A DNA stretch of 61,185 nucleotides, the filler included, from Sphacelaria rigidula (Eukaryota), in assembly GCA_964200075.2 (NCBI GenBank). It is 8 parts of 8 records of this genome, joined end to end, with 100 filler letters (N's around TTAATTAATTAA, not from the genome) between each part and the next. Parts side by side here need not be neighbours in the genome. Positions count along the whole stretch, not along the records: positions 30,645 to 38,205 come from CAXNAA020014331.1; 7 more parts are not named here. One strand, 5' to 3'. How positions within the stretch are numbered: position 1 is the first letter of the stretch; every line of letters starts with the position of its first letter. This document shows, one piece after another, positions 1 to 61,185 of the stretch. The translations under genes and the position numbers were made by a program. Below the pieces are notes generated by a model. It was not told where the DNA came from, did not search any database, and saw only the letters and a list, made by a program, of their open reading frames with translations.

Positions 1-57
1 CCCCCCCCCCCGCCCCCCCGGCAGGTGCGGCGCGGGGGGGGGGGAGTTTTTTGAAGG

Positions 58-93
<36 letters not shown>

Positions 94-99
94 CGAGGA

Positions 100-165
100 C
101 GTACTGATTCGCTACTTGCCTTGATCGCTTGGCCATTGACCACGCATCCCTTTCAAGACGGAGCA
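100..165 (-). mobile_element. Ultra-short 3'-tip copy of the LINE at 56193-61095, between G-tracts
   Basis: Its reverse complement matches TGCTCCGTCTCGAAAGGGAT..GTGGTCAATGG..GCAAG..GAAT.AGTACG at 61026-61091; long G runs lie on both sides. Confidence 0.85.
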
Positions 166-2152
166 AGTGGCGTGGGGGGGGGGGGGGTGGCGAGAGCGGG
201 GATGAAACTGTTTTCTTATATCGTACATGCCCACTTCGCTCTGAAGTATGAGAGCAGTCCCAGGCTTGTGCTCATTTTTCTCGTGAAAGTTTGCGAAAGA
301 GGTAAGGTATCCTCCTCGCGCTGTAGAGTATACGTTTTCAATTGCGATTTCAGCGACAAGTTATGCGGCATATCGTGGTGAGCTGTCGATGGTGTGATGT
401 ACCGATCAATAACAAGCGTACACTTCATCCAGTCTCTTTGTTGGGGTCTAACCGTCGGTAGAATGGTGTTGGCACCCAAGAAAGCGGTGTGTGTGTGTGT
501 GCGAGCGATTTTTTTTGTGTTGTGTAGATCGTGTTTGCCCCTGACAACCGTGAGCAGCTGTGTGCCCCATCATCGAATATATGTGCCGAGTTTTCTGGAC
601 CGCCTTTGTCCCGTTTTGTGCATTTGCTGAGCATGCACTGCGAAAACATCTGCTTCAAGCAAAGGAGCGATTTTCGAACAAAACACTAAGACAGCTTGTG
701 AGGATGGACGTCGCAAGTGCTCTTCTTGGTCACCCTATATTTACTCACATTGCTCCCGGGTGCGCTACTCGTCGTCAGGATAGCCCCAGCAAAAGAGTAA
801 GAAAATAATATCCGGAGCAGACAGCACGGACACGGAGCAGCAACAAAACAAGGCACAAAATGTGTGTCTCCTGCATCCCCTTCATCACCTAAGATTCGGA
901 GTGAACGGCATGGATCGGGTCAAAGTATGACACAGGAAGTCGGTTTCCTGCCAACATGCAACCACCTTAAAGTGCACCGCGCGCTCTGATCGGCCGTTGT
1001 GGCACTTACTTCATTTTACGGTGTCCTGGCACATCACATAACGCCCTGCTGGCGGCAGTCAAGGACGGTTTGGTACAAGAAAAAGTTCTTGCTCAGTTGT
1101 TCTGCTAAAATATAGTGCGACCGTTGTTGACAATGAGGCAGAACAAAATTTCCTGTTTTGACGTCAAGTTCGTCCCAGTTTGGAATCAATGGATAGCTCA
1201 GATATTGAGGACAACGTATACGGCAATGTATGCGATTTCCAATTCAGTAAGAGGATGTACATTATCTTCGATTGTTGACAATCTCGAGGTTTCAGAGTCG
1301 AGGCCTTCGATTTTGAGGATGGGAGTGTATATTGTCCACTCGGAGGCCGTCAGGTAACTGTATTGTTTTTTCCTCTTCGTTTGTTTTCTTGAGAAGTAAA
1401 GACGAACTTTCATATCGGAAATGCAGTTGAATTGAGCTATAGAGTACTTTGAAAAAACATCATTCGGAGGCGAAATGGTACGGCACGGCCTTCGACAAGT
1501 CGATTCGCTCCTTTCCTCAAATTTCCCGTCCCTAAATCTCACATGTCGAGCGAGAACTCATGAAGCCACTTCGTGGTCCCCTGCTCTCGGACCAGCTGGT
1601 ACTGAGACTGCCGATGGAGAAGCCGAGGGGGCACACTGGTTATTTCATTTGCCCGATATCGGGCTGTAGTAGAGAGCATTATCGCAAGTTGGGCGGTGCT
1701 CGCCTTCATAGGGGTTTCATGTACTTTGAGTGCTCTCCTTCTACTGTAGTATCAACGGAAAAGGTGAAAATTTCGGACACCTTCGAGCCGTCGATGAAGC
1801 CCTGCAACCTACGCACACGACGTTATCACAGCTCGGATTCCTGACGCGCTTTTCCCGTGTGACTGTAAGGTACCCCAAGGCTCTCAAACTGGTGGCAAAA
1901 ATAGTCAAGTGAGAACCTGCCCTCAACAGCACACATGATGTGTGACCTCGGAAAGTCGAGCCACGATTTCCAGTCCACACTAAAATCGAGTGTACGACGC
2001 TCTCGAATTAATGCGTTCACGCGACTGATAGAAATGGATCCTTGCACCAGATGTACCGAAAATAATCCGTCCTGCCTACACGAACGGTTTGGTTGTCGAT
2101 CGTTTCGCTCCTCGTCAACGCACGGACGGTTATTTTCTGGAACCGTGACTTG

Positions 2153-3030
2153 CTACTCTTCTAGGCTGTTGAAAACGATGAGCTCTGCCAACCGTTGACG
2201 TGCCTGCGCGGCACGCACGGCGCACTGAATAACGACTGCCGCGGCCGTTTGGCCATCATCCTCCAGGTATTCCCCCTCATTTCGCGAGGCAGCAAAGCTT
2301 GGTTCCAGCTCTTCATTATTATTCCGGGTGACACCCGGTGCACCGTCTGCTACAACCCCGAAGCCGAATGGTCGGTTCCACTGACTACGATGAGTATCTA
2401 GGCACACGTAGAACGGGTGTTGAAAGCCCTCGTCAAAGTGCTCTACAAACCGTGCGTTTACGGCGGCGAAAGTTGTTTTTCGCGCCAGCATAGATCGTAC
2501 GAGGGCCTGCAGCTTAACTACAGATTTCACGATGGCAAAAGTCCCTGGCATACTGGTCTCTGTCTCTTCTNNNNNNNNNNCTTCTCGATCTTCTGTCTCT
2601 GCGAACGTCCACCACCCTCGTTCTTCCCGCGGAAGCATCGCTGTCGTGTCGTTGATGTCATTCTGCAAATTTTCATCTTGAGAAATTTTTGGCAATGTCT
2701 GTGGAACAAGTGGGTGGTGGTGGTGGTGGTGGTCAATATTGTCGCTGTCAACAGTTGTGGAGGCAAACGCTGTCCTCGCTTTGTTCTCTGAATGTTGTGC
2801 TTGTAATCGACGTTTCAACATGATCCTCGCTCCTGCCTGCAGGACCGTGGCGGCTGCATCATAGCATGCGAATAAACTCTTTGTGTTGGCACTTGCAGCG
2901 ACGGCCGCAGCTTGCAGTGTCTGCGCTATCTCCAGCTGCTCCGCGAGCTGCTTGATGGCCTGCGACGACAGGGACGATATCTTGCTGGCTATGCTTAAGT
3001 CGTGGTTGTCGTCGCTCTTCTCTCCTTCTC
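2153..3030 (-). CDS. Downstream exon of an IQ-motif / WW-like domain protein (partial gene)
   Basis: The frame stays open upstream of the ORF-track Met to an AG acceptor at 3032-3031. Three IQ-like motifs (AAATVLQAGARIMLKRR, SVVKLQALVRSMLARK, AAAVVIQCAVRAAQARQR) and a WW-like segment (FVEHFDEGFQHPFYVCLDTHRSQWNRP). 10-N gap at 2571-2580. Confidence 0.75.
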
Positions 3031-3552
3031 CTAGTAGTTTGTTCCGCCGTGCCGGAGTGAAGAAGGAGTAACAAATACAGAGGACGATGCACAGCGGGTG
3101 TAGTGGCTCAGGTTCCTCTATGAATCTTTCTAGCTAAAACTAGATGTTGCGGCGCCTGCAATGTTTGGTACTTGTAAGAAATGTGGATAGCACCCACCCC
3201 TCGCGCGGACGACTGCATTATCACGGAGGATCGGCACGGCAACATTATCGGTCTAAATCATCCTCCGTATTTTTCGTACGCTGCTACTGTGGTGCGAACA
3301 AAGGGAGATGGTCACGAAAACGCGCAAGAGAGATATTGTGGCCGTGCAGATTTCTTCAACTTTGCCTCTATGCTCTCTGGCCTGAATAGGGTAAGAATCC
3401 GGATCCGGGGATGGATACCAGTCTAGACCAACGTTGCTGCCTGATTTGCTCTCTACGGAAGGCATGATCCGGTATATTCACGACCCCAGGGACGCATATT
3501 AATCTCATCCCCCCGCCCCCAAACCACTTGTTGAATGGCATATCACCAATAC

Positions 3553-4807
3553 CTTCTTCTGTCCCATGCTCTCCAACATCACCAGCGCCGACTTGTAGCT
3601 CGAGCTCAAACAGCCGCTTATTGGCGCAAGATATTGCCGCCTGCGACGCTCGGACGGAGGACTCTGCCTTTGCCAAGCACTCCTCCCGTGATGCGCCGTA
3701 GCGACCACTACGATCCCAGGAGGAAAGTAATTCGTCCAACTCTGCGGCCCGGTTGCGCGCGGAACGATTGGCGGCTTTCGAAGACGCGACTTCTATGAGC
3801 ACAGCAGCAGGGTAAACAACGTCGTCATCACCACTCCGGTTGCAGCTAACATTGCCCTGTTGGATTCCGGCAACCCGCGAATAAGTGCTACAGCAATCAT
3901 CAGAGAGAAACGATGCTGGATCGTGGTCGTTGCGCTTTACGCTGCTACGTTGATGCTGACTTGACGATGAAAGTGTTGCCTGAGATGATGCAAATCTCGT
4001 GCTCCGGTTATCCGTTCCGGATGTTCGCCAGAAAGCGCCCACTGCACCATGTCCCGGCTGCCTAATGGCCGCGAAATTGGTGTCCACAACGCCGTCACTA
4101 TCGGTTTTGCTGCTAACGCCACATGTGTCACCCGCGCCCCAGAACCATCCCGCCTGCTGCTGCTGATGCTCCTTCTGCTTCAGTTGTTGCTTCTCGGTGT
4201 TTCTCTGCTGCTCGAGACAACAAGCATCATCCGCAATAGTGCCATTTATCAGCTGCTCTAAAGAGCTGCCCTGAGGTACGGTTCCGCCGTTCGTTGCAGC
4301 CAACGGCACGAGGGAATCTCCGGAGCGAGGAGCGGCGAAGTCACCCATCGCGCGGATATACGACGCACTCGAGGAGAAAGGATTGTCATTGCCGCTTTCG
4401 GCTGCCCATTGCTCTTGATGATGCTGATTTCGCTGAGCTTTGTGTCCTTCCCCCAAAATTCTGTCAACAAAGGTCTGAACACACGAAGTGGTAGCAGACT
4501 GACATGTTCGCTGGTTATTGCCCGAGTCGCCATCTGGACGTTTCTTGACGGTATTTTGAGAAGGATGCTTTGGAAGTCTCCTTCTTGGCCTTTTGGTGTT
4601 CGTTTCTGAAGGCTTTAGAGATTTCAAGGGAGATGGAGCAGATTGTGATGATGACGATGATGACCAGTTCCGCACGAGATTCCGCCCGTGGCCGATGGTG
4701 TGGCGAAGATCTGACGTTGACTTCTCCGAGACGGAGCGCTGGGATTGGATGTTGCTTTTTTCTAGACTGTCAAGCAGGTGTTCTTGATCGCACAGCTTTT
4801 TCCGCCA
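3553..4807 (-). CDS. Large low-complexity / coiled-coil exon of the same IQ-motif gene
   Basis: Lies within the 502-aa ORF. Acceptor tttcccacgcag|TGG at 4807. Donor GAAG|GTATTG at 3553/3552 is phase 1 and joins in frame to the exon starting at 3030 (G+GA = Gly). Confidence 0.7.
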
Positions 4808-5777
4808 CTGCGTGGGAAACGGTTTGATATGAATGAGAAAGCACAGGAGCCGATCTGTAGTAGAAAACAGGAACACAGGAAAAACACGGTCAATTGAAAG
4901 TAGTCCGAAATTGGCTGATACACGCAGTGGTAAACTTTGAGCGCAGGATCTGAAATTGAGACCCTGCTCAGCGAAGAGCGTGCTCGTAGATAAAGAGACG
5001 GGTCGTTTCGACCACCATCAAGCTCCGTACGGCCCAAACGAGGAACCACGTGAAGCGCCTTGTGCACTTCGCCGACACTCGCTGAAATAAACGTGAAGAA
5101 CGTACTACAAAACAATGATACCTGACTCGTGCAACATTTTAAGGTAGCTCTTAAGGCCCATCATCAGGCTAATTGCTATCGACTTTGTTTTTTTCGGACG
5201 CCTCCAAGGATTTCGGGACTGGCAAGGTACGTGATGACTCCGGAATGCTCGCAAGCGCCACGGCGTACACACACGGCAGCTTTCCGAAGTGCTGCATTTT
5301 GGTTCGAATTTCCAACTCATCTAAAAAATAAAGCCTCGGAGAAAAAATCGGGCCGCTTCGTTTTCGGAGAAGTTTACATTTTTTTTGTATATTGTCCATA
5401 ATAATGTGCCCAAGTATCGCTGTTTTGGTCGGTCATTCAGAAACACAATGGCCATGTAGAGTATTTTGCACACGTGATACGACGCGGAAGAGCAAGCTTC
5501 GTCCTGCGCCATCCAAGACCGGGGGAGTATTATATCTCATGAACTGCGGTTGGTATCTCATGAACTGCGGTTGGTCTACACATTCGGTTAGTATGAAACC
5601 TCGGCGGTGAAGCGGCTTCGCATCGTTGGACGAAAAGGCCGAAACAGTGCCGACAGTGTCGGCAATACCTCCGACATCGTTGGCGGCACTTCCGACACAT
5701 CCGACAATGTAATGAATAATGCCGGAAGTGCCGGCAATTTCATCCAATAGTGCGATGCCTTGCGGGTAATCCATATG

Positions 5778-6082
5778 TAACAAAACTTTCGAGAGATTGA
5801 GAGTAAAGGATACGATTGAGAGTGAGAAGCGGTCAATTAATGAATGAATAGCTTCAATTCCGAAATGCCCCTCCAAGAGGCCCGCTATGATTTCTGTAGT
5901 AGCTTGCCACTGAAGCCCTTGATATCCCTGACTAGGATATCGACGTGTAGCTGTAAGCACACTCCAGTGAGTGCTACAGGCAAAGAAAAGCACACAGAGA
6001 ATGAAAAACTGGCCAAGTTGAAACAACAATGAAACCCATTCTCAATCAACGCTCTATTCTCAACTTGACGAAAACCTTGTTA
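5778..6082. mobile_element. 305-bp MITE with ~30-bp imperfect TIRs (TAAC...GTTA) and 4-bp TSD TATG
   Basis: TATG at 5774-5777 and 6083-6086; a homologous copy lies at 47384-47682. Confidence 0.85.
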
Positions 6083-6612
6083 TATGCCGTACCGCACACA
6101 CATTCAACAGAAGAAAAAAGACAATGAGAACAAAGCTTTTCATTGAGGACGAGGAAGCCCCTGAACTGCCCCCGGGAAGTGACCATATATTTGTTTTCCG
6201 AAATATTTTGGTGGTTGCGAAGGGCATCGAAACGATTTGCAAGCGACCTCGACCAAGTTGATGATGCACTGGGGGGAACACGGCAATGGTTTGTCATGAA
6301 CGCGATCCCAACCAAGTTGATAGCGCACCGGGGGAAGCCGGCGACGGTTCATCGTGAACTTCTATCGAAGCGAAATATCCTCCTCCCCCCCTTACGTGCG
6401 TTGCTAGTGAGCAAAATGAAAATGGTGTTATTGCTAGTGAGCAAAAATACGGTCGCCATGAATGATGTGGTCTGTTCCGGCACACACCATGTCCTCTACC
6501 TTGAGTTCTCTGTGCGGCCGGGTACACCAGGCGGCAGGAAGCTCTTTTTCTCCATCATTTGTCGGGGGTGCCTTTATACATGGATGAAAAGCAGGCGAGG
6601 ATAGACTTTTAA

Positions 6613-7415
6613 CCCCTAGACCGCGAAGGAAGTCGATCTGGATAATGCATTATCTTTTCAAGTAAAACTGATGCCGATTCAACAGATGACCTACTCTCAC
6701 TGTCCAAGGGTTCAGCTTTGGCATTCGGAATAATCAACGCAGAGCACTTTTCAAATCGAGCTGGCTGTGGGACGCCACGCAGACGAAGGGAAATCGGAAC
6801 GAGTAGTGAGAGGGGAGACAAAATCATGTTACTGCACTGCACCGTAACTGTACTGTACTGTACTCTGCGCTGGTTGTGCTGGCCCCGACTAAATTTGTGA
6901 ACCTAATGACCACGGTTGGGGTGGTCATGTGGCACAGATCAGCCCCACGTATTTTCATTATTATCCCAGCAAAAAACTTAAATCCCCCCCGTATGGGGTG
7001 AAACGAGGAGGTGGATTAACCGGAGTTGGGCTACCCTCTATTCATGGTCGACATATTTTATAACAAGCACTCACCCTAACCCCGGTCCCAACTCAAGACC
7101 TACCGGGAACCCTCGGGCGTGGGAGGTGCACAGAGTTCCCTAGGAAACGTGTGGCGTCAGTAGACCCCAAGTCGGCGCAACAGGCGCCCAATTGGACGCC
7201 GATTTGGACGAAAACGCGTTCTGCGCACGCCAGGAGCACACGAGACTGTCAAGCGGCTAAAATCGATTGTCGTCGTAGACACTCATGTCATCAACCATGT
7301 GTGTTTTACCTCCGGTTAAATCAACTGGTACAAGTACAGGCTGTACTCTGCAAAGACGGTACGAGTTATATAGTCATTCGTAGGCGGGTCGGGAGGCAGT
7401 CTCGCTGTCCAAGGG
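6613..7415. mobile_element. Non-autonomous piggyBac-like element
   Basis: TTAA|CCCCTAGACCGCGA ... TCGCTGTCCAAGGG|TTGA; CCC/GGG termini with TTAA-type flanks. Confidence 0.65.
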
Positions 7416-7504
7416 TTGAGGTCCCCTAGGTCCATCCTCAAAATTCCTGCGCATGAACAATACTGTACAGTACAAACAGCGTTTTCGTGATATTGAGAGT
7501 ACAT

Positions 7505-7561
7505 TAGTCAGCGTCAGAAGTATGCAGAATCCGTAATTTCTTAGTTTCTCAAAGATTGTCC
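7505..7561 (+). repeat. Dispersed repeat, nearly identical to 38115-38171
   Basis: TAGTCAGCGTCAGAAGTATGCAGAATC.GTAATTTCTTAGTTTCTC.AAGATTGTCC occurs at or near the end of two contigs. Confidence 0.8.
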
Positions 7562-7661
7562 NNNNNNNNNNNNNNNNNNNNNNNNNNNNNNNNNNNNNNN
7601 NNNNNTTAATTAATTAANNNNNNNNNNNNNNNNNNNNNNNNNNNNNNNNNNNNNNNNNNNN
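7562..7661. other. Artificial contig spacer (44N-TTAATTAATTAA-44N)
   Basis: The same 100-nt spacer recurs 7 times, and the intervening segments are all 7560-7561 bp. Confidence 0.98.
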
Positions 7662-8500
7662 TGTCACTCACAGGATCAATTTGACACATCACTTGATCGC
7701 AACGACGTAGTCAGTCCATTGCAACAAAAGATCCCCTCTTTCAGGAAAAACCGATTAGTGCCTGGAACAGTTTCAGGCCGAAATGCCCCCCCCAGGCGTA
7801 ACAATGCTTTGTGCGGTATCTCACCAACCAGACCGCCGAATTCCTTGAATGGGGTACTGTACGGTAGCTGCATGCACAGGACGTGTGCTCAAGCAAAAAA
7901 AAAGTTGCCTGTTAGGAACGCCAGAGCATCCACTCTGAATCTGATATTACGCTCTGAATCTCACGAATATGTCGTTTTTTGTCTATTTGCTTCGGGCAGT
8001 TATGTCCCTTCCCCTTCACCTTCCAGGCACTTACCTGTGTCTGCCTGTCCCCCTCCGTTTACCGGGCGGGGGGGGGGGGAGACGACCACGCGCTTGGGGT
8101 CAAAAACGTTCTGCTCTCGCTTCATTGGTGTATTTGTAGAAAATAATATGCTCGAGAGACAGGAAGGCCTCCCTTTTCTGAAACTTATGAAGGTCGTCAC
8201 TTCGCAAGCCCTCACACGCGCATATCGGCCCAGAGGGTCGTCTAACAGAATCTGCTGACTGTACACGAGCGCTAAATCAACAGGTCACAATTGACACCTT
8301 AACAATTTTGCAGGACCTAGGTGAAGAACATGAATTTTGAGCGTGTTGTACATTTTGCTGTCTTATAGTGGAAGATTCACACGATCTGCATCACGAACGA
8401 GACTGCCAGCTGCCAAATCATCAGTTCGACCCGTGTCCCGGAAGGGAAAATATGACGGCGGATGCTGCGGCTCAAGTGTGGCTGTTTTAATTTCTTTCAA

Positions 8501-9462
8501 CCCTTTTGGGACCGACCACCCACTAATACAGGGGTGACCCTGTGTTGGAAAAAAATGAAAAAAAAATCATGGTGAGGTGAAATTCATCGACCAGACCCGG
8601 ACGACCAGCGCGGGGGTTGTTGTCGAGTGTGTGATGCCACTGCAAAGATCGTGTGGGGGCCCTATCCCTGGCACAGATGAGCCTTCCCAGGTTTCCAAAT
8701 GCAGGGTCGTGGCAGCTTGGTTGATGGTATCACTTGCATTCAGTATAGCGTGCCCGAGATTTTCCGGGGGGGTTTTGGGGTCGCCAGCCTATACTGAATC
8801 GTAGTAATTACACTAACACAGGGTGGAGCGGAAAAAAACGGGAAGGAGTGTACGAGGCACTAAACCCAGGTGGCCATCATGAATCCTGCTTATCCCTCTG
8901 CCGGTGACTTGTGGTGTGTAGTTAACATGTATGTAGTGGGCGGGAATGAAGAAGCGGTATATAGGCAGTCGATCCCGGTAGCTGAGAATTGCCTAGAACG
9001 TGCAAGGGAGTATGCAGCCGCAGCTGCTGCTGCAGTCGGAGAGGCGTACCACACTGTACTGTACTATACTGTATGCATGTGCGCCGCAACGCTGATACCC
9101 TTCGAAGAGAATTTGCCGCATGCAACAAAGAGTGAAATGGCGACCCACGCCACAAAGGGCTGGGTGGCAGGGTGATAGAGACAATAACATAATCCAAAGC
9201 CACAAGTGGCGGGCGGCCCGCCGGTCGCTGCATCTTGTTGGAAGCTCGTTACCGCAATCCATACTGCTTGCTATATAATATGTACATCACCCAACGCGCA
9301 CCTTGCACCTGAAAATAGATCGGATGAAGCTTTCGGTCTTCCTCATAACCCTGCGGTTACATACGCAGATTTTCAGCAACACGCCACTGTTTCGTGCAGA
9401 CGTCAGACACGTCATTCCTTACCAGCCTTATTAGCCGTTCTGGAGACCCGGTCCCAAAAGGG
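8501..9462. mobile_element. Non-autonomous piggyBac-like element with TCAA TSD
   Basis: TCAA|CCCTTTTGGGACCG ... CGGTCCCAAAAGGG|TCAA with a perfect 14-bp TIR. The right end recurs at 30645-30702, followed by TTAA. Confidence 0.85.
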
Positions 9463-10679
9463 TCAATGTGCTATCTCGTGGTATCTAATTTATTTCTTGG
9501 CTGCTGTGCCATGTGTCTTATGCAGCATCCATTGCAAGCCTCACGATGAAATCTACACTCATGTTGTAAATCAGTCTTTGTTTAACGGATTATCGAATGA
9601 AAATAAATTATTATACTGCTCTTTCGTAATCTCCACCCATGCATTCAGCTTCTCGCACAGACTTCGTATCCCTCGCGAACATCTTCCTCATACTGCCGTG
9701 AAACCTCGGCAGATTTCTGCCTGAGCAACGTGCGACCACAGTGTGACATCTACAGCATCCGTACACCATCGATGGCGGCATGTTATTGCGGGGCATAGAC
9801 AACGCGACCATCCGCTGTAGCATATTGCTGCACCTCGTTGATTTGAACGGCCGAATAAACTTTGCCGTTACCCCGAAGCTATTCATTAAGAGCCCAGCCA
9901 TCACGACATGCGTACAGAATAAACAGTCAGTGATATATCACTGCGACAGCGTTTATGGAAACTCGGGGTTGACTCCCAATCACAGGGAAACCGTTTCCGA
10001 GACACCAAGACGCGCTTGACGATCATTCAACGACGACTACAGCACCTCCTCACGCAGATCTCATCATGTCTTGAAGTCCGTAGGCTCATCTTCTTGACCG
10101 TGGCTGGCCAACCTTGAACCAGTCGTCTCGCGATCTCTGACCCATGGACGCAGCAATTGCGTCGAGTTTTTGGCACACTATCGATTCCGCCAGCTGTCGA
10201 TTAACCCCCCCGCACCTTGCACACGAGCGATACCACAGCCCACCCTAGCACCACCTCGGAACCTCCCCGGCTCTGCTTCTGCTAGCCCCTCTCGCGTTTA
10301 AGCTCACCTTTGTCGCTGCAAACTGATCACGCCTACATTATTTCCTGTCTTGATGTGTCAGTATTTTTTCAGGGGACCCAATAAAAGTTTATCGTAGAAC
10401 TTTGTGCTAAATGCCAAACGGCTACATAGATTCCTCTCCTTTTAGGGGCACGTAGACTTCACCAGCTGTAGTCATTCATACATGAACCTGGGCTGTTCAT
10501 TATATGGGAGAGCAGCATACCAGTTTCCCTCTCAGAAAAAAAGCTCCATATAATCAAGATAAAACACTCACAGAGTCCACCGATCAGATCCGCAGATCCG
10601 CGATTCATCAACCAGTCGTAAACACGCCTACTGCACATTGATCCGACTCCACTCGTGCACCTAAGCCGGGCAACAATTA

Positions 10680-11619
10680 TGGCCAGAGTCGACAGCGCCC
10701 CGATACGGAGCACGGTGCTCACAGGTTGACGGCATCGAATCCAGTCGACGAGAAAACAGCACGCTTCACACCTCGCAGTCAACACACACAATATACGGCG
10801 ATAAAAGCTGGGGACATCGGCCCGAGTTAATGCACCTGTAGAATTGGAAACAAATACCTGTCCCTACTCACAGGCTAACGGCTTCGAATCCGGTCGATGC
10901 GAGCAGCACGCGTCACACCTCGCAGTACGAGCGTGGTACGTCGTGTGTCCACCCACACAGCTTACAGCGGCGAAAGCTTGGGACATCGAACCCAGTCGAT
11001 ACAACGATGGCGTTGGGAACAAACACACACGAATAGTCCCCGGTCATCGATGCTTCCCATACGACACCACCATCTCCCAGATAAAGTTTTATCCGAAGAT
11101 TCTCACACACACGCATATCCAGGCGCTCATACTTCCCCCCCCTCGGACAGACTTCGTGAAAACCTCGTGCGCGCCGATACGGAGCACACGAAGCGGTGAT
11201 CACAGGCTGACGGCATCGAAGCCAGTCGATGCGGACAGCACGCTTCACATCTTGCAGCGCAAGTGTGGCACGTCGTGTGTGTATGCACACAGCTTACGGC
11301 GACGAAAATCTGGGGACATCGGATCGAGTCGATGCACCCATAGCGCTGGAAAGAAACACCCGCCGATACTCCCCGGTCATCGATGCTCTCCAAACGACAC
11401 AACTACTCCGGGGGAGCATTATCCCGAGATCCCCTCTCACACGCATGCTCAGGTGCGCTGCTTCTTTCCCTCCCTCGGATCAGCTTTGGGAACATGTCGT
11501 CGCCCCGATACGAAGTACACGAAGCGGTGCTCACAGGCTGACGGCATCAAACTAAGTCGATGCGACAGCACGCGCCACACCTTGCAGCACGAGCGCGGTA
11601 CGTCGTGAAAATACACAAA
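10680..11619 (+). repeat. Degenerate ~325-330-bp tandem array, left part
   Basis: Anchors CCGATACG.AG.AC at ~10701, 11174, 11505 and GGGACATCG at ~10810, 10980, 11312. Confidence 0.8.
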
Positions 11620-13608
11620 CACACGTGAACAGATAGCACTCTGTGGGGCACGTCTACAAGGTTCAGGGAAACTATGCAGTGTTTATCGCGGGGATTCGGC
11701 TGTAGGGTGCTGTAATGAGCCACACCGTACGCTTCACAGGGTTTCAGGGAAACTGTGCAGTGTTTCTCGCGGGGATTAGGCTGTAGGGTATTTTTACGGA
11801 CATACAGTTTGCTCCACCTTACGCACTGGCAGAAAAAAACGGTGGAAATATGATAAAGGTGGTTATTGAACTCACGCTTTTATGAACGAGAGAATAGCAC
11901 ACTGAACATTGAACCACCTACGATTAGTGATTGACCTGCCTTAAAATTTTGTGCTCCTAATGGATATATCAAGCAAACCCTCCATAAACGGAAGTATGAT
12001 TCATTCGCTGAGCATGTGATTTTTAAATTGGTTACCTCTTGGGAAATTTGGGGAGAATGTATATTCTCTCCACGGAGGGTGTAAGTTTACCTCTAGAGTG
12101 GACCCCAGTAATCTTGTACTTGTATATATTCTAGTAACGACTATGACCCGAGATCGATCGAATAACATGCGATTGAGAATTTAAATAGCCCGCCGCATGC
12201 AACAAAACCTGTTCGATCCCGGGTATACCGCACAACTCTGCTATACTGCAACAAAGAGCACGAGAAATACTCTGCCGTGGTTGGGTATGATGTATTTCTT
12301 CTTGATGCATGGAAACTTGAGTATCTTCTTTCATGATCACGGCATCGCACGGCGATAGATCGAACCACGCGGGGTATGTATAGTAGCCCCGCGGGGAGCA
12401 TAACGGGCGGCTTATATTGCATAGATACACGCATTAACCATCGTGTATGCATGGGCGCAGGCAGTACAAAGCTGCACGTTGTTTGAGTCTTTTCACGTCG
12501 CAGCATAGGTAGAGAACATATATGGTCCTGTGCTGTCTGTACTGTACTTTCCCCGCTTCCTTTTCACGCCCTACTTACGTACTGCAGTTATGTAAACTAT
12601 AGTTCCTGACGGTATATCACACTCCTATATATGAAAATATAAGCTGCAGTATCCACATTGCAATGCCATACGTGGCGCATATGCCGCGCTCACTCTGCAG
12701 TATATAGCACCTGACGTATAAGCACGGTATGACACTGTCCTGCACGCCATGGCATGCATGTACAGTCCAGTATACAGTTTATTGTTACGGGCATATATAT
12801 ATATATATATATATCCCCACAGCAAAGTATATATATAGCTCTATACAGGATCGTATATAGACCACGATGAGATTTTTTCGCGTTTACATGATGGTAGTTT
12901 GTTTTGGTAGACTTCGGGCGACTGGGTTTCTATGAGCCATCTGCATACATCTGCGAGGTATATACCGTTTTTTCTTTATTATACCACTACTGCAGCTGAA
13001 GTATTGCTTTGGAGCACAGGCGTGTGGACGTTAGTATACAGCGAAAGCTGTTGAGGATTTTATCTTTCAGCCCAATTGATTCATGAACTGGGGGGCAAGA
13101 GGATGGATTATTTTCAACAGTTTTTGTGCATCTCGAATCCCATCCGCTGATTACGGTGCAGTGTGTGGAACTTGCACAGCTGAGGCTGTTCGCAATAGGT
13201 TCCCCTGTTGCCCAATTTCGGGACGAATTGGCGGGCAAAGTAAGAATATATTCCGAGCAGCTTCTCCTGTTCAAATTCCAAATCTGCCAGGTATATGGGA
13301 TTTGTACAGCAAAAGAAGCTGTTCGAAATATATTTTTGTGTGCCCAATTAAATTGGGCAAAAAAGGGTTTATTTCGAACAGCTTCTCTAAATAAATAATT
13401 CTACAGATTTTGCAACAAAATAATTAGGAATTTTCAAGTTGGGAGTGTCTTTCCACAGGGACAGGGTTGCTTACAACGTGTCGAGAAAAACGCTATAGAA
13501 AATGCTGGTAGAGGCACTAGGGTTTGCAAATGCCGTACAGGGGTTCCCAAAAAGACTCTGAAGAGCTCTGTGCAGCATGTCCTACAGGGTGCTATCTGTC
13601 CACGTGTG
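11620..13608. mobile_element. ~2-kb TIR element (CACACGTG termini) inserted into the tandem array
   Basis: Left CACACGTGAACAGATAGCACTCTGT vs reverse complement of the right end CACACGTGGACAGATAGCACCCTGT. The host array resumes at 13609. No clear TSD and no transposase ORF. Confidence 0.75.
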
Positions 13609-14495
13609 ATAGTCTACGGCGACGGAAGCTGGAGATACAGGATCAGGTGGGTGCACTCATAGCGCTGGAAAGGGACACCTGCCATTATTTCCGGACCATC
13701 GATGCTCTCCCGACACAGTACTGTCTTGATTTGGCTCACACACACATATCCAGGCGCTTGTTCTTTCCCTCCTTTGGAACGGCCTCGAGAAAACGTCATG
13801 TGCCCCGATACGGAGCTCACGAAGCGATGCTCATAGGCGGACGGCATCGAATCCAGCCGATGCGAACAGCAAACGTCACACCGTCAGCATGAGTGCGGTA
13901 CGTCGTGTGTCAACACACAGAGTTCACGACGACAAAAAGCTGGGGACATCGGATTGAGTCGATGCGCCCATAGCGCTTGAAACAAGCACCCACCAACACT
14001 CCCGGACCATCGATGCTACCCAAACGACACATTCACTTCAGGACAGAGTACATTTCTAGATTCTCTCACACACTCATGTCGAGGCGCCGGTACCTTCGCT
14101 CGGGTCGGCTTCGTGAAAACATCGTGCGCCCCGATAGGGAGCACACGAAACAGTGCTCACAGACTGAAGGCATCGAATCCAGTCGACCAGAATAGCGCGC
14201 TTCAGACCTCGCAGTACTAGTGCAGTACGTGTCAACACACTTAGTTCATAGCGATAGGAGTTGGGGACATCGGACCGAGTCGATGTACCCGTAGCGCTGG
14301 AAAAAAATACAGCCTACGGTATCGAATCTAGTCGATAGAATGCGTCACACCTTGCAGCACGAGTGCGGCACTTCGTGTGTCTACCCACACAGCTTACGGC
14401 AACGAAAAGCTGGGGACATCGGATCGAGCCGATGCACCCATAGGGTTGGAAACAAACACCTACCCATACTCCCCGGTCATGGATGCTCTTCAAAC
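13609..14495 (+). repeat. Degenerate ~325-bp tandem array, right part
   Basis: Same anchors at ~13805 and 14131, and at ~13942, 14263, 14412. Confidence 0.8.
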
Positions 14496-15222
14496 CACAC
14501 AATCATGTTGGATCGCGGTGTAGTGGTAAAGGGTCAGTACGAGGATGAGCCAGCTCTTCGACTAGCTTTGCCCGGAGAGCTGGCTGGGGATACCGGCGCG
14601 TAACCCAGCCAGGGGTTGAGGGGATGCTTGTGTCCGTTCACGACGGTTACAAACATGCCTCCTTGCATCCAGTTGGGTCATTTTCCGAAAATAACTGAAT
14701 AGATGCGAAAATTCTTGTGTTTGACATTTTTTTAAATGTGCTCTTGAAGAGTCTAAGCGCAAGCTGAAGCCTGATTGAGTTTCACACTATTCAAAAAAAA
14801 AAATTACGCCTGTGATGAAGACGTCATGCTATCCGCTTGGATTGATTTACTGCTTTGGTGGATACCGCGCTTGGATGACGCTTGCCCTGTGCTGCATATA
14901 TCGGTGAGATCAATCTGATGGATCGACTCTACTGTGAAATATCGTACTGTATGTGAAAGGGAACGAATCGGTCTTGGGTCAAATTGCTGTTTGCTTGAAA
15001 TCAAGTTGCTGCATGCAAGGCTGATTTCTCGTTCAGACAAAGCCGCGTTCCCACAGCGTCTGTGCATGTGACCGACAAGCGTACGGCAATTTGTTCATAA
15101 TATGGTGTTTCCGACCGGGAATGCCGTTTCAATGATTTCCGCCTGGATATCTCCCTATTAACAGGGTTGCCAGAAAAATGAGAACGTATTTTGAAATGAG
15201 AATCAACCGCTCCCCGGGATTG

Positions 15223-15322
15223 NNNNNNNNNNNNNNNNNNNNNNNNNNNNNNNNNNNNNNNNNNNNTTAATTAATTAANNNNNNNNNNNNNNNNNNNNNN
15301 NNNNNNNNNNNNNNNNNNNNNN
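15223..15322. other. Artificial contig spacer
   Basis: 44N-TTAATTAATTAA-44N. Confidence 0.98.
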
Positions 15323-15809
15323 CGATAGGTGCTCCCGAGAGCAATCTATTGTTGACGGCAATGCCCATATTGGTAGATACCGAAAAATGCTTTGGCATTT
15401 TTGGCGGCAGAGGCTACCGATAGACGGCTCACCAAATCTATTGATGGATAGCTCACTTGATCTATTGATGACAGCGATGGCTATCGATGGATGTCTTACC
15501 AAACCTATTGATTACGGCAATGATTGTCGGTGGATGGCTCACCAAACCTATTGATTACGGCAATGGCTATCGATATATACAACCCAGAATCTATTGCGGT
15601 ACACCATTTCCATCGATGGCGAGGGATCTTCATCTATTGTAATTGCCATAGGCTATCGATCGACTATTGCAAGATCTGTTGTTCCTTGCAATGCATCTCA
15701 ATAGATGTCTTTCGCCATCTATCGTGTTCGATAATATATATCGATAGATTTTTGGCCGTGTCTATTGCTGAAGCAATGAACTATTATTGTGTTTTTTGTC
15801 CAGGGTGTG
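15323..15809. mobile_element. Right end of a longer member of the CACACCCTGGAC-TIR family
   Basis: Ends in TTGTCCAGGGTGTG like the MITEs at 20577 and 45033; internal CTATTGAT repeats; truncated by the contig start. Confidence 0.6.
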
Positions 15810-17519
15810 GTTACCACCGTCATGAAAACAAGACACGGCGGACTTAACGATGTCAGTCAGGGATGTGATCACAAATTTTACGGGTGCGTATGTGTAAAGT
15901 AGATACTCTCAACAGGTGCGTCCTCGGATAACTCCGACTCGAGTATTTGCACTACAGCGCACTGATCACCTAATCCGCAATTCGCTTGTGATAACGCCGA
16001 AACTTGGAGGATATGAAGACTGGAACTCCAACAAGGTGTCACATTCACAGCTGTAGCCGCGCAAGGCGCTGGGGGCCCGCTCTGCAATGAAGCGGTGAAT
16101 ATCAGCAGTGCCAGTGTTTTTTTCTAACACTTGCTGTCTGATCACGATAATACTGGGTACAATATCAGTGGGGCACTCAGGCCGCAACGGATCCTGCCGG
16201 CCTCATCATGAATCTTCGCCCAGTGATGGATGGACACTCGAATAAACCCGGCAAGGGGGCATGGTTTAGGCTCCGTTACATACCTGACGGTTGAGGGCTG
16301 AACGTTCCTGCTCCAAGTCGCTCGACAGGTCAAATTTTACCTACTCTCGCGTGACTAGTGCGTTCTGCTACGGACCCTTGCCGGCAACCCTGGTGAGGGG
16401 GCAATGTCCCCTTACAAACAGTACCACAGCTTCCGGACACATCCTGCTTACAGTCTGCTAGCCAGCAACGTGGTTGTTGTGTCACTATTCTAGCAGTATC
16501 AACTTAAAGTACAGTGCGGAGAAGTTTGCACGTGAGAATTTGGGCGATTGCCGCACTCCCACTTCGCCCATATTTTGCCGATTTTTTCACGATCTCACCG
16601 CGCATTGTATGCGGAAATGTACCACATCGTGGACAAGAGCTTTCTACCGTCAGTATACAATGTCAAAAAAGGCTACTGCAATTTGCGCAATAGTCGCTAC
16701 TGCACGCAGCACACCTTGAGGAGGTGTGTAGATATCTCCCCAGCGTGAAATGGTGAAGCCGGCCTTGGCGCCATAGCGGCTGTGTTACCATACAACGTCG
16801 CCCAATACACAGGCAGCCATTATAGTGGTGGCAGCCGTGGCGGCCTTTTACTCCTGCTTGCGCCACGCAGGGAAAAGGCACGCTTAGCTGCAACACGGGC
16901 AGCTGTGCAAGGTGTGGTATAGCGAGGGGTGGTATCCCACGTACACATGGGCTGCAGCACAAGCGTCTGCGTTCATGTTTTGGCGAACTGCACAAGACAG
17001 CAGGAAATCAATACAGCATACGGATGGGCTAAGGATGTAATGAGCTGCGGGGTGCTATGTCACCCTGCACCCTACCGTTGTGCAGTGAGCAGGTAGCACC
17101 CCCTAAGGCGTCACTGCTGCGGTTGTTACGCAGTCCCACACACGGACCGCAAGCAGTATATTATATATATATATATATACGCGGTTCCTTGCCGGCCTCC
17201 GGCCGGCAGCGGTCCCTTTTTTTTGCGGGTCACGCCTGACGCGTTATAAACAGCCAAGCTCTTGTGTTTTGTAGTACTTGGTGTTTTTGTGTTCCTGTTG
17301 AGGCTGAGAAAAGAGGACTATTTATTATGTAGAGCGGCAGCGGTGCACTTGCCGGTGCAAACGCTTCGAAACGCAAACCTGTTCTTTCTGTTATAGTCTC
17401 GCCTTTTTTTTTTGTATCGCGTATGTATTTTTTTTCTGGTGTAAAGAACTCTTACATAATCATGCGGCAATCGACGTAGAAATCCCCCCTGCGTGTGTTG
17501 TCACGTAATTGATGCACGT

Positions 17520-18300
17520 GATCACCCGACGGTAAATAAAATGGATCTGCCGGGATTCAAGCTCAACTCAACGCATTGCACCATCAACGAGAAACACAAA
17601 ACGCGTTTTGCCTAGATTTTCAGTGTACTCGGTGTTTTCTTGTGCAAACCTTGACCGTGCGTGTCCACTGCTCACAGGACCCGTCCCCTCACGCAATATC
17701 TCCGCTCTACTTCATTGGGTGTTTCATTGCCGTCGATACCCAACAGTGTAGTCAGCGCACATCGAAATGATGAAGCGAGCGGTCCAGCGAGGGCACGTAC
17801 AGTAACGCGCAACGAATCCGCGCATTGGACCCTTAGCATTAGGAATTTTACGCTTTTTTCGGCGGGGACGCGCGGGCAGCTTTTCACTGCGCATCTACTC
17901 AGCCTAATTCATCACATCTTGAACCCTTCGCCCGCGAGGGTAGGTGACCTGCTGAATCGGCATCAGTCTCACTTGAAAAAGCATGCGCGATTCAGATGGA
18001 CTACCCCCAACGCGGTCTGAGGGTTGAAACCCTCAAGCACATAGTGTCCCCGCCGGCGTGAATCATCCATAATGTTTTTTGTCATGTGGTTGATATATGT
18101 CATCACCCTACGGAAAACAGAATGGATCTGCTGAGGTTCAAGCTTACCCAACACATTGCACTAACGACAAACACAAAACATGTTCTGATCAGATTTTTTA
18201 CTATACTCAGTGTTGTGTTGTGCAAACCATTACCGTGCGTGTTCTCGGCTCACAGGACCCATCCCCTCACGCGAACACCAGCTCTGATTCATCGCTCCCT
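17520..18300 (+). repeat. Diverged direct repeat pair (~180 bp, ~580 bp apart)
   Basis: ATCACCC.ACGG.AAA.A.AATGGATCTGC ... GCTCACAGGACCC.TCCCCTCACGC at ~17521 and ~18102. Confidence 0.65.
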
Positions 18301-20576
18301 CACGTGGGACACCCGCTGTATTTTATTGTTGATGAAGGCATACAGGGTGTGAGAGCCGCGTTGTGATCAAATAGGCTTCAAGTAGAATTTGGGGGCGCTG
18401 GGGAAGGAGTTCATCTCTCGAGTGCAGGACTCAAAAAGTCAGTCATGGAGTTTTCCCTCCGATCAAGACTTCGTACATTCATCGTCAACGTGTATAGCCC
18501 ACGTGTTTCGTTGCCGCCGTAACCCACTGATATCGTCGGCGCACATCCAAGTGATGAAGCGTTTTTTCGAACGGTTGCGGACGCAAGTGTACACCCACAC
18601 CAAACTTATCACGAATCCGCGCACCGGACCCCTAGCACTGGCGTCCGCCCGGACAGTCATCCCCTGACGCGGGTGCAGCGGGATCTGCACACTCATTTCG
18701 GCATAAATCGCGTGGACACCTCCTTACGATAATTGCTGCGTGCTCATTCACCCTAAAGATCTTATGCATAACTACAAGCCGCCTGGCACCGGGGCTTCAC
18801 CCCGGTCCCGCCCGTCCTCTTCGAGGGGTCTCGGCATTCTTGCGTTGCCAACCCTCTCTCGCAAGTTTGATCTTGCATATAGAACGAAACACACGAAAAG
18901 TCCTCCAGAACTGCGGGTATGAATGATGAGCAAAAAAGATGATGGTCGAAGTCATGAGTATAACCGACATAATCTCAATAATGAAAATCAATATGATACA
19001 GCGAATGATGATATAACCATAAAGATAACAGTAGGTACCATCATGATAAAAAGTAATAATGATGCTGCAGTAATCGATCCAGAGATATCATGATGGGCGT
19101 GTTTCCCATACGTGAGCTCTGTTGCTTTGCGGGTATGAACTTCAAGCAAATGTTGATATGGAAAAGATTTTAGCTCACTTGAGCAGTTCTTCCCTTCGAG
19201 ACCGCGGGGTGTAGACTCATGGGAAGTCAGCCGTGCATGCAACATTACAGAGGATATGCCTACGGGTTTGACGCATGATCCGGCGTCTGTGACATGATGA
19301 ATGGGCATCGCCGTACTGTACCCCTGCTGTCTGTAGTACGCCGCAACGGGTGTACTGCAGCTCGTCAAGATTTTGGCGTAAGACCCGAATAGATCGCACA
19401 GCGTTACCTTGGAGCGCTCTACTGTACTACGCACTTTTTCTTGTGCGATGTTGTGAGACACTTGTTTGGTGTGGTGCATTCTGCAACAGCTCATCGGTTG
19501 TTCTGCAGGTGACAATTTTGCGATTATCAAAAGGGAAAGTATTTTTGTGCCGCTCCACAAACATCGAACATCTTACCCAGTGCCATACCGTTTTCCCTAT
19601 ATATCACTAACTCTGGGGGACACGGCTCCAAGTCTGCAGCTGCCCTATACGTGTTCTAAACAGACGGCCTCCCGACAATAGGCTTTGCGTGCAGTCATCA
19701 CTCTGTAACTATGACTCAACATCACCCTGAAGCACTGTACTGTACGATGTACTACCTCTTGTGTGATATCGTGACACGCGGGCTTGTGGTGTGCTGCACC
19801 AGGCTGTCATACACGTGGCAACTTTGATTCGCTTTCCGGTGTGCACGCGAAGAGATAGCTTCTCACTGGTTCAGTTGCGACCCGGCTCATGCTGTATAAA
19901 TAGAGCCGGTTTGGCGGCGGCTGTACCCACTGCATGCCTGTACCGTGGTTTGCACAAACGAGTGTGTCAAAGGGTATTGTATACCTACTCAAGGATGCCG
20001 TATCCTTAAATCATCTATTACCGAGTTGGCTGGTTGTCGACTACTGCACCCACGGCCTACCACTATACTCTGAAGCAAATGACATCAATTGCCCATCCAC
20101 TGTCCCCATTCGCGTTGGCACAATAGCAGAGCAGCACGTACGCGTTACCTTTTCTGCCTGTGCTTCTGTTCTGTACTGTCTGTAGCAGAAGTAAATACAT
20201 GGGCACGTGTTGATACCGCCACGGGACTCGACATAGTTCACAGTCAAATATACCGGGAACCCGGAACTTGCCGTCATTATCCTTAATCTCCGTCTGCATG
20301 CAGCCATCGTTCTTCATCTCTGCATTTTTTGGTGTTCGTGTCTCACTGCACGAGTGCTCGTGATTTTCTCGTGCTGTGCTATGAAGGGCGGATGACCTCT
20401 TCGAAAAAAACATACACCTCTTTCCATTAGCAACTTCAGCACGCGAGGCTCAGTACACGAAATCGCGGATGATCTCTCCATTTGGACCCCGGAATTTTGA
20501 TGGACAGGCAGTGGGCAAGGGCGAATAGAAGGATTAAGTTGATGACGTGTCCGTGTGAAATATTGTTGGATAAGTT

Positions 20577-20713
20577 CACACCCTGGACCAACGATTCTAT
20601 TTTAAAAAATGTACTGCTTACAGTATGGAATATATTGTCTGCTGCAATAGGAGCAATAGTCAATACTGCACACAGTACGCTTTCTGACAACGTATTATAC
20701 TGTCCAGGGTGTG
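20577..20713. mobile_element. 137-bp MITE, CACACCCTGGAC TIR
   Basis: CACACCCTGGAC ... GTCCAGGGTGTG; flanks GATAAGTT / GATAATTC resemble a decayed 8-bp TSD; relative of 45033-45169. Confidence 0.75.
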
Positions 20714-22804
20714 GATAATTCTTCGCGGAACGGTGATATTTTGCAGAGAACCTCGACCCACTGCATCGGCATGCGATCTGCATGCTACCGCGTTCTGCGC
20801 TCTGAAATTTGCCGGCATCGATTGCTCCCGGAACAATTTGAAAATGGTATGGGGATCAGATTAATTATGAGCTTAGTACAGGTGCAGTACAGGAAGAACA
20901 GTAAAGTGGTGGCAGCACAGCAGTGCGGTCCTTTGTGCACCTGATGAGAGGTACAATATCTCAAACTCAGCGTTTCTGTATGTTGAACAGCAACTGTACG
21001 GTTGATGGAAAATAGTTCAACCATGGTATGATTGTCTATGCGAAACGGTCTTGCAGCGCGCGATATGACCTACTAATATAGCTGCAGTCGGATATGCCGG
21101 AATCCTGGAGTTTGAAACAACGATGCGCACACGTGACCGCGCGCAGAACCGGCTCTCATGCCGACCAGACGCCGGTGCAGTTGAGCGAGCCTCTGCTCAA
21201 CAACAACATCGCAAGGACCGCATGTTCCTTCTGGACTCTCGGGCGGCCATGACCGCCCACCGAAATATTGCAGGACCAACCACCGCGATCACGCGTCCGT
21301 TCGAAGGGACCCGAACGCGAGCGTATGAACGTTCCGCTCACACCCACATTAAATGTAGCACGAAATGCGCGGACTGGATCCCTAGTATTGGCGTTCGCCC
21401 GAAGAGTCACCCCCCGGGGCAAGCGCGGAGGAACTTCCTCACAAAAATTAGCGTAAATCTTGTGGACGCCTCCCTACAGAGTATTTTTGGCGCTCGTGAG
21501 TCTGAAATATACTACATATACTGTAGTATACACATGAGTCAAGACCAGTGCGCATGGCATGGGGCCGGCATGTCGAGAACCCTGCGCCAACTTCGCCCTG
21601 TACTCCTGGATACGGACCTTTTTTCAGTAGCAATCACTTGCGATGTGTGCTGCGACGGATCTCGTGCGTGATGCGGCTTTCCCGTGAAGCCAGCTGCTCG
21701 TGCTGAAGAGCATCCCCTCTTCCCACGATGACCTCTTCCTCTGAGCACAAGATAATTGAAACCGCGGGACATGAGTCAATCTACTAGAACGTGCACATCC
21801 TGCAACGTCTTCAATGGAGATGCCTCCATGTTATGGGAAATGAACAACACTGGTACATAATTTATGCCTTACAATGTGCATGTAGTAAGTACTAGCTATG
21901 AGCCGTCACTTGAGGCCAAAGTTGTAATCACCCCAGTATATAGGACAATGTTTTGTTGGTAGTGGTTTCGACTTCACCCCTCATCATTCCTTCACGGCAA
22001 GGGCATATTACAGCAGCACTTGACTGTATTGGCAGCTTTGTGTCTTGGGCCATCGAGCGCAAGTTGAATTGCCTTTGCAGGCAGCGTGTGGATGGATATA
22101 TAACCTACTATGTGCACGGTGTGCGAGCATAGAAGATGTGACCGAAGCGACCGCTCGAAGCAACGTAAGAAGGGTGGCGGTTTCGCCGCACATGGTTATC
22201 CAAGCTTACTGGGCCTCCCTCGTACTTCCACTTGATGTACTTGATGCAGCAGCTATCACAGCATGCGCGCACTTGTTTGGAGTTTACATTCTGTCGGCCA
22301 GCCTTCGTATTCCAAAGCCAGGGAATCACTCTACAGTCGGCGTCGTGTACGGGCTGTGTGGGAGTATTCGGGCTGGCTAGGGCTAGTCTTGACGCCCGGG
22401 TATTTGTAAGGTTGTCCAGATTTTGTGGCATTGTCTTATTCACGGCATGGATGAAATCGCGTCGAACCTTTCAAAAAAAAATTCTGATCATCTGCAAGTC
22501 ACGTGCATATCTGCAGTGTTCCACTGTACCATGTAGCGCAAGAGATTTTTACATTTGATGCCAACACGGCAGTATCCAGAACATAACGGCCTAGGCGTAG
22601 TTCGCGCTGAAGTCAAGTCTATTGAGATTTGAGCCACTTTTTCCGACATGTTCTCGAACTTCGACCAAGGTATTTATTTGGCGAGGTTTATATAAACTTG
22701 CCAAACCCTTCGCAATAAAACGCTGATGTTCCCAAGGTCATCCACCCCGCCTTGGCAGCGTAGGATGTATTATGAGAGTAGTAGTCTCTCGCGCTGGTCG
22801 CCGC

Positions 22805-22883
22805 GGGGGGCGGGGGGGGGGGGGGGGGAGGGTGTGGTCTTGGTCTTGAGGGTGGTGGTCATGTGACCATTGATTTTGCGGGA
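22805..22883 (-). mobile_element. 3' end of a putative C-tailed retroposon (third variant)
   Basis: Reverse complement reads TCAATGGTCACATGACC...ACACCCTCCCCCCC, sharing the TCAATGGTCA..GAC motif; truncated by the contig end. Confidence 0.45.
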
Positions 22884-22983
22884 NNNNNNNNNNNNNNNNN
22901 NNNNNNNNNNNNNNNNNNNNNNNNNNNTTAATTAATTAANNNNNNNNNNNNNNNNNNNNNNNNNNNNNNNNNNNNNNNNNNNN
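22884..22983. other. Artificial contig spacer
   Basis: 44N-TTAATTAATTAA-44N. Confidence 0.98.
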
Positions 22984-23846
22984 CCTGCAATGGAGGGATG
23001 GGACTTCAACCTCATATTATGTTTCAACCCCAAAAATTAGGATCGGCTGTTAGCCGATCATCGAAATTGAGGATGAAGCTTTTCATTGAGGGCCTGTCTT
23101 GGCACCTTTTTTTTTTCGGTCTAAAAAGTGCGGTCGATTTTTTTGGCCGATCTCATGGGTCCACCGCATTTATGTTCCTTGAAGGCTTCAACTCAAAATA
23201 AGAATAAGCGGCGCGCGGAGAAGAATGCAACGAGGTAAAAAACGATCGTTTTCGATCGAAAACATGCCGTCGAAAGGAACGAAGTGGCACTTGACTCCTA
23301 TCTTACATACCACCACGCCAAATAACACCTGACATGAACTCCTCAACATACAACCATAAGAACTCTCTGACACATGAACACAAGAGCTCCTTAGTTAGGA
23401 TGTAAACACAATAACTCCTCAGTCCACAAACGATAGACTCCTCGCTGTGATGCGTAAATATTAGAGAGTTTCAGGTAACACTTTTTTGTCATTTCAGAGT
23501 GCAAATATCTCAGGATCAGAGTGCAGAATAAAAAACAGCATCTCATCGAAAAAAAGTTGAGGGGATACCACATTTGATGGTGGGGAAAATAATTTTTCGT
23601 TACACTCTGATCCTGAGATATTTGCACTCTGAAATGGCAAACAGGCGTTTTCCGAAACTCTCTATTATCAAATGCAGCAGGGGAAAACGGCCCAATCAAA
23701 ATCATGGAAATATGAAGCATAATCTCCGCATCAGTCTGGCTCGTCTCTGTAGTTCTATTCATCACGACATCTATAAGGCACTGGTTCAAGTATCTCGTAC
23801 AAGCATTAAGATAATCACAACCAACTCTACCCAATACTTAGGTAGA

Positions 23847-24930
23847 GGCGCCATCCGCAGTGAACGGCCACGTTTTTTCCAGGGGGGGGGATGGAAACAA
23901 AGCATCCCCGGCTAAGGTCTCACAATTTTATGGTAGTACACTTTGAGCATAATTTTGACATGCACCGAAAAAAAAAGGATTACGGCCGGGTTTCATCTAG
24001 TTTTAGGTTTATCCCTAGGGAAATTGTGGAAAGCGCGGAAAGCGGGAATGGTTGGGAAATATCCCCGTTTTGAAAACAATGTCCGATTAAATTGAAATTT
24101 TCAGAGTGGCTCAATTTTTGGGCGCAGATCACGAATCCGCATGCAGATTTTCTCTCCTCGTTGTTGTTGCTGAGATACGGACAAATTTCGAGGGACAACA
24201 CCTGTCGCTGGAAAACGGTCAAGGTTACAAAAATATATTTTGCAGATCATGTCGAGATATCTCCCCTTAGTCTGAGAGCTCCGCGATTATCGACTGAATC
24301 AAAAGCAATCGTATACTGGCGTACCAACCAGAACGTCAGTGCAACAACCAGAGCCCAGTACAACCAACATGAGCCAACCGTTTACCTACAAGTCTGGCAA
24401 CAACTCTTCCTCCACCCCAAAGTTATCCCACAACTTCTTGGCGGTGATTTGATCGCTGTCTTGCCACTGGGTCCCGGTAACTCTAGACACCTTGCAATGT
24501 TTCGCCCGGGGCCGGAACTTGATCTCTTGAGCCTGCTCTACGCCTACGGGCGCTACACCGGTCACCATCACCACCGTTTCTTTCACTTCACGCTTGACAA
24601 CTTGCGGGGCTGGCTACCGCCAGCCCAGCTGAAGTCTCACTCATGATGAGCCTCTGCACAACGGAGTTTTTTGCTGAGCAGTATTCTGAGTGGCTATAGC
24701 TCCCTAAATCGACCAAGCGGAGTCGATTCCCGGGATAAACGAAAAAAAAAAGTTCGGGAATGCGGCGACAAAAAAAGTTCGGGCGAGGTTCGGACCCTCC
24801 TGAACAATTTTTTTTTCCCGTTCACGTCTTCAAACGACGGCAATGGGTGTTATCAAACGCAAGAAAAAACGGTTTTAAATTTGTTTTTTGGCGTGTGCAG
24901 GGCCAATGTCCCTTTACCGTGGATGGCGCC
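23847..24930. mobile_element. 1084-bp non-autonomous TIR element with 4-bp TSD TAGA
   Basis: TAGA|GGCGCCATCCGCAGTGAA ... TTTACCGTGGATGGCGCC|TAGA. It splits a short tandem repeat of the C.AACTCTACCCAAT..TT.GGT.GAG type (23821 and 24988-25105). Confidence 0.8.
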
Positions 24931-25263
24931 TAGAGTATAGAGGGCATAAAGCCAAGTGATACTCTATACCCGGGTATTGGCATCAAACCTAACTCTACCC
25001 AATGTTTGGGTGGAGTATTGACATCATACCCAACACCACCCAAGTTTTGGGTATAGAAGAGTATTGACACCATACCTAACCCTTCCCAATGTTTGGGTGG
25101 AGTCTTTCAGGTCGTGCCCGAGTTCGACTTCATGGTCGACGAGGGAAAGGGATCACTGAACCCTTCTCGCGATAAAAAATAAGACGAGCACCGCAGAAGG
25201 AAGGTGGAGAACTGACAAAAAAAACATGTGTGACTTGATAAACTGATAATCCCCCATACAACT

Positions 25264-25640
25264 GGTCGCCACGGTGGCTCAGTTGATAACCTCGGAACCT
25301 TCCGACGGTTGGGTCGTGGCTTCAAATCTCGGAGCGACCTGGGATTTTTCCTCACACCATGCTCAACAGTGGAGAGCGACAATGTCGTGGATACACAAAA
25401 TTCGACTTAACGGTCGACGAGGAAAAGGGACTGCTAAACTCCTCTCGCGATAAAAAATGAAGGCAAGCATCGCAGAAGGAAGGTGGAGTACTAGAAAAAA
25501 AAAGAAACTCCTGTGTTGACCTTCCTCCTGTGTGACCCCGGCTGATGCGCCCACATATACCGAAAGGTGTAGACCGGCGTCCAGAATAGATGGGACGATA
25601 ACACACACAACACACACCACGAAATGTATTGAGTGCAGTG
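25264..25640 (+). mobile_element. tRNA-derived SINE; the body of a second copy lies directly upstream (25107-25260)
   Basis: Head 25264-25339 has a GGTCGC/GCGACC acceptor-like stem, A box TGGCTCAGTTG and B box-like GCTTCAAATC. Body motif TTCGACTT.A.GGTCGACGAGG.AAAGGGA is present twice. 3' boundary approximate. Confidence 0.65.
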
Positions 25641-25934
25641 TCCAGAATAGATGGGATGACAAAAAACACACAAGTGATGCCGCGATACGAGTAGCCCACC
25701 CTCCCAAACCAGCCCCAAACTTGTCAACGAAGAAAATGGTCATAGATCACATGATAGCTGGTTTTAAACGGCATCAATCACCTCATATGGGCGACACTGT
25801 GTCAATGATCCTGAGCGTAGGCCCGACTGCTCGGTGTGCTCGGCCTTCATCACTCTCTTGTCACAAGACCACGCTTATGCTGTACGCCCTCTCACAGTGA
25901 GCTACGTTTGTCCCTTACTGTAATATATACATAG

Positions 25935-26273
25935 ATCCCCCAGCAAGAAATCCTGCTCGACCTGCATCGGAAATCAGCATCAACGTCCCTCGGCATTCGG
26001 CGAGGGGCAGCGCCGGCGGGGCAAGCCTTGCTAGGTGCCGGCGCGGGGGCACCCACCGCGGGTTTCGTCACCAACTCTGGACTGGTACTTAAGTTCGATG
26101 CTTACTTCAAAGAAACCGTCGATGAATCGCCCTTGGAGAATCACCGCGTGCGGAAGTGCAGGATACTGATGTATCTTGAAGATTCCTCCATGCAGATAGA
26201 CGAGTACCGCCAGGAGAACAGTGGGATGTCACAGGGAACTCTCGTCAAGCGCCATGTGATACCATATCCTGAG
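25935..26273 (+). CDS. EFHC1: EFHC1/Rib72-like DM10 protein, first visible exon
   Basis: atag| acceptor, GAG|gtatga donor; VLKFDAYFKETVDESPLENHRVRKCRILMYLEDSSMQIDEYRQENSGMSQGTLVKRHVIP is a typical first DM10 domain. Confidence 0.85.
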
Positions 26274-26599
26274 GTATGATGACGTCAGGTTCCGATTTTG
26301 GTGGGCTCAAGTGTCTGTGCTCAGTGCGTGTACAACTACTGTCAGGTCCACAACCTTTTCTCGATAGCTCGTAACAGCATTGCATTTCCGAGGGCGATAC
26401 GCATGCAGATACCAGACTCGGGTGCAAAACCAATTACCGCCTCGCCCAGGTGGTATAGTGGTTCAACTGACACGGTCGGATCTGGAAAACATGGATTCGG
26501 CTCCCGTGAGATGCGTCTAGTTTGGATTTTTTTCTGCGACGTGTTTGATTCCCGTGGTGAAAAAACACGAGGGCGTGAATAGCTAAACAAAATTGGCTC

Positions 26600-26853
26600 A
26601 AGAAGCAGATATTTGACCCTTGAATCAGTGAGTTTTCGCTGGTTCAAAGGTCGAATGTCTGCTCCTCGAACAAAATATATGGTGTGGGGTCCTTTCCCGC
26701 ATGATCGCATCAGGGATCTCCGGGGCTCCTCGCCCCTCGCAGGTCTCGCTGGTCACAGTTTCAATGCCACCAACAATCGATCGTCCGGGGACTCGAATCC
26801 CCGACCTCTTGTTCCACAGGCGAACATTCAATCATTGAGCCACCTTGACTGGG
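26600..26853 (-). mobile_element. Intronic tRNA-derived SINE (His-like head)
   Basis: Reverse complement of 26781-26853 has A box TGGCTCAATG, loop CTGTGGA (GTG) and a T-arm CGGGGATTCGAGTCCCCG. 3' boundary approximate. Confidence 0.6.
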
Positions 26854-27233
26854 TTTCGTTGAAGAGAGCCGACGCCGTGCAGGAGTATTGGTGGTCATGA
26901 TCCAATTCGCAATACCACAACGTACGGCATATATCGGGGAAGAGATGGGTTGATCCCTGGAGGCCACGAATTCGTCATGAAGAAGGGGTGGGGTTCAAAG
27001 TGTGACGAAAAAACAAAAGCTTCAGCACTGCCCGTGAAATCTACTTGGGGTGAACAGATTTACGATCAAGTCTACTGAGCCATCGTAGACCCGCCGCCTT
27101 CCCCAAATAATACAGAGCCACTGTTTCACCATGCCACGGAGCTTAGGTGGATTCCTTTCGTCTGGCCCATGCAACTCTCAGCCCAAATTCATGCATCCGT
27201 TTTGTTTCGTTGCTCCCCCGGTGAAACGTACAG

Positions 27234-27473
27234 GGGCGACCGGGGTCCTATACTGGCGATGACATCAGGGTTGGTGGCACCATAGATGTTTACGGTCGAC
27301 GGTTTCACGTTGTAGACGCAAACGGCGCCACACGCGACCTCCTCAGACAACGATTGGGTCGAATCGAGGAGTCCGCTATTGCCTTTCCGAAGGACCGTTA
27401 CTCGGTAGAGCGAAGAGAGTTCATGGCTCGCCAAACAGGGTGTGATCCCACAGTACAGCACAAAATCACTAAG
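27234..27473 (+). CDS. EFHC1: EFHC1/Rib72-like exon (end of DM10-1)
   Basis: cag| ... AAG|gtgagt, phase 0; GSYTGDDIRVGGTIDVYGRRFHVVDANGATRDLL. This exon is not in the ORF track. Confidence 0.85.
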
Positions 27474-27833
27474 GTGAGTTTTGTGAGTGAAACATCGAAG
27501 AACGAGCGAAATATCCCACCTCCATATTGATACAGGCAATGACATGCCTACTTGCATTTAGCGGGAAGATTCTTCTTCCGCATGGCATGAACTACAAAAG
27601 CGATGCATTTCATCTGTCTTCTCATCATGGAGCAACGTCTCTCAAGCTGCAGTCGAAAACGTAAAACAACGCACAAAGCCTACTCAACGTCGCAGGTAGA
27701 GGTCACCTCAAAATTGTACTCTTATAGAAGCGATTCTGTATACCGAGATAAATTTTCCTCGTCATTGCGCGGGACCCGAACCCGAACCCGGACCCGCAAT
27801 TTCCCTCATGCGGACCCATTCGCTCACATACAG

Positions 27834-27986
27834 AACGAAATGAAGGTGTTTGCGGAAGCGACGCTGGGGAATACTGTGGATAACAGCAAACGCGCCGGGT
27901 TTATCAAGTACGACCGCAAAGTCCTGCGGTTCCAGGCAGTATGGGATGACCGCGAGAGTTTATACGGAGACCTCCAGAGGTTCGAG
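27834..27986 (+). CDS. EFHC1: EFHC1/Rib72-like exon (start of DM10-2)
   Basis: cag| ... GAG|gtaaga; FIKYDRKVLRFQAVWDDRESLYGDLQRFE. Confidence 0.9.
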
Positions 27987-28574
27987 GTAAGATATGCGCA
28001 CACAAGGCGAATGTTTTGGTCTATTTTCCTTGGATGTCTGTACTGTGACCACGCCTGAACTCGTAGCGGATCAGCGAATGTGCGGCTATCAACCAACCAA
28101 TCAGTCAATCATTCGATGAACCAATAGAAGCGGATATGGAATCTTCATATTGTTTTGAATTGCCGCTTGGTTGAATTTTTGACATCGGAAGTGTTCATGT
28201 CCACCCTTCAAATTACCCTCTTGCGTGAAAAAACGCGTTTGAAATTATTATTCTGCTATCGCAAGTCTTATCTACAACGCTACTGGCTACAGCATGACCG
28301 AGGCATGTACCCGACAGGAATATCGCTTCTACAGAATAGCCGTTGCCTCCAAGGCTACTAGAAGTGTCTTGCTCAACTGAGCACACAGGAAGAGCGCTGT
28401 TGACATGACCTCCGCTATAGTACCTGACAGCGCTGTCTTACGTTATCAAGAGCTGGGTAAGTTTCCCGTCTCAAGTGACCCAACGGGGATCGAGAGCCTG
28501 CTAGCGCTTTTATGCTGCTCTCCCGATGTCCGCGCGTCTTGCATCCTACGAACAACTGCTTGTCCTGGAGACAG

Positions 28575-28745
28575 ATGCACTATTACCTCTCGGACGATAC
28601 AATCGAGATCCGATCCTTGCACGGTCCAAACTCAGGGCGGGACCCTGTCCCGATCCTCGTTAAAAGGGGTAGGGTTCCGAAGTCCATCGCTGGTGGCCCC
28701 GCTAGCGACGCGTACCATTGGAGAGACTTCGATATAGGAGTGGAG
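28575..28745 (+). CDS. EFHC1: EFHC1/Rib72-like exon (DM10-2)
   Basis: cag| ... GAG|gtgagc; MHYYLSDDTIEIRSLHGPNSGRDPVPILVKRGRVPK...YHWRDFDIGVE. Confidence 0.9.
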
Positions 28746-29394
28746 GTGAGCTTGCGGGAACTTGTGGTCGTCTAGTGGGGTGTCTGTTATCATTTGGAGC
28801 GCAAGAGGCAAGGTAACCGACAGACGTTTGATGGAGTTTCCTTGACGTTCATGACCGGCTGGTGGTGACAGGGTAAATCATTTTCGTTTTGTTGTAGAGG
28901 TGGGGGATACGGCATGGTATGGATGGATGGCCCTTTGTGGATGAGGGGAGAAAATTGATGTGCCCCTGTCTGCATATGCGTCTAGACGGTGCAATATACC
29001 TTTTTGGGACTCATCGCTAAAAACATCCTCGACTTCAATCATCCCGAAGCCTCGTTTGTGCCCCAAGTGACACAGCGATCACTTCGTCAATGAGTAACGA
29101 GAGCAGTTCATCGGTAGCACTGACGAAGGTCGTTTTGTGTTCTTCTGTCCTGTGCAAAAACATCCCGCAGGGCTATTTCACGCATCCTTGCGCGTGATGG
29201 CACCAGCCTAGTTGTGAATCAATGGTTCGCACTCAAGGTACCTCCACTCAATTATGCTGCCCGCTCCTCCCTTTTTGACGTCCATCCTCGATTCTTCGAT
29301 CGGCTCGCAACCACAGACAACAGTACTCTGCTCCTCCCCAAACCCCGCAATAACATCAACGGTGATAACAGTGGAAAACGACCAAACATTACAG

Positions 29395-29669
29395 GTGAAC
29401 ATGTACGAGCGCAAGCTCGTCCTGGTGGACGCCGACGGTCACACCCGGGAATTTTATGCAACCAAGGGCATCCGTTTAGGAGAGCCTATTCTGCCGGTAC
29501 CTGACCCTGAGCCGGTATACGAGACGTCGGTATTGGCTCCTTCCGTGGGTACGTTTACGAGAGCAGACGAGGACGACGACTTGGTGTCTCGATCTACTTC
29601 GCTCATCCCCAGCCCACCTCGCAAAATACGGAGGGAGGACGTTATGTTCCGATACACCGCCGAATTTAA
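29395..29669 (+). CDS. EFHC1: EFHC1/Rib72-like exon (end of DM10-2, start of DM10-3); the gene continues beyond the contig
   Basis: cag| ... AA|gtgagt; VNMYERKLVLVDADGHTREFY...SLIPSPPRK...VMFRYTAEF. Confidence 0.85.
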
Positions 29670-30013
29670 GTGAGTCTGGTCGTCTGAAGAATGCGTGGTA
29701 TTCGGTTGAGACGGAAACGGACCGTAAGGAGCTACTGTACCTGTTTTGGTGTTCGTCAGGCTAGTCCTTTTTGCAGTCGTTGATGCCCGAGATGGAAAGC
29801 GACATTCGTTGTTGGAACAATCCACTAATAGTTTGATTCATTGTCGTACACCCACTGATACCCTGGGAATCTAGCTGTGGTCACGCGCTAGACGTATCCC
29901 AATATTGAGTTAAACGGAAACATTCGCTGAAGGAAACTCGAAAAGGAGGAGAAATTGTAGAGGTTGTACTGTAGCTCGTGGACCTTTCGGCATTTTCGAA
30001 GCTCCGAGTTATA

Positions 30014-30439
30014 TTGAAGTCGTGATTCGAACAAGTTTGCGAATTACGAATATTCACGAATCTTCGAATTATTCGAATTAAAAAACGTAATTCGCAGCAA
30101 TAAGCAAAAAACAGACGACTGGTTGGCGCCTTTCCCGTTCGCAGTGCGTCAGTTTTACTGGAAAATACAGTGCATAGCCAACATGAGCGACAGCGGATCG
30201 CCGGGGCACACCACAGTCGATTGCTCAGCTTCACGCTGTCAGTTGTCGATGCAGGTGACAACCATGACTCGGACTCGGAGGATGACATCGTGCAAGTAAA
30301 GCTTGGAAGTGTCGACCCACAGCCGCCGCAGAAACGGGCATAGAGAGGCTCGGCGTCAGGGGCCAGCAGCGTTTGGAAATGATCCGAAGAAAGAGAGATG
30401 CAAGGGCAGGTGCTTGCATTTTGTACTATCTCGGGCTGC
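30014..30439 (+). pseudogene. Possible 5' part of a hAT-like transposon with a broken BED-type zinc finger
   Basis: Clustered CGAA subterminal-like motifs, then DSDSEDDIVQV...GASSVWK*SEEREMQGQVLAFCTISGC with in-frame stops. Confidence 0.4.
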
Positions 30440-30544
30440 AGTACAAAATGCAAGCACCTGCCCTTGCATCTCTCTTTCTTCGGATCATTTCCAAACGCTG
30501 CTGGCCCCTGACGCCGAGCCTCTCTATGCCCGTTTCTGCGGCGG
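30323..30544. repeat. Perfect 105-bp inverted repeat with a 12-nt spacer, ending at the contig end
   Basis: 30323-30427 is the exact reverse complement of 30440-30544. Confidence 0.95.
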
Positions 30545-30644
30545 NNNNNNNNNNNNNNNNNNNNNNNNNNNNNNNNNNNNNNNNNNNNTTAATTAATTAA
30601 NNNNNNNNNNNNNNNNNNNNNNNNNNNNNNNNNNNNNNNNNNNN
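30545..30644. other. Artificial contig spacer
   Basis: 44N-TTAATTAATTAA-44N. Confidence 0.98.
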
Positions 30645-30702
30645 AGACACGTCATTCCTGACCAGCCTACTTGGTCGTTCTGGAGGCCCGGTCCCGAAAG
30701 GG
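30645..30702 (+). mobile_element. Right end of the 8501-9462 piggyBac-like family
   Basis: AGACACGTCATTCC...CCGGTCCCGAAAGGG|TTAA matches 9405-9462. Confidence 0.75.
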
Positions 30703-31319
30703 TTAATAGGGGTCCATTTCTTCAGAACAAAGTACAAGGTACCCTGAGTAACTACAGGTGTGCCCCGCTGGGCTTATTCGTATTTCCATGTACGTCGTCC
30801 GATGGTGATCATCGTATTTCGAAAGTATCACAGACTCGGTTTACCCAGACCACGACACGGACTGGCCAAAACTGAGGGGTGCGTACTGTATCTGAGACAG
30901 CTCGGACCAGTAGAGCTTACCGGCGTTGGGCTAGAAATGTCCATGGTTGATAATACTTAATTTGAGTGTTTACAACGAGAATCGGAGTTTTAGTAGGACT
31001 GACAGTTCCGTGTGCTCGCGTGCGCAGAACGCCTTTTCGTTGAAATTGGCACAGGCGCCGATTTGGGGTCTACCAAGGCCACACTTTGCCTAGGGAATGC
31101 ATGTAACGTCCTTGCCCGAGGGTTCTTGGTATGCATTGGGTTGAGCTTAGGGTTAGGGGTAGCGATACTTGTAAAATTGTGTCAACCATGGACATTTGTA
31201 GCCTAACGCCGGTAAACTAGCCTCGCTGGAATAGCAAGCAGATGTGTCTTGCCACCTTCACGTCACATTCGACTGCACAATACTGTCTGCACTGACTATT
31301 GTACCGTCTGTGTCTACGG

Positions 31320-32052
31320 GGACAGCGAGCCTTGTCTCGGAACAGTTTCATAGGCTGAAACTGTTGACAGTCCGGAGACATTGGAGGGTTTCCAGTGGCC
31401 TGGGGGGGGGGTCGAGGATGGGTGTCTGTGCGCAGAGCAGCCGAAAAACTCACCAAGTCAACCATGTGTGTTTGGAAGTTTCCCGCGCAAACTTCGAAGC
31501 CAGGACCAAGCCCTGAGAGGCGCGGAGTGATCATTCTGACCAATCACGGCCGTCAAAATGAGCACGTTGTCCCCCCACAAGTAGACTAAAGGTGGTGGAC
31601 TACTTCGCTGTCTACCGGCAGTTCTCAATTTGGTCATGGCAAATGAACCATAGATTACATGGGTACAAGTAACTTGTTTTGTACTCTGCTCGAGCTCTGT
31701 GCTGCCCGTCTGACGCCTCATGTGTTGCCAGCATAGCTTCACACTGTTTGTAGTGTTGTTGAACACTAGGCAGAGTCATTGGCAGCATGGAGTGAGTTGT
31801 GCTCAGTGGAGAGCGATGTCACACTAAAATAATCCCGTCTCTTGCCGTTGCATCCAGCCGAGACATACAGCACATATACATACCGCCTCTGCGCGCAATT
31901 GACTGCAGGGTCAAAACTGGTCAGGGGTTCTCCGGGACTATCTTCACATAATCATGAAAAAGGCGTTTTGCGTAGCGAGAAAAGAGCTGCTCTCAACCCC
32001 CAAATGGCATTGTCCAACTCAGTCCACCTGCGGGGGGGTCGCTGTCTAAGGG
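31320..32052 (+). mobile_element. piggyBac-like non-autonomous element (family of 53706-54599), left tip missing
   Basis: Shares the ~280-bp left arm (GACAGCGAGC...CATTCTGACCAATCACGG) and the right end GGGGGTCGCTGTCTAAGGG|TTAA. Confidence 0.75.
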
Positions 32053-33685
32053 TTAAGGTTAGAACTGCATGTGTGGTACGCTGTATTGCTTGCAGGTGCG
32101 GTGATATCAGGAGCGGATGTACGGTACTGTACCGTAGATGACGCGATCTCGGCAACTTGAAGCATGTAGGCACTACGCTCCTTAGCGCTCGACGGCCCGG
32201 TACAGCCATTTATTCCGTTGTGCCCGCAACACGGCGTTTCACATAACGTGCCAATCAGCCAGCCGTCGACGGACGGTAGTTTCGATATATTACACCCCCT
32301 TTAGTGTTACATTTTTGCAACTCTCTTATCCCGACACCTACAAGATAGATCACACCAAACTTTCTGCTGTTGACGAAGTCATTCGGAATTCTCTTCTCAA
32401 TATGCAAGAGCTCTATGGTTGTGCACTCTCCCCTCTCCCGATAAAAACAATTGTGAAAAGTTCGCTATGGGGGTGTTATACGCCGCACTCTCGGGCAGCG
32501 GTCGCCGCCGGTCTGCCCATGCGCGACGAGACACATTGGAGCAAGAAAGGTCAGGGTGAATCAATACAGCTACTGAGAAAAAAGAATATCAAGGCCTGAT
32601 AGCCATCACTCACCGCTGAATCTGCCACGTGACGTGCACCTTGCGTGCACCATGCATTCCCTCTACGCAACGCAGGTAAGGATCGGACCACAATCTACGA
32701 TAACAGATGATAACATATGCGAAGGCGTGGCACTACAGTTCTCAACCATTATTCCGTTTCGTAGATCTGCTGCCCCAAAACTCGCCCGCCTGGAACAACA
32801 ACACACCAATTGTCCTCTGGTATATTGCTGGACACAAGCTGCTATTCTCTTACTCTGCGTAAGGTGCGTCGTTTTACCCTGTTTTTTGTGCGGTTGCATT
32901 GTGTGTCGTGGTAGATAAAAAAATCCCCAGCTGGTTGTAAAGACTGTCGTACGACAACGCATGCACAGCTCGGCGGTATCATGTCCGCCAGTACGGTTGG
33001 AATCCGGGGCAGGCGTGTGAACCTGCTTTGCATGTCGTTGAACAGTGAGAGGCCGAGCATGAAAGTCAGAAAGGGAACCTTCCAACAGAGTTCTGCTGTG
33101 ACTGTATAGGCTATGTTTAAACTTCATGGCTTTCCGTTTCATGTTTTGAGAGTGGCAACGCCATCGTGTCGGTAGAGCAGTTGCGACATTCACACTGCAG
33201 CTCATCTGTCCATACAATCATCCACAACGGCAGCAGCAGCAGCAGCAATAGGCCGTGTATGAGCGCCCTGGCTTATTGGAGGCGTATTTCACATGCTGCA
33301 CTAATGTGGCACGGTGCTGTGCGTCATGTGATGGCCACACAAGATTTGCACTTTCAAAACCCTGTGCAGTAATCTATTGCAAGAGGTCTGCGGAAGTGAC
33401 GGAGTTTAACACCCCCTCTCCCCTCGCGGGTGGTTGGCGGTCTGGCATTGATTTTATCGAGACTGCGATGTCCACCCTGCCAAAGGTTCTATAGTTCACA
33501 AGATCTGATTGATATTCGCCTGATAGATGGCGTATATACTTCGTCAGCCTATGTCTTGCCTCTCGAGTAATCGAGCTTCAAAAATCTACGTCGACTACGC
33601 GTACGGTACCCCCATGCGGACGTTCCTCCATGTGCGTCCATTTTCATGAACTGCATGAACGCGATTCGTTCCAATGTGTATTTAG

Positions 33686-34176
33686 TAGAGCTCGGAAATG
33701 ATTTGTCTGAGCATTAATCAGTTAAATAGTTACACGTAGCGCAACCATTGACCAGGTGAATGGTACAAAATGGTTTGGTCATCGAGCGGCGAAGCCGCGA
33801 GCCATAAAGCCCCCCCGCGCGCCAGTGGGGGGGCCGCCGCCGGCGCCTCCGGAGGGCAATTTTCACATAGTTTGGCTTAATCAGAAGTGGAAAATACGAG
33901 AGATTCGGGGCAATTTTCAAGAGCAAGAGCATGGCGCGCTTGACTTGGAATTTCGTTTTTTTTTCAAGTAGCCCATTCAGAGTTTTTAGTGAAGAAAAGG
34001 ACTGCTGCCGCATGTTGCGTATTGTCTATTTTAGCTGTGTGCTATATGTAGCATACCTAGCCGGTAACGGTAGTTAATGGTTCGAAACCAATATCCGAAA
34101 TCTACATATAACCATTACCATTATAACCATTATAATGATAATGGCCAGTTATAACTGGTACCATTTCCGAGCTCTA
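33686..34176. mobile_element. 491-bp hAT-like MITE
   Basis: Perfect 15-bp TIR TAGAGCTCGGAAATG / CATTTCCGAGCTCTA; 8-bp flanks GTATTTAG / GTATTTAA. Confidence 0.85.
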
Positions 34177-34184
34177 GTATTTAA

Positions 34185-34500
34185 ACCTCAGACAGCGAGC
34201 GTCGCCTCAGAACAGGTCCACAGGCTGACAGTCGAGGGACATCCGGGGGTTTCCAGAGGGCGGAGGAGTGGTTTCTGACGTAGTGGTGGGGGGCTTTTCA
34301 GAGAACAGCCGGAAGGCTCACCGAATCATATAATGTGTGTTTGAAAGTTTGGCACGGAAAATTATAGGTCAGGAACGAAGCCCGAGAGAAGCGGAGTGAC
34401 CATTCTGACCAATCACGGCTATCAAAATGGTCACTTTGTTCCCCTACAGGTGGACTATAGGTGGACGACTTCGCTGTCTAGCTGTATTTACAATTTCGGT
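34185..34500 (+). mobile_element. Left arm of the same piggyBac-like family; right end not located
   Basis: TTAA|ACCTCAGACAGCGAGCGTCGCCTC.GAACAG, homologous to 53706-54000 and 31320-31620. Confidence 0.7.
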
Positions 34501-35440
34501 TATGACATTCAACCACGCAATAATATGCACACTTTGTTCGACTTGAGGACGATGTATGTTGCGATTTATCCGCCATCGTACGTGAATTTCCTCGCGCTGC
34601 TATGTGCACCGTATAGCATGCCATGTAGTAATGATTGCTTGTTGTATCAGTTGAGTTGCACACTCTATGAATAATGACGATACAACTGATTCAATGAAGA
34701 TATCAACGTTGGAATTACATTTACCACGAATATTGCCAAGAAATATTTTTGACGAAAATCAGCCGTTGAAATACTTGGAATGACTGAACGAACGACCTAC
34801 GAAAGTGAGATGTGTTGCTATGACAGGAATACTCCAAGGGCATGTCGGATAGGATACACCCGATATTTTGGTATTTTAAAAAGTGGAGATCCGACCCATG
34901 CCCACAGCAGCCGCCAGCCTAGTACTGTTGCTCCCCTCTCTATGCCCATACAAGTCAATGTTACTGACTTGAGCAGGTGATGTGCGACTTTTCAAAATAC
35001 CACAATGTCGGGTAAACCCTCCCTACCTGACATGCCCTTGGAAATATTTTGCGGCTCTCGAGAAAAGAAACCGGCATATTCAGCCCGTCAACTACTCGAA
35101 TGTGATGCGTCTACTGCCGCATACATTTACAGTGGCTCCAGTGAGGGTTCAAAAGATCGAAGCACTAAAAACAGATTTACAACCAAAAACATGCGCAGCG
35201 ACCGAGTGTGTCTCCGCCCGTCCTGATCTAAAACCAAAGCACCCTTGTGTGACTACGCCGGAACGCTTCGCGAAGTTGTAGCTCATCGACTACTGTAGTC
35301 ACGGGATACTTGCTCTCCTGCTGCTCACACGGGTCGCGAGCTTTACTTCGCTGTCGTACTTTTTCGCGTTGCCATGGGTTTGTTGTGCTATTCGAGCAGC
35401 GCAGATATCATGAAGTGTATCGTATCATTCTAGTAGGGGG

Positions 35441-35487
35441 GGGCGTACTCATTTGTTGCTTGCCTTAGTCATTTGACCATTGACCAC
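35441..35487 (-). mobile_element. 47-nt LINE 3'-tip insertion with a perfect 15-bp TSD
   Basis: CATTCTAGTAGGGGG at 35426-35440 and 35488-35502 flanks the reverse complement of the LINE end GTGGTCAATGGTCAAA...GCAAGCAAC.AATGAGTACGCCC. Confidence 0.9.
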
Positions 35488-35519
35488 CATTCTAGTAGGG
35501 GGTAAAGCGAGGAAATTTT

Positions 35520-36605
35520 CAAGGGTAGGACAAATGATGATTCGTCTGGAAATTACTTGGTTTTAGTATAACTGATTCGAATCGTTCGAATCAATCCCTA
35601 GGCTTTGTTGTCAGCGTTGCAACCCAGGTAGACGCAGCCCAGACACGTGGAATGGCGCAAAAGTTGCGTGGATACCCCTTGGATAAGCGGTCAACTTTTG
35701 TCTCCCTTTGGGGCGATCAGGCCGAAGAAATCGTGGAATTTGGTGATTCGTAGTCGTGATGAGTCGTTCTAACCGTGAAATTTTTGTTGACATGTATAGT
35801 CATTTCTCACCATCCCTTAACGTTTTCGCCAGCTGCTCCGCGTGCACTGGGTGTTTGTTCCCTTTGGTGTGTGTGGATGTTACGTAGGCTGTTACGTTAG
35901 GATGGTGGAGTACCCGGCGGGGGGTATGACGGGTCGTACACAGCAGTTGTTCAATGAGAGTGTTTCTCACACTACATCAATCACACCGCCATTGCGTGTT
36001 GCATGTTTCTCTCACCGATGCATCGATGATTCCGGTCACAATCTCCAGCATTTTTTCTAATCCTCACTGCCGCCTTCAAACAAGGGGGGATCCACTTAAT
36101 TTCGCTATTCGTATGCGATAAAGGTGGCGAAACAGACGTATCGGCGGCACGCGCAAATGAGGCCACATAGTCATGACCCATCGCATCACCGCCTCTACGG
36201 CACCAATGATGGAATTCAACCATTTTTACTTCCGAGGTTTCGCAAAAACGGAATGGCTTTGTTTCAACCTTTTTTCTTCTTTTCAAATATTTTCAAACTT
36301 TTCTGCCCTGTCTTCTCCTGTTGCTTTTTTTTATTGTACTTTTGCACGGTTCGGACGAATCATCGCCGGTTCGAATCACCAAATCCACAATTTTTATCGC
36401 CTAATTGCTCAAAAAGATGAAGAAAAAAAATGACCGCTGGTCGAAAAGGTCTCCACGCAACTTGTGCGCCATTCCACGTGCCTGGGCTGCGTGTACCTGG
36501 CTTGCAAAGCTGAAAACAAAGCCTGAGGATTGATTCGTACGGCACGAATCAATTACACCAAAATCGAGTAATTTCCAGATGAATCATCAATTCGTCCGAC
36601 CCTTG
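35520..36605. mobile_element. ~1.09-kb non-autonomous element with ~250-bp imperfect TIRs (CAAGGG...CCCTTG)
   Basis: 35520-35770 aligns with the reverse complement of ~36345-36605; no convincing TSD. Confidence 0.8.
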
Positions 36606-36697
36606 TATTTTTGTCATTCTGTCCTTCTGTAGGTTGGTTCAAGATCTGTAGTTCGTCCTGCTGAATCTACGACCACGACCTGAGACAAGAGGGCACG

Positions 36698-36829
36698 ATG
36701 GCTGCGATTCCAGACGGCAAGAACAACATGATTCCCGAGGGGAACTCGTTATTCGCTGTGCCGAAGAAGGGACGGCTGTACGAAAAATGCATGAAGCTGC
36801 TGGCCGGCGCGGGACTCGACCACCGCCGG
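36698..36829 (+). CDS. HIS1: ATP phosphoribosyltransferase (HisG/HIS1), first coding exon
   Basis: MAAIPDGKNNMIPEGNSLFAVPKKGRLYEKCMKLLAGAGLDHRR carries the characteristic N-terminal FAVPKKGRL motif; donor CGG|gtgagt. No later exon was recognised on this contig. Confidence 0.88.
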
Positions 36830-37624
36830 GTGAGTCAACGAATATTGACAATGGTTGATTTGATCGAGTGGTTGTCGCACTTTAACCAATCCCCCTTGGA
36901 TCCGGCCATGGTCACATTAGTCACATGATGGATGTACCCGAGATGACAAAACAACACAGAAACACTCGGTGAAAAAAAGTGAAGACGACAGGAAAGATAG
37001 AACAGACGAAGTAGACTATGAAGAGGAATGGAAGAGAAGAGAAAAAGAAAAAAACGGAGACAGAAGATGGTGGTTTGACACAAAACTTTGTTGCTGCCAT
37101 TCCAGCAACGCTGAGCCTATGATTGCAACCCCCACACCAAGGCAGACGGGAGACTTTCGGACTAGAGAGGTGAGTAGATTGATTGCCCTAGGCGAAAAGT
37201 GCTTTTGATACGACTCTTGAGCCGTGCAGACACTCGAATATGGTGCTCTACACTACAAACAGGTACACACTACGTTCAACCATTACTACTTGTTTGCGCC
37301 GGACTGGGCCAACCCTGCTGACGAATTTATGTAGTTCACATGTCATTGAAAATGCAACTTACTTACGTAAACAACGCACTATTGTATTATCAACGCATGT
37401 ACAAATCGGGTGAAAGTATATTCGCCTGCTTTTAGCAAAGCTTTCACATTCTTGACAATAGATTGCGTCGTCAAAGGGTGTGCAGCGTGCCGTATGAGAT
37501 CCATTCCTATTGCAAAAGACGCAATAGTCGATAGTGTACACAGACAGTACAATTCTCGACAGTGTAATATATTGTCATTAACTTTTTCTCACGATTTTTT
37601 TTTTTATTATCATTGTATTTTTCA

Positions 37625-38018
37625 GTTTCGGGACATTTGATCCAGTTTTTGGCCCCCAAACGAGAGATATCGCCATCCCATGTCTTACGTACTTCGCATC
37701 ACCCCATGGAGAGGAGTCGAGCCCACTTTTCCGACGCGCTCGGCTCCGAGGTTTCGGGGGTGCAAGAATCCAGCTGGACATGAGGGAAAGTGAGCACGAT
37801 GTGGGAAAATCGAAAAATCACTACAGAGACCTGCAGACAAAGATTTTTTTCATTTTTAGTTGGACTCTTGTTCAGAAACCATTCTCGCAACCTCGGAGCC
37901 AAGCGAATCGGAAAAGAGGGTTGAGACTCCCCTCGATGGGGGTGATGCAAGGTGTCGAAGACATGTGATCGCGATATTCCCTGTTTGTGGACCAAAATCT
38001 GGATAAAATGTCCCAAAA
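37625..38018. repeat. Imperfect ~100-bp inverted repeat pair (MITE-like)
   Basis: GGGACATTTGATCCAGTTTTTGG...GCATCACCCC vs GGGGTGATGC...CCAAAATCTGGATAAAATGTCCC. Confidence 0.6.
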
Positions 38019-38205
38019 CTCAAAATCCCCCCCCCCCCTCCCGTTCCATATGCAAAATAATTGGTCCTCTTCGGGCCGAACACATCACAGCGCTTCGCGC
38101 TTGGTGATTTACAGTAGTCAGCGTCAGAAGTATGCAGAATCTGTAATTTCTTAGTTTCTCGAAGATTGTCCAAAAATGTTTTGCTTGCCACCGCTCATCA
38201 CGGTG

Positions 38206-38305
38206 NNNNNNNNNNNNNNNNNNNNNNNNNNNNNNNNNNNNNNNNNNNNTTAATTAATTAANNNNNNNNNNNNNNNNNNNNNNNNNNNNNNNNNNNNNNN
38301 NNNNN
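38206..38305. other. Artificial contig spacer
   Basis: 44N-TTAATTAATTAA-44N. Confidence 0.98.
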
Positions 38306-38337
38306 CTCATGGGGGGGGCGTTCTCATGGGGGGGGGG

Positions 38338-38398
38338 CGTTCTCATTCGTTGCTTGCCTTAGTCGTTTGACCATTGACCACGCATCCCTTTCGAGACC
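38338..38398 (-). mobile_element. LINE 3'-tip copy with a reiterated C-tail unit
   Basis: The reverse complement encodes LRSRKGCVVNGQTTKASNE*, close to the LINE C-terminus. On + it is preceded by (CTCAT-Gn-CGTT) twice and followed by a G-run. Confidence 0.88.
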
Positions 38399-40620
38399 GT
38401 AGTTGGTGGGGGGGGGGAAGAAGTATATAATCCTGCAGACGCGCAAGCTTGCACGTCGCTAATCCTACGGGCGAATGTGGCATCTTACTGTGCTGTAGCT
38501 GCGGCGTACTATTGACGTAGCGTAAGCCAAAGAAGTCGCACATCTCTGCGTTCCTGCACCCACCACAGACCGCAGTTTTACACCAGGCCAAGTTTGACAG
38601 CTGGGTCTGAGAGTGTTCGAAATTCTAGTCACCAGGTCGCTAAATATGGCTCCCTGAACCCGGGGTTGATTTTCGTGTCGAGAGTGTATCACTGGACTCG
38701 ACGTTAGGGTGTACACTGTTTTCGATATGTTTGTGCGCGTCGACCGCGAGTCGCGAAGACTAGACTGATTCAGTGATGAAAAAAGCACCGGTGAGGCCTC
38801 TGAGCTTTCAATCTTCCTGGAGACACGCGCCGCACTCTGCAGAAACGGTGCGGGGAAAGATCAGCACACCTATCTGACCAAATCGCTATGTACGTTGAAT
38901 CGTTCCTACAACAGCTAATTTCAGCGGCTTGCAGAGGCCGACCGTCTACATGCTGACATTGTGATGGTTTCCGACCCCCGTGAAAATTATTTCTGTTACA
39001 TGAGGTCAAAAAAGAGGAAGGAGGAAGGGGGCAGGAACCGAGAGATGCGCCACCCCTGGCCTAGGCTTGTCACTTTATAGCGTCACTTCTTCATCCGAAC
39101 ACCATGTCTAGGGTCCCGTGGTGCCTCACACCGAATAGAAAGTGAAACATTATCACACGCGTCATCTTGTTTCGGTCAGAAATGCTGACATAGACCACGA
39201 CTGCACGTAGTAAACCAACCGGCAGCACACATGTAGGATGACGCCCACAACCAAGATAGTCACCAGCAGCACTAACTCAACCCGTGGTACATCCTCCGCA
39301 ACATTATTAGTAGAGGCCATTTTATGGTATACACTAGGGAAAATATGGACATACTCGGGTTCAGTAGTTCGTCGCAAAATGAGGTGTGACATTTCTTACT
39401 TTGCGTACGTCGCATGCTGTTGGAGCGCACGCCCACGATACCTTTATTCGTCCGCCAACGCGAGAAAAGTTTGCGTGTTAGGAGTATCCATTATTTTCCA
39501 ACCTGTGGAGCTGCCCCTACGTATTGCTTTACCGAAGCGGCCTACCCTGTTCGTGGCCTTCGCGGTTTTCCACCGGGTGAAGACGATCAGCGTGACAGCG
39601 ATGACATTCAGCGTGCACTACCACGCGATTGCACAGAGAATGAAAGGGGCCGGAACCGACGACCGGGATATCTCCGTCACTCCGGCGACGGACTGATCCA
39701 CTTACTCACTCTAGCTCCGTTGAAGCGTTCAGCAGCGCGTGTAGAACTCGGAGCTTTAAGGCCTTCCTCGTGCCTGTCGTTCTCTTGACCAATAAACAGA
39801 GCGATTTTACCCCGCCATTGTGTAACAAGCGTTGCCGGGAGCGGCTTTCGAGCAAGAGCGAGGCTGCGCAGAACGCGCCACAAGCCTGCCTTGTTTCGGA
39901 GGCGAAGGTCAACACGTGACAAACCAAAAGACAACAGGGGAACGGAAGTGATTACTCGATCATGGCGAAGCTCGATGATGACGAATAAAAAGGGCAGATG
40001 AGACGCCGTCGACCCCCGAAGTCTAGTTGTTCCTTCCAGGAGAAGTAACGGCAGGTTTCTGTACTCAGGATGTGCGTCAACGCATCCGGCGAGATTTCAC
40101 TTCACGCCGCAGTGATGACTGAAACGTGGCAGTGCGGGCCGTTACAACGACGTGGTACTACACGTTGCAGACCCGGACTTTGAGAAGTGCACCCTATGGG
40201 AGCGGTGTGCCGTGCGCCTACTGATCCACGAAAGAGAGCACGTGGTATTGTGACGTGGAACATTTCCCAAAAAACGTAAATATCATTTATTTCGATCTTT
40301 CTCTGCAGATTCTCCCCTGTGCTAATTTTCTTCATCTCTCCATACCGCTACGAGGTGATGGGAGGGGAGAAAACATAAGATTCTACATTTTAATGCCAAC
40401 TGCGTACCTACCTGAAGTTCTGGGGTGCTGGAGCAAAGCATCCCTGAGCACATCTCTTCCAAGATGAACTTGCCGCTGAGAGTCCCGGAGTCGCGCAACA
40501 ACAAGAACAATAGCAGGAGACAGCCGGGGTGTTTGCGTGATCCGGGGTGTTCGAAGCCAGGGAGACGAGCACGCACGCGTCAAGAGGAAGTCAGGAAGCG
40601 ACGGGTCTTCTAGTGTGATT

Positions 40621-40640
40621 GATGATGGTGATGATGGTGG

Positions 40641-40710
<70 letters not shown>
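40621..40710. repeat. (GAT)n microsatellite
   Basis: Direct reading. Confidence 0.95.
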
Positions 40711-40711
<1 letters not shown>

Positions 40712-41035
40712 ATGTCTTTCCCAAGTTTCGTCGTGCGATATGAACTAGTTTAATTGATTGATAATGTTCTTAATTTTTTTTTCCTTAGTGCGATATAACT
40801 TGGTGCGAACGTAATATATATATATATATATGGTGTAGGGCGTACAGTACACACTACTCACCCCTCAGCCGCAAACTGTTTGAGGTAGTCAGAGCGGTTG
40901 TCCGCGTGTTGTACGTTTCTGCACAGGCTGAACACGAGGCCGACTGATAACACCTGTCAGCGATCACCCGAAAGATGACGGGTTGTTGCCACCGCAAACA
41001 ACCACCGATGCGCGCATTTGCTTTGGGCGGGAGGG

Positions 41036-41099
41036 CGTACTCATTTGTTGCTTGCCTTAGTCGTTTGACCATTGACCACGCATCCCTTTCGAGACGGAG
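41036..41099 (-). mobile_element. LINE 3'-tip copy in a G-rich site
   Basis: CGTACTCATTTGTTGCTTGCCTTAGTCGTTTGACCATTGACCACGCATCCCTTTCGAGACGGAG, flanked by GGGCGGGAGGG and GTGGGGGAGCGGGGGGGG. Confidence 0.88.
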
Positions 41100-44000
41100 T
41101 GTGGGGGAGCGGGGGGGGGGGAGGTGAGGTGTACCCATCATTTTGTATTAGTAGTCCTACGATAGCCCCGCCAAAAAATGTGGTTGATTTGGGGAGGCAT
41201 AATCTACACATAAATGGTTATGAAAAAAGCCGAGCACAACGAGCAGCTGGGAATTCCCACGCTTGGGATCTTTCTCGCCAATGTCGCCCATATTAAGCGC
41301 TTCATGCAGCCTGACACCAATTGTCATGCACTGTATGATCCGTTGTAAGCCGATGGCCGATGGACGATGGCCGACACCTCGAGATTCACAGCACTGGTTC
41401 GCGGTGCATTCAAGTCGGCCACTCCGAGGGCTGCGGTATAGTTCTATTTTTCTGCGCATGCGCTTCGCTTCGAAGGGTACCAGTAAGACCGGTTGTGAAA
41501 CAAGTGACACGCGTACCAGGCGACAGATTTGACAACAATACAACAGTTGTGCTTTCGGTCAAAAGCATCGTCCCGGGGATATACACAGCGACATACCTTC
41601 AAATAGACCGTGCTGACATGGCTAGACGCAGCCCGCAGGAGAGCAGGTGCAAGGTTAAGGTGCATGGCAAGGATGGCCACGTCGGGTTCCGAAGAACACA
41701 GCTGGCACAGGGTTCCCACCGCTAGTGTCTTGATAAGTACGTAGCAGCCCTCGCACGGAAAATGTAACATTGACTGATGACGCCGTATCCTCGAACACGA
41801 AATGAGGATATACACGCAACGTGGGCGAAGTCATTGTGGGATTACGACGCCAACGAACTCTGTGGTCGAGAACTCAGCTGTCAAGATTGTCGTTGTGCAC
41901 TCAGTGCGCTGAGGCGATAAAAGCGGAGGAAGGGAAAGTCCCTCAGGGGGACTGTTTTTTTTTTATTTCACGCATCATTGGACAGGATATCGTTCGAAGT
42001 GGTGAACCACTTGCATGTGGAGCTGTTCTGTTCGACTGGACCCCGATAGGGGTGCCAGAGCGCTGCTATACGGAAGGTACATATCTTCGCCGCAAAGTCG
42101 GCGACAGTTCTGTCCATGTCATCCCCACCTAACCGTCATTTCACAGCAGAGAAGGTGATGCTGTACGTACCGACTGCTCTACACAGCTGAACTATAATCT
42201 TGGTCCACCCTACCATGGAACCAACAACGATAGCAACTACTAATTGTTCAGACCCGCGCCCTCCACTACTGACCACGCATAATGTGTGATAGTTCCATAC
42301 CAAGATGTGCTCATCAAACTTTCACACGGCGATCGACCAATCCAATGATCCGTGTACGCACCACCAAGACGTGCAGGCCGCCCTTCATAGCCAACCTAGC
42401 CGCGTTGTCGCGATGGCATGCGAGAAGCCAGGCGGTCGCCAACATCCTGCAAACAAGAGGAAGTCGAAGAACGAAACAAAACACCGGGCGGTCGCGGTGA
42501 AAATCAATAGAGACACCCGCAGTAAGGTCAAAATACGCACATCTGCGATACTGCGCGCGTTTCTCGCGACTTGTGTCTCTTTTCGGTCGGGCGAGGTGTG
42601 GGATGTGGGATGTAGCAGAACGAACAGCCTGAGATACGCAACGGGGTCGATACGCTTTATGTAGCGTCAACGGTTTTGAGCGTCGCGCTATTGGAACGAT
42701 TGTTATCTGCCTCGCCGCGCCGATTTACGAGATGATGTCGTTGATGCCGCCTGAGTGGAACAGCTGATTTTTTGTCGTTTCCCGTAACTCAGCTACAGGA
42801 TTCGTAGGCAGCTTACGTTCGGTCGAGCCCTTCACATAGACACAGTCGCATCGTGATTTCTCACCCTTCTTTTAGCCCCAACCTCGCGTTTGAGCGCAAG
42901 CCATCAAGGAGTCCATCGATAGCCCACAGTCGCCCGAGCAACTCGCGATACTCGGGTCGCCGCGCCAGCAGCCATCTGCCACCAAACACTAGTCGAAATT
43001 TTTATTAGTCTAACTCGCCAGGATATGAAAGGCCACGACACCCCACGAAAACCTCTAGAGGTAGGACGCGGAAAGTATCGCGAATAATCGTACCCACACT
43101 TGAGTTCACTCACAGGGGACAACTGCGTCAATATGGTTTCATCAGTACCCTACTCATCTTTCAACCATACACCTGTTCTTTCTCGAGCCACGGTCAACGT
43201 CGGTAGAGTTGCTGTGGTCTGGCGGATGTTTCACCCCCCGGAAGCCCCATATGTCACGCACGTAGCGTTCAAGATTATCATGCGTCCACGATTGTCACGA
43301 ACACGCCCAGACGATGTCATCTCGACAAAGCTGCCCCGTAACGTAATTTAGGTGGGTGTCTAGGATGTGCGCGATGTCCGTGGATGATCTTGAGACGTGA
43401 TACGACGGAAAAAGGAAATATCTGGGCGACGGTACGCAGGAGGAGAGTGTAGTACATAGCCGGTGAATGCATAAGAGGTACGGCGCAGTACATTACGCAC
43501 ATTGTCCATGTGGTGTAGTCAAGGACCTGCTCGCTCTTGTGACCAAGGGTCCACACAAGCGAGCTGACTTGTTTCTGCCCCCAGCCTTCGAGGCCCGATC
43601 CTACCCTCCCGTCGTCCCCATTGGTGCTATCATCGCAGTGACACAGGTGCATGATACTGCATGCGACGGTACTATCCATTTCGGCGCTGCCAAGGTGCCC
43701 CACCAGTACATGCTGGAAGCCACGCGGGAGAAAGAGATACAAGTACCGAGGGAAAGACGGGGCGGGTACACTGCAAGTGTCGATCACCTCCGCATTGTAA
43801 AGGCTACTCGGTTAGCAGGCGGTACACGCAAAAAAGGAACATATACCCAGGCATGCAGAGCGGAATCCGAAGGGAGGGAGCGTCACACATTGGCTGGATC
43901 AAATACTGATTCGTCGATACGCACCATTCGCACGAATCGATAACAACTCACACATTGTTGGCACTCGTGATTCGTGCGGTGACGGCATGGGCCATACAGT

Positions 44001-45032
44001 ATGTACGAAATTCCCACAAGCCATTCGTGCGGCGTTGATCATCGGAACTCTCCGCCCTCCTGACAAACCGTATTGCACTAATTCTTTGCACGAACCATCA
44101 CGGATCAATTGTTAGATATTTCTCCAAGTTACGTATTACATTCAAAGCAATTCATCAACGTTTCCCGCACAAGATTGTGCGTTACAAACTACTCGCACAT
44201 TTTCCCCGCCCATAACGCACAAATTTTAACCACTGGTGATTCGTGTAGCACAAACTCAACAGTACATTTTGCCCACATCTGGTTTGCGCGGGGCGGAACA
44301 TGCAGCCCTTGGTTGGTTCAACTTGCGCAAAATGGTGTATGTCGCTTCTGTATGGCCTTAAGCACCGAGAGAAGAACATGGGTGGAGAGTCTTGCGCGCA
44401 TAAGAGCAAGAAATACGACGACTCAACCGCTTTGGAACCGTTGATGGGAAAATGATGATTTACAGTTGACGTTTTTTGGGGCAAAATATGGCTGTCTTTC
44501 TGCAAATGTCGATGATGCAGCCCACCAAAACGGTGCAGCACTCTAAGTTCGAGTATACTAATCTGACAGACTCGAGCACCGAACCCCAAGTAACTGTTCC
44601 CGGTGACGGAAGCTCGCATATGGGAGTTTGTCCTCCTGTTTTTCGCGAATTCCAAAAGAGTTAACTTCGACGGACATCCATTTCTAGAAACCAGGCTCTC
44701 TCTGCGACTCTGACCGTATCACCAGGCGTTGAATGAATTACCTCGGGACAAGGAGCAATCACGAGGTAACGAGATTCCTGATACACACCTGCAGTCTGTC
44801 CACGAAACCGCTCTCCAGCGCGTTCCGACGCACCAGCTCGCTACCCGCTAGCATGTTACAGAGGGCTCGAGCTGCACGCTCTTGGAGCTGGACCGGGGAA
44901 GCGAGCAAACGGTGTTGCATCGGACACCCCATAGCACCTGATGCACTTCCAAAGATGCACTTCCAAAGTTTTATGCGCGCGCGATACCATGAACTCGTAC
45001 TTCGAAATTTGACCACTTTCACGCCTACATTC

Positions 45033-45169
45033 CATACCCTGGACAAAAGAATACACGGTCAAAAAAGTACTGCGTACAGTATGGGATCTATTGTCTATTG
45101 CAATAGACAATAGATTCCGTACTGTACGCAGTACATTTTTTTACCGTGTATTCTATTGTCCAGGGTGTG
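45033..45169. mobile_element. 137-bp near-fully palindromic MITE with a perfect 8-bp TSD (hAT- or P-type)
   Basis: CTACATTC at 45025-45032 and 45170-45177; the two halves are reverse complements around CTATTGCAATAG. Confidence 0.92.
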
Positions 45170-45865
45170 CTACATTCAAAACAAAACAAGAGTAACGACG
45201 ACGCTATGGCTGCTTTGAGCTGGAGAAAATGCTAAGACCTGGAAGCACGCCTTCTGCCCTCCCCTTCCCACCCTGGCCTCTCACACACGGCGCACAGAGC
45301 TGTGCCAGTGTCACATTCTGGCACCGACACGGGGTGTCTTTCGCGAGCACCCGTTGATCTCCGGGTGTGCGGATCAGCCACTCGGGAAAAGCAGCGCCAC
45401 ATGCCACCGACTTCCTCTCCCCTCCCCAGTCACACTTCTCAACCTCTCCCGCTCCTCGGGACGATTCCACGGTCTCAAGGGATCAACTTATCTCTCTCCC
45501 AATGACTGGGCCGGACAATGTCCCAGTATTCATGATTTGGACGTTCTTCGATGTCGGGTGCGTAGCAATGCTATCAAGCGCTGGGAGTGAGCCGTTTTCA
45601 TCCTTGGCACCCGGTGAATTTCGAGTACCCACCTCAACACCATTCCGGCGACTGTGCATATCCATGAGGTCGGAAGGCAGGTTGGCTACCTGCATCGATC
45701 AGTTTCGGAACGGTAGAAACAAAAAAACAAGGAACGTGTGAGGAGCCGTAGTCCTGAGGCGCCCATCGCACATACATCGGAAAAAAAAAAAAACTGCAGT
45801 TATATTAGTGTTGTAATGCTGTAAAAACTTCCCCCAAACGCCACACCTTCCACTCCCCCCCCCCC

Positions 45866-45965
45866 NNNNNNNNNNNNNNNNNNNNNNNNNNNNNNNNNNN
45901 NNNNNNNNNTTAATTAATTAANNNNNNNNNNNNNNNNNNNNNNNNNNNNNNNNNNNNNNNNNNNN
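45866..45965. other. Artificial contig spacer
   Basis: 44N-TTAATTAATTAA-44N. Confidence 0.98.
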
Positions 45966-46008
45966 CCAGTTCCAGGTTTTGTCAACGGAGGAGGTGAGGT
46001 GGAGCCGG

Positions 46009-46010
<2 letters not shown>

Positions 46011-46054
<44 letters not shown>
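46011..46054. repeat. (TCA)n microsatellite, poly-Ser in the copia linker frame
   Basis: Direct reading. Confidence 0.9.
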
Positions 46055-46055
<1 letters not shown>

Positions 46056-47383
46056 ACGCCAACATCAGCGTAGACGCCGATACCTACGCCGACGCAGACA
46101 CCAGCGCAGACGCCGACACCTACGCCAACGCCGACGCCTACGCCGACGCTCACATCGGCATCGGACACTGCCTCGTCGCCCGCACTGTCACCCTCTTCCA
46201 CGAGTCCCTCGCAAGATGGCGGGGGGGGCGACGATGCTCGTCAACTCCCGAGAACCGAGCAACGCCGTCTTGCGTGGGCTGACCGGTTACCAACACCAAG
46301 GGTGGGGCGTACGAGGAGCCAAACGCGCGAGGCAATGGGGTCGGTACACGCACAAGACGAAACGCTGGTGGCTGGTGGAGCGGAGGGAGGCAAGAAGGAA
46401 GCGGAGATGGCGCTGGCGGGAATGGCGGGGGACAAATGCTCAACCATGGAGATGATCACCGCGGCAGCAGGACAGGTGGCAGGACAAGACGCAATCGCTT
46501 CGACTCAACGCGAGTTAGCTGAAAACGAGTTTTTGTTTGGTTGCTGAGTAAAACAGGGTAGGACAGCCTGAATTCGGTATGCGTTCACCGGTTGGCCTAC
46601 ACGTGAGCGAAGTAGAGGCAGCACCAACCAGTATGGATGATATTGCCAGGTCAGAATTTCGAGAGGCATGGTTAGGCGGGACGCAGGCCAATCTAGGAGG
46701 TCATGAAAAGACTGGAACATTTTCGACTGGCCCTGTACCGGAAGCAGCAAACGTGATTTCAGCAAAGTGGGTTTTTAGTTGGAAGACCGACGCAGATTGT
46801 GCTGTAACAAAGGCAAAGGCAAGGTTGGTAGCGCGAGGTTTTGGACAACGGTTTGCAGTCGACTATTTCGAGACTTTCGCGGCAACGCCCTCCATGGCCT
46901 CCACCAAACTGGTCATGGCCGTGGCAGTTCAGGAAGAGTGGCCGCTGTACCATTTTGATGTGACACAGGCTTTTATTCAAGCGGAAATGGATACCGATGT
47001 ATACATGAGGTTGCCTGAAGCTTGCTCCGTTTTGAGAGACGTGGCCGTGAAGCTTGAAAATCTATTTACGGGATCAAGCAGGCAGGCAGGCAGTGGTCTC
47101 GTCTTCTGTGTCAAACTTTACTGGAGGATGTCGGGATGGTGCAGTGTGAGGCTGATCCATGTGCTTTCAAGATAGAGGATGCAGGAGATGTGCGTGTGAT
47201 TTTAGTTGCCCATGTGGACGACATCCTTATCAGTGGTTCTGAAGAATACGTAGGAAAGGTGGGCAAAGCCCTCAACAAAAGTTCTCTAAGAACAATCTCG
47301 GAGAGAGGTCACATGGTACATGGGGTGCGCAGTGGATAGAGACTGGGATAGAGGCACGCTGTCTGTAACGCAAACGACGTTCA

Positions 47384-47682
47384 ACGGTGTATTCGTGAGA
47401 TTGAGAGTAGAGGACACGGTTGAGAGTCAAAAGCGGTTAATTAGTGAATGAATTGTTTCAGTTCCGAAATGTCCCTCCAAGAGGCCCGATATGCTTTCTG
47501 TAGTAGCTCGCCACTGAGGCCCTTGATGTCCCCAAGTAGGATATCGATGTGTAGCTGTAAGCACCCGCTAGTGATAAAGGCAAAGAAAACACACACGGGA
47601 TAAAAGATTGGCTAAGTTAGAGTGATTGACGAAAGCCATTCTCAATCAGTGTTCTACTCTCGATCTCACGAAAACGTTGTTA
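47384..47682. mobile_element. ~300-bp MITE inserted in the copia RT, TSD TTCA
   Basis: Homologous to 5778-6082. Removing it restores TLSVTQTTF-TDTLLKRF. TTCA at 47380-47383 and 47683-47686. Confidence 0.9.
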
Positions 47683-48759
47683 TTCACGGACACGCTCCTG
47701 AAGCGTTTTGAGGTGAGGGGGTACTCGGCAATCCCTGCCTCTGTTTCTGTAAAGTTGGGGCCGACAACGGGCGAAGACAAAAATGTGAATCGCCCATACC
47801 GTAACGCAGTGGGAGGGTTGATGTGGCTGGCAACAGTCACCAGACCCGGCATCGCGAATTCGGTACGAGCGCTTGCTCGCCAGTCGCATGACCCATGCGA
47901 GAGGCACCGGGAAGCTGTTATGAAAGTTCTGAAGTATCTAAATGAGACAAAGAAGTTAGGACTTACATTAAAAAAAGCTGATGATGGGCTTTCAGTCTAC
48001 TGCGATGCAGATTACGCCAAGAAGGGAACGGATAGGCGTTCGGTTTCAGGGGTAGCCGTGATGTACGGTGGTGTGGTAGTGTCGGCAACGAGCCGCACGC
48101 AACACTGCGTAACTCTGTCAACCACGGAGGCAGAGTATGTTGCAATGGCCGAGGGGGCAAAGGAGGGATTGTTTGTGAAGGCAGTGTTGATGTTCTTGCG
48201 ACCGTAGACTGTCGGGAAGTTGGGAGAACCAAGGTGTTCTTTTGTACGAGGACAACGAGGGAGCAAAAGCTCTGGCCGAGAATCCTCTCAATTCCGAGAG
48301 GAGTAAGCACACAGACGTGAGATATCACTTCATTCGAGAGCTGGTGGGGACGAGAAAGGTCAGGGTTGTTCATGTAGGCTCAGGATGGCAGCATGCAGAT
48401 ATTTTGACGAAGCCTGTTTCGATCAGCCTGTTTGCGAGGCACAGACGTTTTTTTATGAACTTGGAAGGTGAGAAGTAGGTACGTTTTTGGTGTGTACCAT
48501 TGTGCTCGTGCCGGGTATTTATAGGTGTTCAAGTGATGTATTTATGCGCATTTTGGGTTAAGCCACCCACCCTACTTTGAGGGGCATGGGTTTTGTAGGG
48601 CGTTTCCTGACATGTGTATCTGCCTTGACCGGCGTCCATGGATTATGTAGATGGAGCACAAGCTGTTGAGGGGAGGGGGTTTTGCCCGGATGGCCGGGTT
48701 CCCCCCTTGAAACTTTTTTAGAGAAAGCCACGACGACTGATGTACCGGTTCAGAGGGGG

Positions 48760-49174
48760 TGTTCATGTGAACAGGTACACTGAGTGAACATGCACATGTG
48801 CGGATAGATTAATGCACACGTGCGGGTACTGGTAGTCGAGTGTGTGTGACTACAGCACCCCGCTCACGGCAGCTACCACGCTGCCTGCTGAGTCCACCCA
48901 ACATCTGATCCCTCAGTCATAGGGTCGACTCAGTCTAGGCATTCTCCAATAATACAACAGATAAAACTATCTATCCTTCGCCACGGGCCACGGAATTGAT
49001 TGGCCAAACAGAATAATAAAAAGTCTCTTCTCACAGCAGAAAACCGAAGGTGTGTAGGGAAATTGAGAGCAGTAGGGGATCGAGGTTGTCAAGCCCAAGC
49101 TGCGGCCACTCTCACACCAGAATATATTTCTTTATTCAACTTGCTGCTGACGTGTTAGTCTCGTCAGCCTTCAC
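48760..49174 (+). repeat. Putative 3' LTR of the copia element
   Basis: Polypurine tract AGAGGGGG (48752-48759) directly followed by TGTT. The end is a guess because no 5' LTR is available for comparison. Confidence 0.55.
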
Positions 49175-52100
49175 AATAGATCTACTGCCATTCACGTATC
49201 ATAGTTATTTCGCTACATTATCCAAATGACGGCACTTTGTCTACCTTCATATCTCAAGTGCAGTTTGTCTGCACTAAACGGTGAAATGACACGGTTACAT
49301 TAAACCAGTTGTACCGCTATATGCTGAAACACGAAATTCAGACACGAAGATATACAGTGTTGTCTAGCGTCGCGAGATCTATCAACTTCCGCAGTACTAG
49401 CGGTAGCAGCAACGGCCTCCGCGACTAGAGCCACAGAAACTGGGCATAGGACCAACAACAACAATAATCAGCCTAAAACTACAACAATGAAACGCGCATT
49501 CCAGCCAAACACTTCTGTGAGTACATTCAACGTACTCTTGGGGCGTGGGCAATTACGATAAGCGACGCACTTTCACGACTTAATGGCATGCGGTAGACAT
49601 TTTGGCCGGTTGGACCAACAATAGTGGCAAGCGCACTTCAGGACCCATCGCTTTTTCGAGGATGGTTAACCGCTGAACTTCCGGTCATACTATCAACGAT
49701 GATTGTTGGCGAACGCCGCACTCAAAATTCTCGACTGTATGAAGCTGATCCGCTATGGCCATCCCAGTAGCTGAATATCATCTCTACTCCACGGTAGCAG
49801 GGGAGGCATCATCCATTCCATCGCCACCGTGTCCAAGGCATTTAGAAATCCGTCGTCTCCCACCAAGAGTTGTGCTGAGGCTAGGTAGACACCTGTATTT
49901 CCACGGTGATTCGTTCAGAAATGAGGTGCTTCTTGTTTAACACATGTAGACTTGGACTACGGGCGGTTGAGTGGTATACACCACATCGCGGTGAAGATCG
50001 CTCAAGTAGACAACCACTTCAGCACATGATCAACACTAATGACTGCCGTAGTGCACGGGGAACTCGCGGGCGTGGGAAAGGCCTTGGCGGAAGAAGCTGT
50101 TGAAGATCGGGCATCATAAGACCTGTGGCACAAGTGACTAGGTCACCTCCATAAGCACATATTGTCAGGTGCAGGGAATATCACGGATACAAGGGTAGAA
50201 AACAAAGGTTTACCTTCATCCCGTGAGGCATGTATCATCAGTGAGCATTCCCAATGCATCTATCTCAACACTATAGACTCCTCGAACAGAACCGAGATTG
50301 ACGGTACCAAAGGCCTGTCATGTTGAATTTACGACCATTAAGTGAGGAAAGCCCAGCTCTAGAAGAAAAAAGCGCCCATCGAATGAGCACCCTAACCATA
50401 GTGGTGACAACCACTCGGGGGAGAAGGGGGGGGGGAGGGAGGCTTCATGGCAAGCGGTAGTTTCAGGCATACCTGTACATTTGTCGATCACAAACAGGTA
50501 CAAGATACTTTTGGCCACGTGATTCGTCGAAACAGTCGCGTACTTGTTGCTGATGAAATACTCGATATCTTTTTCTCCAACTCTAAACAACATATTCGTG
50601 TCAACCAGATCATATTCAATAATTGAGATGCTGGACCATTCTAGTCCCAACAGTTGACCTGAATCGTGGAGTGCACAACCGATGCACCTCCAACATAGGG
50701 TGAAGCCTTCACTCGTGGAAACATTGTGGCGTGCCATATCCGGCGACCCGACGACATCCGGCGAAGTTACAGCAGTCTCTTAAAAGGGGGGGGGGATTGA
50801 CGAAATCAGCGCCTGTTTGTTCGTTTGTCCATCGTGAACATTGTATGGGATTCTGTATCTCGGCCGAATGTAATCGGGTTGAAAACCTAGACACGGTATA
50901 TATTGTCATCACGAGAAAGGGCGTTTACCCTTGGTAAGGCGGCGTTGATTGAATACTCCATTGTTCAGGAAAAACTGGATGGGACTAGGCATGTATAGTC
51001 CACCATCTGAAAAACGGCTATGATCCGGTTCACACGAGTGTGCTGCTGTTGTATCTGGATTTCAAAACATACCCGAAACCGGCGAGAAGTTGTACCTCGT
51101 GGTGGCGGGTGCCGAGGAGCTGAAACACCACATTTTCCGCTCCTCAGCCAATGGAAGAACCACGATGGACGTACACTGTTGAGGTCTTCCAAAGGTACGG
51201 CGCATTTCCGATTTCCGAACGAAGCCTTACTCTTGATTGCAAGGGTTCATCCCTAGTGTCCCAAGGTCACACAATCCATGCATGGACAGCCAAGCTTACG
51301 CACAATGGCACAGCGAATGCCCACGAGGAAGAGTCATGCATGGCCCTCACCCAGAAGCGTCATCTACGCAAAATCGCTACGATCAGCGATAGCTCATCGA
51401 GGCGGCGGAGCGTTCGGTACCGCAGCACAGCCAATAATATCGTATATGGCGAGTGCTTGTACAATGTACAGCATACATACGAATGTACAGACGGCACACC
51501 ACGGTACATTGCGTAGTGAACCGTACGTATGGTACTGTCTGCACAGTCGGTAGTGTTCTCCGTTCGGTCATGACCCCCCTCCGTCACCCGTTTTGTTCTC
51601 TGTCAAGCGCTTGCATTTTGTTGCGGCCAACTCTATACAGTACGGTACAGAGCACGACTGCAGCATTTCCTGCTGATGCTCCTGTGGGATAGTTTCATTT
51701 TGGACCAGACCACACGCATTCTACCGCCAGAACACTTCTAGTTGGTACGCGCGTCTGGAACATGTGTGGTAGTGCGTTACCATCAAAGATGTGCTGCGCC
51801 GTGCCGTACCGTCTATATATGAGAGCGTACGTTGTACATTGTGTAGGCGCTTGCCACCCAAAATACTGCTGGCAGTGCTGTCTTATTCACGTGTGCCCAA
51901 TCCTTTCAGAGTGTTGACACCCATAGGTCTTCGTTGTTGGCTCCCGTTGCGCTAATTTTGGTCATCCATGCGTGGGTTGTGTGTTGCAGGTAAACTCGGC
52001 GCACTCTCGCATGGCGCGTACGCCACAACACCACCAATACATCACACTGTACTGGGGGAGTCAATATTAGTATACATGTATATGTATATATATATTGATC

Positions 52101-52409
52101 CTGGTGCGTTGGTGACTTTCATGGAACGAATTGGTTGATTGATAAGCTGGTTAATTAACGTACACTATTAATGACTGATACCCAGGAAATCCAGCTACGG
52201 TCGCAACACGGGTGTACATGAGGTAAGGAATACAAACTTCCGCTGAAGGGAACTCTCGAAAGGATCTTCAAGGTCCTAGTCATATGGATGACATGGGCCA
52301 ATACACGGCCGTATTTTTGAAGGATCCCTTGCAGGACGAGCTAGGAAAGGAGGAACAAAATATCTTCAACTTACTTTACGAACAGTAGCACAGGGAGGGG
52401 GGCGCGCGC

Positions 52410-52595
52410 GGGGAGGGGGGGGGAGGGGGGGGGGAACTGGTGCTCTTGCATGCCGTAGTCACATGACCATTGACCTCGCATACCTACAAAGCCGGGACGA
52501 AGCATGCCGGGTTTCGTCTGACCAGGCTCGCAATCAATCACCAAGCGCGGAGCGCCGTGCTGTGTTCGGTGAGTTGCATGAAGTGTGAGAAAAGA
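52410..52595 (-). mobile_element. Second C-tailed retroposon family (SINE-like or sister LINE 3' end)
   Basis: Reverse complement ends GTAGGTATGCGAGGTCAATGGTCATGTGACTACGGCATGCAAGAGCACCAGTT followed by C-runs; homologous to 52981-53137 and 61136-61185. Confidence 0.7.
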
Positions 52596-52980
52596 GATCA
52601 TTCGACCCACAGCGCACTGATTATCTTGCATATGAATGATAGCCTCGAATGAGTTGCCTCATCATCTGGCGTTGCTACTTCCAGAGACAGTCACGGCTTA
52701 TACACTACCTCGTGGGTGTCTCATGATTTAAGTACTACGTAGTATTATCATCTCCTTCGCGCGGAGTTGAGGTTCTCCCACCCCGCACAATATGATTTAG
52801 TTCGACTACCACATTGGTTACCGCAAAAACTCACGGGCGCAAAAGAAAAGGTAAGCTGGTTGCTAGATTACGCAGTGAGTGGCGTATTTCATAGCGTGGT
52901 TGCCAACCGATGCCAACCCCATGGGGTGTACTCAACCCCATCGTCAGTACGTGTCGGGCCGAGCACTGACAGCAGGATGC

Positions 52981-53137
52981 AGCTCACCCTTCACGCGACT
53001 CGCCGAATACGCCACGACGCTTCGCTCTTGGTGGTTGATTGCGATCCTGGTCTGGCGAACATCCGGAGTGCTCCATCCCGGCTTTGTAGGGATGCGAGGT
53101 CAAGGGCCACATGACTATGGCATGCAACGGGTGTACT
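52981..53137 (+). mobile_element. Second-family copy, tail-to-tail with an inverted fragment at ~53145-53194
   Basis: GTGCTCCATCCCGGCTTTGTAGGGATGCGAGGTCAAGGGCCACATGACTATGGGCATGCAAC resembles the LINE 3' end. Confidence 0.65.
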
Positions 53138-53525
53138 GATGATCTTGCATGCCATAGCCATATGGCCCTTGCCCTCGCATCCCTACGAAGCCGGAGGGGA
53201 GGGGGGGATGAGGAAACTTCGCGCTTCTGAAACGACGGTGCGGAGGCACGAGTCAGGCTATCTAGCTCTCCCCATGCGAAGCGCAACGGCCTTCAGTCCA
53301 GCAGGTACGTACGTCGTAGTAGTGCGGGTGGGGTATTGAACCCAGCAGGCCTTTTTTTCTCAGTACCTTCGAATAGATCTCGTACAGGCGAGGAGGTCAA
53401 TGCTCGCTGAGCAGACTTTTACTTGATTAAGTAGCAGTTAACAACAAATTGTGCGAATTGAGGTTTAACTTTGAGATGAGGCTCAAGCCTAAAACAGTGT
53501 CTTCCCCACACTTTCAGCGATGGTG

Positions 53526-53625
53526 NNNNNNNNNNNNNNNNNNNNNNNNNNNNNNNNNNNNNNNNNNNNTTAATTAATTAANNNNNNNNNNNNNNNNNNN
53601 NNNNNNNNNNNNNNNNNNNNNNNNN
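53526..53625. other. Artificial contig spacer
   Basis: 44N-TTAATTAATTAA-44N. Confidence 0.98.
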
Positions 53626-53705
53626 TATTGCTCTGCCAGGTTAAATCCGTTTCTGGGCTGGCCCAGCTCACAGTTGTACACGATTCTGAACATTTTGTTG
53701 TTTAA

Positions 53706-54599
53706 CCGTTAGACGACGAGCGTCGCCTCGGAACAGTTGTACAGGCTAACAGTTCCGAGACATCCGGGGGTTTCCAGAGCTCGGGGGTGGAGGTTTTTGA
53801 GGGGGGGGGAGTGTCTGTACGCAGAGCACCGGAGAAGCTCACGGAGTCAATCATGTGTATTTGGAAGTTTCCCGCGGAAAATTATGAGCCGTGCACGAGG
53901 CCCGAAAGGCGCGGGATGACCATTCTGACCAATAACGGTCGTCAAAATGAGCACGTTCGTTACCGTAGAGGTAGATACCTGTTTGACACATTCGCTGTCT
54001 ACCCTCATAACCCATTTTGATCATTCATAATCAACCATAGATTATATAACCAACACGCAGGTGTTTGAGCATATTCGGTACACTGTTGTGTCTGTCTGTT
54101 CAGTACTGCCTGAACGTCGTACTAGCTCCACACCTCCATCTGGTATCAAACGTCATGGCGCAACACGCGAGCGGCGGCAACGAGTACCCGATGCAGGTAG
54201 ATGTAGACAAGTACTTCGACGGTGAGGCGACCGCCATCGCCGAGCAATTGCTCACGGTAGCCAGGGGCGTTCGCGGCGACAGTCATGGTGCGATATTCAG
54301 ACGCATGCTGCGTACATTCGGCACGTTCAACACTGTAAGATCTAGTACGCTGCAGATCGCACGTGCAGCCGCGGCACGGTACACTACAGACCGCACAGCA
54401 AAAATATGAGGCGTTATAATCAGGGGGTCGACAACCACACCACCGTCTGTGTTATGACGCAACTATGTACCTCTCATGCACTCCCGGTCCCTTCCGCCGT
54501 AGAGTAGGCGCGTTGTGAGTTGTGACAAAGGAATGATCTCGAACCCCAAAAGTGTAGTGTCTACCTCAGTCTACCAGCGGGGGGGTCGCTGTCTAAGGG
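53706..54599 (+). mobile_element. 894-bp piggyBac-like non-autonomous element
   Basis: TTAA|CCGTTAGACGACGA ... TCGCTGTCTAAGGG|TTGA. Confidence 0.8.
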
Positions 54600-56192
54600 T
54601 TGAGAAACAACTACCAACTATTGTAGTTGTACAGGGTGTGAAATCTTTCCTCGCGAACAGATTTCAGATTTTCAAATTCTTCCGGCAGTTGTGAATAAAT
54701 ATCGGTTCGCGCAAAGGGGAACATGCACGAACACAGCAACCGCAGGGGCACGCACACGCAACCGTGTGACACACAACTCAACGCAACCCAACAAAACCTG
54801 AAACTGAGAGCCCCACTGACCTCGTGAATGGAAAACACACAGCTCGAGCCGTAACCGTTGATCAGCTGAGCATGCTACTTTACGTTTGACTTTGCTCAAG
54901 TCCGGATAGGATCCAATGGGAAACAACTACGATACTTGTGTCAAACGTGCGTCGAAAATACCAACACATTGCCGATCAGCGACGGCGCGTTTTCGCTTGA
55001 AAACGTTCGCACGCGGCCACCCTCCCTCCAACACTAGACAAGCTCCCGTCCAAGATTGATGTGTGTGAATGAGCAAGGGATAGCGGTGGAGATAATGCGC
55101 GTGAGCAGGGCGCACCTGCGCATATTTTCTCGGGGCTTGGTACATGATTGGTGCATAGGAGTCGTCTTTCTTCGTCGCGTATTCCATGCGCCGCACAGAG
55201 GGTGAGACCAACTACCACTGCTACAACCACCGCATTTTCGAACGTGTGTGTAGATCTTGCTTGCACCTAGACGAAAAATTTGATTTCGGCTAGACTGAAA
55301 GCGGTCGGGGTAAGCACAAAGCTCATTCAGCGAACTCGCTTTACATGTCTCGATAAGGCACGGCCCTGTCGAAATGGCTACTCTCAGCAGGGAATACTGT
55401 CGCGATGTGCCTGTACGGCAAGGTTGAGTTTGAAAGATGGGTACTGCCTGTTCGCCGTCTTCCCTTGTGAAGCGGTTTCTCCACCAAGTGTAAAGTGTTT
55501 CCCTTCACTTGCCATGGTTAGGTCTCTTTTGACTGCGGCTGGATTCGCTGCCGATCAGTTAATCTGCAACAACTCGTTATCAAGCGGCCAATCATGTGTC
55601 AAATCATGCCTGCCACAACGCGCGCGTGCGTGCGCGGGGGGGGGGGGCATGTTACGTCCCGTCACGTGGCTGGCTTAAGCGCGAGCGACGAGAAAAATGT
55701 CCCAAACCCCATACCTTGTCCTAGCCGGTGTGTAGATACCACGAGTGGCGCTCGCAGCGGTGCGATTACAGCATACTGCCATCAGAGCGGGAAAGAAATG
55801 CCGTAACCGCATGGTATCCAATAGTGTAGTGTTGTACAGTACAAGCAGAAGTGCTGGATATCCACCTACAAGTGCGACGAGTCACGTACCGTTTGTTTTA
55901 AAGCCCCACCGGCATTTCTCCGTTGGAACATGGTATGTTTTCAGTGTTCAACCTAAATTAGTGTCACGTTTTTTATCACCCCCACGAGAATGCACGGTTC
56001 GGTCAACAAACTTTGTCAAACACGTGATCACAATATAACTGGTATTAATCTACGTAAAATTCCCAATGGCATCTACTTCGTTCACTGGGGCCCAACTCTT
56101 CCCACCAAAACGTATGGAATGATGACGGATGTTTGCAAAAAGTTGCACAAGAGCACAAGACAGTTACTGTACAAACACGTTTGTCATTTCCC

Positions 56193-59100
56193 ATGCTGGT
56201 ATCCAAACCCGAAACGAAGGACTTCTTTGTGGGCAACATCTACATTCCCCCAAAATTGAAGAGTAGGGTGCACGATATACAACGGAGGTTTGGAGAGATA
56301 GCAGAAGACGTATATAAGTATTAAAGGCAAGGGAAAGTAATGTTAGTGGGAGATTCCAATGCAAGGGTAGGAAGAGCAGGTCAAGAAGCACACGAAGGAG
56401 TGAGGTATAAAGTTCCTGGAGCATAACGAGACGAAGACGCTGAACAACAGAGCACAAAAGCCAGAGGCGCAATGGACATGGACTCGAAGATGCAAAGACG
56501 AGAGAGAATGCTCCGTTCTTGACTATACAGTGGTGGAGCATGGAAATAGTGAAGAAATGGGAGTAGACGTCTGCGCGGAGCACGTGGGAATCACAGATCA
56601 ATGCCTAATATGGACAGAAAGCCAACAACAGACCAGAGCTATTTAAGATAAATGGGCGGGGTAGGAAGTTGTACAAATGAAGAATCGATGAACTAGATAT
56701 ATATGGGAAAAAAAGAGGAAGAGTTCCAAGAGGAGACGGCCAAGAATGCAGCGAAGTTTGCCGAGCTGTTGGAACGCGTAGGTACAATTGATACCGGAAT
56801 GGGAAGAAATTGGGCAGGAGGGGCGAAAATCATAATAATAATAGAAGGATGGGAGCAGTTGGTCAAGAACACAGCGAGTAAAGTCATAGGGAAGAAAGTG
56901 ATCGTATGCAACAGAGTAGTAAAATGGTGGGATGAGGAAGTGAAAGAGGCTATCAGAGTAAGGAGAGAGGCCCACCACGCGGGATGGATGTCGAGCGAAA
57001 CTACGGCAGGATAAGAGGAGCATACTAAAGCTCGAAAGGAAGTAGAGATGGTACAGCAGAAAAAGAAGGGAGTATGGAAAGACGTCGTGAAAAAAACAAG
57101 TGAAGATTTCGACGGCTGGATGAGACAAATGTGGGTGGGTAGGGATAAAAAGGATAACGGGAAACCAGACAGGAACGATACGTAGACAAGGGGATAGCTA
57201 CACTCCAGGCACAGAACGATGAAATGGTCAGTAGTTCGAAGGGAAAGAGAGAAGTGCTAGTCGAGCACTGCCCTAAACTATGAACACCAAAAACAACCAC
57301 GGAGTTCGACATGGAATTCGAAATAGAATCCAACGCGTGAGCAGAGGCAAATGTAGAGACGTCAAAACAGGAGGGTAGAGTCTCGAAATAATTGCAGAGA
57401 GAATTCACCAGATATGAAGTAAAGGGGTGCGTAGCTAAACTCAAGAACAGAAAGGCAGCAGGGACAGACGGAATAGCGAATGAATTTATCAGGTACGGGG
57501 GAGAGGGAATGATTACCGTGGTGGTTATTATGCTGTAAAGCTGGATCTGGGAAACGAGCACACGCCCAAAAGATGTAGAGAAGGAGTAGTTGTCAACCTT
57601 TTCAAAAAGGTAGACAAGGCTGACCCAGGAAAATATAGAGGAATAACGCTACTGAGCACGGTAGAGAAAACGTTCTGCAGGATTCTGAACGAAAGAGTAG
57701 GTACGATGCTAGAAAAGGAAGAGAAAATCTTCAAGGGACAAGCAGGATTTCAACGAAACCGTAGTTGCATAGACCATGTGTACACACTAGGTAAGATCGT
57801 TCGGGGTAGGAAAGACACCGGGCGGACAACGTACTGTTTCTTTCTAGACGTGCAAAAGGCTCATGACATAGTATGGAGAAATGGGTTGTGGGGAAAGTTG
57901 TGGGAAGCTGGGATCACAGGAAAGATATGGAGAACGGTGAAGATGATGACAGAATATGTGCCGAAAGTGCCATGACGCTAGACGGGGAAATATCGAAATG
58001 TTTCAAGGTTGTGCTCTGTAGGGTACGATTTTCTGTATACCCGGGGTATTTTGACGGGTATTTACCGTCCCCGACAGTTCTGTAAACTCTGTACGACTTT
58101 CATACCGGTACCCGATAGTTCTGCAATCTCTGTAAGACTTTCATACCCTTACCCGATATTTCTGTAATCTCTCCAAGACTCCCGTATCGTTACCGGGGGG
58201 CACGAGTACGCTCTTGATAAGATACCTGATTGCGGGTACGGTTTTGTGTGCAACTTCCATATCCCACCCGACAGTTTCTGTGAGATCTGTAAGCCTCCCA
58301 TACCCTTACCCAACAATTCTGTGAGCTTTGTACAGAATGCTTACCCGTACCCGGAGCGCGGGTAACCTCTTGAAGAAATACCCGATTGCCGGTACCGGTT
58401 TTCTGTAAGTCTCCCATACCGTACCCGACAAGTTCTGTAATTTCTGTAAAACTTTCATCCAGTACCGGTACCCGACAGTTTTGTGAGCTCTGCAAGCCTC
58501 CCATACCCCTACCCGGAGTTAACGTATACCGTTTTAGATATCCCCGACTGCAGGTATGAGCACAGGTATATACCTTGGGGAGGTACGGATATAGGTTCAA
58601 TCCAAACCCAACCTCATGACCTGAACATGTACCTCCCATCGATCAACCCACACAACTCCTTCATTCAAGACTGCACACCAACAATAATTCAATGTGAAAA
58701 AGTTATTTCGTTCGGGATCTGACGGGATACGAGGTACCGCTCAGTGGGAACACGAAACACAGCCCTGCAGACCGTCAGGATGCATCACCCCCAGACTCAA
58801 GTGATCTCTCGAGCGGGGGCGCGGTTCATCTGCCCCACCAGGGGATCAAGTAGCAAGACGCACGTCATCAACGTTGATGGTGGTTGTGTCGTGGCCATCA
58901 AACCCCAGGCCGTTACCGACATGTACGGCATAGACTATAAGCTGCCACCGAAAGTCGTAAAGGCAGTCGGCGAGTTTGTCGCGTGCCAAAAGGCTTCCAG
59001 AGAATGGGCAGCCGTGAATGCTTCGTGTAGGCTTTCTCTGTCAACCCCGTGAAGCCGTTCAGAATTTTCGTGAACTTTCATCTGTATTTCGCCACTGTTG

Positions 59101-61095
59101 TAGTGACGTAGGTCTCACCACAGGGGTGATGATAATATGTAGGGTACGGTTTTCTGTATATCCGGGGTATTTTGCCGGGTGTCTACCGTACCCGATAGTT
59201 CTATAAACTCTGTGAAACTTTCATACCGATACCCGCAGTTCTGTAAGCTCTGTAAGACGTTCATACCCCACCCGATAGTTTCTGCAAGTTCTGTAAGCCT
59301 ACCATACCCTTACCCGATAGTTTTGTGATTTCTGTACAGAATGTGTACCCCGACCCGAGGGGCGGGTATGCCCTAAAAGAGTTGACCGATTGCCGGTACC
59401 GGTTTTCTGTAAGCCTCCCACACTGTACCCGACAAGTTCTGTAATTTCTTCAAGACTTTCATACCGGTACCCGACAGTTCTGTAAAGCTCTGTAATACTT
59501 TCATACCGGTACCCGACGGTTCTGCAAGTTCTGTAAGGAATCTCATACCGTACAGAACGTACCCATACCTTACAGAACACAATCTTGAAGTGGTTTGATA
59601 TGTTACAAGGAGTTGCACAAGGATGTACGTTATCACCCACTTTGTTCAAGGTAATCATTAATGACTTGATAATAGCAATAGAAGCAGCAAAGCAAGAGAT
59701 CAGCGTGGGTGAAGTGGGTAAAGATATGGTATCAAGATTGATGTTCGCGGATGATTTTGTGGGGATTTCAGGAACACCAGAAGGATTACAGACACCGATA
59801 GACAAGGCGCTAGAATGCACTAGGAAATGGAGAGTGGCAGCGAACGTTAACAAATGCACGGTACTCGTCTGTGACGAAGGTAAGAAAATTCTGGTAGAGT
59901 TCAATTGAAAGTAGGACGAAGAGAAATTGACGATCGTAGACCAGTATACATACCTTGGCGTAGATCTCTCACAAAACTGTTCTTGGGATGGACACATGAA
60001 CAAAGTAATAGAAAAGGGTAAGGCACAGATAGGCAAGTTGGACGTGATCTTCAGAGACCCGCACCTAGACGCTAGGATCAAGAGATGTATAATGATGAAC
60101 GTGATCGTGCCAAAGCTGGAATATGCAGGAGAAGTATGGAAGGGGAACGTGAAGTTGGTGGAGAGGTTGGAAATAGTGCAGATGGCAGCAGCTAAGAAAA
60201 TACTTGGATGCTCGAAAACGACGAGTAATACTGCAATGAGAGCAGAGTTGAAAATGTACTCACTTGAAACAAACAGAGACATGAGAAAATTGCAATGGCA
60301 ATATAGCTGACACAGCATGCAGAGAGGGATATATATATTGCCAGCTGTAGTTGATCGGGCTGTACGGAAGAAAAGTGCGGAAGGGAAGGCTGGAATAAGG
60401 GGGGATAAAGAAGTCGAGAAAGTGTGGAAGGAGATCGGAGGAAACCAGGACGAAATACTGTCCATAGATGAAGGCGTGGGGTATAAGACAAAAGCAAGAT
60501 ACATGATGGAAATGAGGGGAAAAGGAGCGCTCAGACGCAAAGTTAACGAGGAAGAGCACCTGAAGATATACGGGCAGTTGAGAGAAAGGATAGGGATGAA
60601 AGCATATTTGCATGGCCCAATGAACGCGGCGAAAAAAATGAAATGGTGATCTCGGATGGGGGACCTACACCTGCCAGAAAGAAGAGATTTACCAGTCGTC
60701 GGAAGGAGGAGAGAGTAGATGGGCGGAACTGCCCCTATGGCAAAGGAATCGAGAGCAGAAGCCATATAGTGGAAGAATGTGAATCATGCAAGGAGGAACG
60801 GGACGTGCTAGAGGGGGAAATGCGGGACGTGAACGAAGATGGCATAAAACCGTTTGATACATTAGACAGTAGGGAGAAAACGATGGCTATACTAGGAGAT
60901 AGATGGTGGCCAGAGACACTGAAACAGGACGGGGATAAGATATGTGACCGGTTGTTGCGTAATGTATCGGAAAAACGTAATGAGCGCCGGAATGTTGGAG
61001 GTGTCGCTATTAGGAGTAGGAACGGTGCTCCGTCTCGAAAGGGATACGTGGTCAATGGTCAAACGAGTACAGCAAGCAACGAATGAGTACGCCCC
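56193..61095 (+). mobile_element. Decayed, 5'-truncated non-LTR retrotransposon ORF2 (APE endonuclease, RT, C-terminal zinc-knuckle-like motif), tentatively RTE-like
   Basis: FFVGNIYIPP and VMLVGDSNARVG (APE); KAAGTDGI, DPGKYRGITLLS, QAGFQRNRSCIDH, FLDVQKAHD, QGVAQGCTLSPTLF, MFADD, YTYLGV (RT); CPYGKGIESRSHIVEEC. Many stops and frameshifts; ends ASNE*-GTACG-C-tract. Confidence 0.93.
58004..59587. mobile_element. 1584-bp TIR element inserted in the LINE RT, built largely of ~40-bp tandem units
   Basis: CAAGGTTGTGCTCTGTAGGGTA vs reverse complement of the right end CAAGATTGTGTTCTGTAAGGTA. Flanks AAATGTTT / AAGTGGTT match at 6/8. Removal rejoins LDGEISK-WFDMLQGVAQG. Confidence 0.88.
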
Positions 61096-61135
61096 CGTCC
61101 CCCCCCCTCTCCCCTCATGCGGCTCCCCGCACACC

Positions 61136-61185
61136 CCACGGCGCCTCGCGCTTGGGGATTGAGGGCGAGCCCCGTCCTGCGAAAA
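61136..61185 (+). mobile_element. Second-family fragment shortly after the LINE C-tail; truncated by the window end
   Basis: CACGGCGCCTCGCGCTTGGGGATTGAGGGCGAGCC matches the reverse complement of ~52525-52560. Confidence 0.6.

Follow-up and report, generated by a model that had tools for sequence, protein, structure and literature searches.

How did 47 nt that end in a run of C's on the minus strand come to lie between two perfect copies of a 15-bp sequence whose own 3' end is a G-run, and did the two homopolymers pair with each other during the event? The locus comes from the brown alga Sphacelaria rigidula and lies in a composite window (the whole stretch of DNA analyzed, 61,185 nt). The window consists of 8 pieces of 7560–7561 bases joined by N44-TTAATTAATTAA-N44 linkers (7562–7661, 15223–15322, 22884–22983, 30545–30644, 38206–38305, 45866–45965 and 53526–53625). 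As a result, the insertion (copy B, piece 5) and the long LINE of the same family (copy E, piece 8) are not neighbours, and features across pieces are not linked. Copies A, C and E lie near piece ends, and are cut or nearly cut by them. The features of the locus and of the related 3' ends are collected in Table 1.

Table 1. Features of insertion B and of the related LINE 3' ends in the window (3' ends in element orientation).
Feature	Position	Strand	Extent of truncated copy	3' end	Description
Left copy of the duplication, CATTCTAGTAGGGGG	35426..35440	+			borders the 3' tail of the element; presumed to provide the primer end with its 3' G5
Right copy of the duplication, CATTCTAGTAGGGGG	35488..35502	+			at the truncated 5' end of element B
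G8 run	35436..35443	+			5 G's common to the duplication plus 3 extra G's (35441-35443)
Copy B, LINE 3' end, 44 nt	35444..35487	-		GTACG-C8, the duplication's C5 included	identified by matches to other copies and peptide identity
Copy A	61..187	-	100-165	GTACG-TCCTCG-C33	~66 nt of 3' end, 80% identical to B; C33 tail; C14 + 10 nt 5' of truncation
Copy C	38306..38417	-	38338-38399	GAACG-C10-ATGAGAACG-C8-ATGAG, then piece end	~59 nt of 3' end; tail cut by piece boundary; C10 + 9-11 nt 5' of truncation
Copy D	41025..41121	-	41036-41098	GTACG-CCC-TCCCGCCC	~63 nt of 3' end, followed by CCC and further C-rich sequence; C11 + 11 nt 5' of truncation
Copy E	56205..61107	+		GTACG-C5-G-T-C9	long degenerate LINE of the same family as B; identified by RVT_1 matches and tblastn of P0005
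Copy F	52415..52589	-		...CAGTT-C10-T-C9	3' end representing a diverged second family of this type
Copies G (+) and H (-)	52983..53207	.	H, 53134-53196		second family; in inverted orientation with their tails abutting, no C-run between

The two copies of CATTCTAGTAGGGGG that border the insert are identical at 15 of 15 positions, and are the sole two matches in 61185 bases when up to 2 mismatches are allowed (0.07 expected; two or more in 0 of 100 shuffles). The perfect 15-bp target-site duplication (TSD) of the initial annotation is thus an exact pair that is unique in the window. Since the repeat exactly borders a 3'-anchored, 5'-truncated LINE fragment, its interpretation as the mark of a real integration event also stands. 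Chance similarity, or a local tandem duplication that did not involve retrotransposition, has a negligible probability: no shuffle among 100 gave either a second copy of the 15-mer or any match to the 47-mer, and the repeat units are not contiguous but lie on either side of sequence with seven further matches elsewhere in the window. A self-comparison of the 61,185-nt window revealed no paralogous copy of the site of B or of its flanks. An inverted repeat with two arms of ~265 bp (35520–35780 and 36341–36605; 80% identical) begins 18 bp beyond the right end of the TSD. It was considered as a paralogous empty site and rejected, since it starts beyond the TSD and does not span the site.

Read on the minus strand, the 47 nt are GTG GTC AAT GGT CAA ATG ACT AAG GCA AGC AAC AAA TGA GTACG CCC, i.e. 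the last 12 codons of the single ORF of a LINE, its stop codon, GTACG and at least 3 C's. The codons for VVNGQMTKASNK run from 35487 to 35452, followed by the stop TGA (35451 to 35449) and a 5-nt 3' UTR, GTACG (35448 to 35444). VVNGQMTKASNK is also the C-terminus of the full-length relatives P0005 and P0007 (12/12 residues), so just 5 nt separate the ORF of this family from the tail, and B represents the very end of the coding sequence. The 47-mer (35441–35487) matches the minus strand at 38335–38381 with 3 mismatches and at 41033–41079 with 1 mismatch. With these two minus-strand matches and the GTACG end followed by C's, the insert is, as originally described, the reverse complement of a LINE 3' end. 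Across the 44 bases of the element, C's excluded, B is identical to D at 43 positions, to C at 41, to E (61048–61091) at 39 and to A at 35. By these identities, B belongs to the 3' end of the LINE family, yet is nearer to other short copies than to the lone long LINE of the window. The identities, together with the perfect repeat, mark B as a fairly young insertion.

The long copy, E, spans the end of the APE domain, a split RT and a CCHC knuckle, and ends with a stop codon (61084–61086), GTACG and the interrupted C tail given in Table 1. The Pfam RVT_1 family matches both RT parts (57484–57972, E 3.7e-10; 59537–59905, E 5.3e-11). In a tblastn comparison, residues 273–1360 of P0005 align to 56214–61083 of the plus strand with a break between residues 852 and 860 (57954 to 59570). 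Copy E is thus 5'-truncated at about residue 273 of P0005; it also carries stops and frameshifts and, judged from its sequence, is old. The ~1.6 kb that split the RT (57955–59569) consist largely of ~41-nt tandem repeats, with TRF arrays at 58063–58194, 59184–59323 and 59425–59550. An open frame of 494 codons on the strand opposite copy E (59302–60783) matches no Pfam family and seems to result from the purine-rich sense strand. A further RT fragment in the window, of Ty1/copia type, is located at 46552–47172 on the plus strand (RVT_2, E 1e-22).

The relative P0005 is one ORF of 1360 aa with an Exo_endo_phos domain (170–392) and an RVT_1 domain (740–989). A CCHC knuckle of the form C-x1-2-C-x7-8-H-x4-C is found at the C-terminus of the ORF in P0005, P0007, P0008, P0015 and P0016. 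The first RT piece of copy E has 28 protein matches, of which the 11 that carry names all belong to Ectocarpus sp. CCAP 1310/34. ENA proteins, P0005 among them, match best (78–79% identity), and the Ectocarpus proteins are up to 64% identical. Along with the matches of the DM10 gene given below, these matches identify the host as a brown alga. The nearest solved structure to the LINE is human L1 ORF2p (8uw3, E 6.6e-21). We refer to the family as RTE-X type, a placement based on shared features and on homology to Ectocarpus proteins that carry no family labels, rather than on a tree.

Elements of this kind have been catalogued in Ectocarpus. The curators' notes describe RTEX-1_Ec32 as 'single EN-RT ORF; (C)n 3'' with a 'C-rich' TSD, and RTEX-2_Ec32 as '(C)n termini/TSD', while Ectocarpus RTE-1/2_Ec32 have (CAA)n tails (PMC12477816, Supplementary Material 3). 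The same supplement lists the non-autonomous elements RTEX-N1 and RTEX-N2, whose last 60–100 bp are common with RTE-X LINEs, and the main-text table gives 16,418 copies of RTE-X in Ectocarpus (PMC12477816). The family described here resembles RTEX-1/2_Ec32, as these are characterized in the curators' notes rather than by sequence, in its brown-algal host, a single EN-RT ORF (in the relative P0005), a (C)n 3' end and, at B, a C-rich TSD. RTEX-1/2_Ec32 have thousands of mostly short copies and short non-autonomous relatives, and the window family likewise consists mostly of short copies. It differs in belonging to another species and another family, with best RT matches (78–79%) that are not from Ectocarpus. 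The published description of RTE-X, as far as the notes and the available text go, ends at '(C)n 3'' and 'C-rich TSD' (PMC12477816), and those notes on RTEX-1/2_Ec32 give no TSD length, nick site or mechanism. The terms 'C-rich' and 'insertion preference' each occur 0 times in the main text as available, which does not discuss tail or target (PMC12477816). Literature searches on poly C tails of LINE retrotransposons found no paper, and those on homopolymers of brown-algal LINE/RTE elements found nothing relevant; in the available passages of the literature on RTE-X and non-LTR target sites, the clade name is in use, with nothing on tails or targets. The kind of element, its (C)n tail and its C-rich TSD are therefore, by the supplementary notes, already recorded for Ectocarpus, and a clean example in another brown alga is new. 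The B locus adds to that record a TSD length (15 bp, or 10 bp by the other parse described below) and a candidate nick site (G-run^T/A).

We consider it likely, with good confidence, that B was inserted by target-primed reverse transcription (TPRT) of a brown-algal RTE-X-type LINE with a single ORF (APE, RT, C-terminal CCHC) that ends within 5 nt of a (C)n tail. The observations on which this reading is based are the duplication, the 3'-anchored truncated copy, the domains of the family, the C-rich tails, and the C/G runs in the target DNA of other copies. In the proposed sequence of events, the endonuclease would nick the plus strand in a short run of G's or at its edge (...CATTCTAGTAGGGGG^TAAAG...). 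The freed 3' end, ...TAGTAGGGGG-3'OH, would then settle on the terminal C's of the RNA and prime cDNA synthesis, which would halt after 44 nt of the element. The other strand would be cut 15 nt away, and fill-in would yield the 15-bp duplication. We infer the order of the nicks, the base pairing between G-run and C-tail, and the carriage of the C's by the RNA.

The left junction bears directly on the pairing step. The initial annotation held that the C-tail of the element merges with the G5 of the TSD. This is confirmed and can be refined, since the plus strand has a G8 run made up of the 5 G's of the TSD and 3 more. TAAAGCG directly follows the right copy of CATTCTAGTAGGGGG, and this copy shows a target in which TAAAG came after G5. 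The extra G's are the complement of the element's C's, and the split between target and tail is ambiguous: a 10-bp TSD (CATTCTAGTA) with a C8 tail reads identically. The letters at B, where G5 ends the TSD and C's end the element, fit a pairing of target and tail, and fit equally well this shorter TSD, or an endonuclease that prefers G-runs together with an addition of 3 G's. The difference of 8 versus 5 G's is one of homopolymer length, prone to slippage or assembly error, and thus fragile evidence. In element orientation, the TSD of B ends in C5, which gives a geometry of C5 plus 10 nt.

A competing explanation accepts TPRT and dispenses with the pairing between tail and target. On this account, the endonuclease would prefer G-runs, the RNA would end in ...GAGUACG with no templated C's, and the 3 G's would arise by non-templated addition, slippage or assembly error. 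We regard this as somewhat unlikely, and the other 3' ends in the window bear on it in both directions. These ends were collected with an nhmmer profile of 68 positions built from the five copies A–E, which recovers those five by construction. Besides B, the profile has seven sites in the window (E 1.6e-24 to 1.3e-5), of which the four strongest were in the model and three were not. The latter are the three weaker ends of the second, diverged family (52446–52487, 53083–53129 and 53129–53190; E 6.8e-8 to 1.3e-5), whose peptide reads ...EVNGH... where that of B's family reads ...VVNGQ.... Four more profile matches with E above 1 were left out.

The 3' ends are C-rich in all five family copies A–E and in F, and a (C)n end is absent in G and H, the latter being a point in favor of the explanation that dispenses with pairing. 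Copy D, with CCC at its 3' junction and C11 on its 5' side, favors the same explanation, as does the label 'termini/TSD' attached to the C's of RTEX-2 in the supplementary notes for Ectocarpus (PMC12477816). On the other hand, the curated entry for RTEX-1 places the C's at the end of the element ('(C)n 3'' in the same notes; PMC12477816), and the 3' runs are longer than the 5' runs in A (C33 versus C14) and B (8 versus 5), as expected if the element adds C's. Across the four short copies, however, the lengths on the 3' and 5' sides (33/14 in A, 8/5 in B, 10/10 in C and 3/11 in D) follow no rule. The tail of copy C (38306–38337) is a tandem array of the last 9 nt plus a C-run (C8–10) with at least 2.5 repeats, which reads CTCAT-G8-CGTT / CTCAT-G10-CGTT / CTCATTCG... 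on the plus strand. The repetition of this unit implies that the C's travel with the end of the element, contrary to an RNA that ends at ...GAGUACG. It is possible that the array originated by template switching, by slippage, or by repeated ultrashort insertions at one run.

On the side opposite the tail, a truncated copy is flanked by DNA of the target, with no tail involved. We scored C runs in the 20 nt that precede the homology border of the copies with a defined 5' end (A–E and H, which leaves out F and G). A run of at least 5 C's is found in 5 of the 6 readable RTE-X ends (C14 in A, C5 in B, C10 in C, C11 in D and C7 in H), and none in E. By comparison, 1.56% of all 20-nt windows on both strands carry such a run (binomial P about 5e-9). 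In A–D, the run ends 9–11 nt before the 5' border of the element, which is the geometry of the TSD of B. The G/C-run bias in other copies, which the initial annotation had proposed to look for, is thus present at both junctions, with C-rich 3' ends in A–E and 5' flanks with runs in 5/6 copies against a background of 1.6%. The presence of C-runs on the target side in 5/6 copies means that the runs belong to the target in any case, as the explanation lacking the pairing step would have it. Among the short copies A–D, a clean TSD is seen for B alone (1/4), C being cut by a piece boundary. For A, D and E, inspection by eye gives just a C/G-rich likeness between the flanks, which is not significant in low-complexity sequence, and the 10–11 nt beside the 5' run of A and D are not repeated in the 3' flank.

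The recurrence of the geometry of a run plus 10 nt in A, C and D also weighs against an origin of B by repair, in which a fragment of LINE cDNA or RNA would be captured at a double-strand break independently of the endonuclease. Short patches of this kind do occur at repaired double-strand breaks, and the insert is very short. The perfect 15-bp duplication indicates staggered nicks, however, and the insert retains the exact 3' end of the element, which leaves capture at a break highly improbable.

The source of the copied RNA is a separate question from the mode of its insertion. Instead of the LINE itself, the RNA could be that of a short non-autonomous element (RTEX-N or SINE-like) that has the 3' end of the LINE and borrows its enzyme, an alternative that we consider unlikely. 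The commonest Ectocarpus family, according to the published survey, is non-autonomous and has 60–100 bp of 3' end in common with RTE-X LINEs (PMC12477816). In the window, the truncation points of A, C and D fall in a span of about 7 nt (59–66 nt, counted from the 3' end) and that of H at about 55–60 nt, which is odd for random truncation, and B (44 nt) has more positions in common with D (43/44) than with E, the long LINE (39/44). The 44 nt of B, on the other hand, encode the C-terminus and stop of the intact ORFs P0005/P0007 (12/12 residues), and A, C and D have no common 5' head, their upstream sequences being unrelated. B itself has no head unrelated to the LINE, all 44 nt being the end of the LINE ORF plus UTR, although a truncated dependent copy would look alike. 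A stretch of 44 nt is too short to separate an autonomous LINE from a dependent element as the source.

Overall, 5 of the 8 ends in the window are shorter than 70 nt. The clustering of 5' ends in A, C, D and H is not expected of random truncation and may reflect a preferred site of truncation or a dependent family of very short elements. The position of the cluster at 55–66 nt is a hint that reverse transcription may halt early at a fixed point. A conserved RNA structure, such as an enzyme-stalling hairpin, was considered and is unsupported by folding. The single-sequence fold of the 3' module is no better than those of shuffled sequences (z -0.21; 73/200 shuffles fold as well), and in the fold of an alignment of 7 copies, one of the 14 pairs is compensatory and the covariation term is +1. 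The conservation of the module is explained by the coding C-terminus. In annotation, RTE-X ends of 45–70 nt are common and easily missed.

The proposed insertion of B by TPRT, with a putative pairing between the G-run of the target and the C's of the RNA, has a close analogy in human LINE-1, whose endonuclease nicks at TTTT/AA and whose T-run primer anneals to poly(A). Both elements have an APE endonuclease and an RT, use TPRT, are frequently 5'-truncated and are flanked by TSDs of ~15 bp. As in LINE-1, the homopolymer at the presumed primer end of B would complement that of the tail, with the same ambiguity at the boundary between TSD and tail. The systems differ in the homopolymers themselves (G-run and C-tail here, T-run and poly(A) in LINE-1), in the 3' UTR, which is just 5 nt here, and in ORF1, which is absent from the relatives seen of the window LINE. 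The C's cannot derive from ordinary polyadenylation, and so would have to be templated or added in another way. The RTE clade (RTE-1, BovB), reportedly described by Malik and Eickbush in 1998, is said to have a single ORF with APE and RT, a very short 3' UTR and a simple-repeat tail. The window family is similar in its single APE-RT ORF, its very short 3' UTR, a simple-repeat tail other than poly(A), and in being of a kind that is parent to short non-autonomous elements. It is unlike this clade in that the tail is a C homopolymer and a CCHC knuckle is conserved at the C-terminus of its relatives.

If the pairing is real, the locus would provide a natural second example of homopolymer-guided priming, and RTE-X elements may drive the many long G/C runs of brown-algal genomes. 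We tentatively suggest, with more doubt than conviction, a broader scheme in which brown-algal RTE-X elements pair a G-run with oligo(C) where L1 uses a T-run and poly(A), in which each of their insertions leaves a new C/G run as a future landing site, and in which they are prone to a fixed early stop. Such self-made landing sites, if they exist, would explain the excess of G/C runs, the tandem units of the last 9 nt plus a C-run, and the predominance of ultrashort copies. The window contains 16 runs of at least 10 G's or C's, compared to 0.08 expected from base composition, roughly a 200-fold excess. Runs of at least 10 A's or T's are also in excess, less so (7 versus 0.10 expected). Among the 35 G/C runs of at least 7, 11 touch a recognisable RTE-X end. 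Examples of long runs are found at 61–93 (G33), 22812–22828 (G17), 8068–8079 and 55636–55647 (G12), and 38027–38038 (C12).

Repeats that start at G-runs (31402, 53801, 32032 and 54579) were evaluated as further C-tailed families. They were rejected and excluded from the counts, as the run is internal to an element with the inverted ends TAGACAGCGA...TCGCTGTCTA. Members of this repeat family with an internal G-run are located at 34191–34480, 53701–54001 and 31422–31657, with further ends at 32039–32048 and 54586–54595. The family is probably a small MITE-like DNA transposon, separate from the LINE. Other repeats in the window are arrayed in tandem with a period of 332 bp and have relatives ~3 kb away (10868–11607 and 13735–14505). 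The window also contains an ORF with an IQ motif (2153–3133, minus strand) and, on piece 4, the exons of a flagellar gene with DM10 domains (Rib72/EFHC-like; 25935–28772, plus strand), for which Laminaria, Ectocarpus, Choristocarpus and Discosporangium provide the top matches among named proteins.

Follow-up and report, generated by a model that had tools for sequence, protein, structure and literature searches.

The window analysed here is a stretch of 61,185 nucleotides from Sphacelaria rigidula, made up of eight 7.56-kb pieces with N spacers between them. It holds one long copy of a LINE, which we call the master, together with several short copies of its 3' end and a small non-autonomous repeat. 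The master was delimited by tblastn, by Pfam matches and by its frameshifts and stops, and the foreign insertion within it was recognised from a gap in the tblastn alignment, from TRF and from self-blast:

56214..61091, + strand: the master, a 5'-truncated, degraded copy of a LINE with a single APE+RT open reading frame
57955..59569, unstranded: foreign insertion that splits the master's reverse transcriptase (RT) domain, with arrays of ~41-nt tandem repeats

What was called "ORF2" is, in this copy, a pseudogene that lacks its 5' part, is interrupted by the 1.6-kb insertion and contains frameshifts and in-frame stops; in tblastn the master matches residues 273-1360 of P0002, a full-length homologue. 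Pfam RVT_1 was found in the master at 57484-57972 (E=3.7e-10) and at 59537-59905 (E=5.3e-11), and in P0002 with E=9.8e-31. The endonuclease (EN) domain gave no Pfam match on the master, where its C-terminal part alone is left, from P0002 residue 273 by tblastn; in the full-length homologues P0002 and P0010, PF03372 and PF14529 lie upstream of the RT. These homologues are brown-algal single-ORF APE+RT proteins in which EN and then RT are carried by one protein (1360 aa in P0002, 1328 aa in P0004), and all of them terminate in ...APSRKG.VVNG...ASNK. The best protein identities to homologues named Ectocarpus are 61-64%, for a query that is itself a decayed copy. A PDB search with the RT returned L1 ORF2p (6.6e-21) and R2 (8.8e-20), which is generic LINE RT similarity, and the PDB search and the ESM Atlas together place the element as a "LINE with EN and RT" and no more finely. 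Judged on such sequence characters, namely an RT, an EN in the homologues, 5'-truncated short copies and one perfect target-site duplication (TSD), the master can be classed as an APE-type LINE. The label RTE-X used below comes from matching its features to those described in the supplementary notes of PMC12477816, and not from a tree.

The 3' end of the master is made up as follows, with the head of the small repeat, S, defined by blastn and alignment:

60965..61091, + strand: 3' module, from the final 119 nt of the ORF through the stop to GTACG; candidate region for cis recognition
61084..61091, + strand: TGA stop (61084-61086) and 5-nt 3' UTR, GTACG (61087-61091)
61092..61107, + strand: C-rich tail of the master, C5 GT C9, CCCCCGTCCCCCCCCC; homology to the independent copy L001 stops here
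61108..61185, + strand: head of the small non-autonomous repeat S, cut by the window end

Frame-0 translation of the master gives the C-terminus ...GQTSTASNE, and the succession described in an earlier, sequence-only reading of this DNA, an ORF ending in STASNE followed by TGA, GTACG and C-runs, is what is seen at 61084-61107. Its statement that there is neither an A-tail nor AATAAA is confirmed as well, since AATAAA, ATTAAA and runs of six or more A's are all absent from 60900-61185 and C-runs stand there instead. The same terminus recurs outside the window. L001, an intact copy carried by an unrelated contig of an independent assembly, ends in TGA-GTACG-C13; the contig, mis-binned among prokaryote genomes, was the only one found by a contig scan, and 1649 of its 5259 nt were read. 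The ORF of L001 is open across the whole stretch read, for 510 codons from the first ATG or 511 from the end of the locus, and its identity to the master falls from 0.90-0.97 before the C-run to 0.43-0.48 beyond it.

Self-blastn of the window gave exactly four short copies, 44-66 nt long and all on the minus strand, which are given here with two more diverged sequences:

41025..41121, - strand: c41, with the element at 41036-41099, the tail CCCTCCCGCCC at 41025-41035 and an upstream C11 at 41111-41121
38306..38417, - strand: c38, with the element at 38338-38399, the tail, truncated where the piece stops, at 38306-38337 and an upstream C10 at 38408-38417
45..187, - strand: c0, an older copy, with the element at 100-165, a C-rich tail at 45-99 and an upstream C14 at 174-187
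35426..35502, - strand: c35, with the element at 35444-35487, a C8 tail at 35436-35443 and 15-bp direct repeats on both sides
53135-53199, - strand: B53, a diverged tail-only copy with a C7 run before it
22800..22883, - strand: weak, diverged tail-like sequence with TCAATGGTCA, then C17 G C6, truncated where the piece stops

The short copies end in ...TGAGTACG, TGAGAACG or TCAGTACG, which bears out the earlier claim that all four share an end point with C-rich sequence after it, and three of the four also start no more than 6 nt apart, at positions equivalent to 61026-61032. Their C-runs vary in length from ~3 to more than 30 C's and are interrupted. The tail of c0 opens with TCCTCG and C33, and in c38 a C10 directly follows the element and a 19-nt unit, ATGAGAACG plus C8-10, is repeated 2.3 times in tandem. 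The earlier view that no short-repeat tail is visible fails at c38. The tail-like sequence at 22800..22883 reached only E=1.8 in nhmmer. Three tails sit at piece ends.

Six ends combine a TGAGTACG-like sequence with a C-run (master, c41, c38, c0, c35 and L001), and nothing is common past the C-run in the five flanks that can be read (master, c41, c0, c35 and L001; that of c38 is cut by the piece end). Because homology between copies stops there, the C-run tail is taken as the true end of the element. At six of seven ends, C makes up 75% or more of the first 12 nt past the end, a level reached at random positions with a probability of 0.003; only the diverged B53 falls short (0.42). A C-run 3' terminus is more than chance.

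What follows the master's C-run is the head of the S repeat rather than unique flank, and S sequence is found again in the window, in part at 38076-38109 (blastn and alignment) and at more length in two places:

52400..52589, - strand: complete S element (S52) at 52437-52589, ~153 nt, then a C10 T C9 tail
52983..53199, unstranded: tail-to-tail inverted pair of an S copy at 52983-53127 (+) and B53 at 53135-53199 (-)

The S elements at 52437-52589 and 52983-53127 have the terminal ~65 nt alone in common with the LINE tail. A screen of the whole window for known RNAs, with Rfam at gathering thresholds and with ARAGORN, found none, and no tRNA, 5S or 7SL can accordingly be recognised in the S head. 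The recurrence of the post-tail sequence at these two sites, and partly at 38076-38109, might suggest that the C-run is internal, that a longer 3' UTR of the LINE takes in 61108-61185 and more, and that the short copies are fragments. However, S is found elsewhere without a LINE body upstream and with its own tail and C-run, and the unrelated sequence past the C-run in c41, c0, c35 and L001 already contradicts such an arrangement, which we consider very improbable. We give almost no weight to an artefact of sequencing or assembly, in which spurious poly-G or poly-C would arise at read or contig ends. The three tails at piece ends, and the pieces that begin or finish in C or G runs, would suit it, but the runs of c41, c35, S52 and the master lie inside their pieces, between stretches of ordinary sequence; L001, from an independent assembly, has the identical junction; and on the sense strand of the element every run consists of C's.

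The surroundings of the copies bear on how these C's came to be there. TSDs were sought at five copies (c35, c0, c41, B53 and S52), but not at c38, whose 3' flank is truncated where its piece stops; one of the five gave a clean result: c35 is flanked by a perfect 15/15 TSD, CCCCCTACTAGAATG, at 35488-35502 and 35426-35440, which opens with C5. The C count at this copy is 5 on the 5' side versus 8 on the 3' side. The candidate at c0 is a displaced 20/21 match, rich in C; those at c41, B53 and S52 were 10-11-nt matches that look like chance and were rejected. Four of the five short copies have a run of at least five C's that stops 8-10 nt before the 5' junction, and with a random rate of 0.00876 per site the binomial probability of this, worked out by hand, is ~3e-8. 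At the master, the 5' junction has no C-run nearby and the 3' flank is another repeat. Zones reaching 60 nt from a tail module make up 3.3% of the window and contain 14 of its 35 C or G runs of at least 7 nt. Insertions are placed just downstream of pre-existing C-runs, and the upstream C-runs together with a TSD that starts in C are what priming from a nicked bottom-strand G-tract predicts.

These observations could also be explained by target specificity alone, with no templated tail: the RNA would end in ...GAGTACG, and all of the C's would be DNA of a (C)n/(G)n microsatellite target. C-runs on the 5' as well as the 3' side of four of five short copies are in keeping with this, and among APE LINEs the survey in PMC3812793 includes families known for ACAY, AC, TC, TTC and TAA microsatellites. 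Yet the known microsatellite-targeting LINEs usually have the repeat as their tail too, so that the proposal overlaps our main reading. It also accommodates less easily the 8 C's against 5 at c35, the repeats of ATGAGAACG and C-run at c38, which lack the ~10-nt target spacer expected of sequential insertions, and the "(C)n 3'" terminus given in the published supplementary notes (PMC12477816). On balance we regard targeting without a templated tail as unlikely, though deserving some weight. From the 8 versus 5 C's of c35 we infer instead that C's are present in the RNA template, a difference that homopolymer slippage after insertion could mimic. Alternatively, the RT or a host enzyme may have added G's to the nicked DNA, or C's to the 3' end of the RNA, before templated synthesis began. 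At junctions, the RTs of LINEs such as R2 are able to add nucleotides without a template, and tails that vary from ~3 to more than 30 C's with interruptions would be in line with such addition, but it leaves unexplained both the upstream C-runs of four of five copies and the C5 inside the c35 TSD, and we hold it to be improbable.

If the RNA of this family is recognised by sequence, the 3' module is where the signal may be sought. The module is 0.88-0.97 identical between the master and L001, compared with ~0.75 upstream of it, and third codon positions are identical at 38 of 40 sites in the last 119 nt versus 300 of 449 upstream (Fisher p=5.5e-5, in a test of two sequences, master and L001, one of which is a pseudogene). 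Because the 3' UTR is 5 nt long, third codon positions are conserved and a ~65-nt module is found in non-coding partners, a cis recognition signal plausibly lies within the coding 3' end. The sequence-only reading had placed it there, and the same three observations favour that placement. A convincing RNA stem-loop was not found, either in four single-sequence folds, which were no stabler than shuffles (z -0.05 to +2.0), or by RNAalifold on nine tails, which returned an 11-bp interrupted hairpin (consensus energy -4.06 kcal/mol) with one compensatory pair.

We favour, with a probability of roughly 70%, the reading that a brown-algal APE-type LINE, of the RTE-X kind of Ectocarpus, really does end 3' in the C-run, and we propose that it inserts by C:G priming, following the principle of L1 and of the stringent LINEs with microsatellite tails but with other bases paired. 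The endonuclease of the element would nick the bottom strand at a G-run, and the exposed oligo(G) 3' end would pair with oligo(C) at or near the 3' end of the element RNA, while the last ~65-125 nt, which are also coding, would hold the RT on the RNA, and cDNA synthesis would start there. The top strand would be cut ~8-10 nt past the C-run, and TSDs would thus be 15-24 bp long, with the C's first. Every insertion would leave a new or longer C-run, and hence further targets, which would explain the tandem and nested tails and the small partners that carry the 3' module. Pairing of an oligo(C) RNA end with a nicked G-tract had been suggested in the sequence-only reading, and it would fit the c35 TSD and the upstream C-runs, which bear on it indirectly. 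A more complete version can be imagined in which the C-run is an obligatory, template-encoded pairing tail, the endonuclease is specific for G-runs, recognition is embedded in the ORF, targets are self-seeded and the ~64-nt copies mark an RT stop or an RNA processing site; we would put its chances at a little under even. If it is true, brown-algal RTE-X elements would anneal in the style of L1, by C:G rather than A:T and without polyadenylation, and the family would seed its own targets, with 14 of the 35 long G/C homopolymers in the window (~40%) associated with it. G/C homopolymers have probably been created in number, and such runs break short-read assemblies.

A C-run terminus is real and unusual, but it is already known from the 2025 catalogue of Ectocarpus transposons (PMC12477816), and the earlier supposition that such a family had gone undescribed does not stand. 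In the supplementary notes to that curated library, RTEX-1 and RTEX-2 are entered as "single EN-RT ORF; (C)n 3'" with "C-rich" TSDs; the supplement also speaks of "(C)n termini/TSD" and of partners with "60 bp 3' end 83% RTEX-1/RTEX-2". The tail and its mechanism, the nick site and the coding overlap are not discussed in the main-text passages searched. Our literature search found no paper on the mechanism of a C-tailed LINE, this catalogue note being the sole record found, and LINE 3' ends go unmentioned in the passages searched of the Phaeoexplorer preprint and of two brown-alga genome papers. Accordingly, the window adds supporting detail rather than a discovery, in the form of nick-site geometry, synonymous-site constraint and the common 5' end of the tail-only copies. 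Compared by description, our element resembles RTEX-1_Ec32 and RTEX-2_Ec32: the host is a brown alga, EN and RT share one ORF in the full-length homologues, the 3' end is (C)n and the TSDs are rich in C. Likewise, the tandem tails and partners in the window resemble RTEX-N1 and RTEX-N2, small partners described there with ~60 bp of 3' end common to the LINE, and with its ~153 nt and a tail S is of a length in keeping with RTEX-N2 (188 bp). RTE-X elements and their partners are reported as the most abundant LINEs of Ectocarpus (16,418 copies, 3.41% of the genome; PMC12477816), and the mechanism, if correct, would therefore shape brown-algal genomes.

The element shares with mammalian L1 its APE and RT, its 5'-truncated copies, an RT match to human ORF2p at E ~1e-20 and a TSD that begins with the base of the homopolymer tail, implying that primer and tail pair. 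Most LINEs carry A's at the 3' end, and L1 itself is of the relaxed type, with a TTTT/AA nick and poly(A) pairing. In contrast to L1, the homopolymer here is C, with neither a poly(A) tail nor a polyadenylation signal, and so it cannot derive from polyadenylation and has to be encoded or added by another route; the 3' end must therefore be made and recognised differently from that of L1.

In the framework set out in PMC3747384, the 3' module common to LINE and partners points to stringent, sequence-specific recognition and not to recognition of a tail only. In this the family is similar to UnaL2 of eel, with its (TGTAA)n tail, and to the Drosophila I factor, with (TAA)n, where a 3' module is likewise common to a SINE-like partner and followed by a simple-repeat tail (described in PMC3747384; see also PMC1636434 and PMC4176376); in such stringent LINEs the repeat is thought, according to PMC3747384, to aid initiation or slippage. 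Unlike UnaL2 and the I factor, our element has a repeat unit of a single nucleotide, a module within the ORF rather than the 3' UTR, and no well-supported stem-loop.

Finally, Waldo (ACAY), Mino (AC), Kibi (TC), Koshi (TTC) and Dong (TAA) also insert by or in a simple repeat that matches their tail, and a (C)n/(G)n target is absent from the 2013 list of such elements as given in PMC3812793. In contrast to the targets of those families, the C-runs considered here, of 5-14 nt, are short and scattered instead of forming long arrays, and many were apparently made by the family itself. An oligo(C)-tailed LINE serves as a natural control when asking whether, in target-primed reverse transcription, pairing of the nicked target with the 3' end of the RNA is required.

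The unusual LINE 3' end described in the sequence-only reading, with a C-run in place of poly(A), is real: the order TGA, GTACG, C-run is found in the degraded plus-strand copy in the last of the window's eight pieces (the master) and in L001, a copy of the same LINE on contig CBRFFM010000043.1, and a self-BLAST of the window adds four short minus-strand copies that stop at the same point before C-rich sequence. The description of the terminus stands with three corrections, namely that one short copy (c38) carries a repeated tail, that the sequence past the master's C-run is part of another repeat, called S here, and that the master's ORF is a pseudogene with frameshifts and in-frame stops. 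The window (61,185 nt, GC ~0.49) comprises eight pieces of 7,560-7,561 nt with N44-TTAATTAATTAA-N44 spacers between them.

LINE copies and related repeats in the window, with the C-run 8-10 nt upstream of each short copy's 5' junction
56214-61091, plus strand: degraded LINE copy (master)
57955-59569: ~1.6-kb insertion in the master's RT domain, with ~41-nt repeat arrays on both sides and a unique centre
58063-58194, 59184-59323 and 59425-59550: ~41-nt tandem-repeat arrays of the insertion
41036-41099, minus strand: short copy c41, then CCCTCCCGCCC; upstream C11
38338-38399, minus strand: short copy c38, then C10; upstream C10
100-165, minus strand: short copy c0, then TCCTCG and C33; upstream C14
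35444-35487, minus strand: short copy c35, then C8; upstream C5
52437-52589, minus strand: S
52983-53127, plus strand: S
61108-61185: S, after the master's C-run
38076-38109: S, partial

In the master, Pfam RVT_1 matches fall at 57484-57972 and 59537-59905, and residues 273-1360 of P0002, a full-length homologue of 1360 aa, align with 56214-61083 by tblastn, interrupted at 57955-59569 by the foreign, tandem-repeat-bearing insertion. A query built from the RT and C-terminal part of the master, with X at three stops (P0001), retrieved 33 proteins, the best of which, 61-64% identical, combine APE and RT domains in a single ORF; named matches are entered as 'unnamed protein product [Ectocarpus sp. 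CCAP 1310/34]'. These matches place the host among the brown algae. The master frame ends ...GQTSTASNE, followed by TGA (61084-61086), GTACG (61087-61091) and C5 GT C9. The 3' UTR is thus 5 nt long, and AATAAA, ATTAAA and A-runs of at least 6 are absent from 60900-61185. The homologous proteins P0002, P0003 and P0004 terminate in ...APSRKG.VVNGQMTKASNK and P0006 in ...VVNGLTAKACKT; these shared C-termini show that the family keeps its ORF end at a constant position.

L001 came from a scan of a prokaryote genome collection with a degenerate tail pattern, which one contig matched, labelled a MAG and clearly bearing this LINE. Because a eukaryotic LINE lies on it, this contig, filed as an uncultured-bacterium MAG, is probably mis-binned. 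The L001 ORF is open over all 1,649 nt examined (510 codons from the first ATG, 511 from the locus end) and ends ...VVNGQMTKASNK, TGA, GTACG, C13, then unrelated G-rich sequence. The flank past this tail (L001 1-112) is strikingly G-rich (GTTGGGGGTGGGG...GGGGGTGGGGG).

The four short copies share an end point, ...TGAGTACG, TGAGAACG or TCAGTACG. A profile of the tails found further diverged tails (E<1e-4) at 53080-53129 (+), 52446-52493 (-) and 53134-53196 (-), together with six matches at E>1; the one weak lead retained among these six, 22856-22873, is followed by a C17 run. Of seven ends, six are followed by 12 nt in which C makes up 75% or more (P=0.003 at random positions). We regard an artefactual origin of the C-runs as less likely than a genuine terminus. 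Had the C-run been internal to a longer UTR, similarity should continue past it; instead, the master, c41, c0 and c35 each continue into a different, unrelated sequence, and L001-master identity, 0.88-0.97 over the last ~125 nt, drops to 0.43-0.48 directly past it, which makes this alternative less likely. Judged by these alignments, the C-run is the end of the element. The c38 tail (38306-38337, minus strand) consists of 2.3 tandem copies of a 19-nt unit, ATGAGAACG (the element's last 9 nt) plus C8-10, reaching the piece end; RT re-initiation, slippage, or DNA-level slippage between C-runs could have produced it.

The target sites bear on how such an end might prime. The short copy c35 has a perfect 15-bp direct repeat, CCCCCTACTAGAATG, on both sides, with five C's in the 5' repeat copy and eight on the 3' side, between GTACG and TACTAGAATG. 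In target-primed reverse transcription, a sense-strand target-site duplication (TSD) starting with C's corresponds to a bottom-strand primer ending in G's; this is the geometry of L1, with its TTTT/AA nick and poly(A) tail, except that C:G replaces A:T. In four of five short copies the 5' junction lies 8-10 nt beyond the end of a C-run of at least 5, and in the fifth, the diverged tail-only copy B53 (53135-53199, minus strand), it lies 1-4 nt beyond a C7 run. Such a run lies 3-12 nt upstream of 0.876% of random positions, and the chance of at least four in five copies is ~3e-8 (binomial, computed by hand). Among C/G runs of at least 7 nt in the window, 14/35 are no more than 60 nt away from a tail module, on the C-reading strand, in zones making up 3.3% of the window. 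The TSD comparison covers copies other than c38, where the piece ends: c0 has a displaced 20/21 C-rich match that is not clean, and c41, B53 and the 52400-52589 element have short matches only, likewise not clean. No C-run lies near the master's 5' junction.

The last 119 nt of the ORF appear to be constrained beyond what the protein requires: read in the frame of L001, the master and L001 agree at 38/40 third codon positions there versus 300/449 upstream (Fisher p=5.5e-5), and overall nucleotide identity is ~0.75 over the ORF's 3' half. The 5' starts of three of the four short copies (41036-41099, 38338-38399 and 100-165) fall within 6 nt of one another, equivalent to 61026-61032 and ~64 nt from the end, which is also the boundary where S turns LINE-like. 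Random 5' truncation would not predict this common start, which may instead mark a site where the RT tends to stop, a site of RNA processing, or the smallest module that can be mobilised. Because the UTR is 5 nt, third positions are conserved, S shares the segment and 5' starts coincide, these data support a cis module in the coding 3' end, of ~65 nt and perhaps up to ~125 nt. The RNAalifold consensus was an interrupted hairpin of 11 bp in which a single pair is compensatory, and single-sequence tail folds were no better than shuffles, so that neither approach demonstrated RNA structure in the module.

We infer, as the sequence-only reading proposed, that the element's oligo(C) would pair with a nicked G-tract at the target and that the RNA would be recognised by a module inside the ORF; the C-first TSD, the upstream C-runs and the third positions make this the best-supported account here. 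Targeting of such sites alone, with no templated tail, is less likely, and is the sole rival hard to tell from oligo(C) priming on present evidence. Untemplated nucleotide addition as the source of the C-run is also less likely.

S comprises a ~90-nt head, ~65 nt that can be aligned to the final 65 nt of the LINE, and a tail of C10 T C9 (~153 nt plus the C tail); Rfam and ARAGORN returned nothing in the window, leaving the head with no Rfam or tRNA match. At 52983-53199, S (+) abuts the tail-only copy (-) tail to tail, 3 G/C apart. Upstream of c41's C11 run, 41122-41160 (-) contains ...AATGATGGGTACACC..., which by eye resembles another tail's terminal motif; the C-run that c41 inserted into may thus have belonged to an earlier and very short copy. 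Several pieces start or end in C/G runs or RTE-X tails (boundaries 1, 22883, 38306, 45865 and 61185), and assembly may tend to break at C/G homopolymers. Other repeat families are common to pieces: the same C-run-bearing sequences lie ~630-780 nt apart at both 31402-32038 and 53801-54585, and the end of piece 1 (7490-7561) is homologous to that of piece 5 (38110-38170).

Among known LINEs, 'stringent' types have a 3' module in common with their SINEs and can carry terminal repeats such as (TAA)n or (TGTAA)n, in contrast to 'relaxed' L1 with poly(A) (PMC3747384, in the portion consulted). The microsatellite-targeting APE LINEs listed in the consulted part of PMC3812793 use ACAY, AC, TC, TTC and TAA, and (C)n is absent from that list. 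A family with a (C)n terminus is already catalogued, so the terminus is already known: in the supplementary annotation table of PMC12477816, the consulted entries give RTEX-1_Ec32 (5,867 bp) as 'single EN-RT ORF; (C)n 3'' and RTEX-2_Ec32 as '(C)n termini/TSD', both with TSD 'C-rich'. For the Ectocarpus RTE and CRE families the table gives (CAA)n and (CA)n termini. RTEX-N1_Ec32 (607 bp) is annotated there '5' head unknown ... can be present in tandem' and '60 bp 3' end 83% RTEX-1_Ec32/RTEX-2_Ec32'; S fits the catalogued 188-bp RTEX-N2_Ec32 in size, the one feature compared. Ectocarpus RTE-X numbers 7 families and 16,418 copies, 3.41% of the genome (PMC12477816, Genome Biology 2025), and the consulted main text contains neither 'C-rich' nor 'homopolymer' and offers no discussion of the tail's function. 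Our element matches Ectocarpus RTE-X in all features compared (single EN-RT ORF in its homologues, (C)n end, C-rich TSDs, ~60-bp partner), a likeness to the catalogue description rather than to an RT tree or consensus sequence. The literature searched yielded no published account of the tail mechanism, for which the geometry of the nick, the constraint on synonymous sites, the shared start of the tail-only copies and the tandem tail units would offer a starting point.
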